Source of the DNA: a virus | Taxonomy: Duplodnaviria > Caudoviricetes | Direction: 5' to 3' (one strand) | IMG/VR virus record: IMGVR_UViG_3300013767_000084 | Coordinates: 1-38,838 of that record | DNA: 38,838 bases | In this document: positions 1 to 38,838 of the stretch, in pieces | Position numbering within the stretch: the first letter of the stretch is position 1 | Layout of the letters: every line of letters begins with the position of its first letter | Program-made: the position numbers and the translations under genes | The notes under the pieces: generated by a model | Told to the model about the DNA's origin: nothing | The model's database searches: none | What the model saw: only the letters and a program-made list of their open reading frames with translations

Positions 1-191
1 CCTGCCACGGCTCCAGCTTGATGCGCTCTTTCGTGCGCGCCCACCGACCTTTGGTGTGCGGCAGCAGCTCGATGAAGCTGCAGATGCGCTCGGCCGCCTC
101 GATGTCGAAGCGGAAAGGGAACGCAGGATCGCCCTTTTCGGCCCTGGCCAGGTCGCGTACTTGGCGCTCGCACGCCAGCTTCACCCACTTG
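1..191. repeat. Terminal direct repeat (assembly overlap), copy 1
   Basis: 1-191 equals 38648-38838 except G92 vs A38739 (synonymous Ala codon in terL); indicates a circular molecule of about 38,647 bp. Confidence 0.97.
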
Positions 192-256
192 CACGCGACG
201 ACGCGGCCAGCCAGGACGTCAGCGACGTACTGGTTGGCTACGTCGACGTATGTCAT
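1..256 (-). CDS. terL: Terminase large subunit, 5' part (continues across the circular junction into 37233-38647)
   Basis: ATG at 256 overlaps the terS stop (ATGA); reads MTYVDVANQYVADVLAGRVVACKWVKLACERQ, in frame with ORF 37233..38831; joined protein about 556 aa. Confidence 0.93.
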   Translation of the reverse strand, partial: MTYVDVANQYVADVLAGRVVACKWVKLACERQVRDLARAEKGDPAFPFRFDIEAAERICSFIELLPHTKGRWARTKERIKLEPWQ

Positions 257-801
257 TTACGGAATTGCCCCCATCCGGGAGCCGCGGCGGCCTGCGTCTC
301 CATGCCCGGCAGCTGCGGCTGATTGCTCGACGGCGTGATGCGCGCGCGCTGCGACGGCGACATGCCGAAATGGCCCGAGTAGCGGGCGACCGCGTCGGCC
401 TGCTGGCGGATCATGTTGACCAGCGCCGCCTGCTGGCGGAAGCCCTTAGGCGTGACGTCATAGCAGCACCACTCGACGGCCTCTTCGTAGGTCATCCCCG
501 CGTTGGCGACGCGCTCCGCAATCTTCGCGTTCAGAGCCATCTCGAGCTCGACCATGCGACCCCACGCCTGGCAGTACAGCGCCAGCATGGCGCGGTCCAT
601 TTTGGCGATCAGCCCCTCCTCGACCAGCAGCGGCGTAATGCGCTTCCATTCCTTGAGCGCCTCCTTGCTGAGGTGCTTCGGCGGGCCGGGCACTTCGACC
701 AGCGGATTCACGCCGTCGGCGAGGTTGATCGGGCGTTTTCCCGGGTTTCCCCGGACCAATCTCAGGGCAGTCGGCGTCGGTTGCGGTCCACGTTTTCCCA
801 T
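253..801 (-). CDS. terS: Terminase small subunit, P27 family
   Basis: MGKRGPQPTPTALRLVRGNPGKR N-terminus, PPKHL, ALYCQAW and FGMSPSQRARI motifs; directly upstream of terL. Confidence 0.93.
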   Translation of the reverse strand: MGKRGPQPTPTALRLVRGNPGKRPINLADGVNPLVEVPGPPKHLSKEALKEWKRITPLLVEEGLIAKMDRAMLALYCQAWGRMVELEMALNAKIAERVANAGMTYEEAVEWCCYDVTPKGFRQQAALVNMIRQQADAVARYSGHFGMSPSQRARITPSSNQPQLPGMETQAAAAPGWGQFRK

Positions 802-943
802 CTCTCCTCAGGGAGGCATAGCACCCCCCCCTCCAAAACCTGCGCACACAAAAAAAACACGAACCGGTCGGTCAGGCGGCCAAAGGCCCCAGAGATCGAA
901 CACCCCCCTCCATATGTGCGCGCTGGCGCACGTCAGGCCGGCA
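802..943. other. Candidate cos/packaging region
   Basis: Non-coding gap between HNH and terS, the usual cos position in HK97-like phages; two GGAGGGGGG(GG)TG tracts on the minus strand (822-834, 901-911) and an A-tract. Confidence 0.55.
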
Positions 944-1300
944 TCACGGCTGCCGCTCGCGGGCCGTCTTCGCCTTGTGGCAGGCCGCGCAGATCGCCTG
1001 CAGGTTGGCCGGATCATCCGTACCGCCGTTCGCCTTCGACACGATGTGGTCGACGTCCTTTGCCTCCGTCACGCGCGCCAGCTTTATGCACGGCCGGCAC
1101 AACCCACCATCACGCTGCAGCACGGACGCGCGCAGCTTCTGCCACTGCCAGCCATAGCCGCGCTGGGTCGTGCTGCCCTTACGGTCCTGCCGCCTGGACC
1201 ACTGCGACGCGAGGTGCACATGCGTCTCGCAGTAGCCCGGCTCGGCGATGCGCCGGCCACAACCAGGTGCTCGGCAGATCGATGCAGCACGCGCCGGCAT
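944..1300 (-). CDS. Terminase-associated HNH endonuclease (HK97 gp74-like)
   Basis: CRAPGC..YCETH, RGYGWQWQKLR, CRPC, VDHI, NLQAICAACHKAKT; immediately upstream of terS. Confidence 0.93.
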   Translation of the reverse strand: MPARAASICRAPGCGRRIAEPGYCETHVHLASQWSRRQDRKGSTTQRGYGWQWQKLRASVLQRDGGLCRPCIKLARVTEAKDVDHIVSKANGGTDDPANLQAICAACHKAKTARERQP

Positions 1301-1635
1301 CAACGCACCATCAACCAGATCCCGCCTACCACCAGCAGCGCCACCGACATCACGGCGACGGCTGCCACCACACCACTGCACGCACCGCGACTGACAGGCT
1401 GCGGCAACAGGATCGTGGACGGCACGTCCTGTTGCCGCACTAGGCGATACTCGGCAAGTGCCGGGACCGGATCGAACCCGGTCGCATCATCCCGCTCCGG
1501 GAAGTACTCGCACTTGACCGTCACCGCCTCATCGACCGCGCATCGCAACTCAAACGATCGCGTGCTGCGCGGCAGCCCCAACGCCTTGACAAGCTGCTGC
1601 ACGAATGGGTCGTACGACCCCATGAGTCGAGCCAT
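1300..1635 (-). CDS. Hypothetical phage protein with C-terminal transmembrane helix
   Basis: MARLMGSYDPFVQQLVKALGLP... 111 aa; stop overlaps the HNH start; hydrophobic C-terminus. Confidence 0.65.
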   Translation of the reverse strand: MARLMGSYDPFVQQLVKALGLPRSTRSFELRCAVDEAVTVKCEYFPERDDATGFDPVPALAEYRLVRQQDVPSTILLPQPVSRGACSGVVAAVAVMSVALLVVGGIWLMVR

Positions 1636-1727
1636 TTCGAACCCCAAAAAGTAAGGCCGGCGCGAACAGGGAGAACGCGCCGGCCTATCGGGAATGACTC
1701 GCCACCGCGAGCCCTGGAGAAAAAGGG

Positions 1728-3110
1728 CTATCCGGTTTTCCGTGTGGAAGTCTTGCGATGAGCAATAATCTTCTGCGTGTTGAAGCGCGACTCGCAAACC
1801 TCGCAGACCAGCGCGCGTTTCGAGCGCTGTCCGCGAGTCACCGGCGGCAACGTCACGAGGTGCATGTCCTCGGCGCGGCACGGCAGCCCGCAGTTCGCGC
1901 ATGGATTCCCGTCGTCCTTCAGCAGGAACTCGAAGAAGAGCGGTTGCTTGACCGGGTCGCCGTAGTTGGCAAGGATGCGGGCGCGCAACACCTCGAAGCT
2001 GTACCCGCGCCCAGCCTTGACGATGTGCTTGGTCAGGTTGTTCAGCGATTCGGTGAAGGCGTTCGTGTACTTGTGGTCGAAGACGGCCAGAATCTCGCTG
2101 CGCCAGTTCCGCATAGCAGTCAGCAACGGCTTGAACTCCGGCTTGACGGACGACTCGACCGAGGCCGCAAAGCCGTCGAAAGCCCGGATTGCTTGGTCCT
2201 TCGGCAGGTCGAACAGGCTGTAGAACGCCTCCTTGGCGCGATAGGCCGCCGCAATCTCCGGCTCGTTGTCCAGCCACATTTCCAGATTGAAGCGCTGCTT
2301 CTCGGTCAGGTTGTGCGGGCGCTTGTTGAGCATGACCTTGGAGCGGACCCAGTGCCGCCGCACTTCCGGCTGCTTGACCTTGGCCAGCCGAATGCGCACG
2401 CGGTCCATCGCCTCGCCGGCCATCCGCATGATGTGGAACTTGTCCACGACCACGACGGCGTTGGGCAACAACTCGGCCGCAAGTCGTTGGTACGGGCGCC
2501 ACATATCGATTGTCACGACCTTGACGACGTTGCGGTCCTTGAACTGCCACAACCAGGCAGCCAAGGTGTCCTTGTCTCGGGCTGGAAGCATGTCCAGCAG
2601 ACGACGGCCTTCCACGTCCGTCAGAACAAGCCGCAGCTCGCCTGCAATCTTCGTCTCGTCGATGCCAAGCACTCTTGGCAGCCGCGGCTTGTGCTGGGAC
2701 TCCAGTTCGCCCATGCGCTCGGTGGCCACGGCTCGCACAGTCTTCTCGTCGATGCCAACCTCTCTGGCCACATGGACGAAGGTGTGCTTCAGCGCCTGCC
2801 GGGCAATGAACTCCGCGCAGCGCACCGTCATGCGGCGCTCGTCCAGAACACCGCCCAGAGGTTGCAGGAATGTCTCGCCGCAGTCCCTGCACCTGTAGCG
2901 GCGGACCGTCGCCTCCAGCTTGGCTGCAAAGCCGCGCAGAGGCGCATCCGCGTACGTCGTCTTCTTGGTGCCGTGCCGGTAAAGCTTGAGGCCTCCGCAC
3001 TTGGTGCAGGCGATTGGCTCGTGCACGTATTCCGCCGAGAAGGTCTCTACGAGCCCCTCGGTCCTTTTGTCGGTCAGCGACCAGCCTTCCATATCGAGAA
3101 TGTCTTTCAT
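1728..3110 (-). CDS. ISL3 family transposase
   Basis: N-terminal CTKCG...CRDCG zinc finger, HTH region, LGIDE, VTIDMW, VVDKFHI, TNAFTESLNN motifs; extra C-terminal CxxC..CxxC. Confidence 0.93.
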   Translation of the reverse strand: MKDILDMEGWSLTDKRTEGLVETFSAEYVHEPIACTKCGGLKLYRHGTKKTTYADAPLRGFAAKLEATVRRYRCRDCGETFLQPLGGVLDERRMTVRCAEFIARQALKHTFVHVAREVGIDEKTVRAVATERMGELESQHKPRLPRVLGIDETKIAGELRLVLTDVEGRRLLDMLPARDKDTLAAWLWQFKDRNVVKVVTIDMWRPYQRLAAELLPNAVVVVDKFHIMRMAGEAMDRVRIRLAKVKQPEVRRHWVRSKVMLNKRPHNLTEKQRFNLEMWLDNEPEIAAAYRAKEAFYSLFDLPKDQAIRAFDGFAASVESSVKPEFKPLLTAMRNWRSEILAVFDHKYTNAFTESLNNLTKHIVKAGRGYSFEVLRARILANYGDPVKQPLFFEFLLKDDGNPCANCGLPCRAEDMHLVTLPPVTRGQRSKRALVCEVCESRFNTQKIIAHRKTSTRKTG

Positions 3111-3155
3111 CCCCGGATTTTAATGTGGAAACCGCATTCCCAATCCGGGAGACGA

Positions 3156-3632
3156 CTAGGGCTTCATGAAGACCATGAAATGCGTCTGGCCAGCGCGACG
3201 CCCCGACGTGTTGCCGAACAGCGGCTGATGCGGCGTCAGCGTAAGCACCTCGCGAATCGGAACCTGCACCTCGTTCCACTTGAAGACAAGCACGCCCTGA
3301 GAAGCCAGCACGCGGAAGCACTCCGCGAAGCCCTTCTTCAAGTCCTCGTGCCAGTCGTCGGACAGCTTGCCGTACTTGGCAGCCATCCAGCTCTTCGGGC
3401 CAGCACGCTTCAGGTGCGGCGGGTCGAAAGCGACGAGTCGAAAGTGCTCGTCCGGAAAGGGCAGCGCTCTGAAGTCCATCACTTGGTCGGGCTCGATGCG
3501 CAACGTTCGTCCGTCGCAAAGAACATGCTCTTCCTGACGACGGTCCCCGTACACAGCATTCGGATGTTTTTTGTCGAACCACCACATGCGACTGCCGCAG
3601 CAGGGGTCGAGTATGAGCTGAAGTTGCTCCAA
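3156..3632 (-). CDS. SAM-dependent (probable N6-adenine/N4-cytosine DNA) methyltransferase, phage type
   Basis: ILDPCCGSRMWWFDK (motif I) and VAFDPPH (motif IV-like), FAECFRVL; TTG start at 3632 with AGGAG RBS (ORF is open to 3671). Confidence 0.85.
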   Translation of the reverse strand: MEQLQLILDPCCGSRMWWFDKKHPNAVYGDRRQEEHVLCDGRTLRIEPDQVMDFRALPFPDEHFRLVAFDPPHLKRAGPKSWMAAKYGKLSDDWHEDLKKGFAECFRVLASQGVLVFKWNEVQVPIREVLTLTPHQPLFGNTSGRRAGQTHFMVFMKP

Positions 3633-3816
3633 GGCGCGGGCTCCTTTCCACACGAAATTCCGTTCCACCATTATACTTCATCATTATGGTTTCCACACGT
3701 TATTCCGATTACCCAGAAAAAGAAAAGGGCCGAGACACACGCCTCGGCCCGAATCCGTGCTTGCGACCGACTCACTCACAGGGCAAGGAGACACTGCTCA
3801 GCGACGCGCGCCGCAA

Positions 3817-3900
3817 TCAACCCGGCCAGCGCGTTACGCCCATCGACCCCATCACCATCATCGCCACAACCAAACCGCCCAGCACCCATGCGTAGAACAT
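3817..3900 (-). CDS. Small hydrophobic peptide (27 aa)
   Basis: MFYAWVLGGLVVAMMVMGSMGVTRWPG with GGAGG RBS at 3907-3911; below the ORF track length cutoff. Confidence 0.5.
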   Translation of the reverse strand: MFYAWVLGGLVVAMMVMGSMGVTRWPG

Positions 3901-3918
3901 ATCCGGCCTCCGGAATGC

Positions 3919-3951
3919 AAAAAGCCCGACACGGAGATCCGGGTCGGGCTT
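3919..3951 (-). terminator. tR'-like intrinsic terminator of the late leader
   Basis: AAGCCCGAC...GTCGGGCTT stem followed by a U-tract on the minus strand, just downstream of the late promoter. Confidence 0.75.
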
Positions 3952-3989
3952 CAGTTTCACCGTACGCACTGAGCGCACAGCGTAGCGGA

Positions 3990-4018
3990 AATTTACTGGT
4001 GTCCGGTCAGGATTTCAA
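3990..4018 (-). promoter_or_regulatory. pR'-like late promoter
   Basis: TTGAAA-17 bp-TAAATT at the end of the Q-like gene, followed by TACGCT (-10-like pause element) and a terminator. Confidence 0.7.
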
Positions 4019-4417
4019 TAGGACATCCCAAGGTGGTGTCTTAACCTTCTGATTCTTCAAACAATATTCGACCCCGACCAAAAGGGAATCGTGCAGGCGC
4101 CGGACATGCCGCTCACTGGCCCGCTGGCGGCGCGCCATCATGGGCTGCGTGAGCTCGTGCACATACCAGTCGCCAGCCAGTTTTTGCAGGTCGCCCGGCA
4201 GCTTGCGCACGGCCTCGTGCGTGCGTTCGCAGTCCTCGTCGGTCACGGGTACATACGCCTGCACCGGCAGCGCGCGGATCTCCTCGATGGTGAGACTACT
4301 CGCCCCATAGCCGCGCGGACCATCGCGCCGCGCCCAGGCACCCCATGACCGCAGCCGCTCGACCACCCACCGCAACTGATCGCGCCTCATGCCGCTGATG
4401 CTGGCCCCAACAGTCAT
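4007..4417 (-). CDS. Late antiterminator Q-like protein
   Basis: RLRSWGAWAR N-terminal motif, C-terminal HTH-like region; last early gene before the promoter/terminator pair and late operon. Confidence 0.75.
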   Translation of the reverse strand: MTVGASISGMRRDQLRWVVERLRSWGAWARRDGPRGYGASSLTIEEIRALPVQAYVPVTDEDCERTHEAVRKLPGDLQKLAGDWYVHELTQPMMARRQRASERHVRRLHDSLLVGVEYCLKNQKVKTPPWDVLLKS

Positions 4418-5484
4418 CACACCCCCTTCGCGGACGCGCCGCACAAGTAGCCGTTTTCCCGGAACTGCTGCAGCAGCCGACCCCGTTTCGCGATGGGACC
4501 AGGCTTGCCGGCGAGCGAAGCGGCGAACGCTTCGTCGGCGCGCTTCTGCGCCTCCGCCGTGCGCTTTGCCTGCTCGCGCGCATGTGCGATTTTCTCGGCG
4601 TGGTCGGTCTTCCACGCCTCACCCTGTTCTTTCGCTTTCCGCAACAATGCATGAAGGTAGGCCCACTCATCCGATACGCCTCCGGCCTTGATACAGCCCC
4701 GCCATTCGTCCAAAACGCGCTGCCCGAGAGCTTCGCCTAGCGGAGTGATCGCGTTGGCCAGACAGCGCCTGTCCTCGTCCCTCAGGTTCGCTGGCCACGC
4801 CAGCTCATCGCGCCATTCGACGGCGGACCTCGACCCCTCTTCTGCAAGCCAGCTTTTCTCACCGCCTGTCAACTGCTCGTGGCGTTGCTCTGAGGGCCGT
4901 GGCCCTGGTGCTTGATTGTGTTGGGGGTCCGATTCACCCCCCGCGCCATCGGCGTGGGGGGCTAGATGAACAGATTCGCCGGAGCCGATGAGCTCTGCTG
5001 CGCGGGGAGGGTTGGGAGGGGTATTGTTTATACCGGACTTCGGATGTGTGTCGGCTTTGGCCTTTTCCACAGCCCGCTGCTTACGCCGGGATTCCCTGAT
5101 TTCACGCGGTTTCCCGGGCGTTTTCTGGACTGTCGACTTGCTGTCGGCTTTTTTCCGGACAGAAGAATCCGTGTCAGCGAGCGGGCAGAGGAAGGCAATG
5201 CGAAAGCGGTCGCCGATCTCGCGCACGAGACCGTGCTTGACCAGCTGCTTGACCAGGCGCCGAATCATGGATTCCGAATGCGTGGAGGCCTTCACGCCGG
5301 GCCGGCCCTCCACGTAGATCCACTCCTTCAGCGCCTGCCAGGAGATACCGACGCCGACCTTTCCCACCGTGCCGGACGCGAAGTCCATGCGCGGACGGAT
5401 GGCGGCCACGTAGAGCCGGAATGCCGCGTGGCCGAGCCCCGCCAGCGCGTCGAGCTCGACCTCGTTTAGCTTGATCGTTGCCAT
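4417..5484 (-). CDS. Phage (lytic) replication initiator, O/RepL-like
   Basis: N-terminal wHTH-like region (FRLYVAAIRPRMDF...IRRLVKQLVKHGLV), low-complexity linker with short internal DNA repeats, position after cro-cII. Confidence 0.7.
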   Translation of the reverse strand: MATIKLNEVELDALAGLGHAAFRLYVAAIRPRMDFASGTVGKVGVGISWQALKEWIYVEGRPGVKASTHSESMIRRLVKQLVKHGLVREIGDRFRIAFLCPLADTDSSVRKKADSKSTVQKTPGKPREIRESRRKQRAVEKAKADTHPKSGINNTPPNPPRAAELIGSGESVHLAPHADGAGGESDPQHNQAPGPRPSEQRHEQLTGGEKSWLAEEGSRSAVEWRDELAWPANLRDEDRRCLANAITPLGEALGQRVLDEWRGCIKAGGVSDEWAYLHALLRKAKEQGEAWKTDHAEKIAHAREQAKRTAEAQKRADEAFAASLAGKPGPIAKRGRLLQQFRENGYLCGASAKGV

Positions 5485-5492
5485 GGATTGCC

Positions 5493-5843
5493 CTACCTGG
5501 TGACTGGCGTCGTGTCGAGCCGGTCGAAGTTGGAGAGGTCTTCCCACACGTCGCCGAGATTGGCGGCGCCGTCATAGGTGCCAATCCAGTGCTGCAGGGC
5601 CTCGTTGACCCGCATCTGGGCCGTGTAGTCGTGGTGATGGATGCTGACCAGCCGCAGCACCCGCGACTTGCCACGCCGGACCACAAACACCGCGAAGGGC
5701 GCACCGCCGCCCAGCACGCGCGATTTCACACGCGGCCAGGCAATCTCCAGCTCGCGGCGGGTGAGCGGCTTGCGCGGGCGCAGGACCAGCGCGCGCTTGA
5801 CGGGCCGCGGCGCAGCCATCGGCGCCAGATCAGTCCGCGTCAT
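5493..5843 (-). CDS. Hypothetical protein
   Basis: ORF fills the gap in the early operon, overlapping the cII stop. Confidence 0.6.
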   Translation of the reverse strand: MTRTDLAPMAAPRPVKRALVLRPRKPLTRRELEIAWPRVKSRVLGGGAPFAVFVVRRGKSRVLRLVSIHHHDYTAQMRVNEALQHWIGTYDGAANLGDVWEDLSNFDRLDTTPVTR

Positions 5844-6354
5844 GAGCACTCCCCTGCGGACGTTCGGCCGCCGCATCGATGGAGCGACAGAGCCGCATGA
5901 GCACCTGCGCGAGCTGCTCCGCCTCGAGCTGGATCTTCTCGCGCTCTTTCGCCGTGATGCGCCGATCCGCCGTCGCCGCAGTCACCTCCTGGATCACGTC
6001 GCCGAACTCGCGCGCCAGGTCGCCCACCTGCGCCATGATGTCCTTCGCCGTGACCTCGCCCGCATCCGTTCCCACATCGATCGCCAGCATGCCGTGCTGC
6101 CAGCACAGGGCGCGCAACGGCATCTTGGCGCCGGCATCGCCGCCCGCCTCCAGCAACTCGATGATCAGCGAGTACTCCTCGACCGACAGCAGATGCGTCT
6201 TGACCTCAGGCCGCAGCTTGCTGCGCAGCACGGCCGGCGACACCTGCTTATCCATCCGCTGGCCCAGCGCGATCGCCAGGCGCGGAATGCCGTACTTCAT
6301 CGCCCGGCTGTACAGCGCCTCGAGCGGGTCGATGTCGGAGTATTCGTACGTCAT
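5830..6354 (-). CDS. Phage regulatory CII-like protein (CP76/YmfL type)
   Basis: LRSKLRPEVKTHLLSVEE and DRRITAKERE motifs; directly downstream of cro. Confidence 0.8.
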   Translation of the reverse strand: MTYEYSDIDPLEALYSRAMKYGIPRLAIALGQRMDKQVSPAVLRSKLRPEVKTHLLSVEEYSLIIELLEAGGDAGAKMPLRALCWQHGMLAIDVGTDAGEVTAKDIMAQVGDLAREFGDVIQEVTAATADRRITAKEREKIQLEAEQLAQVLMRLCRSIDAAAERPQGSAHDAD

Positions 6355-6450
6355 GTGCAATTTCCAGATTTTTGAACGTGTTAACGACGCGGCACTTTGA
6401 TTAATCTCTCGCCTAACGCGGCAACGACCGCGACTCAGGGAGAAAAATCG

Positions 6451-6627
6451 ATGTATCAGCCAAAGCCGAAATTCCTACGGACCCTCACGCCGGCGCAGCG
6501 CAAAGCGCTGGACCGCCAGCGCCGCCACGCAGGGCAGCGCGTGGCAACGCCAGGGCACTCCCCCACCCCTGCCAAGCAGCCGGCCACTCCAGCTCGGGCC
6601 AGATCTCTCGCCAGTCCTTCGGCCTGA
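6451..6627 (+). CDS. Possible small basic protein antisense to the cro 3' end
   Basis: GGAGA RBS then MYQPKPKFLRTLTPAQRKALDRQRRH...; overlaps cro tail. Confidence 0.35.
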   Translation: MYQPKPKFLRTLTPAQRKALDRQRRHAGQRVATPGHSPTPAKQPATPARARSLASPSA

Positions 6628-6799
6628 GATCCACGCGCGAAACGCGCCCCTCGGTGTAGCGCTCGATCTGAACGCAACGCGCCGGAGGCGGCTCAACCCC
6701 GCGCGCCCACTGATGAATCAATGACTGGGACACGTCGATCGCCGCCGCGAACTCCTGCTGCGTCTGGCCCGCCTGTTTGAGGTAGGTATGAAGCTCCAT
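6485..6799 (-). CDS. cro: Cro-like HTH regulator (YdaS family)
   Basis: TQQEFAAAIDVSQSLIHQW HTH, IERYTEGRVSRVDLRP.DW..IWPEL signature; divergent from cI. Confidence 0.88.
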   Translation of the reverse strand: MELHTYLKQAGQTQQEFAAAIDVSQSLIHQWARGVEPPPARCVQIERYTEGRVSRVDLRPKDWREIWPELEWPAAWQGWGSALALPRAALRGGAGGPALCAAPA

Positions 6800-6807
6800 G
6801 GAGCGCG

Positions 6808-6887
6808 ATATTAGAAGTTCTAATCCATATGGTCAAGAGCACTTCTAATTGGGATGTCCTAGTCTTTAGTAGAGACTCTAATAAAAT
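6808..6887. promoter_or_regulatory. OR-like operator cluster with pR and pRM
   Basis: Operators ATTAGAAGTTCTAAT (6810-6824, palindrome), CAAGAGCACTTCTAAT (6834-6849), AGTAGAGACTCTAAT (6868-6882); pR TTGACC-17-TAATAT on minus strand; pRM -10 TAAAAT at 6882-6887. Confidence 0.85.
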
Positions 6888-6893
6888 CTCGCT

Positions 6894-7703
6894 ATGGCTA
6901 CCGTACCGAAACGCTCCCTTACCGCCGAAGAAAAGGCCGATGCGGACCGCTTGAATGCGGCCTGGCAGGCATACAAGCTCAAGTGCAAGGAAAAGGGGGA
7001 AAGTCCCACCCAGGAATGGCTGGGCTCCGTCACGAATCTTGGCGGCCAAAGCGCCGTGGGCCAGTATTTACGCGGCCTCATCCCCCTTAACCTCAAGGCA
7101 CTCGTCGCCATATGCAGCGCGATCGGCGCTCGCCCCGAGGAGATCAGTCCTCACCTCGCGGGCCCTTTGGCGGAGATTAGCAGGAATCATAATACTAGGG
7201 AAAACCCTGACAACGACAGTAGAAGTGCTAATTCTGCAGAGGCTTACAATTCCCCAACGGCCGGGGACAATTTCGAGGCGGGGCCAGACCTTCGCCCGCG
7301 ACGTTACCCGGAAATATCGTGGGTACAAGCGGGGTTATGGACGGTGATTGGCGAGAATTTTGTGCCGGACGAGTCAGTAGGATGGCACTACTGCCCGTTC
7401 GATTTGGGGGAGCAGGGCTACGTGCTTCGGGTCAAAGGCGTGTCGATGACAGCGCCGGCAGAGGCGCGGCACTCATTCCCGGAAAATACGCTGCTGTTCG
7501 TGAATCCGGATCTGGAGTCCGTGCCCGGCAAGTTTGTGGTGGTGGCACGCAACGGCAATGAGGCGACGTTCAAGCGGCTCACCCTGGTCGACGGCGAGCT
7601 GTTCCTCGAGGCACTGAATCCCGCCTGGCCAAACCGCTATATCCGCGTCGAGCCTGACCACCACTTCTGCGGCGTGGTCGTGTTCTCCGGCATGGCGCTG
7701 TAA
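6894..7703 (+). CDS. cI: CI repressor (HTH + S24 autopeptidase)
   Basis: TQEWLG..QSAVGQYLRG HTH; ISWVQAG cleavage site, VKGVSM (Ser) and ATFKRL (Lys) catalytic motifs. Confidence 0.95.
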   Translation: MATVPKRSLTAEEKADADRLNAAWQAYKLKCKEKGESPTQEWLGSVTNLGGQSAVGQYLRGLIPLNLKALVAICSAIGARPEEISPHLAGPLAEISRNHNTRENPDNDSRSANSAEAYNSPTAGDNFEAGPDLRPRRYPEISWVQAGLWTVIGENFVPDESVGWHYCPFDLGEQGYVLRVKGVSMTAPAEARHSFPENTLLFVNPDLESVPGKFVVVARNGNEATFKRLTLVDGELFLEALNPAWPNRYIRVEPDHHFCGVVVFSGMAL

Positions 7704-7721
7704 ATCAAAAAAGGCCGCATT

Positions 7722-8093
7722 TCAGCTGCCTTTCTTCTGCGCGGCGCCCACCGCCGCACTCTCCACCAGATCGAAGACGGCCACCAGGACCGCCTCGGCC
7801 TGCGCCGTCAGCAGGCCCGCTCGATCCATCTCCCCGATTCGATACACCAGGCGAACAGCCGCCTTGCTCATGGGTGGCAGCCCCACGTCGCCCGACATCA
7901 GATCGGCGAGCGACACACCAAAGACCCGCGCTACAGCCGGCCCGCGCTCGGCCGGCACCTCGCCACGACTCTTCCAGTTTGAGACAACGTTGCTCGAGAT
8001 ATTCAACTGCTGCGCGAGCCATGCCTGGCGCCGCCCTGCTCGAGCTAATAGCACCGCCACGCGATCCCACGGAATGAGCACTTTGTCGTCCAT
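7722..8093 (-). CDS. XRE-family HTH regulator (no peptidase domain)
   Basis: QAWLAQQLNISSNVVSNWKSRG HTH, VARVFGVSLADL; convergent with cI. Confidence 0.85.
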   Translation of the reverse strand: MDDKVLIPWDRVAVLLARAGRRQAWLAQQLNISSNVVSNWKSRGEVPAERGPAVARVFGVSLADLMSGDVGLPPMSKAAVRLVYRIGEMDRAGLLTAQAEAVLVAVFDLVESAAVGAAQKKGS

Positions 8094-8305
8094 AGGGCGC
8101 GACGGTAACGAGAAATAGTTGAGCGGAGTACCACGGTATGTGTTGCTACATGTACACACCTTGTTACATGCATGCCCACCCCATCACGCTAAATGTGCCG
8201 TATTGTATCCTTTTAGGAGTGTTACTAATACGCAACGGTGTTTTCCCGTACTGAATAATTTTCAGATCAGATTTCAGCACCGCGTCCGTGCATAAATGCG
8301 GTTTT

Positions 8306-8347
8306 ATTAGAAGTGCTCTTGCACCGTAGAATCAGAACTTCTAATAT
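8306..8347 (+). promoter_or_regulatory. OL-like operators and pL promoter
   Basis: 8306-8321 is the exact reverse complement of 6834-6849; ATCAGAACTTCTAAT at 8331-8345; TTGCAC-17-TAATAT. Confidence 0.85.
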
Positions 8348-8375
8348 TCGGTCTACCCTCTTTCTGGAGACCGAC

Positions 8376-8513
8376 ATGATCAAGAAGTACTGCAAAGGCC
8401 TGCCGCTCTACGTCGCCGCTGTGGCCGCCACCCTCCTCGCGCACGGCCTCGCTCAGTACTGGGACAACCAGGCCGAAGCGCAGCAGCCGACCACCCTGGC
8501 TCGCCACATCTGA
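8376..8513 (+). CDS. Small membrane protein, first gene of the pL operon
   Basis: GGAGA RBS; MIKKYCKGLPLYVAAVAATLLAHGLAQYWD hydrophobic segment. Confidence 0.6.
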   Translation: MIKKYCKGLPLYVAAVAATLLAHGLAQYWDNQAEAQQPTTLARHI

Positions 8514-8518
8514 TTCGC

Positions 8519-8737
8519 ATGCGGCCGCTGCCCTTTTCTCGCGAAGCCCTGATGGCGGAGTTCATCCGCATCGGCGGTAGCGGCCGCCCAGAAGATGCCA
8601 TTCGCATCCCTCAAATGCGCCTGAAGCTCATTGCGTCGATCAAGGCCCGGCTCAATGCCCAGCGGACCCAGCGCCGCCGCCCCGCCGCACGCCCCGTCAT
8701 CGACATCAAGCGCCTGCAAGCCAACGACCTCGACTGA
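8519..8737 (+). CDS. Hypothetical phage protein
   Basis: Basic 72-aa ORF in the operon, ending IDIKRLQANDLD. Confidence 0.65.
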   Translation: MRPLPFSREALMAEFIRIGGSGRPEDAIRIPQMRLKLIASIKARLNAQRTQRRRPAARPVIDIKRLQANDLD

Positions 8738-8747
8738 GGAAAAAACC

Positions 8748-9107
8748 ATGCTGATCGGACTCACCGGCCGCCCTGGTATCGGCCACAACGTTGTCGCCGA
8801 CTATCTCGCACGCGCCCACGCATTTACCCCCACCGAACGCATCACCGACGAGCTGGTCGACCAGCTCAGCGGCCACCACGTCGTCGTGACCGAGATCCGC
8901 GACCACGTGGACGCGGACATTCTGACTGCGCGCGGCGGCATCCTGGTGCATCTGTGCGATCCGTGCCTGCCGGACTTCGGCCCGGATAACGGCATCGTGC
9001 TGCGAGACATCGATCACCAGGTGACTGTGACCGTTGATTACTTCCACGCCTTCGACATGCTCGACCGGGTCATTGGCGACGCTCAGTTTTGCGAGGTCCT
9101 GGCATGA
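8748..9107 (+). CDS. Short dNMP-kinase-like protein with degenerate P-loop
   Basis: MLIGLTGRPGIGHNVVADYL, VVVTEIR, ARGGILVHL resemble phage deoxynucleotide monophosphate kinases; GAGGA RBS. Confidence 0.6.
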   Translation: MLIGLTGRPGIGHNVVADYLARAHAFTPTERITDELVDQLSGHHVVVTEIRDHVDADILTARGGILVHLCDPCLPDFGPDNGIVLRDIDHQVTVTVDYFHAFDMLDRVIGDAQFCEVLA

Positions 9108-9523
9108 GAAAGCGCAGCCGCTACCAGGTGCGAGCCAAATGCCTCCCGATGATGGGCTTTAACAAACGCCACGTTGAGCTGACGTATTACGCCGACCTGG
9201 TCGGCTTCATCAGCGCACCCACCGATACCGCCTACAACCGGCTGATGCGCACGCTGGAACTCGTCGCGGTGGCCATGGAGACGCAAAACATCCCGGATTA
9301 CCGCGTGCAACTGCGCTCGGCCAAGCTCGCCATGTCGGCCGTTTTCGATCGCAGCCTGCACACCGGCAAGGTCACGGTGCTGGACCTCGAAGCAATGACC
9401 CTGCGTGCAGCCGCCCCCGCCATCGAGCAAGCCATCAGCCGCATGCGCCTCGATACGTTCACAGAAGCCCACGCCATCACCAAGCTCGCCATGCAAGTGC
9501 AAGGCGCACCCGTCGAAGCCTGA
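9104..9523 (+). CDS. Hypothetical phage protein
   Basis: ATGA overlap with the upstream gene; 139 aa. Confidence 0.7.
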   Translation: MRKRSRYQVRAKCLPMMGFNKRHVELTYYADLVGFISAPTDTAYNRLMRTLELVAVAMETQNIPDYRVQLRSAKLAMSAVFDRSLHTGKVTVLDLEAMTLRAAAPAIEQAISRMRLDTFTEAHAITKLAMQVQGAPVEA

Positions 9524-9538
9524 CCCACAGGAAATCCC

Positions 9539-10555
9539 ATGACAAAGCATCGCCGCACCGGACGCGCCCCCTCCATTGACAGCATCGGCGCCCGCATCAC
9601 CGACGAGCAAGGATTGCGACTCGCCGCCACCTCGCGCGACAGCAAATTCTTCCGCAAATCACCCCGTATCCACGTCGACGATATCGCTGTGGACCAGATG
9701 GCCACCGCAATGAAAGCCAAGCTGGCCGAGAAGCGCGGCGAAGGCGGCGGCGGATGGGACAACCCACTGGAATGCTCAATCGAGCGCCTGGCACAGCTGA
9801 TGGCCGAAGCAATGTGCAAAGGCAAGCTGGTCAACGTGGCCAACTATGCCGCGATGCTGCGCGCTCGCGGCGCTGACGAGCAGCTCACGGCTGAGATCGC
9901 GATGCGCGCGTTCCTGCATGGCAGCCGTGAAGCAATGGAAGTCGTGGTGGCCATGCTCGACCGCGGCGAGTGGGCAGAGCATGTCGCCGCCACCACGGGG
10001 CGCAGCAATCCGCTGGCTCAGCGCCTGGAGGATGCCATCACCGACCTGCACAACGAGGCCTCCACCAACCGCGACATGCTGGACGACGCGCGCACAGAGC
10101 TCAATATGCTGCGCCAAGCGCTGGGTGTCGACGAGGAGCCTCACCAATCATTGCGGGAGCGGATGCTGGAAGCCGCGCAAACGACGCGCAATGCAGTCGT
10201 CTATCCCCCTGACGGAACGATCTCACCGTTCACAGTCATCAACCTCGGCCTCGGCCAGGTGCAGATGGGCGACTGCACCCATGACCAGCGCCTTCCAGCG
10301 TTGTGGTTCGGCAAAGATGGTAAGGGTATGGGCCATTTTGAAGTCCTGAACCGAGAGGCCAAGGAAGGCGAGACCATCGCTGTCGTCACGCTCTCAAACG
10401 TCGATGGGCTCGATGTGCTGCTTGATGTCGTGCAGCGCATCCGGCGTGAATCGTTTCCTGATGCCGCCCCCTCACCCTACGCCGCACCAGCCTCTACCGG
10501 CGCGCCGGAAGCGAGCATCGACGTCGCCTTGCGCACCAGCAAGGAGGGCGAGTAA
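9539..10555 (+). CDS. Mosaic hypothetical phage protein
   Basis: 338-aa ORF in operon; contains MKAKLAEKR..GGW..C..KG..VNVANYAAML block typical of accessory early phage proteins. Confidence 0.7.
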   Translation: MTKHRRTGRAPSIDSIGARITDEQGLRLAATSRDSKFFRKSPRIHVDDIAVDQMATAMKAKLAEKRGEGGGGWDNPLECSIERLAQLMAEAMCKGKLVNVANYAAMLRARGADEQLTAEIAMRAFLHGSREAMEVVVAMLDRGEWAEHVAATTGRSNPLAQRLEDAITDLHNEASTNRDMLDDARTELNMLRQALGVDEEPHQSLRERMLEAAQTTRNAVVYPPDGTISPFTVINLGLGQVQMGDCTHDQRLPALWFGKDGKGMGHFEVLNREAKEGETIAVVTLSNVDGLDVLLDVVQRIRRESFPDAAPSPYAAPASTGAPEASIDVALRTSKEGE

Positions 10556-10911
10556 TGGACACCCCGAACACACGCAAAACAGGTAAAACGCAAATACCCG
10601 CGATACAGGTAGAGAACGAGGTAGCACAACGATTCATCGACTCATCCCGCCCCGCCCTCGCCCGCACCGCGGCCATCCTGTGCGGCAACCCTGAGTTTCA
10701 ACGCTTCCTGTCCCTCCGATACGCGGCCGCCTGGAGACGACAAAGCCCCCTACCCGCTCACGACCGAGCCGCCAATGTCATCCGCGAAACTTGCGGCATT
10801 CAATCACGAAAGGAACTGGATTCCGATACGAAGGCAAAGCAGCGCTACCATCAATTGATCGGCCTACCGTTCAGCACTTGGCGGAATCACCGAGAAAACG
10901 CCACACCGTAG
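10555..10911 (+). CDS. Hypothetical phage protein
   Basis: TAATG overlap; AAILCGNPEFQRFL...IRETCGIQSRKELD. Confidence 0.7.
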   Translation: MDTPNTRKTGKTQIPAIQVENEVAQRFIDSSRPALARTAAILCGNPEFQRFLSLRYAAAWRRQSPLPAHDRAANVIRETCGIQSRKELDSDTKAKQRYHQLIGLPFSTWRNHRENATP

Positions 10912-10934
10912 CGCGACGGCAACGCCACAACGCA

Positions 10935-10959
10935 AAAGTGTCCCCAGGTGGGACACTTT
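10935..10959. repeat. 25-bp palindrome, candidate parS 1
   Basis: AAAGTGTCCC-CAGGT-GGGACACTTT just upstream of the parA promoter (TTGCCA-17-TATCGT, 10972-11000). Confidence 0.75.
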
Positions 10960-11033
10960 TTTATTTGCGCCTTGCCATTCAGGTTTTCCGCGTATATCGT
11001 TCACGCGTGTCAACTACAACGCACACGGAAACC

Positions 11034-11867
11034 ATGAACGCAGAAACGAAGAAGGCTAAGGTCATTGCGATCGTCAACCACAAGGGCGGCTGCGGCAAGA
11101 CCACCTCCACGGTCAACCTGGCCAGCGAATTCGCGCGGCAAGGCAACAGCGTGCTCGTCGTGGATCTTGACCCGCAGGCCAACGCCACGCTGCACATCGG
11201 TAATACCCACCCCTCCAAAGTGCCCGTGTCATCGGCCGAGCTGCTCACCGGCGACGACTCGATGCTGCCGCTGGCCGTCCAGGAGGAAACTACCATCGAG
11301 GGCGTGAGCCTGATCTCCGGCAGCCTCGCCCTGGGCAAGGCCGAAGACGAACTCAAGGACCTCTCCCCTCGCCCGAACGAAGAGCTGCGCAGCAAGCTGC
11401 AGCCCGCGATCGAGGTGTTTGATGTGATCCTGATCGACTGCCCACCGAGCCTCAAGCTGCTGGCCAGCAATGCGCTGGCCGCCGCTACACACGTAATCGT
11501 CCCAATCGAGGCCGGCGACCAGTACGGCCTGTATGGCGCCGAGGACCTGCTTAAGAAGGTCACGCAGATCCGTCGCATCAATCCGGAGCTCGAAATGCTC
11601 GGCGCCCTGCTGATCAAATATGACGATCGCCAGACGATCTGCAAGCTGCTCGCCGGCCAGGCCGAGAAGACGTTTGGCAAGCTGCTGCCAGAGAAGATCT
11701 CGCAAGGCACCGCTGTGCAGAAGGCCGCCGTCCTGAAGACCAGCACGCACGGCGTAGACCGCAGCTCGAAGCCGGCCCGACAGTTCCGCCAGTTGGCCGC
11801 CGCGCTGGCCAAGCAGCTACAGCTCAAGGTCAGCGATGACGTGCTGGCCGAGGAGGCCGCAGCGTGA
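11034..11867 (+). CDS. parA: ParA partition ATPase
   Basis: NHKGGCGKTT deviant Walker A, VDLDPQAN, LIDCPPSL. Confidence 0.96.
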   Translation: MNAETKKAKVIAIVNHKGGCGKTTSTVNLASEFARQGNSVLVVDLDPQANATLHIGNTHPSKVPVSSAELLTGDDSMLPLAVQEETTIEGVSLISGSLALGKAEDELKDLSPRPNEELRSKLQPAIEVFDVILIDCPPSLKLLASNALAAATHVIVPIEAGDQYGLYGAEDLLKKVTQIRRINPELEMLGALLIKYDDRQTICKLLAGQAEKTFGKLLPEKISQGTAVQKAAVLKTSTHGVDRSSKPARQFRQLAAALAKQLQLKVSDDVLAEEAAA

Positions 11868-12742
11868 GCAAGAACCTCAAGGCACTGCTCGCGCAGCAGG
11901 CGGAGATCAACCGGAAGACGCACCACGAGGCGGAGTTTGCCGACGACTTCGACATCGGCCGCAAGCACACCAAGATTCCGCTCGACCGCATCACCCCGAA
12001 TCGCTTCCAGCCGCGCCTGGCGTTCTCCGACGAGAGCCTGCGCGACCTAGCTGAATCCATCGCACAAATCGGCCTCACGCAGCCCATTACGGTGCGCCAG
12101 GTCGATGATGGCTACGAGTTGATCGCCGGCGAGCGCCGCCTGCGCGCCCATCGCCTGCTGAACAAGCCAACCATCGAGGCCATCGTGGTCGACGCTGATG
12201 ACGGTCAGTCAGCCGCCATGGCGCTGTCAGAAAACATCGACCGCGAGGGCCTCACGGACTTCGAGATTGCCGAAGGCATACGCCAGCTCGAAGAGCAGTT
12301 CCCCAAGCGCAGCCATCTGGCGAAGGCCCTGAACCTGGTACGGTCTGAACTGTATCGCTATCTTGCGTTCCGTGAGTTACCCGGCGACGTCATTGAGCGC
12401 CTGCGCATGCGGCCAGACCTGATCGGGAGGAGGGCGGCCAGCGACATCGTCCAGGCGATCAAGGATGCACCAGCACTCGCTGACCGACTGAACGAAGCCC
12501 TGGACCAGGTCGCCGATAACAAGCTGGAGCAGGGCAGGGTGGTCGCCTTCCTGCGGCAGTCGGACACCAAGGTAGCGAACAAGCCGGAGCCGATCGTGCT
12601 GAAGCAGGGCAGGGCGCGCATTGGCACGATCGCACGCACCCCAACCGAACTGGTGATCAAGGTCTCGCACCAGGCGCTGCCGCAGGAGAAGGCCGAGAAG
12701 CTGCAAGCCTTCCTGGAGGAACTACTGGAAGAGGGCGCCTGA
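11864..12742 (+). CDS. parB: ParB partition protein
   Basis: PNRFQPR, GLTQPITVR, ELIAGERRLRA, ENIDRE, HTH; GTGA overlap with parA. Confidence 0.96.
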   Translation: MSKNLKALLAQQAEINRKTHHEAEFADDFDIGRKHTKIPLDRITPNRFQPRLAFSDESLRDLAESIAQIGLTQPITVRQVDDGYELIAGERRLRAHRLLNKPTIEAIVVDADDGQSAAMALSENIDREGLTDFEIAEGIRQLEEQFPKRSHLAKALNLVRSELYRYLAFRELPGDVIERLRMRPDLIGRRAASDIVQAIKDAPALADRLNEALDQVADNKLEQGRVVAFLRQSDTKVANKPEPIVLKQGRARIGTIARTPTELVIKVSHQALPQEKAEKLQAFLEELLEEGA

Positions 12743-12767
12743 AAAGTGTCCCACCTGGGGACACTTT
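12743..12767. repeat. 25-bp palindrome, candidate parS 2
   Basis: AAAGTGTCCC-ACCTG-GGGACACTTT immediately after the parB stop. Confidence 0.78.
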
Positions 12768-12771
12768 GCCG

Positions 12772-13130
12772 CGCATATGTGGGGGCGCCTACCTGTGGAC
12801 AAAGCCTGTGGACAGCCGCATTTTTCCCCGCATATGTGGGGGCGGTCAATCGCATATGTGGGGGCAGGGCTGCCGCATATGTGGGGGCGCTTTTTCGCAT
12901 ACGTGGGGGCATGGCCTCGCATATGTGGGGGCGAAAATACCACATAAGCCATTGATCCAGCAGGAAAAAGCATGCTCTCTAGGTTTTGCTTTTAGCAGTA
13001 GGTTTTCTTATAGCTTTGCTAGTAGGGCGCATCGCTGCAGTGGACAACCTGTCGGTTGCCCACCTTTCGCGAAGCGCGCGACGAGCTGATGACAGACTGA
13101 ACATCAAAACAGAGCGCCCCCACTTATGCG
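12772..13130. other. Plasmid iteron origin (oriV)
   Basis: CGCATAYGTGGGGG at 12772, 12829, 12851, 12874, 12896, 12918 (22-23 bp period for the last five); DnaA-box-like TGTGGACAA/TGTGGACAG at 12794 and 12807; AT-rich tract about 12960-13025; inverted iteron at 13117-13130. Confidence 0.88.
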
Positions 13131-13194
13131 ACGTGGGGTGCCGGACAGTGCTATGTTGCCAACCGAGACGATGAGGAGCAGGGGAGTGCAAGCA

Positions 13195-14202
13195 ATGGAT
13201 GACAAGGCTTCCGAAACCTTCGAGCTGACGCCCCCGCCCATGGAAGTTCCTGCCAAGCCCAAACGCAGGTATGCGCCACGCAATGCGGTTAGTCCCGAGA
13301 TCGACGATCGCCTGGTCAAGGAGGCCCGCGCTATCGAGGCGGAGGACGCGTTCCGGGCCGGCCTGACGGGTTACATGGGCCGCACGCTGGTGCAGGCCAC
13401 TCTGCCGTATCGGGAGCCACCCCGGACGCTGGAGGTATGGGAGCGAGTCGTCGGACAGACGAGCCTGATCATCAAGCAAGGCCACACGAAGAACAGGGCA
13501 GGGCAGTGGCAGCGCATCGGGTATCCGTACGGTTCCTATCCGCGGCTGATGCTCGCATGGATTGGGGCAGAAGTGGTACGCACGCGTGAGCGGACGATTG
13601 TGCTCGGCGATAGCCTGGCGTCATTCATGGCCGAGCTCGGCATCGGCGAACACCGCAGCGGCGGCAAGAACGGCGCCCGCACACGCCTGCGCGACCAAAT
13701 GATGCGCCTCTTCCTGGCCGACATCTCCGCCCAGCTCGGCGGCGCCTCGACGGAAGAGAATCTGCATATGAAGAACCTCGACGTCGCCGAGAACGCCAAC
13801 CTCTTTTGGTCCCCCACCAATCCGGACCAAGCTGGCCTCTGGCAATCCACTATCCTGCTGGGCGAAACGTTTTTCGAGGAGACCAAGGCCAACCCGGTAC
13901 CGGTCGACCTGCGCGCGCTGCGGGCGCTGCGCTCCTCACCGATGGCGCTCGACCTGTACTGCTGGATGACCTATCGGTACTTCTCGCTCAAAGACACCAC
14001 GACCGTCCCGTGGAGCGCCCTGCACGAGCAATTCGGCAGCGAGACCAAGACGCTCAAGAAATTCCGCGAGAACTTCCTGCCGGCGCTGAAGAAGGTGATG
14101 ACGGTGTATCCCGCAGCCAAAGCCACACCGCAGGCGGCAGGGCTGTTCATGGAACCGTCGAAGACCAGCGTGCCCAAGCGCATCAAGGACTGGCAGAAAT
14201 AA
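13195..14202 (+). CDS. repA: Plasmid replication initiator RepA (RepA_C-like)
   Basis: LVQATLPYR, GYPYGSYPRLMLAWI, RLRDQMMRLF, PVPVDLRAL..SPMALDLYCWMTYR, VPWSALHEQFG; next to iterons; start uncertain (ORF open from 13126). Confidence 0.92.
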   Translation: MDDKASETFELTPPPMEVPAKPKRRYAPRNAVSPEIDDRLVKEARAIEAEDAFRAGLTGYMGRTLVQATLPYREPPRTLEVWERVVGQTSLIIKQGHTKNRAGQWQRIGYPYGSYPRLMLAWIGAEVVRTRERTIVLGDSLASFMAELGIGEHRSGGKNGARTRLRDQMMRLFLADISAQLGGASTEENLHMKNLDVAENANLFWSPTNPDQAGLWQSTILLGETFFEETKANPVPVDLRALRALRSSPMALDLYCWMTYRYFSLKDTTTVPWSALHEQFGSETKTLKKFRENFLPALKKVMTVYPAAKATPQAAGLFMEPSKTSVPKRIKDWQK

Positions 14203-14203
14203 A

Positions 14204-14228
14204 AAAGTGTCCCACCTGGGGACACTTT
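14204..14228. repeat. 25-bp palindrome, candidate parS 3
   Basis: Identical to 12743-12767, immediately after the repA stop. Confidence 0.78.
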
Positions 14229-14245
14229 CATTGAGAGGAGGACTG

Positions 14246-14518
14246 ATGGCGAATCCAATCGAAACAACCGACGGGCCGCTCGGCCGCGCCTGGGCCGACT
14301 ACCGGGATCTGCTGCAAGCATGCGGCGCCCCGGAGGACCAGGTCCAGCAGATGCGCAATGCCTTCCTGACCGGCGCCACGCTGGTGTTCCGCATGCTCAT
14401 GCACGCCGAAGCGGTCGAGGACGTGAAGGGCGGACCGGCCATGGCGGAACGCATTCGCACCACGCTCCGCGCGGAGGTGGATCGCTTCGATCTAGAGACG
14501 CGAATGCAGTGGGATTGA
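14246..14518 (+). CDS. Hypothetical protein
   Basis: Strong GAGGAGG RBS; 90 aa with QMRNAFLTGA motif. Confidence 0.7.
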   Translation: MANPIETTDGPLGRAWADYRDLLQACGAPEDQVQQMRNAFLTGATLVFRMLMHAEAVEDVKGGPAMAERIRTTLRAEVDRFDLETRMQWD

Positions 14519-14541
14519 GGGACACCGTCACCCCTCCCGCT

Positions 14542-14569
14542 GGTTCTTATAACAATCCTTATGTCAAAA
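14542..14569 (+). other. dif-like XerC/XerD recombination site
   Basis: GGTTCTTATAA-CAATCC-TTATGTCAAAA; 11-6-11 layout matching E. coli dif GGTGCGCATAA-TGTATA-TTATGTTAAAT. Confidence 0.75.
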
Positions 14570-14932
14570 ATGAGAATTTGCGCAATCGCGGCCGCGCTTG
14601 GGTTGGGGACCGTAATCCTGCCAGCCCACGCCCTTAGCATTGATTCGTACCTTGCGTTTCGCGACGCCCGCGACCGCTCTGTGGCGACGGGCGTCAATGC
14701 CTACCTGGAAACGGTCGTCGATACCTTGCGCCTTGCGAACATTGCACTGGAGGAGGACGGGCGACAGAAGCTGTATTGCGCGCCCGCCAACATCGAGACG
14801 ACAACCGACCGCACCGGCATGGCCAAGATGGTCCTCGACCGCGCCATAGGCTCCAAGCTTGTCAAGCCAAACGACAACGTCGGCGTTGCTCTGCTGACCA
14901 CCCTGCAGCTGGTGTATCCCTGCCAGCGCTAG
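14570..14932 (+). CDS. Secreted small protein, Rap1a/Tai-like
   Basis: Signal peptide ending AHA; AYLETVVD, YCAP and C-terminal YPC pattern; alternative start 14561. Confidence 0.55.
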   Translation: MRICAIAAALGLGTVILPAHALSIDSYLAFRDARDRSVATGVNAYLETVVDTLRLANIALEEDGRQKLYCAPANIETTTDRTGMAKMVLDRAIGSKLVKPNDNVGVALLTTLQLVYPCQR

Positions 14933-15852
14933 CGTTTCTTCGTACCAGCGGGCTTTTCCGCCGGCGCCGCGGCTTCCTCGCCGGCCGGCGCGACCGGCAC
15001 CGCCCGCAGGGCCCGCACGGCGTCCAGCTCGCTGCGCACGGCGTCCAGCTCGGACTGCGTGTGGCGCAGCTGGTATTCCGCCGTCGACAGCTTGGCATTG
15101 ACCTCGTAGGTCGCGCCCTGCTGCTTGTGGAAGCTGTCGGACAGGTCCTGACCATATTTGCGCTGGACGGTCAGGTCCTTTTCCACCTTGGCCAACTCGG
15201 CCTCGACGTGCACGCGCGCGGCCACTTCTGCCTCGCGCTTCGCCTCGGCCACCGCCGCGGCCTGCTCGGCCACCACGCGCCCGGCACGCTCCCGGTCTAA
15301 CTCAACCCGCACCGCGGCCAGATCCGCCTCCAGGCGCGGCATCGCCTCCAGACGCAGCAGCGCCTTGGCCAATTCCGTGCGCGCGCCCTCGGCGGCATGA
15401 CGCTCCTGCTCGACCTCATCCCGCAGCTTGGCCTGAATCTCCTCGAGCTGCTCCACGCGACCGACGAGCGCATCGCGCTCCGACTTCACTGCATCGCGCT
15501 CGACCTCGAGGTCAGCGATCACCGCGGTCTGGCGCTCGCTTTCCGTGACCAGGTCCGCGTTGGTCTGCTGCAGCTCGGCCAGTTCCGCAGTCTGCCCGGC
15601 CTTGTCCGTCGCCGCCGCCTTCTCGATGTCGTCGACCAGGCTGCGCAGGGACCCCAGCAAGGTGAGCGGCGTCTCGGCCGGCGGCTTGACCTGTCCGCCC
15701 TTCCAGATATCGAGCAGGCGCATCACCGTGGCGTTGCTGCCGGTGCCCAGGCGCTCGCGCACCGCGCGCACCGTGGGCTTGACGCCATCGGCGCGCAGCG
15801 CGTCGGCGGCGGCGTTGACCTGCTCCTGCGTGATGGTGGCTTCCCGTGCCAT
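14929..15852 (-). CDS. kfrA: KfrA-like plasmid DNA-binding coiled-coil protein
   Basis: ITQEQVNAAADALRADGVKPTVRAVRERLGTGSNATV (KfrA_N) followed by a long coiled coil. Confidence 0.88.
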   Translation of the reverse strand: MAREATITQEQVNAAADALRADGVKPTVRAVRERLGTGSNATVMRLLDIWKGGQVKPPAETPLTLLGSLRSLVDDIEKAAATDKAGQTAELAELQQTNADLVTESERQTAVIADLEVERDAVKSERDALVGRVEQLEEIQAKLRDEVEQERHAAEGARTELAKALLRLEAMPRLEADLAAVRVELDRERAGRVVAEQAAAVAEAKREAEVAARVHVEAELAKVEKDLTVQRKYGQDLSDSFHKQQGATYEVNAKLSTAEYQLRHTQSELDAVRSELDAVRALRAVPVAPAGEEAAAPAEKPAGTKKR

Positions 15853-15863
15853 AACATTTCTCC

Positions 15864-15903
15864 CGTTCGTTTCGTTCTGTTTCGTTACGAATGTTATGTT
15901 ATG
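15864..15903. promoter_or_regulatory. Short-period repeat upstream of kfrA, candidate autoregulatory operator
   Basis: CGTT-CGTTT-CGTTC-TGTTT-CGTTA-CGAA-TGTTA-TGTTA, roughly 5-bp period, AT-rich, directly before the kfrA start. Confidence 0.55.
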
Positions 15904-15922
15904 AATTCGGGAAGCGCAAGGA

Positions 15923-16516
15923 CTACCCACCGGCGGCCGGCGGATCGACTACGGCGTCGAGCCGGTCGCGGACGGCGTTGTAGAGGTCGATGCAGGTGTT
16001 GGCGTCGCGGATGCCCCGGTCGCCGTCGCGGGCGAGGGCGTCGAGAGCTGCTGCAGCCTCTGGAGCAAGTTCGGCTCGCGCTTCACCAGGTCCGCCGGCA
16101 GCGGCGGGATCTGCGGGGGCGCCACCGTCACTGGCCGGACAGGCACGGACGGCGAGGGACAGCCGGCGAGTGCCAGCACGATAGGCAGCCAGAGCCGCCG
16201 CAGCCGATGCTTGTTCATCCTCTCGTTCCTTTCTGGCTTTCGCCATGATGTGGTCGACGTCGCTGCGCATGGCAGCCTCAGCCTCCCGATACTGCTTGGC
16301 CTGGCTGGCCTCGCGCAGCGCCGCAGCGGCCAGCTCCTCGGCCTGTGCCCCGCGCAGGCTGGCCAGCTCGCGCTCGTAGCGATTGGCCTGCCAGTGCCAA
16401 GCACCGGGCCCGGCAATCGCACCACCCAGCACCACCCCGATCCCGAACAGCAGGGCATAGCCCTCCCAGCCCGAGAACGCCTCCAGCACCGCCTTAAGTA
16501 GTCTTGCCACGGCCAC
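15923..16516 (-). CDS. Rz-like inner-membrane spanin
   Basis: N-terminal TM, coiled coil, RRLSLAVRAC, RAELAPEAA...GDRGIRDANTCIDLY; follows holin. Confidence 0.85.
   Translation of the reverse strand: MAVARLLKAVLEAFSGWEGYALLFGIGVVLGGAIAGPGAWHWQANRYERELASLRGAQAEELAAAALREASQAKQYREAEAAMRSDVDHIMAKARKEREDEQASAAAALAAYRAGTRRLSLAVRACPASDGGAPADPAAAGGPGEARAELAPEAAAALDALARDGDRGIRDANTCIDLYNAVRDRLDAVVDPPAAGG
15949..16218 (-). CDS. Rz1-like outer-membrane lipoprotein spanin, embedded in Rz
   Basis: MNKHRLRRLWLPIVLALAGC lipobox then Pro-rich sequence, alternative frame inside Rz. Confidence 0.85.
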   Translation of the reverse strand: MNKHRLRRLWLPIVLALAGCPSPSVPVRPVTVAPPQIPPLPADLVKREPNLLQRLQQLSTPSPATATGASATPTPASTSTTPSATGSTP

Positions 16517-16790
16517 CCCCTTGTTTGTTCATCCACCGCTTGAGCCACAGCTCCAGGTACTGGCTGCCGACAATGCCCAGCGCGCAGCCGATGCCGTAGA
16601 GCGCCATCGGCGGCAGGTCCGGGAACTGCGCCAGGCCCACCCCCGCCACCATCGAGGTGGCCGCCCCCAGTAGCGCGCGACCGAGGATCAGCCGCAACGT
16701 GATGGGGTCATTGCTGACCAGCAGCTTGCCGATACCGATGACGGCGCCCATGACCAGCAGCACATACAGCGATTGCTCTTCTTTTTGCAT
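16494..16790 (-). CDS. Holin (P2 gpY-like)
   Basis: 98 aa, about three TM segments, GKLLVSNDPITLRLILGRALLG, basic C-terminus. Confidence 0.85.
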   Translation of the reverse strand: MQKEEQSLYVLLVMGAVIGIGKLLVSNDPITLRLILGRALLGAATSMVAGVGLAQFPDLPPMALYGIGCALGIVGSQYLELWLKRWMNKQGGGRGKTT

Positions 16791-16811
16791 GCGACCCGTT
16801 CCTTGTGGTGG

Positions 16812-17453
16812 TTATGCGTGGAGGAATTGCTGGGCGATGCCCCAGCGCCGACGCCGGTCGACCAGGCCATTGAGGCCGCCATTGATGCGCCGCGTGAGCT
16901 GCTCGAAGTCGCCCCGGTCCGCGAGCTGGTTGCAGCCGTTGGCGTACCAGAACCACGCCGCGGAGCGCGCCGCCAGCGCGTCATCGGTGGCCAGCCGATC
17001 CGGCTGCGCGACCAGGTCGACGCCGAGCGCGTGCCCGCAGGCCTCGTAATTGGCGCAGAACGTGATTTGCTTGAGCCCCCGACCGCGGTAGCGCCACCCG
17101 TCGCCGCTGGCCGCCTCGCCGTTGCCGTAGCGCTTCGCATAGACGATCGCGGCGATCCGCGCCTGGCGCTCGGCCGGCACGCTGCGCTCGCCCGGCTGGC
17201 GGCCGAGCTGCGCGGCGATCGCCGGCGTGAGGCGCTGACCGAACGTCGACACCAGCGCCGGCACCGCGTAATCGAAGGACTCCACCAGTGAGGTAAAGCC
17301 ATTCGATTCATGCCCCACCTGGCCAATCCAGGCAGCGACGCGGTGCGGGGCCACAATGCCAAACTCGAACAACGCCTTGTCCACATGCGGCCACCAGCGC
17401 GCGGCCAGTGCCTCGCTGAGACCTGCGGCTTGTCGAAACACGTCTTGATCCAT
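16812..17453 (-). CDS. Endolysin, glycoside hydrolase family 19
   Basis: AAWIGQVGHESNGF, GDGWRYRGRGLKQIT, AARSAAWFW, TRRINGGLNGLVDR. Confidence 0.93.
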   Translation of the reverse strand: MDQDVFRQAAGLSEALAARWWPHVDKALFEFGIVAPHRVAAWIGQVGHESNGFTSLVESFDYAVPALVSTFGQRLTPAIAAQLGRQPGERSVPAERQARIAAIVYAKRYGNGEAASGDGWRYRGRGLKQITFCANYEACGHALGVDLVAQPDRLATDDALAARSAAWFWYANGCNQLADRGDFEQLTRRINGGLNGLVDRRRRWGIAQQFLHA

Positions 17454-17464
17454 GCCACCTCCAA

Positions 17465-17514
17465 ATGAAAAAGCCCGCGCAGGGCGGGCATGAAAAAGCC
17501 CGCACGGGGCGGGC
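17465..17514 (-). terminator. Tandem pair of intrinsic terminators (imperfect 25-bp duplication)
   Basis: ATGAAAAAGCCCGCGCAGGGCGGGC followed by ATGAAAAAGCCCGCACGGGGCGGGC; each a GCCCGC hairpin plus U-tract on the minus strand. Confidence 0.8.
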
Positions 17515-17535
17515 TGATTGACAGTTGAATCGGGA

Positions 17536-18651
17536 CTACGCGGCGCGCGGCGCCGGCGGCGGCTCAGGGGGCGCGAGCACCGCCTTTAACCGGAGGACCG
17601 GGGCCTCCAGCAGGCGCCAGGACAGCCACGCCATCGCCAGCGCCCCGGCGAGGGACACGCCGACCCCCAGCACTGAGGCCCACGCCGGCACAGCGCCAGG
17701 GAAGAGCGCCTTCGCCCGCTCCACCTTCGAGAGATCGGGTACGAACGGGTGGAACAGGTAGAAGCCATAGCTGATGCGACCGATGCCGGCTAGCCACCCG
17801 GTCTCCAGCCAGCGGATCAGCCCCGTTTCGCCGTTCGCCGCGATCCAGCACACCAGCCCGGCCACGCACACGCCATAGGTGACGCGAACCAGCGCCGAGA
17901 GCATCGGATCCACCGACGCCTGCCATGCCACCTCGTTGGCGCAGAAGAGCGCGACGCCACTGAGCAACGCCACCAGGACGAGCGGATGTTGCAGCGCTCG
18001 ACGGCCGCCCAGGCCCTGCGGCGCGCACAGACAGTAGCCCAGCCCGCCCAGACCGAGCAGCCAGAAGTTGGTGAGCGGGTGGGTATAGATCAGGATCTCC
18101 CTGGCCCCGGCCACCTTGAAGCCAAAGACCGCGACGACGCCCACCGCCACCACCGCCAGGCAGACCTGCCAATGCCGCCGCGCGGGCACCGCGAGCAGCA
18201 GCGGCGCGAAGAACAGATAGAACTGCTCCTCGATGGAAAGGCTCCAGAAATGCGAGAACACCCCCGCCCACTCCTGCCGCACATAGGCAATCCATAGATT
18301 CGACAGGTAGGCGAAGTGATAGGGCAGTCCCCCGGCAAACTCACGCTTGAGCGCACCGATCGCCACCAGGATCGACAGCGCCACCAGCAGCAGGTAATAC
18401 ACCGGGAAGATTCGCACCGTCCGGCGAACCAGAAAGGTCTTGAGCTCCCCGCCGAAGCCACCACCGCGCACCTCGATGCGCCGGCGCTGCCCCATCAGGA
18501 TGCCGGTGATCAGATACCCACTCAGCGCAAAGAAGAGCCACACCCCCAGCTGGCCCACGCCGCCACCTGGCACCGTCACGCGGTGGTGCAGGAAGACCAG
18601 CAGTACGGCGATGGCCCGCAGGCCATCAAAGCCCCGGATTCGATCTGTCAT
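17536..18651 (-). CDS. Acyltransferase family 3 (OafA-like membrane O-acyltransferase) 1
   Basis: FDGLRAIAVLLVFLHH, GVWLFFALSGYLI, RRTVRIFP, HFWSLSIEEQFY, GRISYGFYLFH; multi-TM; start uncertain (ORF open to 18693). Confidence 0.93.
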   Translation of the reverse strand: MTDRIRGFDGLRAIAVLLVFLHHRVTVPGGGVGQLGVWLFFALSGYLITGILMGQRRRIEVRGGGFGGELKTFLVRRTVRIFPVYYLLLVALSILVAIGALKREFAGGLPYHFAYLSNLWIAYVRQEWAGVFSHFWSLSIEEQFYLFFAPLLLAVPARRHWQVCLAVVAVGVVAVFGFKVAGAREILIYTHPLTNFWLLGLGGLGYCLCAPQGLGGRRALQHPLVLVALLSGVALFCANEVAWQASVDPMLSALVRVTYGVCVAGLVCWIAANGETGLIRWLETGWLAGIGRISYGFYLFHPFVPDLSKVERAKALFPGAVPAWASVLGVGVSLAGALAMAWLSWRLLEAPVLRLKAVLAPPEPPPAPRAA

Positions 18652-18815
18652 TGGCAATGACTCGGCTCCCATAAACGTCGACGGATTATGCAAAATCTGC
18701 CGAATCTGGCCCGCTCCTGGCTCGCGGGTAAAATGCCAAAATTGTTGTAATCATCAAAAACGCAAGGTGCCGCCTCACGACCGCCCGCACCGCGCATCCC
18801 GCCAGAGGACTCCTC

Positions 18816-19952
18816 ATGCTTTCGCTACGACGCTTCGCCAGCCTCTCCGCCGACCACTCGTCCTTCATTGCCGCCTGCCGAGGCGCCGCCGCACTGATCG
18901 TGCTGCTGGCCCACCTGCAGCAGGTCTTCCTCGCCCCGTTCTGGACCGGCTCGTATGCCTACTGGCTGCTGGTGGCGCAGTTCTCCGTGATGGTCTTCTT
19001 CGTGCTCAGCGGCTTCCTGATCGGTAAGTCGATCACCAAGAAGACCGCCTCCGGCCAGTTCTCGCTGGTCGCCTACGGCGCGGACCGCGCGTGGCGGATC
19101 CTGCCGCCGCTGGCGCTGGCCTTCGTCGTGATGCTGGGGCTCGCCCCGCTGGCGCCGCACACGTTCCCCAGCGGCACCCCCGCTTTCCTGCCGACCAGCG
19201 GCTATGTGGTCGTCCGGGAATTCACGGTGCAGGCCCGCGAGTTCCTGACCGCCGCCCTGTTCCTGAACGGGTTCTTCGGGTCGAGCCCGTTGATCAATGG
19301 CCCACTGTGGAGCCTGTCGTTCGAGGTGTGGCTGTACGTCATTGCGGCGCTGGTCGTCGCCGGGCGCACCTCGCGGCTCAGCCTGGCTGGCGTGGCGATC
19401 CTGTTCGTCGTGCTGTCCGTGCGCAACCACAACTTCGCGGCCTACGGCATCGTGTGGGCCTCCGGCTTCGTGCTGTGCCTGCTGCATAACAACCAGCGCC
19501 TTGGCGGCTGGATCCGCACGGCACTGACCGGGCTGGCCCCGGTAGCACTGGCCTGCGCGCTGCTGCTGGCCTGGCAGTACGTCGCCCAGGTCGCCCGCTT
19601 CCCCGATCCGCGCTCGGCCGACTACCGCTACGTGATTGCCTTCAACGTCTTCATCGGCCTGGCGTTCTGCGGCCTGCTCGGCCTGCTGCTGGACCGACGC
19701 GCGCCGACCCTGCGCTGGCTGACGGGCAGTGCCGACTACTCGTACACCCTGTACATCGTTCACTACCCGATCCTGCTGTTCACATTCGGCGCCTTCCAGC
19801 CGGCCATGCAGGCATCGATGGGCACGCTGGCGGCGATCAGCCTGGTGACGCTGGCCGGGATCGTGCTTTTCGCGCGCACGGCCGCCCGAGTCGTGGAACA
19901 CCGCCCGACCCTGCTGCGCCTGTTCGGCGTGGCCACCCAGGCCCGCGCATGA
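18816..19952 (+). CDS. Acyltransferase family 3 membrane O-acyltransferase 2
   Basis: RGAAALIVLLAH, VMVFFVLSGFLI, DRAWRILPP, NGPLWSLSFEVWLY, SYTLYIVHYP. Confidence 0.92.
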   Translation: MLSLRRFASLSADHSSFIAACRGAAALIVLLAHLQQVFLAPFWTGSYAYWLLVAQFSVMVFFVLSGFLIGKSITKKTASGQFSLVAYGADRAWRILPPLALAFVVMLGLAPLAPHTFPSGTPAFLPTSGYVVVREFTVQAREFLTAALFLNGFFGSSPLINGPLWSLSFEVWLYVIAALVVAGRTSRLSLAGVAILFVVLSVRNHNFAAYGIVWASGFVLCLLHNNQRLGGWIRTALTGLAPVALACALLLAWQYVAQVARFPDPRSADYRYVIAFNVFIGLAFCGLLGLLLDRRAPTLRWLTGSADYSYTLYIVHYPILLFTFGAFQPAMQASMGTLAAISLVTLAGIVLFARTAARVVEHRPTLLRLFGVATQARA

Positions 19953-20644
19953 GCCGCCGGCCCAGGCTGGCGGCCTGGTGCTTCGCCGCGGCGCTGATGC
20001 CACTGGTGGTGAGCTGCCCGCGCGCAGCAGGCCCCATCGAGGTGATCGAGCGCCCGCTCTACCGCCAGGGACTCGCCGAACACCTGCGGACCGACCCGGG
20101 CGTGCCGCCCGGCGCCGTGCTGCTGATCGGTGACAGCATCGTCCACAACATCCCGGCCGACCTGACGCCCTGCCCGCACTGCGTCAACTACGGCATCGTC
20201 GGCGACACGACCGCCGGCATGCGCGCACGCCTGCCGCGTTACGCGTCCCTGCCGCAGGCGACGACGGTGGTCCTCGAAGGCGGCATCAATGACCTGCCGT
20301 TCGGGCGCGGCTTCGATACCCAGATCGTCGACAACTACCGGGCGATGCTGCAGGCCATCCCGACTACCGCCCGCGTGCTGCTGGTCGGGATCCTGCCGGT
20401 CGACGAAACGGCCCCATTCACCCGCCCGGGCTGGACCGCCCGCATCGCCCACATTAACCAGGCACTGACCGCACTTTGCCTGGCACAACAGCACTGCACG
20501 CGCGTGGAGGCCCATGCGCTACTGGCCGCCGAGGACGGCAACCTGCGCCCCGACTTCCATGGCCGCGACGACGGCGTCCACCTGAGCCGCAGCGGCTACG
20601 CCGCCTGGCTCCCGGTATTGCACGCGGCGCTCGCGGAACGCTGA
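19949..20644 (+). CDS. SGNH/GDSL-family protein, exported (possible lipoprotein)
   Basis: LIGDSI, NYGIVGDTT, EGGINDL, DGVHLS blocks; hydrophobic N-terminus ending LVVSC; ATGA overlap with acyltransferase 2. Confidence 0.9.
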   Translation: MSRRPRLAAWCFAAALMPLVVSCPRAAGPIEVIERPLYRQGLAEHLRTDPGVPPGAVLLIGDSIVHNIPADLTPCPHCVNYGIVGDTTAGMRARLPRYASLPQATTVVLEGGINDLPFGRGFDTQIVDNYRAMLQAIPTTARVLLVGILPVDETAPFTRPGWTARIAHINQALTALCLAQQHCTRVEAHALLAAEDGNLRPDFHGRDDGVHLSRSGYAAWLPVLHAALAER

Positions 20645-20830
20645 TCAGGCGGGCGCCTCGTAGTGCAGGCAGTACTCGATGCCCGCCATGGTCAGCAGCC
20701 GATTGACGACCGGCTCCACGTCCGGCTCGGCCTCAAACTGTGCCGCCTCACCTTCCGCTGCGACGAAGTCGGCGCCCTCGCCCGCGAACGCCCCAAAGAA
20801 GCCATTTTTCGTTGAAATCACGAACGCCAT
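20645..20830 (-). CDS. Small acidic protein after the tailspike (possible chaperone)
   Basis: 61 aa, GGAGG RBS, directly downstream of the tailspike. Confidence 0.6.
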   Translation of the reverse strand: MAFVISTKNGFFGAFAGEGADFVAAEGEAAQFEAEPDVEPVVNRLLTMAGIEYCLHYEAPA

Positions 20831-20842
20831 CTCTACCCTCCA

Positions 20843-23254
20843 TTAGCCGATATTGACCTGGACATTGATGCCGTTGGCACCTGTCCCCGCCGTGTTGTAC
20901 TTGAGCTTGACCGTGATCTGCGTCGACGTCACCGCCGACACGTAGGCGTACTCGAGCACACCAGGCGTCACCGAGGTACCCGGCCGCAGGCTCACCACGC
21001 AATCGCTGATGTTCGGCGTGCGCACGATGGCATGGTTGATCGTGATGGTCTGCTCGGTCGTGATCGTGGCATTCCCCGCCCCGGTGATGACCTGCTTGGC
21101 GTAGGCGATCGCGCCATTGGTCGCGCGACTGACGATATCGATCAACCGCCACTGGTTGGGTGACATGCTGTCCAGGTTCTCGAACTGGGTCGACCCGCTC
21201 GTGTAGCCGCCGTTGTTGATCCGCACGAAACCGGCCAGGCCTGCCACCGTTTGCTGGTTGCGCCAGCAGCGCGGATTGCTGTCGGACAGTATCTCCACGT
21301 TGCAGCCATACGCCCCCTGCTCATGCACCAGGGCCGCGGACGTTCCGCCCAGGCCACTCACCGAGGCCCGCGCGCTGTTCTGATGCCCGCGCACCGTGAC
21401 TCCATCGCCGGTCTGCCCGCGCCCGAAGATCACGCCATTGTCGACCCGGTTGTTGATCCCATCGAGCAACAGAGAGGTCGCGCCATTGGCAGTGAAGTCG
21501 CTTGTCGCTGCCCGGTAGTCCTCCCACGAGGCGATGGAGCCGCCACGATCCGAGCGCACCAGCAGTGATGGGAACACGCCCGGCCCACCCCCCAGGCCTG
21601 CTACGTGCGTATCCACGCGTGCGATCTGGTAGCGCACATGCCCGCCGATGCGCACGTTCCCCCAGCCGGATTCGCCCATGATGAACTCACCCTTGACGCG
21701 GGGGAAGCCATTGCTGGTGTTGCGGAAATTATGGTTCCAGCCGTGGTAGTTGTTGAAGCTATGCAGGAAGCCGAGCTCGGCCCCATCGTCGTTGAAGACG
21801 ATGCCGTCGATCGTGTCATCGACGTACGCGACCGCCGTCGCCCCCGTGCCATCCCCGGTGATCGTGATCGTGGTCGAGGCGCGGTCGTAGTCATAGCCTT
21901 CGGTGTTCACCAGGATGCGCGTGATGACGCCGCCGGCGATGACCGCCTCGGCCGTTGCCCCGCTCCCCGCGCCGCCCACCGTCACCGTGGCTGTCGTGTA
22001 GCCCGCGCCCCCATTGGTCACACGTGCCGCGACCAGGCCACCAGTAGTGAATTTCAGCGACTTCTTGGCCGAGTTGTAGGTGATATCGGTGAGGCTGTTG
22101 GCCGGCCAGCCGCAGAAGATCGAGCGCACCTTCAGGTCGCTAGGCCCCTCGAAGATGAAGCCCTCGTACATCGTGTCATTGAAAGACAGCTTGTCGATGT
22201 AGCCTTCCTTGATGTCGGTATCGAAGTTCGGCGCAAAAACGTACCCACCCGGAAACACGCGGCCATTGGCCGGATAGGCACTGATGCCGCCAATGCCGGA
22301 GATATGCTGCACGCGTACGTTATCAATCACCGGGCTCATCCAGTAGCAGCGAAAGCCCAGGCCCTTGCGCCAGTCCGTCACGGCGGGCACGTTGGCCTTG
22401 TTGCCGTTCAGGCACAGGTTCTTGAAGCCGGCGTTGATCGTCACCCCGTTCAGGTAGGACCCCGGCTTGCTGACATACTGCGTCTCGAAGTTCGCCGTCT
22501 GGATCTGCGCGTCGATGGCCACACCGGCGGCCACACGGATCTCGCCCTGCGGACCCGACCCCGGGCCGACGATCACCACCCCGCTCTGCAGCACGATGGG
22601 CGTCTGCTGGTTGTAGTGCGGGCTGCGAAAGCGCACCTCGCCCACGCCCAGCGCGACCGCCGCCGCGATCGCATCGTTCATCGCGGCACCGGCCTCGCGA
22701 GTCGGCCACCCATAGTCCTCGGCGTCGACCCAACGGCGCAGCTTCTGTTGCGCGTTCTGCGCGACCGCGCCCGCGCCGAACTGGCTGAACGTGACCGCAC
22801 TGGCATCGGCCGCCGCGAACGCCGCCCGCCAGGCTCCGCCGAGGAACAGTCGCACCTGCGCCAGCGTGGTGTTGCCGTATGCATCACCTTCATTCACCGC
22901 ACCACCGAGCGGATCCGTGGCCGGATCGGCCGCCAGCGCCCCATACCAGCGTCCGCGGAAATCACTCAGCGACGCGGCCGCCGCATCCCGCGAACTGGCG
23001 GCCTCCCCCGCGCTGGTGGCCGCAGCCTCCTCGAAACCGGCGGCTGCATCCCGCGACGCCGCCGTATCATTGCGGTACCCGAGCACCGTCGCCGCAGTGC
23101 CCCGGCACCACGCCGCCACCTTCAGGAACTGCTGCAGCGCGAGCACGAAGCGCAGGCGGTGGCCACCATTACCCAGCCCGGTGGAAGGGTTGTCGGTATC
23201 GTCGATGGTGACGTTGTCGCCGCCGAGTTCCGGCGGAAAATTCACAATGGTCAT
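20843..23254 (-). CDS. Tailspike / receptor-binding protein with beta-helix (pectate-lyase-like) depolymerase region
   Basis: N-terminal anchor and Ala-rich stalk, GAGAVAQNAQQKLRRWVDAEDYG neck, IVLQSGVVIVG and FKNLCLNGNK beta-helix motifs, Gly/Asn/Thr-rich; last tail gene. Confidence 0.82.
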   Translation of the reverse strand: MTIVNFPPELGGDNVTIDDTDNPSTGLGNGGHRLRFVLALQQFLKVAAWCRGTAATVLGYRNDTAASRDAAAGFEEAAATSAGEAASSRDAAAASLSDFRGRWYGALAADPATDPLGGAVNEGDAYGNTTLAQVRLFLGGAWRAAFAAADASAVTFSQFGAGAVAQNAQQKLRRWVDAEDYGWPTREAGAAMNDAIAAAVALGVGEVRFRSPHYNQQTPIVLQSGVVIVGPGSGPQGEIRVAAGVAIDAQIQTANFETQYVSKPGSYLNGVTINAGFKNLCLNGNKANVPAVTDWRKGLGFRCYWMSPVIDNVRVQHISGIGGISAYPANGRVFPGGYVFAPNFDTDIKEGYIDKLSFNDTMYEGFIFEGPSDLKVRSIFCGWPANSLTDITYNSAKKSLKFTTGGLVAARVTNGGAGYTTATVTVGGAGSGATAEAVIAGGVITRILVNTEGYDYDRASTTITITGDGTGATAVAYVDDTIDGIVFNDDGAELGFLHSFNNYHGWNHNFRNTSNGFPRVKGEFIMGESGWGNVRIGGHVRYQIARVDTHVAGLGGGPGVFPSLLVRSDRGGSIASWEDYRAATSDFTANGATSLLLDGINNRVDNGVIFGRGQTGDGVTVRGHQNSARASVSGLGGTSAALVHEQGAYGCNVEILSDSNPRCWRNQQTVAGLAGFVRINNGGYTSGSTQFENLDSMSPNQWRLIDIVSRATNGAIAYAKQVITGAGNATITTEQTITINHAIVRTPNISDCVVSLRPGTSVTPGVLEYAYVSAVTSTQITVKLKYNTAGTGANGINVQVNIG

Positions 23255-24135
23255 TAAGTCAGCTCCTCGATTTCAAAGGGTGCGCTGTGGGTGTTGAAGT
23301 AGGCCTGCGTGATCGGGCTGAGCTGACGCAGATGTCCCAGGTAGGAGCGACGGAGCCGGTTGAGCATGTCATCCTGATTCCAGACGAGGAGGATCTCGCC
23401 ATCGAGGCCCGCGCGGCGCTGCAGCTCGAACACGCCGGCCATGGCCTCGTCGCGCGACAGCACGTTCAGCTCAAAGCGCGTGACGCGGCGGCCCGCCTTG
23501 CGGTCGAAGTACGGCGTGCCCGACAAGGCGCGCTGGACGGCGGTGTCCGTTTCCCAGCCAATGCTGGCGCCGGTGCTCGCGTTGTATTGCGGCCGCCAGG
23601 CACGACCCACGAACAACCGCCCCAGCTCGACATATCCGTCCGGGTTCGCCTCGTCCTCGATCTCGATGCGGACATAGCGCCCAGCGGTGAGCCGAGGCAA
23701 GACGATCAGCAGGATCGATGGATACACCCGCCGCTCCTCTTCGCTGACCGTACCGGTCCAGAAGTTGTCGTCTTCCCACTCGAGCGTGTCGATCGGGTAG
23801 ATCGTTGGCCACGCCAGCGGCAGCACCGGGCTCGCGCCAGGCGGCAGATCCAGCGCGCTGTCATAGACCGGGCTGGTGAAGGCCGCGTCGGACGCCACCC
23901 GCAGGCGCCAGACCGCCGCCGTCGACAGGTTGTGGCGTACCACCGCCACCACCGACATCGAGGCCGAGCGGCCGAGATCCAGCGTGAACTGGGTGTCGGC
24001 CTTGGCGGCCGTCGTGCTGCGCGCCAGCCGCGTCAGGCGTCGATCCTGAAGATTGGCCAACGGCGCCTGCCAGGCCCCGCCGGACAATGCGCCGCCATCG
24101 ACGATGTTTGGATGCGCCAGAAGTACGTTTGCCAT
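23254..24135 (-). CDS. Minor tail/tail-tip protein
   Basis: Position between hub and tailspike; RYVRIEI..NPDGYVELGRLFVG. Confidence 0.75.
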   Translation of the reverse strand: MANVLLAHPNIVDGGALSGGAWQAPLANLQDRRLTRLARSTTAAKADTQFTLDLGRSASMSVVAVVRHNLSTAAVWRLRVASDAAFTSPVYDSALDLPPGASPVLPLAWPTIYPIDTLEWEDDNFWTGTVSEEERRVYPSILLIVLPRLTAGRYVRIEIEDEANPDGYVELGRLFVGRAWRPQYNASTGASIGWETDTAVQRALSGTPYFDRKAGRRVTRFELNVLSRDEAMAGVFELQRRAGLDGEILLVWNQDDMLNRLRRSYLGHLRQLSPITQAYFNTHSAPFEIEELT

Positions 24136-25617
24136 TTAGCCCCACAAGGTCAGTTTGGCCGTGCCGCGATCGACGCCCGTATCCAGGCCAATCACGCGCA
24201 GCAGCCGCCCACTCAAGCCGTAGCGGCTGGTCTCCACGGTCACCACGCCGTCCAGGTCCATGGCCCCGAGCTCGGCGAGCGGGATTTCGATATCGGCCAG
24301 CATGCGCCGCACGCTGTACAGGTCGGCACGCCGACTGGCCTCGGCGGCCGCATCGGCCTCCGCCACCAGCGCGGCATCAAAGCTCACCGCATCGGACGAT
24401 GGCCAGGCGGCCTGCACGGCCGGGCGCTCACTGGCAGTCTGGCGCATGTCCAGCACCAGGAACGCCCGCCGCGCCGCGCTGACCGATCCCGCCGGCTGCG
24501 ACTGGATGGTGTAGTTGCGCGCGAAGCGCACCACAGCACGCCAGCTCGGCACCCCGGCGGACCGCACCGACAGACTCATCTCGGCATCCGCGTAGATCAC
24601 CGTCGGCGTCCCGCTGGGCGCCGTCAGGCGGCCCATGCGTAACTGGTTGAGCCGGTCGAAGCCGTACCAGGCGCCAATGGCGTTGGCGAGGCCATCCATC
24701 ACCGCCTGCGTTCTGGTGTCGCCATCGACCCAGACCCCAACCGGCGCCGCATTGGCGGCATTCAGCGCCGCCACGTCCGCCGCGACGATATCGCCCGATG
24801 GAATCCCCGCATCGAGCGCCACCGCCTGCAGCAGCGCGCCCGCGCGTGTTTCAGCGGTGGCGGCATCGGCAGTCACCTGCCCCGCCGGCGCCGAGCCCAG
24901 CCGGAACAGGCCCGCCCAGCGGCGCACGGTACCGGCCGCCGGCGCAGTGGCCAGCAGATCCGCCGAGCTGGTGTAATCGGCGCCGAGCGTTAGCCCGACG
25001 CCGTTGTCATAGACCGCGCTGACCGTGCAGGCCTGATCGGACACCTGATAAATCAGCTTGCTGGTGTTGACGCACTTGGCCGACACGTTCAGCACGCTGC
25101 CGTACACGCGCGGCTTGTACTGGTCCTTGAGATCGTCCTTGGTGCCCTCCAGGCCATCGGGCAGCACGTTGTTGCCGACGTACTTCGGCCGCGGCAGCGC
25201 CTTGGCGAGCACGGCCAGGCGATCGCGCACGACCAGGGTCAGCTCGGGGCCGTCGCAATGCACATCGTCCAGCACGCCCGACAGCACCACCGGCCAAGTC
25301 GACACCGGGGCGCCGAGGTCACCGGAGCGCACCACGAAGGCACGGCCATCAAAGGCGTAGTCGGTCAGCAGCACGTCGAGCGCACCATCCGCATTGGTCA
25401 GCAGGATGTCGCCTTTCGTGGCGCGCGAGGCGCCGTAGGTGGTGGCCTGGTCGAAAAGCACCCGCGACAAGCGCGGCGGCTCGATCAGGCGCGGTTCGTA
25501 ATACGCATTGGCCGGCACGTCAGCGGGGCTGGTGGTAAATCCCGCGTCGGAAAACCGCAGGACCTCCACCAGCCCGGTCGACAGCCGGTAGGCGCTGACT
25601 TCAATCGCGATGGTCAT
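24136..25617 (-). CDS. Tail tip/baseplate hub protein
   Basis: Follows tape measure with ATGA overlap; LTNADGALD, KPRVYGSVLNV. Confidence 0.75.
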   Translation of the reverse strand: MTIAIEVSAYRLSTGLVEVLRFSDAGFTTSPADVPANAYYEPRLIEPPRLSRVLFDQATTYGASRATKGDILLTNADGALDVLLTDYAFDGRAFVVRSGDLGAPVSTWPVVLSGVLDDVHCDGPELTLVVRDRLAVLAKALPRPKYVGNNVLPDGLEGTKDDLKDQYKPRVYGSVLNVSAKCVNTSKLIYQVSDQACTVSAVYDNGVGLTLGADYTSSADLLATAPAAGTVRRWAGLFRLGSAPAGQVTADAATAETRAGALLQAVALDAGIPSGDIVAADVAALNAANAAPVGVWVDGDTRTQAVMDGLANAIGAWYGFDRLNQLRMGRLTAPSGTPTVIYADAEMSLSVRSAGVPSWRAVVRFARNYTIQSQPAGSVSAARRAFLVLDMRQTASERPAVQAAWPSSDAVSFDAALVAEADAAAEASRRADLYSVRRMLADIEIPLAELGAMDLDGVVTVETSRYGLSGRLLRVIGLDTGVDRGTAKLTLWG

Positions 25618-28600
25618 TTGTCTACCAGTTGTTGCTGCAGGCGGACCTGCTTGGACTGCACCGCCACCACCTCCGCGTGCCGCGCTTCAGCCTGGGCTTC
25701 CTTGGCCTGCTCCACGCGCTGCTGCGTCGCCTCCAGCGCCGCCACCTGGGCACGTAGCGCCCGGATCTCGGCCACCAGATCCGCGTTACTCCCGCGGCCA
25801 TACTGCGACCAGTCCGGCATCGACGCGTTGTAGCTGGCGTTTTCTGCCCGCGTGAGCACGCGTTCGCCCTGGTGCAGCTCGGCGATGTAGCCATCGAAGG
25901 GCACATACGCCAGGCCATCGGCATGCGAGCCATTGGGCCGGAAGGCCTGCACCGACGCGAAGTCCGCGGCGTACTGGATCCCGCTGGCAAAGAAGCCGCG
26001 CGAGGCCTCCAGGAAGGCCTGCGCGATCTGCGTCCACTGCGACTGCGCCGCGCTGTCTCCCGACAGGGCCGCCGCCGAGGTGGCGTCGTACTGGCGCTTG
26101 GCCTCGGCGTATTGCTGCTCCGGCGTGAGCGTCGACAAGTTGCCGAGCTGCAGCGACTGCTGAAACTCCGCGACCTGCTTAGCGAACGCCGACATCGCTT
26201 GCTTGGCCTGGTCGAGCCCATCCGTCAGCTGCGCAAAGGCCGGCGCGATCTGCATGAGCAGGGTGTACATCTGCTGACCGGAGGCAGTGGTCAGATCTTG
26301 CCCTTCCACCAAGGCCCGGAACGCGTCCTTGGTCTGCGGCATCGCCACCCCCACCGCGGCGAACTTCTCGGCCAGGGCCTGCAGCGTGCGCTGCTGCTTT
26401 TCCGCTTCGCTGTAGTAGGCGTCGTAGTAGGCCGACAACTGCGAGGTGAAGGCGTCGAGCCCGCCGGCGGCATCGATCAGGTTCTGGCGCAGGTTCGTGC
26501 TGGCCAGCCCCACACTGCCGAACACACCGACGATGTCCTTGCCAAAGACCGTGGCCACCTGGTTGGTGACCGTGAAGACCGTCGTCAGACGCCCCGCCGT
26601 ATCCAGCAGCGACTCGCCCTTCTTCTGGAACTCCGCGATGCTCGGCACCAGGTGCGCGCCCAGCGCATCCGAGAGGGCCGTGATCGACTTCACCACGTTC
26701 TCGGGCGTCGACCAGTCGTTCCGCATCTGGTACGAGAAGCCGCCCAGGTTGCTGTTGAAGCCCGGCGTACCGGCCACCTGGTTCAGACCGGCATAGGTTG
26801 ACACCATGCCGCCGAACTGGGCATTCAGGCCGTCGAGCTGATCCGCGCCCAGCTGGCTGTAGTCGGTCCCGCTGCGGTTGCGGCGGAACCAGCCGCCCTT
26901 CTGGCTCCAGTCGGCATACATCTGGCCATGGAAGCCCGTCGCATCGACCGTCCCCTCAAAGCCCTTTTCGCCGTAGTTCTTCGGGCCCATGCCGAAGGCG
27001 CGGTTCACGACGCCACCAATGACCCCGCCCGCGATACCGCCGATCAGCGTCCCGATGCCTGGCACGATCGAGCCGATGGCCGCCCCGATCGCTGCGCCAC
27101 CGCCGGAGGCCCAGGCCTGGCTGTTGCCGATCGCGGTGTACTGCCCCGAGATCAGGCTACCCAGCCCGTAGCCGATGCCAATGCCCGCCGCCGCATTCAT
27201 GGCGCCAGCGAAGCCCGCAACACCCGGCGTCGCCCCGCCCACGCCGGCCCCCTTGAGCGCAATCAGGTTGCCCAGGGCATCGCCGCCCGCCATCTCGGCG
27301 ATCGGCGCCGCGATGGCGCCCGGCAGGCTGACGCTACCGGCCGTCATCGCCGAGTAGATGCTGCTGCCGTTGCTGGCGGCATTGAGCAGGCTGAAACCGC
27401 TGCCACCGGCCTGCACGGCACCGGAGACCCCCATCATGGATGAGACCGCACCGCTCACCGGCGCCAGCACCGCCGAGATCACCGGCCGCAGGACCAGCGT
27501 CTGGAACATGTTCTTCAAGGTGCTGACCAGGTTCTGACCGAACCCCTTGCCCGACTCGAAGCCGCGCAGCAGCGCATCGGTGAGAGACCGGTTGATCTCG
27601 TCGGCACCCTTCTTCCAGTTCTCGACGAAGTCCTTGCGCGCGCCGTTGACGACCTGCTGGTCCGCCAGCTCGCGCAGCAGCTTGGCCTGCTCGCGCAGCT
27701 GCTCCGCCTCCTCCTCGCGCCCCGGAATGGTCTCCAGGATGGCCGCCCGCGCTTCCTTGGCCGCCACGGTCTCCAGCGTGCGCGCCCGCGTGACCTCGGC
27801 AATCTGCTGGGCCGTCATGCCCATCGTGGCAAATTCGTCCTCCGCCGCCCGCAACTTGAGCCGGATGGCCTCGGTTTCCTTGGTCGCGGCATCATAGGCC
27901 CGCAGGCTGTCATCGTTGTACCGACGCGCCGCCGCGGCATCGAGCTCGCCCAGCGTGTCCGCGTAGGCCCGCGCCGCGTTGGTGCGCTCGGTCTCCAGCT
28001 TCGTCACCTCGCCCATATACTTCTTCTGAGCCGACAGCTGTTTTTTGCCGCCAGCGATCTCCGACTGCTTCTCGGCGATCGCGATCTGGTCGACGAGGGC
28101 GTTGTCGCGCAGCTGGTAGAGCTGCTCGGCATAGTCGCGCTCGGTGAGCACACCACGCTTGCGCATGCTCTCCAGGTTGCGCTCGTCGCCCTTGAGGATC
28201 TCCAGCCGCTCTTTGGCGTAGCCCTCGAACTCCGCCAGGCTGGCGTTCAGGACGTTCTGACCGTCGCGCGCGCTCGCCGAGGCGTCGGCCTTGTTGTAGT
28301 CCTCCCAGACCTTGCGCTTGCGCGCTGCGGCGGCGGTCACGGCCTGGTTGTACAGGTCGCTGCCGCGCTCCAGGCCCGCCGTGGCGGCCTTGAAGTCATC
28401 CTCGACTTCCTTGAGGTTCTTGTCGCGGTTCCCGGCGCTGGTGAGGTTCTTGCCGTCCTCCAGGAATTTGCGGGTGCGCGACTCGGCTTCGGTCTGCAGC
28501 CGCGTGTCGTTGCCCAGCCCCATCACGTCAGACAGGTTGGGCGGATTGCGCCGGTTCTCGGCCTCAGCCTGGCGCTGCGCTTCGGCAATGCGCTTGTCCA

Positions 28601-30014
28601 GCTGCGTCAGGTTGTAGGCCAGCTGTCCGCGCTGGAACGTATCCAGGCTCGTGTCCTTGAGCTGGGCCTCGATGTCGCCGCGCTGCTGCTGCATGCCCTT
28701 GAGCGACTTCGCCGAGTAGCTGAAGGCATTGACCGGATTCAGAAAGCTCAGGCCCGCCCCCGCGCCGGCGGAGAACTGCCCCCAGAAGCCGGCGCCCTCT
28801 GCTTTCGCGCGACGGATGGCCGACGCGGCATCGTTCATCGCATCGGTCAGGATGTTCATCTGGCCGGCGGCCGCCTGCCCGAGGCCGGAATCGGCGACGG
28901 TGCGCTTCAGGTCCGCCCAGGCGCTGTCGATGCGTCCGATCGCGGCCTGCGTGCTGTTCGCCGCCTCCTCGACCGAGCCGGCCAGTTCCTTGCGGATCTG
29001 CGCCGCAAACTTGGGCAGAAAGTCGGACGTAATGACCTCACCCTGCTCGAGCATCTTGCCGAGCTCGGCGGTGGTCACGCCCATGGCGCGCGCCGCGATC
29101 TGGAAGGCGCCCGGCAGGCGCTCGCCGAGCTGGCCACGCAGCTCCTCGGACTGCACCGTGCCCTTGCTGATCATCTGATTGATGGCCAGCAGCGCGCCCT
29201 CGGTCTCGGTCGCCGACAGGTGCATCACGGCCGAGGCCTCGCTGATCGCCACGAAGATGTCGCGCGCGCCCTTGCCCTCCAGCGAGGTCTCGCGGGCCGC
29301 GCTGGCCAGCTTGACGAACGAGTCGGTCGCCACGCTCAGGTCGATGCCCAGGCGGCTGGCTTCGTTGCGCAGGAATTCAAGGTCACGCGCGCCGGCAGCC
29401 GCACTGCCACCATTCGCGAACTTCAGACCCACATTGATCTTGTCGACCTGCGCCTGCACCTCCGCCATCGGCCGCACCAGGCTGTACATGGCCGACTCCA
29501 GCACGCCGATGCCGACCGCCGCCGCCGTGAAGCCCACAATGGTCTTGGTCGCCCCCGACAGGCTGCCCGAGAAGCGGCTCACCTCGGCATAGGCGCGGCT
29601 GATCGGGCCGCCGTACGCTTCGAACGCCGCCGACGCCGCCGATGTCGCGTGCTCGGCCTGCTTCTGCTTCGCCGTGACCTCGTCCAGCTGGTCCAGGTAG
29701 GGGCGCAGCACCGTCGGGTCGATGCCGCGCTGCTTGGCCAGCACCTCGTAGTACTCGCGGCTCGATTTCGAGCCCGCGTCCATGGCTGCCGTGGCGCGCT
29801 GGATCGAGGCGATCATGCTGCGGCTGGCCGCGTCGACTTTGGTCGAGGCGCCGCTGCCGCCGTTGCCGATCCCCTCTACCGCCCGCCCGGCCTGGTCGCC
29901 GGCCTGGCCGACGTTCTGCGCCATGGTCTTGGCGCGCTGCTCGACATTGCCGAACGCCTTGTCGACGGAGCTGGTGTCAAACGATACCTCGCCCTGGACC
30001 TTCAGATCGGACAT
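25614..30014 (-). CDS. Tail tape measure protein
   Basis: About 1,466 aa Ala-rich helical protein; QMISKGTVQSEELRGQLGERLPGA tape-measure motif, Gly-rich TM region, HADGLAYVPFDGYIAELHQGERVL. Confidence 0.95.
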   Translation of the reverse strand: MSDLKVQGEVSFDTSSVDKAFGNVEQRAKTMAQNVGQAGDQAGRAVEGIGNGGSGASTKVDAASRSMIASIQRATAAMDAGSKSSREYYEVLAKQRGIDPTVLRPYLDQLDEVTAKQKQAEHATSAASAAFEAYGGPISRAYAEVSRFSGSLSGATKTIVGFTAAAVGIGVLESAMYSLVRPMAEVQAQVDKINVGLKFANGGSAAAGARDLEFLRNEASRLGIDLSVATDSFVKLASAARETSLEGKGARDIFVAISEASAVMHLSATETEGALLAINQMISKGTVQSEELRGQLGERLPGAFQIAARAMGVTTAELGKMLEQGEVITSDFLPKFAAQIRKELAGSVEEAANSTQAAIGRIDSAWADLKRTVADSGLGQAAAGQMNILTDAMNDAASAIRRAKAEGAGFWGQFSAGAGAGLSFLNPVNAFSYSAKSLKGMQQQRGDIEAQLKDTSLDTFQRGQLAYNLTQLDKRIAEAQRQAEAENRRNPPNLSDVMGLGNDTRLQTEAESRTRKFLEDGKNLTSAGNRDKNLKEVEDDFKAATAGLERGSDLYNQAVTAAAARKRKVWEDYNKADASASARDGQNVLNASLAEFEGYAKERLEILKGDERNLESMRKRGVLTERDYAEQLYQLRDNALVDQIAIAEKQSEIAGGKKQLSAQKKYMGEVTKLETERTNAARAYADTLGELDAAAARRYNDDSLRAYDAATKETEAIRLKLRAAEDEFATMGMTAQQIAEVTRARTLETVAAKEARAAILETIPGREEEAEQLREQAKLLRELADQQVVNGARKDFVENWKKGADEINRSLTDALLRGFESGKGFGQNLVSTLKNMFQTLVLRPVISAVLAPVSGAVSSMMGVSGAVQAGGSGFSLLNAASNGSSIYSAMTAGSVSLPGAIAAPIAEMAGGDALGNLIALKGAGVGGATPGVAGFAGAMNAAAGIGIGYGLGSLISGQYTAIGNSQAWASGGGAAIGAAIGSIVPGIGTLIGGIAGGVIGGVVNRAFGMGPKNYGEKGFEGTVDATGFHGQMYADWSQKGGWFRRNRSGTDYSQLGADQLDGLNAQFGGMVSTYAGLNQVAGTPGFNSNLGGFSYQMRNDWSTPENVVKSITALSDALGAHLVPSIAEFQKKGESLLDTAGRLTTVFTVTNQVATVFGKDIVGVFGSVGLASTNLRQNLIDAAGGLDAFTSQLSAYYDAYYSEAEKQQRTLQALAEKFAAVGVAMPQTKDAFRALVEGQDLTTASGQQMYTLLMQIAPAFAQLTDGLDQAKQAMSAFAKQVAEFQQSLQLGNLSTLTPEQQYAEAKRQYDATSAAALSGDSAAQSQWTQIAQAFLEASRGFFASGIQYAADFASVQAFRPNGSHADGLAYVPFDGYIAELHQGERVLTRAENASYNASMPDWSQYGRGSNADLVAEIRALRAQVAALEATQQRVEQAKEAQAEARHAEVVAVQSKQVRLQQQLVDK

Positions 30015-30048
30015 GGCCACTCCAATAAAAACGCCCCGTTGCCGGGGC

Positions 30049-30333
30049 TCAGTCGCTCTTGTTCAGCAATGGCAGCGCGGCGCATTCCATCACGCGCACG
30101 TCCGCCTCGAGCTGGTCATACTCTTCCGGCGTCAGGCCGAGGCGATCCAGCTTGCGGAACAGGACGTTGTAGTCCAGCCCGATCACCCCGCCCATGCCTG
30201 CGGTGCGCCATTGCGTGCGCAGATCGCAGAATAGGCAGGCGGCTTGCCAGTTTTCCGGCCAGACCTCGACGGGATCGGTCTCAAAGTCCTCCGGCAGGAA
30301 GCCGGAGGCTTCCATCTCGGCGGCGCTAGGCAT
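30049..30333 (-). CDS. Tail assembly chaperone, frameshift extension (gpT-like, DUF1799-like)
   Basis: VWPENW...TQWR..GLDY; frame is open back to the slippery site at 30366-30372. Confidence 0.85.
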   Translation of the reverse strand: MPSAAEMEASGFLPEDFETDPVEVWPENWQAACLFCDLRTQWRTAGMGGVIGLDYNVLFRKLDRLGLTPEEYDQLEADVRVMECAALPLLNKSD

Positions 30334-30362
30334 CCGCTCAAACAGTGCCTGCGCCGCCTCCG

Positions 30363-30749
30363 TCAGTTTTTTACGATGCCATCCACCACGGCCAGGCGGT
30401 ACGTGCTGATGATCTCGACGCCTGCACCAGGGAGCTCGTCCAGCAGCTGCATGACGTTTTCGCGGGTCAGCTCACGGTCGAGGTCCCAGCCGCCGACGAT
30501 TTCCATGATGTAGTCAGCATCATCTTCCGCGCCCAGCGCGAACTGGCGCTCCGCGGAGAATTCTTCGCGATCGGCGACGATGCGGCGCTCGGTGCGCGCC
30601 TTGTTGAACTTGTCCATGAAGGCGCCGAATTCCTTGCGGGTCCGATACACGAAGTCGACATGGATGACGCCGGTCGTGTCATCCAGCATCTTGACGGTCA
30701 CCTTGCGCTTGAACGACTTCGGGCGATTGCCCAGAACAATCTTTGCCAT
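30363..30749 (-). CDS. Tail assembly chaperone (gpG-like)
   Basis: Between tail tube and TMP; ends ...GIVKN on A AAA AAC slippery heptamer. Confidence 0.88.
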   Translation of the reverse strand: MAKIVLGNRPKSFKRKVTVKMLDDTTGVIHVDFVYRTRKEFGAFMDKFNKARTERRIVADREEFSAERQFALGAEDDADYIMEIVGGWDLDRELTRENVMQLLDELPGAGVEIISTYRLAVVDGIVKN

Positions 30750-30856
30750 GTTGCTTACCTTTCGCGGGAGTCAGGGGAAATGCCCGTGCCGAGACGCTGC
30801 TTCCCGCGAAGGAAGACAGCGCCCCGGTCGGTGCTAGGGATGGGCGAATCGCCCGA

Positions 30857-31504
30857 TTACGATGCGTAACGCACGGCGCGGTTGTTGCCGTTGAAGCTCG
30901 CCTTGACGCGGTTGATCTGACCGTCCTGGAACGACACCGCCTCGTTCAGCGCGACGGTGCACGGCACCAGCAGGATCGAGCCTGAGCGCGTCACGACCTT
31001 GAGCACCGTGTCGGTCTGCACGTCGGTCAAGGTCTTCAGCGCGGTGTAGCCAGCGCCACCGATGGAATCGGCGTCCAGCTCCAGCGTGTAGCTGGTCGCG
31101 GAGAAGCCATCGTTGATGGAAAACTCGACGTCGGACTCGACGAACTTGTAGTTGACCGTCTTCGGGTCACCACCGCTTGTGTTCGGGTTCATCACGGTCG
31201 TGATCTGCGTGAAGGTCGAGATCTTGGCGACCGTGCCCACGCCCGTGCCGGATGGGAAGAACGTGGTGTTGGTGGTGTCCGCCCCCTCCAGCACGAACGA
31301 GTCGGTCGTCACCGTCTTGATGCGGAACGCGCGACGGTTGAGGCGGCCCCAGCCCGAATACATGATGACGATGTCGCCGGCGCTGTAGCCGTGCGCCGTC
31401 GAGCTTACGACGGCCTCCGCGGCATTGGTCACCGCCGAAACGGTCTTGACCGCCGCGATCAGCGAGGCGATGTAGAAGGTGCTACCAGTAGGTACCTGTG
31501 CCAT
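30857..31504 (-). CDS. Major tail tube protein
   Basis: 215 aa Ser/Thr-rich; AHGYSAGDIV..SGWGRLN..FR, SGGDPK; position in tail operon. Confidence 0.88.
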   Translation of the reverse strand: MAQVPTGSTFYIASLIAAVKTVSAVTNAAEAVVSSTAHGYSAGDIVIMYSGWGRLNRRAFRIKTVTTDSFVLEGADTTNTTFFPSGTGVGTVAKISTFTQITTVMNPNTSGGDPKTVNYKFVESDVEFSINDGFSATSYTLELDADSIGGAGYTALKTLTDVQTDTVLKVVTRSGSILLVPCTVALNEAVSFQDGQINRVKASFNGNNRAVRYAS

Positions 31505-31525
31505 GTGGCTTTTCCTCTCAGGACG

Positions 31526-31548
31526 AAAAAAAACCGCCCGCAGGCGGT
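31526..31548 (-). terminator. Intrinsic terminator-like hairpin upstream of the tail tube gene
   Basis: ACCGCC-N4-GGCGGT stem followed by a long U-tract on the minus strand. Confidence 0.6.
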
Positions 31549-31588
31549 GGTTTGCGCCCTCGCGGGCAATTGGGAATCGACAGCAGGA

Positions 31589-31945
31589 CTACCTGCCGCC
31601 GACGATTGAAAAGCGCTGCAGACAACCGTAGAGCCGGGTATCGGGCTCAAACGGCAGTTCGACCGATTCACCCTGCGGATCGACCGCAAACAACGGGCTG
31701 GCGCAGAGCGCTACCTCGGCCTGCTGGATCAGGTCATCGGCCTCGGCCGCTGTCCCGGCCCAGACGCTGACCTGCATCAGCGCGCTGCGCTTGTCGGCAG
31801 CCGTGCCGTCGACGTAGCGCCAGGAGGGGCCGCCGATGCGCTGGTAGGTGACATAGGGCCGAACCGCGCCCTCCGGCGCGACACGCGGATGGACGCGCGG
31901 ACAGACCGTCTTCAGCACCACCACCACGTCTGTTTCGATGCTCAT
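31589..31945 (-). CDS. Tail terminator/completion protein (DUF3168-like)
   Basis: RVHPRVAP..RPYVTYQRIGG, MQVSVWA. Confidence 0.85.
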   Translation of the reverse strand: MSIETDVVVVLKTVCPRVHPRVAPEGAVRPYVTYQRIGGPSWRYVDGTAADKRSALMQVSVWAGTAAEADDLIQQAEVALCASPLFAVDPQGESVELPFEPDTRLYGCLQRFSIVGGR

Positions 31946-32379
31946 TTCTTCACCTCCCGCAAGAACGCTGTGCGCATCGCGAGCGCCACAACGGCACGGT
32001 GGTCGTGGATAGCTGGGCCCATGAAAGGATGCGGCGCGGCGCGGCTGGTACCGAACTCGACCATCCAGGCGTATGGGGCCTTTTTCTGATTCCAGCTCAC
32101 GTGGTACGTGGCCTTGCTCGGGCTGGAGTTGTCCTGCGAATAGACCTGGTAGATCGCATCGCGCAGCGACCCGGCGTTGAACCAGTACTTTTTGCCGGTG
32201 GCCTTGTACGACGTGCCCATGAACCAGTGACCCGATTTCGACACCGGCACCCGGGCCCGCGCGGCGTCATAGATCACCTGGGCGCCCGCCTGCGCGGCAG
32301 GCCGTGCTGCGGCATCGATGCTCCGGCGCTTGGCCTCGAGCCCGGCTCGGAGCTGCTTGAGGTCGATCGAGATCGTCAT
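31942..32379 (-). CDS. HK97 gp10-like tail completion protein
   Basis: ARARVPV, GSLRDAI, MVEFGTSRAAPHPFMGPA. Confidence 0.88.
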   Translation of the reverse strand: MTISIDLKQLRAGLEAKRRSIDAAARPAAQAGAQVIYDAARARVPVSKSGHWFMGTSYKATGKKYWFNAGSLRDAIYQVYSQDNSSPSKATYHVSWNQKKAPYAWMVEFGTSRAAPHPFMGPAIHDHRAVVALAMRTAFLREVKK

Positions 32380-32696
32380 GTCACGATCTCGCACACCAAG
32401 TCGACGTGCTCGCGCTGCACCAGGTCAGGCAGCACAGCCTTCACCTGATACACGGCCGATCCGACCAGAACGCGCATGGTGGCGTCGATATCGGTTCGCC
32501 AGCGGATACGGATGCTTGCGCGCACCAGCGATGTCGGCGCATCAGACTTCACCTCTTCCAGCCCCTTCTTGTGGAGCACGCTGGCCCAGAGCGATACGAC
32601 GTCCTGCCAGCCGGTCAGCGGCTGACCGCGCGCGTCTTCGCCGGCAGCAGGCCGCTGCACGGTCACGCGCTGATTGAGTTTGCCTGCCTGCTGCAT
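32376..32696 (-). CDS. Head closure (head-tail joining) protein
   Basis: AGKLNQRVTVQ, GQPLTGWQDV..LWA, IRIRWRTDIDATMRV. Confidence 0.9.
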   Translation of the reverse strand: MQQAGKLNQRVTVQRPAAGEDARGQPLTGWQDVVSLWASVLHKKGLEEVKSDAPTSLVRASIRIRWRTDIDATMRVLVGSAVYQVKAVLPDLVQREHVDLVCEIVT

Positions 32697-33238
32697 CAGT
32701 AGCTCCGATAGGGGTCGAGCAGGCTGTCGACGAAGCGCCCCGGCGGCTCGAACAACTGACCCGCCGACACCGCCTCGCGCTGCGCGTACAGCGCACCGAG
32801 CTGCAGCAGCATCCACGATTTCAGCGCCCGCGGAAACGACCCCTCTACCGCAGGGTCGAAGGCACCACACCGAAACTTGATGCGCACAGTATCGCCGGCA
32901 GGCCAGGTCGAGACCGGCACCAGCGTGCGCTCATCAACGAGACGGTAGGCCGACTCAGCCAACGTTTGCGTCGCACCTGCGGCGTCCCGATAGGTGACCG
33001 ACTCCACCGCGATGACGTTCTGCCCAAGACCGATCTCTTCCGGGAAGCAATCCATGATGGCCGCTCGGCGCTGCGGGATGAGCGCACGCTTGCACGCCCC
33101 CTCACAGTTTTGGCGGGCCGCCGTAATGAAGGCGGTAATCAGGTCATCCTCCGCCGCACCATCTACCCGCAGGTGCAGCTTCGCCTCGACGAGCGTGATC
33201 GGCTCGGCGGACAGGATGGTATCGACGCGGATTTCCAT
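32696..33238 (-). CDS. Head-tail connector (gp6-like)
   Basis: EPITLVEAKLHLRVD..EDDLITAFITAAR, LYAQREAV, LLDPYR. Confidence 0.9.
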   Translation of the reverse strand: MEIRVDTILSAEPITLVEAKLHLRVDGAAEDDLITAFITAARQNCEGACKRALIPQRRAAIMDCFPEEIGLGQNVIAVESVTYRDAAGATQTLAESAYRLVDERTLVPVSTWPAGDTVRIKFRCGAFDPAVEGSFPRALKSWMLLQLGALYAQREAVSAGQLFEPPGRFVDSLLDPYRSY

Positions 33239-33240
33239 GA

Positions 33241-33678
33241 TTACTTCGTCTCGGGTGCGGTCTTTCGGGCCTTGTTTTGAGCCGGCTTATCAGCCTTCTC
33301 GTCGTCCTGCGGTTGCTCTGCGGTCGTCACGTCGAGCTGCTCCTGCGCGTCGGGTTTCGGGATGGCAGCCGCTGCAGCGCGATCTGCTACCTCTTTGGCC
33401 AAGCGATCCGCTTCAGCGGCAGCACGTTTGGACTCCTCGCGGGCCAGCGCTTCCGCCCCTGCTTCCGCCTCCAACTCCAAACGGGCACGCTCTTCCGCTT
33501 CCCGCTGCCGCGCCTCTGCCGCACGCGCCTGGGCGTCACCGTCCTCGGTCCAGCCCTCTTCCAGGGAGACGCGGATCAGCTCCGGATCCTCGGTCTCGAT
33601 TTCCTGCCCCTTCTGGAACGCCTCGACGATGCAGCCGCGGTGCGCCCAGGAAAACCCAACCAGTGCGATCAAACGCAT
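33241..33678 (-). CDS. Hypothetical protein downstream of the capsid gene
   Basis: 145 aa, short globular N-terminus plus charged coil ending NKARKTAPETK. Confidence 0.75.
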   Translation of the reverse strand: MRLIALVGFSWAHRGCIVEAFQKGQEIETEDPELIRVSLEEGWTEDGDAQARAAEARQREAEERARLELEAEAGAEALAREESKRAAAEADRLAKEVADRAAAAAIPKPDAQEQLDVTTAEQPQDDEKADKPAQNKARKTAPETK

Positions 33679-33740
33679 GTGTTTTCTCCGATGCGACAGC
33701 GACAGCCCATGACAGGCCGCCGCTGATCAGTTGAGCCGAA

Positions 33741-35126
33741 TCAGGCCGCCGCGATCTTCAGCAGCTTGATCGCCTGGGTGTTGCGCAGCTTGCCGCCCAC
33801 GCGACGGCGCACGTAGAACTTGACGAAGCCCGGCGTGGTGATCTCGTCACGGGTGATACGCATGCCTACGCGGTCGACGATCAGGTAGCCCTCCTTGAAG
33901 TCACCGAAGGCGACCGGGAAGGAGTTGGCCGCTACCGCCGGCATGTCCTCGGCCTCCTTGATGCCGTAGCCCAGGAAGGTATCCGGCTGGCCGACAGCCA
34001 TAGACGGCTGCCAGAGATACTGGCCGGTCGAATCCTTGTACTTGCGGATGGCACCCAGGACCAGCTTGCTGGTCAGCCAGTTGGCATTGTTGCGGTACCG
34101 GGCGCGCAACGAGTACACCAGGTCGTAGAACGTGTCGAGGCTGGTCGGCATCGCGGCAGCCTGGCCAGACGCGACGTATTGCAGCGTGCCAAAGGCGCGA
34201 CCAGCGTCGGCCGTAGCGACCGGCGCCGGGCCACCCAGGATGCCGGTTGGCTTCTTGGTGCCGTTGCCATTGACGAAGGCAGCACCTTCACCCTGGCCGA
34301 GCGCCTCCGAGGCGCCATCCACCAGCCAGGCCTCGACGTCGAAGAACAGGTCATCCAGCGACTCTTCCGAGGCCTGCGGCTTCGCCGAAGCCATGCCGAA
34401 GGTCGGGGCCACTTCGTACAGGTCGTCCGTGTTGGTCTGGCTGCGGGTATCGCCTTCGCCCACCCACTCGAAACCAGCACCCTCGATGTCGATTAGCTCC
34501 TTGTAGTCGGAGCTGCCGACGGTGCGCACCGTCGCCAGTTGGCGGATCGGCGAAATGTCGAGGGTCAGGCGGGAAATCTGGCGCTCGATGATCTCGGGCA
34601 GCGCGTAGCCACCCGCCGAGCCAGTCGAGGTGATCACCTGCGCGGCACGACGCTCCCGCGGACCAGCCTTCGACTTGGCCGTGATCGCGCCGATCGCTTC
34701 CTTGAGCTTCGCCTCGCAGTCGATGTCGTTCGACTTGCGGATCCAGTTACCCAGGGCCTCGCGGTACTCGGTAACTTCCGGCGTCTCGTCGTCCTGGCGG
34801 CCGCCGCTGTGCAGGGCGCCAGGGCGGGAAAGCTTCAATTCGAGCTTTTCGAGCCGACTCTTCTGCTCGGACAGGCCATTCATGTGGTCGTCCATCTTGG
34901 CGAGCTTGGCGTCCAACGCTTCGGTCGACTGGCCTTTCTTGATGGCCTCGATGCGCTGATCGTTGGTCTTCTTGTACTCCTCGAAAGCGGTCGCGATCTT
35001 GTCGATCGCCTCGGCCACCGACTTGATCGTCGGGTCTTCACGCTTTTCGTAGACCAGGGCAGCGGCCTTGGCCTGGAAGGCGACGAAATGCGCGGCCATC
35101 GCGGCCGCCAGTGCGAATTTTTTCAT
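33741..35126 (-). CDS. Major capsid protein, HK97 fold
   Basis: Coiled-coil delta domain, AGGYALPE, WVGEG, FVNGNGTKKPTGIL, KDSTGQYLW, AFGDFK, RRVGG. Confidence 0.95.
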   Translation of the reverse strand: MKKFALAAAMAAHFVAFQAKAAALVYEKREDPTIKSVAEAIDKIATAFEEYKKTNDQRIEAIKKGQSTEALDAKLAKMDDHMNGLSEQKSRLEKLELKLSRPGALHSGGRQDDETPEVTEYREALGNWIRKSNDIDCEAKLKEAIGAITAKSKAGPRERRAAQVITSTGSAGGYALPEIIERQISRLTLDISPIRQLATVRTVGSSDYKELIDIEGAGFEWVGEGDTRSQTNTDDLYEVAPTFGMASAKPQASEESLDDLFFDVEAWLVDGASEALGQGEGAAFVNGNGTKKPTGILGGPAPVATADAGRAFGTLQYVASGQAAAMPTSLDTFYDLVYSLRARYRNNANWLTSKLVLGAIRKYKDSTGQYLWQPSMAVGQPDTFLGYGIKEAEDMPAVAANSFPVAFGDFKEGYLIVDRVGMRITRDEITTPGFVKFYVRRRVGGKLRNTQAIKLLKIAAA

Positions 35127-35139
35127 GTGTGTTGTCCTA

Positions 35140-35838
35140 TCAGGATTGGAGGGAAGACAGCAGGCGGCTGGCCGCCTTGAGTGCCACGACGGTCGATTCA
35201 GCGGACTCACTCCGCGTCTCTCCCATCCGCATGAGGCGCGACACCAGCGCTGTGGCGTCCGCCTTGGAGAACCCGGCCTCTCGCAGGATTCGTTCAGCGT
35301 CTTTCGGCGAATTCACGTCGTCAGGCGAGGCCTTGATGTTCGTAACGCGCGCCTTTTCGTTAGCAGGAAACGTCACCAGGGACACTTCCCACAGATCGAT
35401 GGCGGTCAGCACACGTACGCCGTCATCGTTGTACTTCGAGGTGCCCGGCACGGACTGAAAGCCGATCGACAGGCCGTTGAGCGCACCCAATTTGACCAGC
35501 GCATGGGCCTCCTTGCCGCGCACCGTATCAAGCGCGAGCTGGCCTTTGACGCGCAAGCCCTTCTCGTCCTCGACCATCTCGGTCCAGACGCCAATCGGCT
35601 CGCAGGCGTCGTGCTGCCACAGCATGGCTGGCATCGTGCCCTCATCGACATGCTCTTTCAGGGACTCACTGAACGCGCCCTTGGCGATCACGTCGTCGTA
35701 GTTGTCCCGCACACCGAAGACCGAACCATAGCCTTCGATGGCGCCATCGTCGCCGGTCGCCTTGATCTGCAGCGCAAAGCTGCGGACCTCGCGACCACCG
35801 GCCGACGAGCGAAGTTCAAGTGTTACCCGTTTGCGCAT
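35140..35838 (-). CDS. HK97-family prohead protease
   Basis: IEGYGSVFG, MLWQHD, GLSIGF, LWEVSLVTFPAN. Confidence 0.95.
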   Translation of the reverse strand: MRKRVTLELRSSAGGREVRSFALQIKATGDDGAIEGYGSVFGVRDNYDDVIAKGAFSESLKEHVDEGTMPAMLWQHDACEPIGVWTEMVEDEKGLRVKGQLALDTVRGKEAHALVKLGALNGLSIGFQSVPGTSKYNDDGVRVLTAIDLWEVSLVTFPANEKARVTNIKASPDDVNSPKDAERILREAGFSKADATALVSRLMRMGETRSESAESTVVALKAASRLLSSLQS

Positions 35839-37033
35839 CTTGCGTTCCTTGTTTGCCCTGCGTCATATTGAGAGGGGTCAGCGGCTCGTCCAGACCAGGC
35901 AACGGCTCCTTGCCGTCCTCGTCCCGGATCTCATTGCGGGTGTAGATGCCCATCTCCGCCATCGCCCGGGCCCAGACGGAGCGGTCCTTCATCGACCCGG
36001 CCATCAAGTAGCGGGTATCGAACTCCGCATAGAGCGGACCTGCACCGTCGAGAAGCATCTCGTCCATTCGCTGCGACCACGCCCTGTGCCATGGTGCGAG
36101 CGTGTGCTTGACGTGCGCGGCGAAGAAGGCCTCCGAGCTGGCGAACGTTGCCGCCTTGTCGGAGTGGCCGACGATGATGGGAAACACCCCGTAGCCGCGG
36201 CAGATCTCCTCGACCTGCAGGCGTCGTGTTTCCACGTGCTGCGCGTCGACACCGGAGATCCCCGTACTGAACCACTTCGCGTCCCGGTCGAGAATCATAG
36301 GGTTCCCCGCATTCTCCGGGCCGCCCTGCTTCTTGACCCAGTCAGTCAGGCGCGCGTGCTGATCCTTATCCAGCGTGCCGGTCACGGTGTACGTGCCGCT
36401 GGGCCGCAAGCCGTTCGCGTGCATGGCCGCCTGACTCTTCTCGGTGGCAATGGCGAGCCCGATGGCCGAGCGCGCCAGCGCGACGGCGTTGAGGCTCCTT
36501 ACCCAGTCCCACTGCACACCATGCAGCAGGAAGACATCATCGGGCTCGAACTCGCCGATCATCCCGAATTCGTCCCAGCAGCGGTACCGGACCTCATAGC
36601 GCGAGAGCCGATGCACGTCCCACTGCCCCGGCTGCACCGGCAGCAGCTCCTGCACGCGTCGGTTATTGCCGCGCACCTTGATCGACAGCGCGGCGCCGGT
36701 CAGCGCGGCATGGATGGTCATCTGGCGGCGCCACTCGAATGACGTCTGCCACTCGTTTGGGCGACGCGCCAGTAGCCGGTACTCCGGGATGTTGGTCGCC
36801 TTTTGACGGCCCCCGTTCTCCGTTTCCCGGTAGACATGTAGGTTCGGCGTGGCACAGCCATCGGCAATGGCCTTGACGCACGCCAGGACAGTCGCCACCT
36901 GCAGCGCCGTCTTGTCATTGACGACGACACCGGCAATTCGACCGCCACCGTTGCCATCAATCAGAGCTGCAACCTGGTCATAGGTCAGCTGCGTCGCCTT
37001 ACGCTCCACGACACCTCGCGCGAAGGCTCCCAT
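35816..37033 (-). CDS. Portal protein, HK97 family
   Basis: ALQVATVLACVKAIA, RPNEWQTSFEWR, VEEICRGYGV, GIYTRNEIR. Confidence 0.95.
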   Translation of the reverse strand: MGAFARGVVERKATQLTYDQVAALIDGNGGGRIAGVVVNDKTALQVATVLACVKAIADGCATPNLHVYRETENGGRQKATNIPEYRLLARRPNEWQTSFEWRRQMTIHAALTGAALSIKVRGNNRRVQELLPVQPGQWDVHRLSRYEVRYRCWDEFGMIGEFEPDDVFLLHGVQWDWVRSLNAVALARSAIGLAIATEKSQAAMHANGLRPSGTYTVTGTLDKDQHARLTDWVKKQGGPENAGNPMILDRDAKWFSTGISGVDAQHVETRRLQVEEICRGYGVFPIIVGHSDKAATFASSEAFFAAHVKHTLAPWHRAWSQRMDEMLLDGAGPLYAEFDTRYLMAGSMKDRSVWARAMAEMGIYTRNEIRDEDGKEPLPGLDEPLTPLNMTQGKQGTQDAQTGNT

Positions 37034-37224
37034 TACTGACCTCCACGCGCCATCAGCACACCGCCTGCAATCAACAGAATGCCGCCGACGATGTAGCCGG
37101 CTGCCGCATACACCAGCCCGGCGCCGTATGCGATCCCGATGCCCCCCACGGCCATTAGTGCGTCAGGGAGCCACGCGACGCCGGCAGCCAGCGCCGCCTT
37201 GATAGGCTTCTCGAATCGTTTCAT
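37033..37224 (-). CDS. Small two-TM protein between terL and portal
   Basis: 63 aa hydrophobic; TAATG overlap with the portal start. Confidence 0.7.
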   Translation of the reverse strand: MKRFEKPIKAALAAGVAWLPDALMAVGGIGIAYGAGLVYAAAGYIVGGILLIAGGVLMARGGQ

Positions 37225-37232
37225 GTGGTGAT

Positions 37233-38838
37233 TTACTCCCAGAATGATTGGCCGACCGGTTGCGCCACCATGGCGCGGTTAAGCGCCGTAATCGCGGCGA
37301 CCACACCGTCGATCTTGTTCTCGGGCCGCTCCTTGTTCGGGTAGATGTTGTCCTTGCGGTCGAGGTGAGCGACCACGTTGGAGACCATCCAGGCCAGCAC
37401 CGGATCGCCATCGTGCTCAAGCAGTCCGGCGAGCACGAGCGCCTCGATCTGCTTCATCGGCTCACTGAAGTTCAGGACGGTCGCACGCACCTCGGTCATC
37501 GGAATGCCCTCAGCGATCAGGTGCCCCGACAACTGCGTCGCCTGGAACGGATCGAAGCCGACCTCTGGCACATTGAAGTCCGCACAGTCGTCGCGAATGT
37601 GGTCTTCGATCAAGTCGTAGTCGGTCACCTCGCCATCCGTGACGATGAGCTTCCCTTCGCGCCGCCAGCCGTCGTACTGGCTGTTGGTGCTGTTCTCGAC
37701 CGCCCGCTCCGGCAGGTAGTACTTGCCCAGGAGCGCCCACTTCTTGCGCCCGGCCTGCGGCGGGAACAACGTCATCTTTGCCGCGATATCGACTTTGCTG
37801 GCCAAGTCGAGCCCGATGTAGCATTCCAACCCGCGCAGGTCTTCGAGACGCAGATTTGGGTTCGCGCATCGGTCCCAGGCCGCCATGTCCATCCAGGGCG
37901 AATCCGCGTTGACCCATATGTTCAGGCGCTTCGTCAGGAAGTTGGCAACCGCGCTGGCCATGGACATCGCCTTGCGACAGGCCATTTCCATGTCATCGAT
38001 CAGCACCGAGACGCCGAGATTCGGATTCGCCTTGATCCACACCGAAGGATCGCGCCAGTCATCACCTTCGTCGAGAGTGAAGATGATGGCAAAGAAGGTC
38101 TCATCCTCGACCACTCGATCAAGGATCTTGGTCGCGTGCGTGCGCTGCTCGTAGCAGATGCCAGTACGGTCGGTACCGGCCGTGGTGATCATCCACAGCA
38201 GCGACTGGTCTCGCGCACCGGTCGCCGAGTCGATCACGTCGAACACGTCGCGCGTCTTGTGCGCGTGCAGCTCGTCGATGATGCCACCGTGAATGTTCAG
38301 GCCGTCCAGCGTGCTGCCCTCGGCGGACAGCGGCAGGAACTTGCAGGCCTCCTCCTCGATGAGCAGCTGATGCTGCAACACCTCGATGCCGAGCGCCTCG
38401 CACATTTCCGGCTCACGCATGGCCATGCGTCGCGCGTCGTCAAACACGATGCGCGCTTGGTCACGCGTGGTCGCCGCGCTGTACACCTCGGCGCCCGGCT
38501 CGTTATCGGCGCCGAACAGATACAGCGCGATGCCCGACGACTTCGCCGACTTTCCGTTCTTGCGCGCGACCTCTTCGTAGGCGCGGCGGTACCGGCGCAG
38601 ATCCGCATCGGTACGCAGCCAGCCAAACACGGTGGTCAGGATGAAAACCTGCCACGGCTCCAGCTTGATGCGCTCTTTCGTGCGCGCCCACCGACCTTTG
38701 GTGTGCGGCAGCAGCTCGATGAAGCTGCAGATGCGCTCAGCCGCCTCGATGTCGAAGCGGAAAGGGAACGCAGGATCGCCCTTTTCGGCCCTGGCCAGGT
38801 CGCGTACTTGGCGCTCGCACGCCAGCTTCACCCACTTG
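37233..38838 (-). CDS. terL: Terminase large subunit (main part; starts at 256 across the junction)
   Basis: LEPWQVF, VARKNGKS Walker A, IIDELH Walker B, ITTAG, GLDLASKVD, NKIDGVVA. Confidence 0.96.
   Translation of the reverse strand, partial: KWVKLACERQVRDLARAEKGDPAFPFRFDIEAAERICSFIELLPHTKGRWARTKERIKLEPWQVFILTTVFGWLRTDADLRRYRRAYEEVARKNGKSAKSSGIALYLFGADNEPGAEVYSAATTRDQARIVFDDARRMAMREPEMCEALGIEVLQHQLLIEEEACKFLPLSAEGSTLDGLNIHGGIIDELHAHKTRDVFDVIDSATGARDQSLLWMITTAGTDRTGICYEQRTHATKILDRVVEDETFFAIIFTLDEGDDWRDPSVWIKANPNLGVSVLIDDMEMACRKAMSMASAVANFLTKRLNIWVNADSPWMDMAAWDRCANPNLRLEDLRGLECYIGLDLASKVDIAAKMTLFPPQAGRKKWALLGKYYLPERAVENSTNSQYDGWRREGKLIVTDGEVTDYDLIEDHIRDDCADFNVPEVGFDPFQATQLSGHLIAEGIPMTEVRATVLNFSEPMKQIEALVLAGLLEHDGDPVLAWMVSNVVAHLDRKDNIYPNKERPENKIDGVVAAITALNRAMVAQPVGQSFWE
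38648..38838. repeat. Terminal direct repeat (assembly overlap), copy 2
   Basis: Matches 1-191 with a single mismatch. Confidence 0.97.

Follow-up and report, generated by a model that had tools for sequence, protein, structure and literature searches.

The stretch analysed here, the 38,838 nt of IMG/VR record IMGVR_UViG_3300013767_000084 (hereafter the window), likely represents a lambdoid temperate phage whose prophage in Cupriavidus would be a circular plasmid of low copy number, with dimers resolved by host XerC/XerD at a single site. The replicon module, its position, the lack of a recognisable recombinase and an Xer-like site can be read from the nucleotides themselves, and the host is probably Cupriavidus, judging solely from relatives. 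New in this work is the single predicted dif-like Xer site behind repA.

Genome closure and phage gene content

The contig had been described as a circle in an earlier note, which is borne out by a 191-nt terminal direct repeat (1..191, inside terL, and 38648..38838; a single mismatch at position 92). Both terL pieces overlap in frame across the repeat, closing a circle of 38,647 bp. IMG/VR labels the record 'linear' and 78% complete, as it does the finished plasmid of the closest relative, X32 ('linear', 82%). Circular metagenome contigs can also come from cos-ligated or replicating phage DNA. Read data were Logan contigs from one study (run X1), perhaps the source sample; none of those listed crosses the circular junction, and no host-phage junction appears among the loose ends listed. 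At palindromes 1 and 3 of the partition region, the run X1 contigs end with an overlap of just 28 bases, leaving the joins unbridged, and a related terL of higher depth is present in the same sample. Both observations would suit an assembly chimera of phage and plasmid joined at palindromic repeats. However, the same joins recur in three independent assemblies, one of them a finished isolate plasmid, and depth is uniform along the long pieces (about 5-8); such an artefact is extremely improbable.

Virion, packaging, lysis and lysogeny genes are present as a full set. The minus strand encodes an HK97-type head (terL, portal, S78 protease, capsid), connectors and a non-contractile tail with tape measure, tip and fibre (20843..38647), as well as an Rz-like spanin, holin and GH19 endolysin (15923..17453). 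The control region (4007..8159) comprises Q, an O-position gene, cII, cro, cI (6894-7703) and an extra HTH gene; this cI-cro-cII-(O)-Q arrangement, together with the HK97-type head and terS/HNH genes, is that of lambdoid, HK97-type phages. The O-position gene (4417-5484) likely encodes the lytic initiator, and its identity as O is a lead only. No P-type loader was found, the interior of the gene has no clear iterons, and an AlphaFold model of the protein, computed with no alignment, was uninformative (mean pLDDT 44.9).

An ISRso21-like ISL3 element with transposase and methyltransferase genes (1726..3714, minus strand; DDE transposase at 1728-3110) had been overlooked. Its 24-bp imperfect inverted ends and 8-bp target duplication are those expected of the ISL3 family. 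The element lies between a candidate late promoter (4018-3990) with terminators and the HNH/terminase genes, inside the predicted late transcript, where it may cripple the phage. The earlier description of the head, tail, lysis and cI/cro modules as 'intact' applies to the ORFs alone, which are full length. This location would fit a defective remnant, a plasmid that has kept phage genes but lost virion production, for instance through a block to late transcription by the element; P1-like phage-plasmids are known to decay into plasmids. Against such decay, which we consider unlikely, stand the full-length head, tail and lysis ORFs, the fact that the element interrupts no ORF and is oriented along the late transcript, and relatives whose virion modules are complete yet different.

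The plasmid module and its slot among relatives

A plasmid initiator, origin and partition system are all present by sequence, arranged as parA-parB-iterons-repA directly after the pL-type early operon (8376..10911, plus strand), which has homologues in relatives. Homologues of the last pL gene (10555-10911) are followed by parA in free circles and by int in proviruses. Palindrome 1 (10934..10960), a likely parS or operator that also scores as a terminator, lies just upstream of a sigma-70-like parAB promoter candidate (10972..11000, plus strand; 9/12 matches, alone not above chance). Next come the plus-strand genes for the Walker-type partition ATPase ParA (11034..11867) and ParB (11864..12742), palindrome 2 (12742..12767, likely parS) and the likely oriV (12772..13130, plus strand). 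The latter contains six direct 15-bp iterons (12772-12932), five at 22-23 bp spacing, one inverted iteron (13116), DnaA-box-like motifs at 12794, 12807 and 13039, and an AT-rich stretch (12936-13040); the interval from parB to repA includes a stretch of 44% GC. This architecture is kept in all four members aligned. RepA (13162..14202, plus strand; Pfam RepA_C, PF04796) has an uncertain start among nearby ATGs, the database call being 335 aa. Palindrome 3 (14203..14228, likely parS) recurs in two circular relatives (G001 and G003) and is missing from X32. Palindromes 1-3 are the sole sites in the whole circle with arms of at least 10 bp, and their 4-5 bp centres without CG differ from the 16-bp, central-CG palindrome of the Burkholderiales Bsr partition type.

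Downstream of repA follow a small ORF without a family (14246..14518, plus strand) and an ORF with a hydrophobic N-terminus (14561..14932, plus strand), which occupies a variable slot among relatives and whose product has a Rap1a-like predicted fold, a lead only. The KfrA-like DNA-binding coiled-coil protein (KfrA_N; 14929..15852) is encoded convergently on the minus strand, with short AT-rich repeats upstream (15860-15905). The parA-parB-oriV-repA-kfrA block proposed earlier, with oriV as a likely origin, thus follows the pL operon but is not a single unit, since kfrA runs in the other orientation and is separated from repA by two ORFs and the Xer site. A scan of viral contigs for the parS-iteron pattern and another for kfrA were both empty, searches of genome and metagenome contigs for RepA yielded distant matches only, and Rfam returned no matches.

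The absence of a tyrosine or serine recombinase or protelomerase, claimed previously by inspection, was upheld by profile searches. Six-frame searches of the window for PF00589, PF00239, PF07508 and PF16684 gave no match, and no recombinase was recognised among 48 ORFs (Pfam/PHROGs) or 22 (NCBIfam). Together with the terL start piece, the 48 ORFs give a coverage of 94%, the largest gap being the 419-bp origin. Accordingly, the window has neither int/xis/attP at the pL end nor a Cre-type tyrosine recombinase of its own, the P1-group trait. PF16684 was also absent from G000-G002, and neither a protelomerase nor the linear hairpin genome of N15-type telomere phages was found; the relatives are circular. 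The two large ORFs without a name, at 9539-10555 and 4417-5484, are unlikely recombinase substitutes, as homologues also occur in the integrase-bearing Ralstonia phage Dina and G005.

The closest relative, plasmid unnamed3 of Cupriavidus oxalaticus X32 (NZ_CP038638; 37,950 bp), comes from an isolate as a finished circular replicon and has the same gene order and near-identical replicon proteins (RepA 86%, ParA 98.5%, ParB 89%). X32 and the window share size (~38 kb), circularity, the early region, the parA-parB-iterons-repA order, palindromes, a dif-like site and lysis genes, and no recombinase was found in X32 either. In contrast, X32 has a contractile Mu-like tail and an S49 head, whereas the window has a non-contractile tail and an S78 head; X32 also has two palindromes rather than three, and its kfrA looks frameshifted. 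Overall, 17 of the 48 window genes have a match in X32 (at least 35% identity and 50% cover), with 28% nucleotide cover. X32 is already listed as a P-P of the VP882 community (Pfeifer and Rocha 2024, supplement), while a phage-plasmid look-up in the mBio 2022 supplements gave no match. A rough wGRR-like score between the window and X32, the sole VP882 member compared, was 0.23, beside a community mean of 0.1 (Pfeifer et al.). Comparison with published phage-plasmid groups thus places a close relative in a catalogue and shows that the window is not unique.

Three further circular contigs with direct terminal repeats (G001, G003 and G004) share the early backbone, G004 carrying a Rep3 replicon in place of RepA_C. 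By comparison, four IMG/VR relatives (proviruses G008-G010 and G005) and phage Dina have an integrase after the pL operon, in the slot of par/rep. Dina and G008-G010 have cII, the O-position gene and genes of the pL operon in common with the window, in differing combinations; they have a tyrosine integrase and lack the par/rep block, and the window shows the reverse. These patterns suggest that the slot holds an exchangeable lysogeny cassette, filled by an integrase, a RepA_C replicon or a Rep3 replicon, with virion modules exchanged as well. Among trees of six backbone genes (6-7 rows each), only that of the O-position gene separates the five plasmid types from the two integrating ones (100/99). 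The remaining trees either lack resolution or mix the types, and hence we claim no direction of exchange. Against the plasmid reading, a ParB relative at 57% lies on a 5.48-Mb contig. Two sets of candidate kin were set aside: pChV1 and two Vibrio circles, in which the resemblance is limited to parAB or one small gene and which have recombinases of their own, and G006, which has only cI/cro in common with the window in the parts read. Overall, the earlier reading of a compact circular phage-plasmid with a RepA_C-type iteron replicon is supported by the finished circular plasmid of isolate X32, with its near-identical replicon, and by integrating kin that carry int in the same slot.

A dif-like site behind repA

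The earlier note, correct in finding no recombinase of the phage's own, left unnamed a dif-like XerC/XerD site of 11+6+11 bp (14542..14569, plus strand), present in single copy behind repA. The Xer motif matched once in the window and in none of 100 shuffles, and one run X1 contig spans the site unbroken. Published dif sites have two 11-bp arms, a 6-8 bp centre, palindromic inner bases and a best-conserved XerD arm. The window site fits this dif/xrs pattern in all of these features, and conservation across members falls on the XerD arm and on the inner bases of each arm. The XerD arm agrees at 10/11 bases with dif of Burkholderia mallei and dif2 of C. necator. Four of five recombinase-free circles carry an Xer-type site, which in X32, G001 and G004, the member with Rep3, is located behind rep, compared with neither of two whole integrase-bearing genomes (G005 and Dina); the 12-13 kb scanned at provirus loci G008-G010 also contain none. 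A missing recombinase therefore does not imply a lack of site-specific recombination, because the conserved site points to host XerCD. Against such a role, enterobacterial plasmids of medium size (30-100 kb) tend to have no Xer site.

Several features would suit a plasmid lysogen whose site is a non-functional relic or promoter, with no dimer resolution, some loss tolerated and reinfection compensating. The G003 copy is degenerate (no match at two mismatches), the spacer and XerC arm vary among members, and the site always immediately precedes a small ORF, so that it could partly be promoter sequence. However, the conserved columns follow the published dif pattern, and the site was retained when the replicon was exchanged for Rep3 while being missing from integrase-bearing kin, which makes a relic improbable.

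The conserved site would also allow integration at dif, in which case host XerCD would insert the phage into chromosomal dif with the dif-like site as attP, in addition to plasmid replication. The site lies where attP and int are found in integrating kin, and in G004 the two arms and the first three bases of the spacer closely resemble C. necator dif2; integrative elements that exploit Xer (CTX, VGJ, TLC, GGI) tolerate partial spacer mismatch. Such a dual mode is nevertheless quite improbable. The window spacer, CAATCC, matches none of four published Cupriavidus dif spacers among the rows listed (four of seven Ralstonia rows), which may not include that of the host, and spacers vary by member. 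All seven RepA clusters at 78% or above come from contigs no longer than 45,148 bp, with no integrated copy seen there or among the run X1 contigs listed. X32 exists as a free element in its isolate, and an active iteron replicon within a chromosome would require silencing. Equally doubtful is the broader proposal that a family of tailed dsDNA phages has lost its own recombinase and uses one host-XerCD site both for dimer resolution and for integration and excision at chromosomal dif. Under that proposal, its members would be phage-plasmid/IMEX hybrids with freely swapped lysogeny cassettes (integrase, RepA_C, Rep3) and virion modules. Recombination by XerCD is activated by FtsK or by accessory sequences; seven KOPS motifs were found, too few to show bias.

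In the favoured reading of a circular plasmid prophage resolved by host Xer, CI would silence the lytic promoters while parAB and repA run from their own. RepA would bind the iterons and, with DnaA, open the AT-rich stretch, and autorepression would act through the inverted iteron that precedes repA. ParB would load onto the three palindromes and ParA segregate the copies, with KfrA as an accessory, and XerCD would recombine the two site copies of a dimer, the role of Cre/lox in P1. Upon SOS induction, CI would cleave itself through its S24 domain, lytic replication would probably start from the separate O-position initiator, and Q would switch on late genes for packaging into the HK97-type head.

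Relation to known phage-plasmids and implications

P1 has a separate lytic initiator and a genome far larger than the window's, and N15 lives as a plasmid, with virion and control genes of lambdoid type and scattered palindromic centromere sites. The earlier statement that the phage is unlike either model was overstated, since an iteron Rep with ParA/ParB is the replicon logic of P1. P1, like the lysogen proposed here, is a circular low-copy prophage with RepA, an origin and ParA/ParB but resolves dimers through its own Cre/loxP, whereas the window has no Cre-like gene; N15 is linear with TelN, whereas the window closes into a circle and yielded no protelomerase. No P1-like record was among the top terL or RepA matches. 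The Ralstonia mannitolilytica plasmid pRMAN01 shares the parA-parB-iterons-repA order, the same palindrome core and related iterons, yet is an ordinary 190-kb plasmid with a site-specific integrase beside parA; the 19.6 kb of it read contained no Xer motif.

Burkholderia phage KS14, a 32,317-bp circular plasmid prophage demonstrated by plasmid preparation, is likewise small, from Burkholderiaceae and equipped with ParA and an initiator, but it is P2-like and has a RepB-type initiator and its own serine recombinase (PMC3091744). In cluster A mycobacteriophages such as RedRock and Miko, a partition and replication cassette replaces the integration cassette at a colinear position, and integrating and par-bearing kinds coexist among close kin as in the window's group; these phages differ in their actinobacterial hosts, and most lack RepA (PMC7157519). 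That paper makes no mention of Xer or dimer resolution.

The lifestyle itself is thus already known: X32 is catalogued, KS14 was demonstrated and int-to-parABS swaps are published. Xer use would be a modest twist on the lifestyle catalogued for the closest relative. Nonetheless, what was an entry in a loose community can now be defined as a group: at least five circular phage-plasmids of Cupriavidus type, from which the integrating kin differ at a single slot, so that the switch between integrative and plasmid lysogeny becomes comparable in Proteobacteria, as in cluster A mycobacteriophages. The par/rep/xrs block, of roughly 3.6 kb, is a candidate low-copy vector for Cupriavidus. Among the full-text literature matches listed, no paper appeared to describe Xer-based monomer upkeep of such phage-plasmids, and the predicted Xer site provides a testable explanation of how circular phage-plasmids with no recombinase of their own may stay monomeric.

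A circular phage genome with head, tail, lysis and control genes

The complete record carries a 191-nt repeat common to both ends, with one mismatch; terL, which starts at 256, enters this repeat and keeps its reading frame where it resumes at the opposite end. Because the ends share the repeat and terL stays in frame across it, the genome is a circle of 38,647 bp, which bears out the closure claimed in an earlier note. At position 92, the sole contig listed there from run X1 (Logan read-assembly contigs of one study, perhaps the source sample) has the base of the other repeat copy, so the mismatch probably reflects an end error or a co-occurring related terL. At 1-300 and 38200-38700 the run also contains a related terminase, ~90% identical and at ~2x depth, from a second related phage.

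Pfam and PHROGs searches of 48 ORFs recovered the head, tail, lysis and cI/cro modules recognized earlier: structural and packaging genes (terS, HNH, terL, portal, S78 protease, HK97-type capsid and connectors), tail genes (tail tube, chaperones and tape measure), lysis genes (endolysin, holin and spanin) and control genes (cI, cro, cII and Q). The O-position protein gave a weak NCBIfam replication match and has Atlas neighbors with DnaT or RepA_N domains. A 42-bp inverted repeat pair (6808-6849 and 8306-8347) surrounds cI and an extra HTH gene and likely represents the operators OR and OL. Two divergent acyltransferase_3 (O-acetyltransferase-like) genes and a GDSL esterase (17536-20644), located between the lysis and tail fiber genes, are likely surface-polysaccharide modification morons; the related contig G003 has a similar-looking ORF next to its lysis genes (L014 about 15280-16390). 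The earlier note overlooked an ISL3 element related to ISRso21 (1726-3714), which has a methyltransferase as passenger and is bordered by an 8-bp target duplication; a candidate late promoter and terminators precede it. One X1 contig (827-8112) crosses this element without a break, which gives no sign of another abundant identical copy in the run.

The slot behind the pL operon

Pfam places ParA, ParB and RepA_C (PF04796) behind the pL operon, as expected from the parA-parB-oriV-repA-kfrA array proposed for its end, whereas the KfrA_N gene that follows lies on the opposite strand. The parB-repA gap contains seven iterons, six direct and one inverted, along with DnaA-box-like motifs and a stretch of 44% GC. 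Three palindromes, likely parS (10934-10960, 12742-12767 and 14203-14228), sit beside parA, parB and repA, one of them at the candidate parA promoter. The edges of the par-ori-rep block form a 37-bp inverted repeat (95%; 10935-10971 and 14192-14228) made of the outer palindromes plus flank. Block orientation is identical in 4/4 members, but the joins at these two palindromes are unbridged in run X1.

Only 1 of 72,556 plasmids covered at least 80% of the block: the circular, 37,950-bp plasmid unnamed3 of Cupriavidus oxalaticus X32 (NZ_CP038638). It resembles the window in early gene order and replicon (RepA 86%, ParA 98.5%, ParB 89%, cI 80%) but has a contractile tail; its kfrA (L001 681-1547) shows an apparent frameshift and has no entry in the PLSDB gene table. 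Against 50,697 phage records, RepA matched only one unrelated 3.9-kb record. RepA belongs to a tight group of seven clusters (78-100%, the window's own counted), all on contigs of 7-45 kb, with the next matches at ≤57% and named members from C. oxalaticus, C. necator and C. basilensis.

Two IMG/VR contigs with terminal repeats carry the same par-ori-rep-kfrA block, G001 (45,148 bp) with a different lambda-type head and G003 (36,365 bp) with a contractile tail. A third with terminal repeats, G004 (40,474 bp; TerL 87%, KfrA 74%), holds parA-parB-Rep3 in the slot; its pL operon contains a reverse transcriptase gene (RVT_1, L036 10373-11878). The window's control region recurs in the IMG/VR contig G005 and in Ralstonia phage Dina, whose pL operons end with an integrase, and three proviruses share the window's last pL gene, with a tyrosine integrase ~1-1.5 kb behind, in agreement with the earlier view that the block occupies the int/xis place. 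Since integrase, RepA_C or Rep3 types are found behind the pL operon in kin, the slot is, as read from sequence, a swappable lysogeny cassette. The layout of the ordinary plasmid pRMAN01 (integrase-parA-parB-iterons-repA, with seven palindrome-core copies in 19.6 kb) fits a possible plasmid source of the module.

A dif-like site in recombinase-free circles

Six-frame profile searches of the window gave no match to PF00589, PF00239, PF07508 or PF16684, families detected in 14, 13, 6 and 3 of 14 control genomes, respectively, consistent with the proposed lack of a tyrosine or serine recombinase or protelomerase. For PF00589 and PF00239 the search covered each of the five recombinase-free circles, and for PF07508 and PF16684 it covered the window, G001 and X32.

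Four of the five circles possess a dif-like Xer site, which in the window (14542-14569, GGTTCTTATAACAATCCTTATGTCAAAA) consists of an 11-bp arm, a 6-bp center and an 11-bp arm. The site is directly behind rep in X32, G001 and G004, and degenerate in G003. The core motif has one window match at ≤1 mismatch (0/100 shuffles); at two mismatches it occurred in 3/100 simulations. As the motif was built after viewing the window, X32 and G001 sites, independent support comes from G004 and the published dif match: 10/11 right-arm bases equal those of B. mallei dif and C. necator dif2. Conserved columns agree with published rules, and the motif is absent from all of G005 and Dina and from 12-13 kb loci of the three proviruses. 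One X1 contig (14199-15007) spans the site without difference, a weak observation, as this run possibly represents the source sample and its DNA may come from virions. As to what would activate XerCD, the window has only seven KOPS, and medium-sized enterobacterial plasmids tend to lack Xer sites.

The main rival to dimer resolution at this site is integration at the host chromosomal dif. The spacer differs from all four Cupriavidus dif spacers seen, which may not include the host's own, and no integrated member was found; Xer-integrating elements do, however, tolerate partial spacer mismatch.

A small ORF (14561-14932) with a Rap1a-like predicted fold starts within the Xer site, and other small ORFs at this position in relatives suggest a variable cargo slot. 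In G003, a perfect 11+6+11 palindrome with an ATAA-N6-TTAT core (L014 about 14789-14816), between divergent kfrA and moron genes, is a possible substitute for the degenerate post-repA site, or an operator. An unrelated circular contig, G007 (L022; 41,156 bp), encodes a baseplate hub, ParA, RepA_C (53%), iterons, RNA ligase, helicase and dif-like sites with no tyrosine or serine recombinase match, and is probably, by its gene content, a second, independent Xer-using phage-plasmid type. The circular, phage-like Vibrio plasmids pVPGX2 and HDW18 p_unnamed2 (38-41 kb) have dif-like motifs despite encoded recombinases (L052 27633, L053 19066).

Known systems and proposed life cycle

Lifestyle and swap are already known from other phages: KS14 is a demonstrated 32-kb circular plasmid prophage that encodes its own serine recombinase (PMC3091744), and ~20% of cluster A mycobacteriophages carry parABS in the integration-cassette position (PMC7157519). 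Comparison with published phage-plasmid groups, as the earlier note advised, finds this kin listed, X32 being row 7866 ('VP882_comm, P-P') in the supplement to Pfeifer and Rocha (2024), where this label is given to 47 entries. Many phage-plasmids are singletons or belong to loose communities. Further background literature for the comparison is PMC7969092, PMC10879196, PMC12977533, PMC2731167, PMC11724359, PMC5450999, PMC5357621 and bioRxiv 2024.09.03.610885. At title and abstract level, we found neither a description of this Cupriavidus group nor host-Xer sites in phage-plasmids, either of which subscription papers or supplements may hold; the PMC9600943 supplement gave no match.

The element is real and, by sequence, a circular phage-plasmid. 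To its observed anatomy, conservation and slot swap, a putative life cycle can be added from what is established for iteron replicons, type I partition, lambdoid control and Xer recombination. RepA bound to the iterons, with DnaA, would start plasmid replication; ParB on the palindromes, including that at the candidate parA promoter, would direct partition; and host XerCD would resolve dimers at the Xer site. Upon SOS, CI cleavage would lead to induction, and the O-position protein may then support lytic replication.

Follow-up and report, generated by a model that had tools for sequence, protein, structure and literature searches.

A candidate plasmid-type Xer recombination site in a family of tailed phage-plasmids without recombinase matches

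The phage-plasmid and its replicon block

The window, meaning the whole stretch of 38,838 nucleotides analysed here (IMG/VR record IMGVR_UViG_3300013767_000084), carries at positions 14542-14569 (+) a dif-like 28-mer with an 11-6-11 arrangement, GGTTCTTATAA-CAATCC-TTATGTCAAAA. It is located 339 bp past the repA stop codon and is flanked by two small ORFs. The downstream ORF could start at an ATG inside the XerD arm (14561, its first possible one) or at a further ATG at 14570. The features of this region and of the end of the record are as follows.

10934..10960, no strand: 26-bp palindrome, copy 1 of 3, 5' of parA; candidate parS or operator
11034..11867 (+): parA, 98.5% identical to that of the C. 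oxalaticus X32 plasmid
11864..12742 (+): parB
12742..12767, no strand: 26-bp palindrome, copy 2 of 3, 3' of parB
12773..12932 (+): six iteron-like direct repeats, the predicted oriV; one inverted near-copy at 13116
13198..14202 (+): repA (RepA_C, PF04796), 86% to that of C. oxalaticus X32 plasmid unnamed3; alternative upstream start at 13126
14203..14228, no strand: 26-bp palindrome, copy 3 of 3, 3' of repA; also scores as a minus-strand terminator-like hairpin
14246..14518 (+): 90-aa ORF lying on the XerC side, not assigned to any known family; no counterpart in four relatives compared
14542..14569 (+): putative dif-like XerC/XerD recombination site, 28 bp, called from pattern, matrix and conservation in relatives
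14542..14552 (+): predicted XerC arm, divergent, facing repA; inner ATAA and the C at position 5 are kept
14553..14558 (+): central hexamer CAATCC, identical in relatives G008 and G003
14559..14569 (+): predicted XerD arm, 10/11 against the C. necator H16 chromosome-2 arm; adenine at position 25
14561..14932 (+): ORF of 120-123 aa on the XerD side, with a signal-peptide-like N-terminus; relatives have other genes there
14929..15852 (-): kfrA-like gene coding for KfrA_N and a coiled coil; short direct repeats precede it
38648..38838 (+): terminal repeat of bases 1-191, one mismatch, inside terL

The 191-bp terminal repeat closes the record to a 38,647-bp circle. The gene content includes an HK97-type head, a siphovirus tail, a lysis cassette and CI/Cro/CII, and the plasmid block has the order parA-parB-six iterons-repA (RepA_C)-kfrA. 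Because the element has genes for the virion, lysis and lysogeny as well as for plasmid replication and partition, we class it as a phage-plasmid. What we take to be DnaA-box-like motifs lie at 12794 and 12807, within the iteron block. The product of the ORF at 14561..14932 gave a weak Rap1a-like match (E 0.039) that fell under the cut-off.

The nearest named relative is plasmid unnamed3 of Cupriavidus oxalaticus X32 (W01), a closed 37,950-bp circle in a finished genome, with RepA 86% and ParA 98.5% identical to those of the window and a contractile tail. Further close RepA proteins were found on C. necator and C. basilensis contigs of 28 and 41 kb. Since the closest RepA proteins come from these three Cupriavidus species, the host of the window is probably also a Cupriavidus. 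An extrachromosomal state is indicated by the closure of the window to a circle and by W01, a closed plasmid in the host of the relative rather than in that of the window. No close RepA relative was found in the phage collection, and blastn of 14200-15000 against plasmids gave short weak matches only, among the matches listed. Among the sequencing-run matches listed there was no RNA run and one DNA run, possibly the source of the window itself.

Mosaicism was strong among the window, W01, G002, G003, G008 and G010. The immunity, replicon and lysis modules are common, the tails differ (sipho or contractile Mu-like), and the initiators are swapped. The three-copy palindrome is retained in W01, G002 and G003. 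Period-5 direct repeats upstream of kfrA (window 15850-15920), kept in G002 and G003, are likely to be a KfrA operator. Between the tail and lysis genes, window 17536-20644 carries two divergent Acyl_transf_3 (O-acetyltransferase-like) genes and a GDSL esterase-like gene, possibly a surface-modification cassette; acyltransferase-like genes occur in the same region of G003 and G008. An ISL3-family transposase gene (1728-3671, -), beside a small methyltransferase-like ORF, sits between a Q-like gene and the HNH/terminase genes and has no match in the relatives compared. The HNH gene adjoins a P27-type small terminase gene, which we take as a sign of cos packaging. This suggests that the phage is packaged by cos, in which case circularisation after infection should not need the dif-like site.

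The earlier note on this DNA had described the element as lacking a resolvase, and our searches agree with it. Six-frame searches of the window gave 0 matches to the tyrosine recombinase (PF00589), serine recombinase (PF00239) and telomere resolvase (PF16684) families, and ORF scans of the window found no recombinase. The only DNA-rearranging enzyme found in the window is the ISL3 (DDE) transposase. Both PF00589 and PF00239 were also absent from all seven phage-plasmid records described below, although a missing recombinase means little in G008, which is a 16-kb fragment. A linear prophage with a protelomerase was considered and set aside, PF16684 being found in 0/5 records tested. The window may still encode a recombinase that has diverged beyond the reach of the Pfam, PHROG and NCBIfam models.

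Sequence and conservation of the dif-like site

We re-read the 28-mer at 14542-14569 exactly as the earlier note had described it, with the 11-6-11 dif layout and the inner ATAA/TTATG, and found it to be unique in the window. The pattern ATAA-N6-TTATGTYAAA with up to 2 mismatches had this single match, against 0.01 expected, and one of 100 shuffled windows reached one match. A weight matrix was built from five named Cupriavidus/Ralstonia large-replicon sites. In answer to a proposal that the site be scored against a betaproteobacterial dif matrix, this matrix ranked the 28-mer first in the genome, at 21.6 bits compared with 15.2 for the runner-up, and none of 60 third-order Markov shuffles reached its score; the test is partly circular, since the training sites were collected with the same pattern. 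With a six-site matrix, the window site scored 23.5 bits compared with 28-39 for Cupriavidus/Ralstonia host-side sites, the lower score being due to its divergent XerC arm, a poor match to the seven published Cupriavidus/Ralstonia arms. As is typical of XerCD sites (xrs or dif-like), the 28-mer has two 11-bp arms, a 6-bp centre and a palindromic inner part, and its XerD arm is better conserved than its XerC arm. Active plasmid sites are described as tolerating divergent XerC arms in R27 (PMC11724359) and in Acinetobacter (PMC11705084).

We compared seven distinct phage-plasmid records, namely the window, W01 (=G001), G002, G003, G004, G008 (the 16-kb fragment) and G010. Conservation in related phages had been proposed as a check, and the site was intact in 6/7 records (all except G003), each intact site outranking 60/60 shuffles. 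The seventh, G003, is a complete circle that keeps the CAATCC centre, and its XerD arm has a 4-base deletion relative to G008. In G008, 20 inner bases are identical to the window. G003 and G008 also have the gene downstream of the site in common (76/147 residues). The broken site in G003, together with the lack of a recombinase match, indicates that the site can be lost.

In five of the six intact carriers the site was found about 20-340 bp past the rep stop codon with the XerC arm towards rep, and G008 and G002 have just 23-30 bp between the rep stop and the XerC side of the site; the G004 site is ~9 kb from rep. The initiators vary, comprising the window RepA clade (support 100/100), a separate clade in G008, a third position in G004 and a Rep3 protein in G010. 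The genes beside the site differ between relatives and the flanks cannot be aligned; the inner ATA, TTA and G are retained. All six intact sites have asymmetric arms and adenine 25, the latter as in PMC2731167, and they conform to the three detection rules given by Fournes et al. (2025, PMC11724359). By eye, the XerC arms of G010 and W01 had 10/11 and 9/11 bases in common with C. necator H16 chr2, and that of G004 had 10/11 with B. thailandensis chr1.

Five ordinary plasmids, hand-picked from the top RepA or ParA matches, served as controls. In all five a tyrosine recombinase is encoded and the site, at up to 1 mismatch, is missing. The contrast between 6/7 phage-plasmids and 0/5 plasmids gave a Fisher p of 0.008, a value to be read with the rows being hand-picked and related. 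Four records were left out of this contrast. They are the fragment G005, which has a weak candidate site; G006 (105 kb, a RepA relative), with neither PF00589 nor a site; G007 (216 kb), with a one-mismatch site and no PF00589; and pChV1, with an annotated recombinase and a weak dif-like 28-mer. No TerL_ATPase match was obtained in G006 or G007. Seven further relatives were collected through RepA P0022 or the endolysin, and the site was absent from the three provirus records among them (0/3). No site was seen in the fragment G013, and the four two-mismatch matches in G014, against three control matches, were at noise level. A palindrome scan returned 38 stretches, with a dif-like site only in the two from W01.

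Other features of the relatives were recorded in passing. G004, a 41-kb P2-tailed element, has dif-like 28-mers at L068 18-45 (+) and 1040-1067 (-), inverted and ~1 kb apart, a pair that resembles a pdif module, and a T4-type RNA ligase gene upstream of parA (L068 6344-7498). In G003, a perfect palindrome upstream of kfrA (L060, about 18258-18287), with 12-bp arms around 6 bp and inner ATAA/TTAT, is a candidate symmetric Xer-like site, operator or hairpin. Upstream of parA, G010 has a reverse transcriptase gene (L122 9597-11102, -) and an Lcl C-terminal-domain gene (12036-12692, -), which to us resemble a diversity-generating retroelement.

Relation to chromosomal dif and other readings of the site

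Since integration at chromosomal dif had also been proposed, we investigated the relationship between the window centre and host sites. By eye, CAATCC matched the centres of seven published Cupriavidus/Ralstonia chromosomal dif sites at 0-2/6 bases. All seven of these centres start with T (Carnoy and Roten 2009, PMC2731167), and the first centre base of the window differs in 7/7. Sites on large Cupriavidus replicons matched at 0-3/6, except those of pHG1 (5/6) and X32 plasmid unnamed4 (4/6). The latter site also has 10 consecutive bases in common with the window, over the flank and outer XerC arm. The dif-like sites at pHG1 210294-210313 (L099, L101) and X32 plasmid unnamed4 308109-308128 (L092) lie near tyrosine-recombinase genes. 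The first three centre bases of G010 are those of H16 chr2 dif and of the site on the 1.19-Mb replicon of X32, so that integration of G010 may occur.

If the site were an attP for integration at chromosomal dif, as in IMEX, the phage would have both plasmid and integrated states. VGJphi integrates despite mismatches on the XerD side of the centre (PMC5357621), and both the G010 centre and the fact that the published difs are not from the host of the window itself leave some room for this reading. However, the VGJphi, TLCphi and GGI sites retain homology on the XerC side or over the full centre (PMC5357621), and such homology to the seven published difs was not found in the window. In Acinetobacter, sites with unrelated centres are reported to show no recombination together (PMC11705084). 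The DUF3653 domain (PF12375), which we take to mark a XafT-type activator, was sought and absent in 5/5 records tested. The family pattern matched only G002, G008 and G010 among IMG/VR contigs, none of them (0/3) classed as a provirus, and the three provirus relatives lack the site. An 809-bp contig of the source run crosses the site unbroken (depth about 7), a complete parAB-rep module is present, and the cultured relative is a free closed plasmid. A RepA scan of bacterial genome contigs gave one distant, unrelated locus and no integrated relative, and no integrated copy between hybrid dif sites was seen among the few phage, provirus and plasmid records scanned. Taken together, these results make integration at chromosomal dif very unlikely, and this part of the earlier proposal found no support.

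We also weighed an intermolecular role, in which XerCD would mainly fuse phage-plasmids with one another, or with megaplasmids whose centre is compatible, rep-kfrA serving as a swap point for replicon and cargo. The window, G008 and G003 have one centre in common but differ in RepA clade and tail, the genes adjoining the site vary, the X32 plasmid unnamed4 site shares the 10-base run, and one-mismatch centres, which the 5/6 match of pHG1 would resemble, cointegrate in Acinetobacter (PMC11705084). Against this, each genome of the window's group has one canonical site, similarity with relatives ends at the repA stop and not at the site, G003 and G008 share the downstream gene despite the broken site of G003, and no cointegrate was seen. 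As the main selected role it therefore appears unlikely, although it and dimer resolution are not mutually exclusive. The site might otherwise be the target, or a relic, of a TnpS-like non-Xer tyrosine recombinase acting in trans, KfrA then playing the part of TnpT. The distance from the site to a KfrA_N gene is 360 bp, and perfectly palindromic sites on Cupriavidus replicons, beside genes that we take from their sequence signature to be TnpT-like, match the window right arm at 10/11. Those sites have T25 and symmetric arms, whereas 6/6 phage sites have A25 and asymmetric arms, and no tyrosine recombinase match accompanies the window site as tnpS and tnpT accompany the symmetric core of an rst. 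KfrA as a TnpT was rejected, no tblastn match to TnpT-like genes being obtained at E 1e-3 in 19 loci, and G004 has the site and no KfrA match. Although TnpS/TnpT resolution systems exist (PMC4619425), we regard their involvement as extremely improbable. The same applies to a promoter or operator of the downstream gene that is dif-like by chance. In favour of this, the left arm contains a hexamer resembling a -10 box, and several relatives have an ORF start no more than about 20 bp from the right arm. Promoter prediction, however, found no sigma-70-like element at the site or elsewhere in 14100-15000, the motif has a single copy in the genome, the right arm and exact 6-bp spacing persist before unrelated downstream genes, and G003 keeps the downstream gene yet loses the right arm.

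Dimer resolution by host XerC and XerD

The best explanation is that the 28-mer is a plasmid-type Xer site at which host XerC and XerD resolve prophage dimers before ParAB partition, and we consider this probable (roughly three in four). The site, its conservation, the replicon, the circularity and the lack of recombinase matches were all seen directly. The prophage would be a low-copy theta plasmid replicating from the iteron origin, and homologous recombination between sister copies would produce dimers with two directly repeated sites. Host XerC would bind the rep-facing arm and XerD the other arm, strand exchange inside the 6-bp centre would yield two monomers, and ParAB would then partition them. 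A centre unlike chromosomal dif would prevent fusion of prophage and chromosome. Thus, of the two uses proposed earlier, dimer resolution remains the best reading for this circular phage-plasmid, which lacks recombinase matches and has a conserved site of the XerC/XerD type, and integration at dif was not supported.

The control of the reaction is the weakest step. The site is 28 bp long, like an accessory-free dif, and an accessory region is unlikely because the XerC flank is coding or very short and is not conserved. Granted the rest, FtsK-type control is the most likely mode, with slightly better than even odds. FtsK activation is given as the default for 28-bp accessory-free sites (PMC11724359), and xrs38 of Acinetobacter is described as FtsK-independent (PMC11705084); by analogy, the window site could possibly be FtsK-independent too. 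In enterobacteria, 28-bp accessory-free sites are reported to be almost restricted to large replicons (PMC11724359), so that access of FtsK to a 38-kb circle is not a given. The arrangement of a chromosome-type FtsK-dependent dif was not seen. The site lies ~1.6 kb from the predicted origin rather than opposite to it, no GC-skew switch occurs at the site, and the sign of the skew was the same on both halves in 4/5. KOPS did not clearly converge, since 26/41 pointed at the site (p 0.06, not significant). The 10/12 on the XerD side were not counted as support, because they may follow from the C-rich plus strand.

That plasmids use host XerCD has long been textbook knowledge. Both cer (ColE1) and psi (pSC101) let host XerCD serve an extrachromosomal circle without its own resolvase, and psi is also 28 bp. 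Unlike the window family, cer and psi have ~200 bp of accessory sequence on the XerC side, bound by PepA plus ArgR or ArcA, and the cer centre is 8 bp; in the window family the sequence beside the XerC arm is unconserved and consists of coding DNA or, in several relatives, of only 20-30 bp. The closest likeness in layout is to the R27-type xrs of Fournes et al. (2025, PMC11724359), which has 28 bp, a 6-bp centre, a divergent XerC arm and a conserved XerD arm. It too is found on a low-copy replicon that encodes a partition system, and no accessory region can be recognised beside it. However, R27-type sites are described from large replicons (most above 115 kb have one, and all above 242 kb) where KOPS tend to converge, and R27 also encodes its own recombinase. 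The window family differs in having a 38-45 kb replicon, a site beside rep and a tailed phage, and replicons of its size class are reported to tend to lack an xrs and to carry a recombinase gene of their own (PMC11724359). The pdif/xrs sites of Acinetobacter Rep_3 plasmids (Blanchais et al. 2025, PMC11705084) are similar in their 28-bp length, variable adjoining genes, divergent XerC arms and a centre that sets compatibility. There, several sites flank modules, in contrast to one canonical site per genome in the window family (with a second candidate in G004).

Among phages, IMEX (CTXphi, VGJphi, TLCphi, dif-type double-jelly-roll phages and GGI) share with the window a dif-like site and the lack of an own integrase. 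They differ in that they integrate, retain a centre homologous to that of host dif or at least to its XerC half, and are not tailed phages, whereas the window combines a complete parAB-rep module with a centre of its own, and no integrated example of it was seen. P1 Cre/loxP and the Xer-like recombinases of circular plasmid prophages (PMC7969092; PMC8026635) would do the same inferred job, dimer resolution in a tailed plasmid prophage. In those prophages the recombinase is self-encoded, and the window family, having no match, would depend on the host. Most circular plasmid prophages are listed with one or two Xer-related recombinases and some with none (PMC8026635), and they mostly carry their own Xer-like or Cre enzyme (PMC8026635, PMC7969092). 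Enterobacterial plasmids of 30-100 kb are reported to tend to be without an Xer site (PMC11724359). The window family departs from both patterns.

In a broader scenario, a Burkholderiaceae phage-plasmid family would have swapped a Cre-type resolvase for a host-XerCD site. A private centre, shared in the family and nearly shared with a megaplasmid, would block chromosomal fusion, and Xer would both resolve dimers and provide a fixed joint for cointegration and module exchange. We put this forward as speculation that is more probably wrong than right by a good measure.

In the literature, as covered by titles and abstract openings with few subscription papers, we found no report of a tailed phage-plasmid using host XerCD. 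The mechanism itself is known. What appears to be new, with good comparative support from the sequences, is that a family of tailed phage-plasmids lacking recombinase matches carries a candidate plasmid-type Xer site. Integration need not follow from the presence of a dif-like site on a phage. The closed plasmid member in cultured C. oxalaticus X32 makes the idea directly testable and, if it is true, the use of host XerCD would explain the stability of recombinase-less phage-plasmids.
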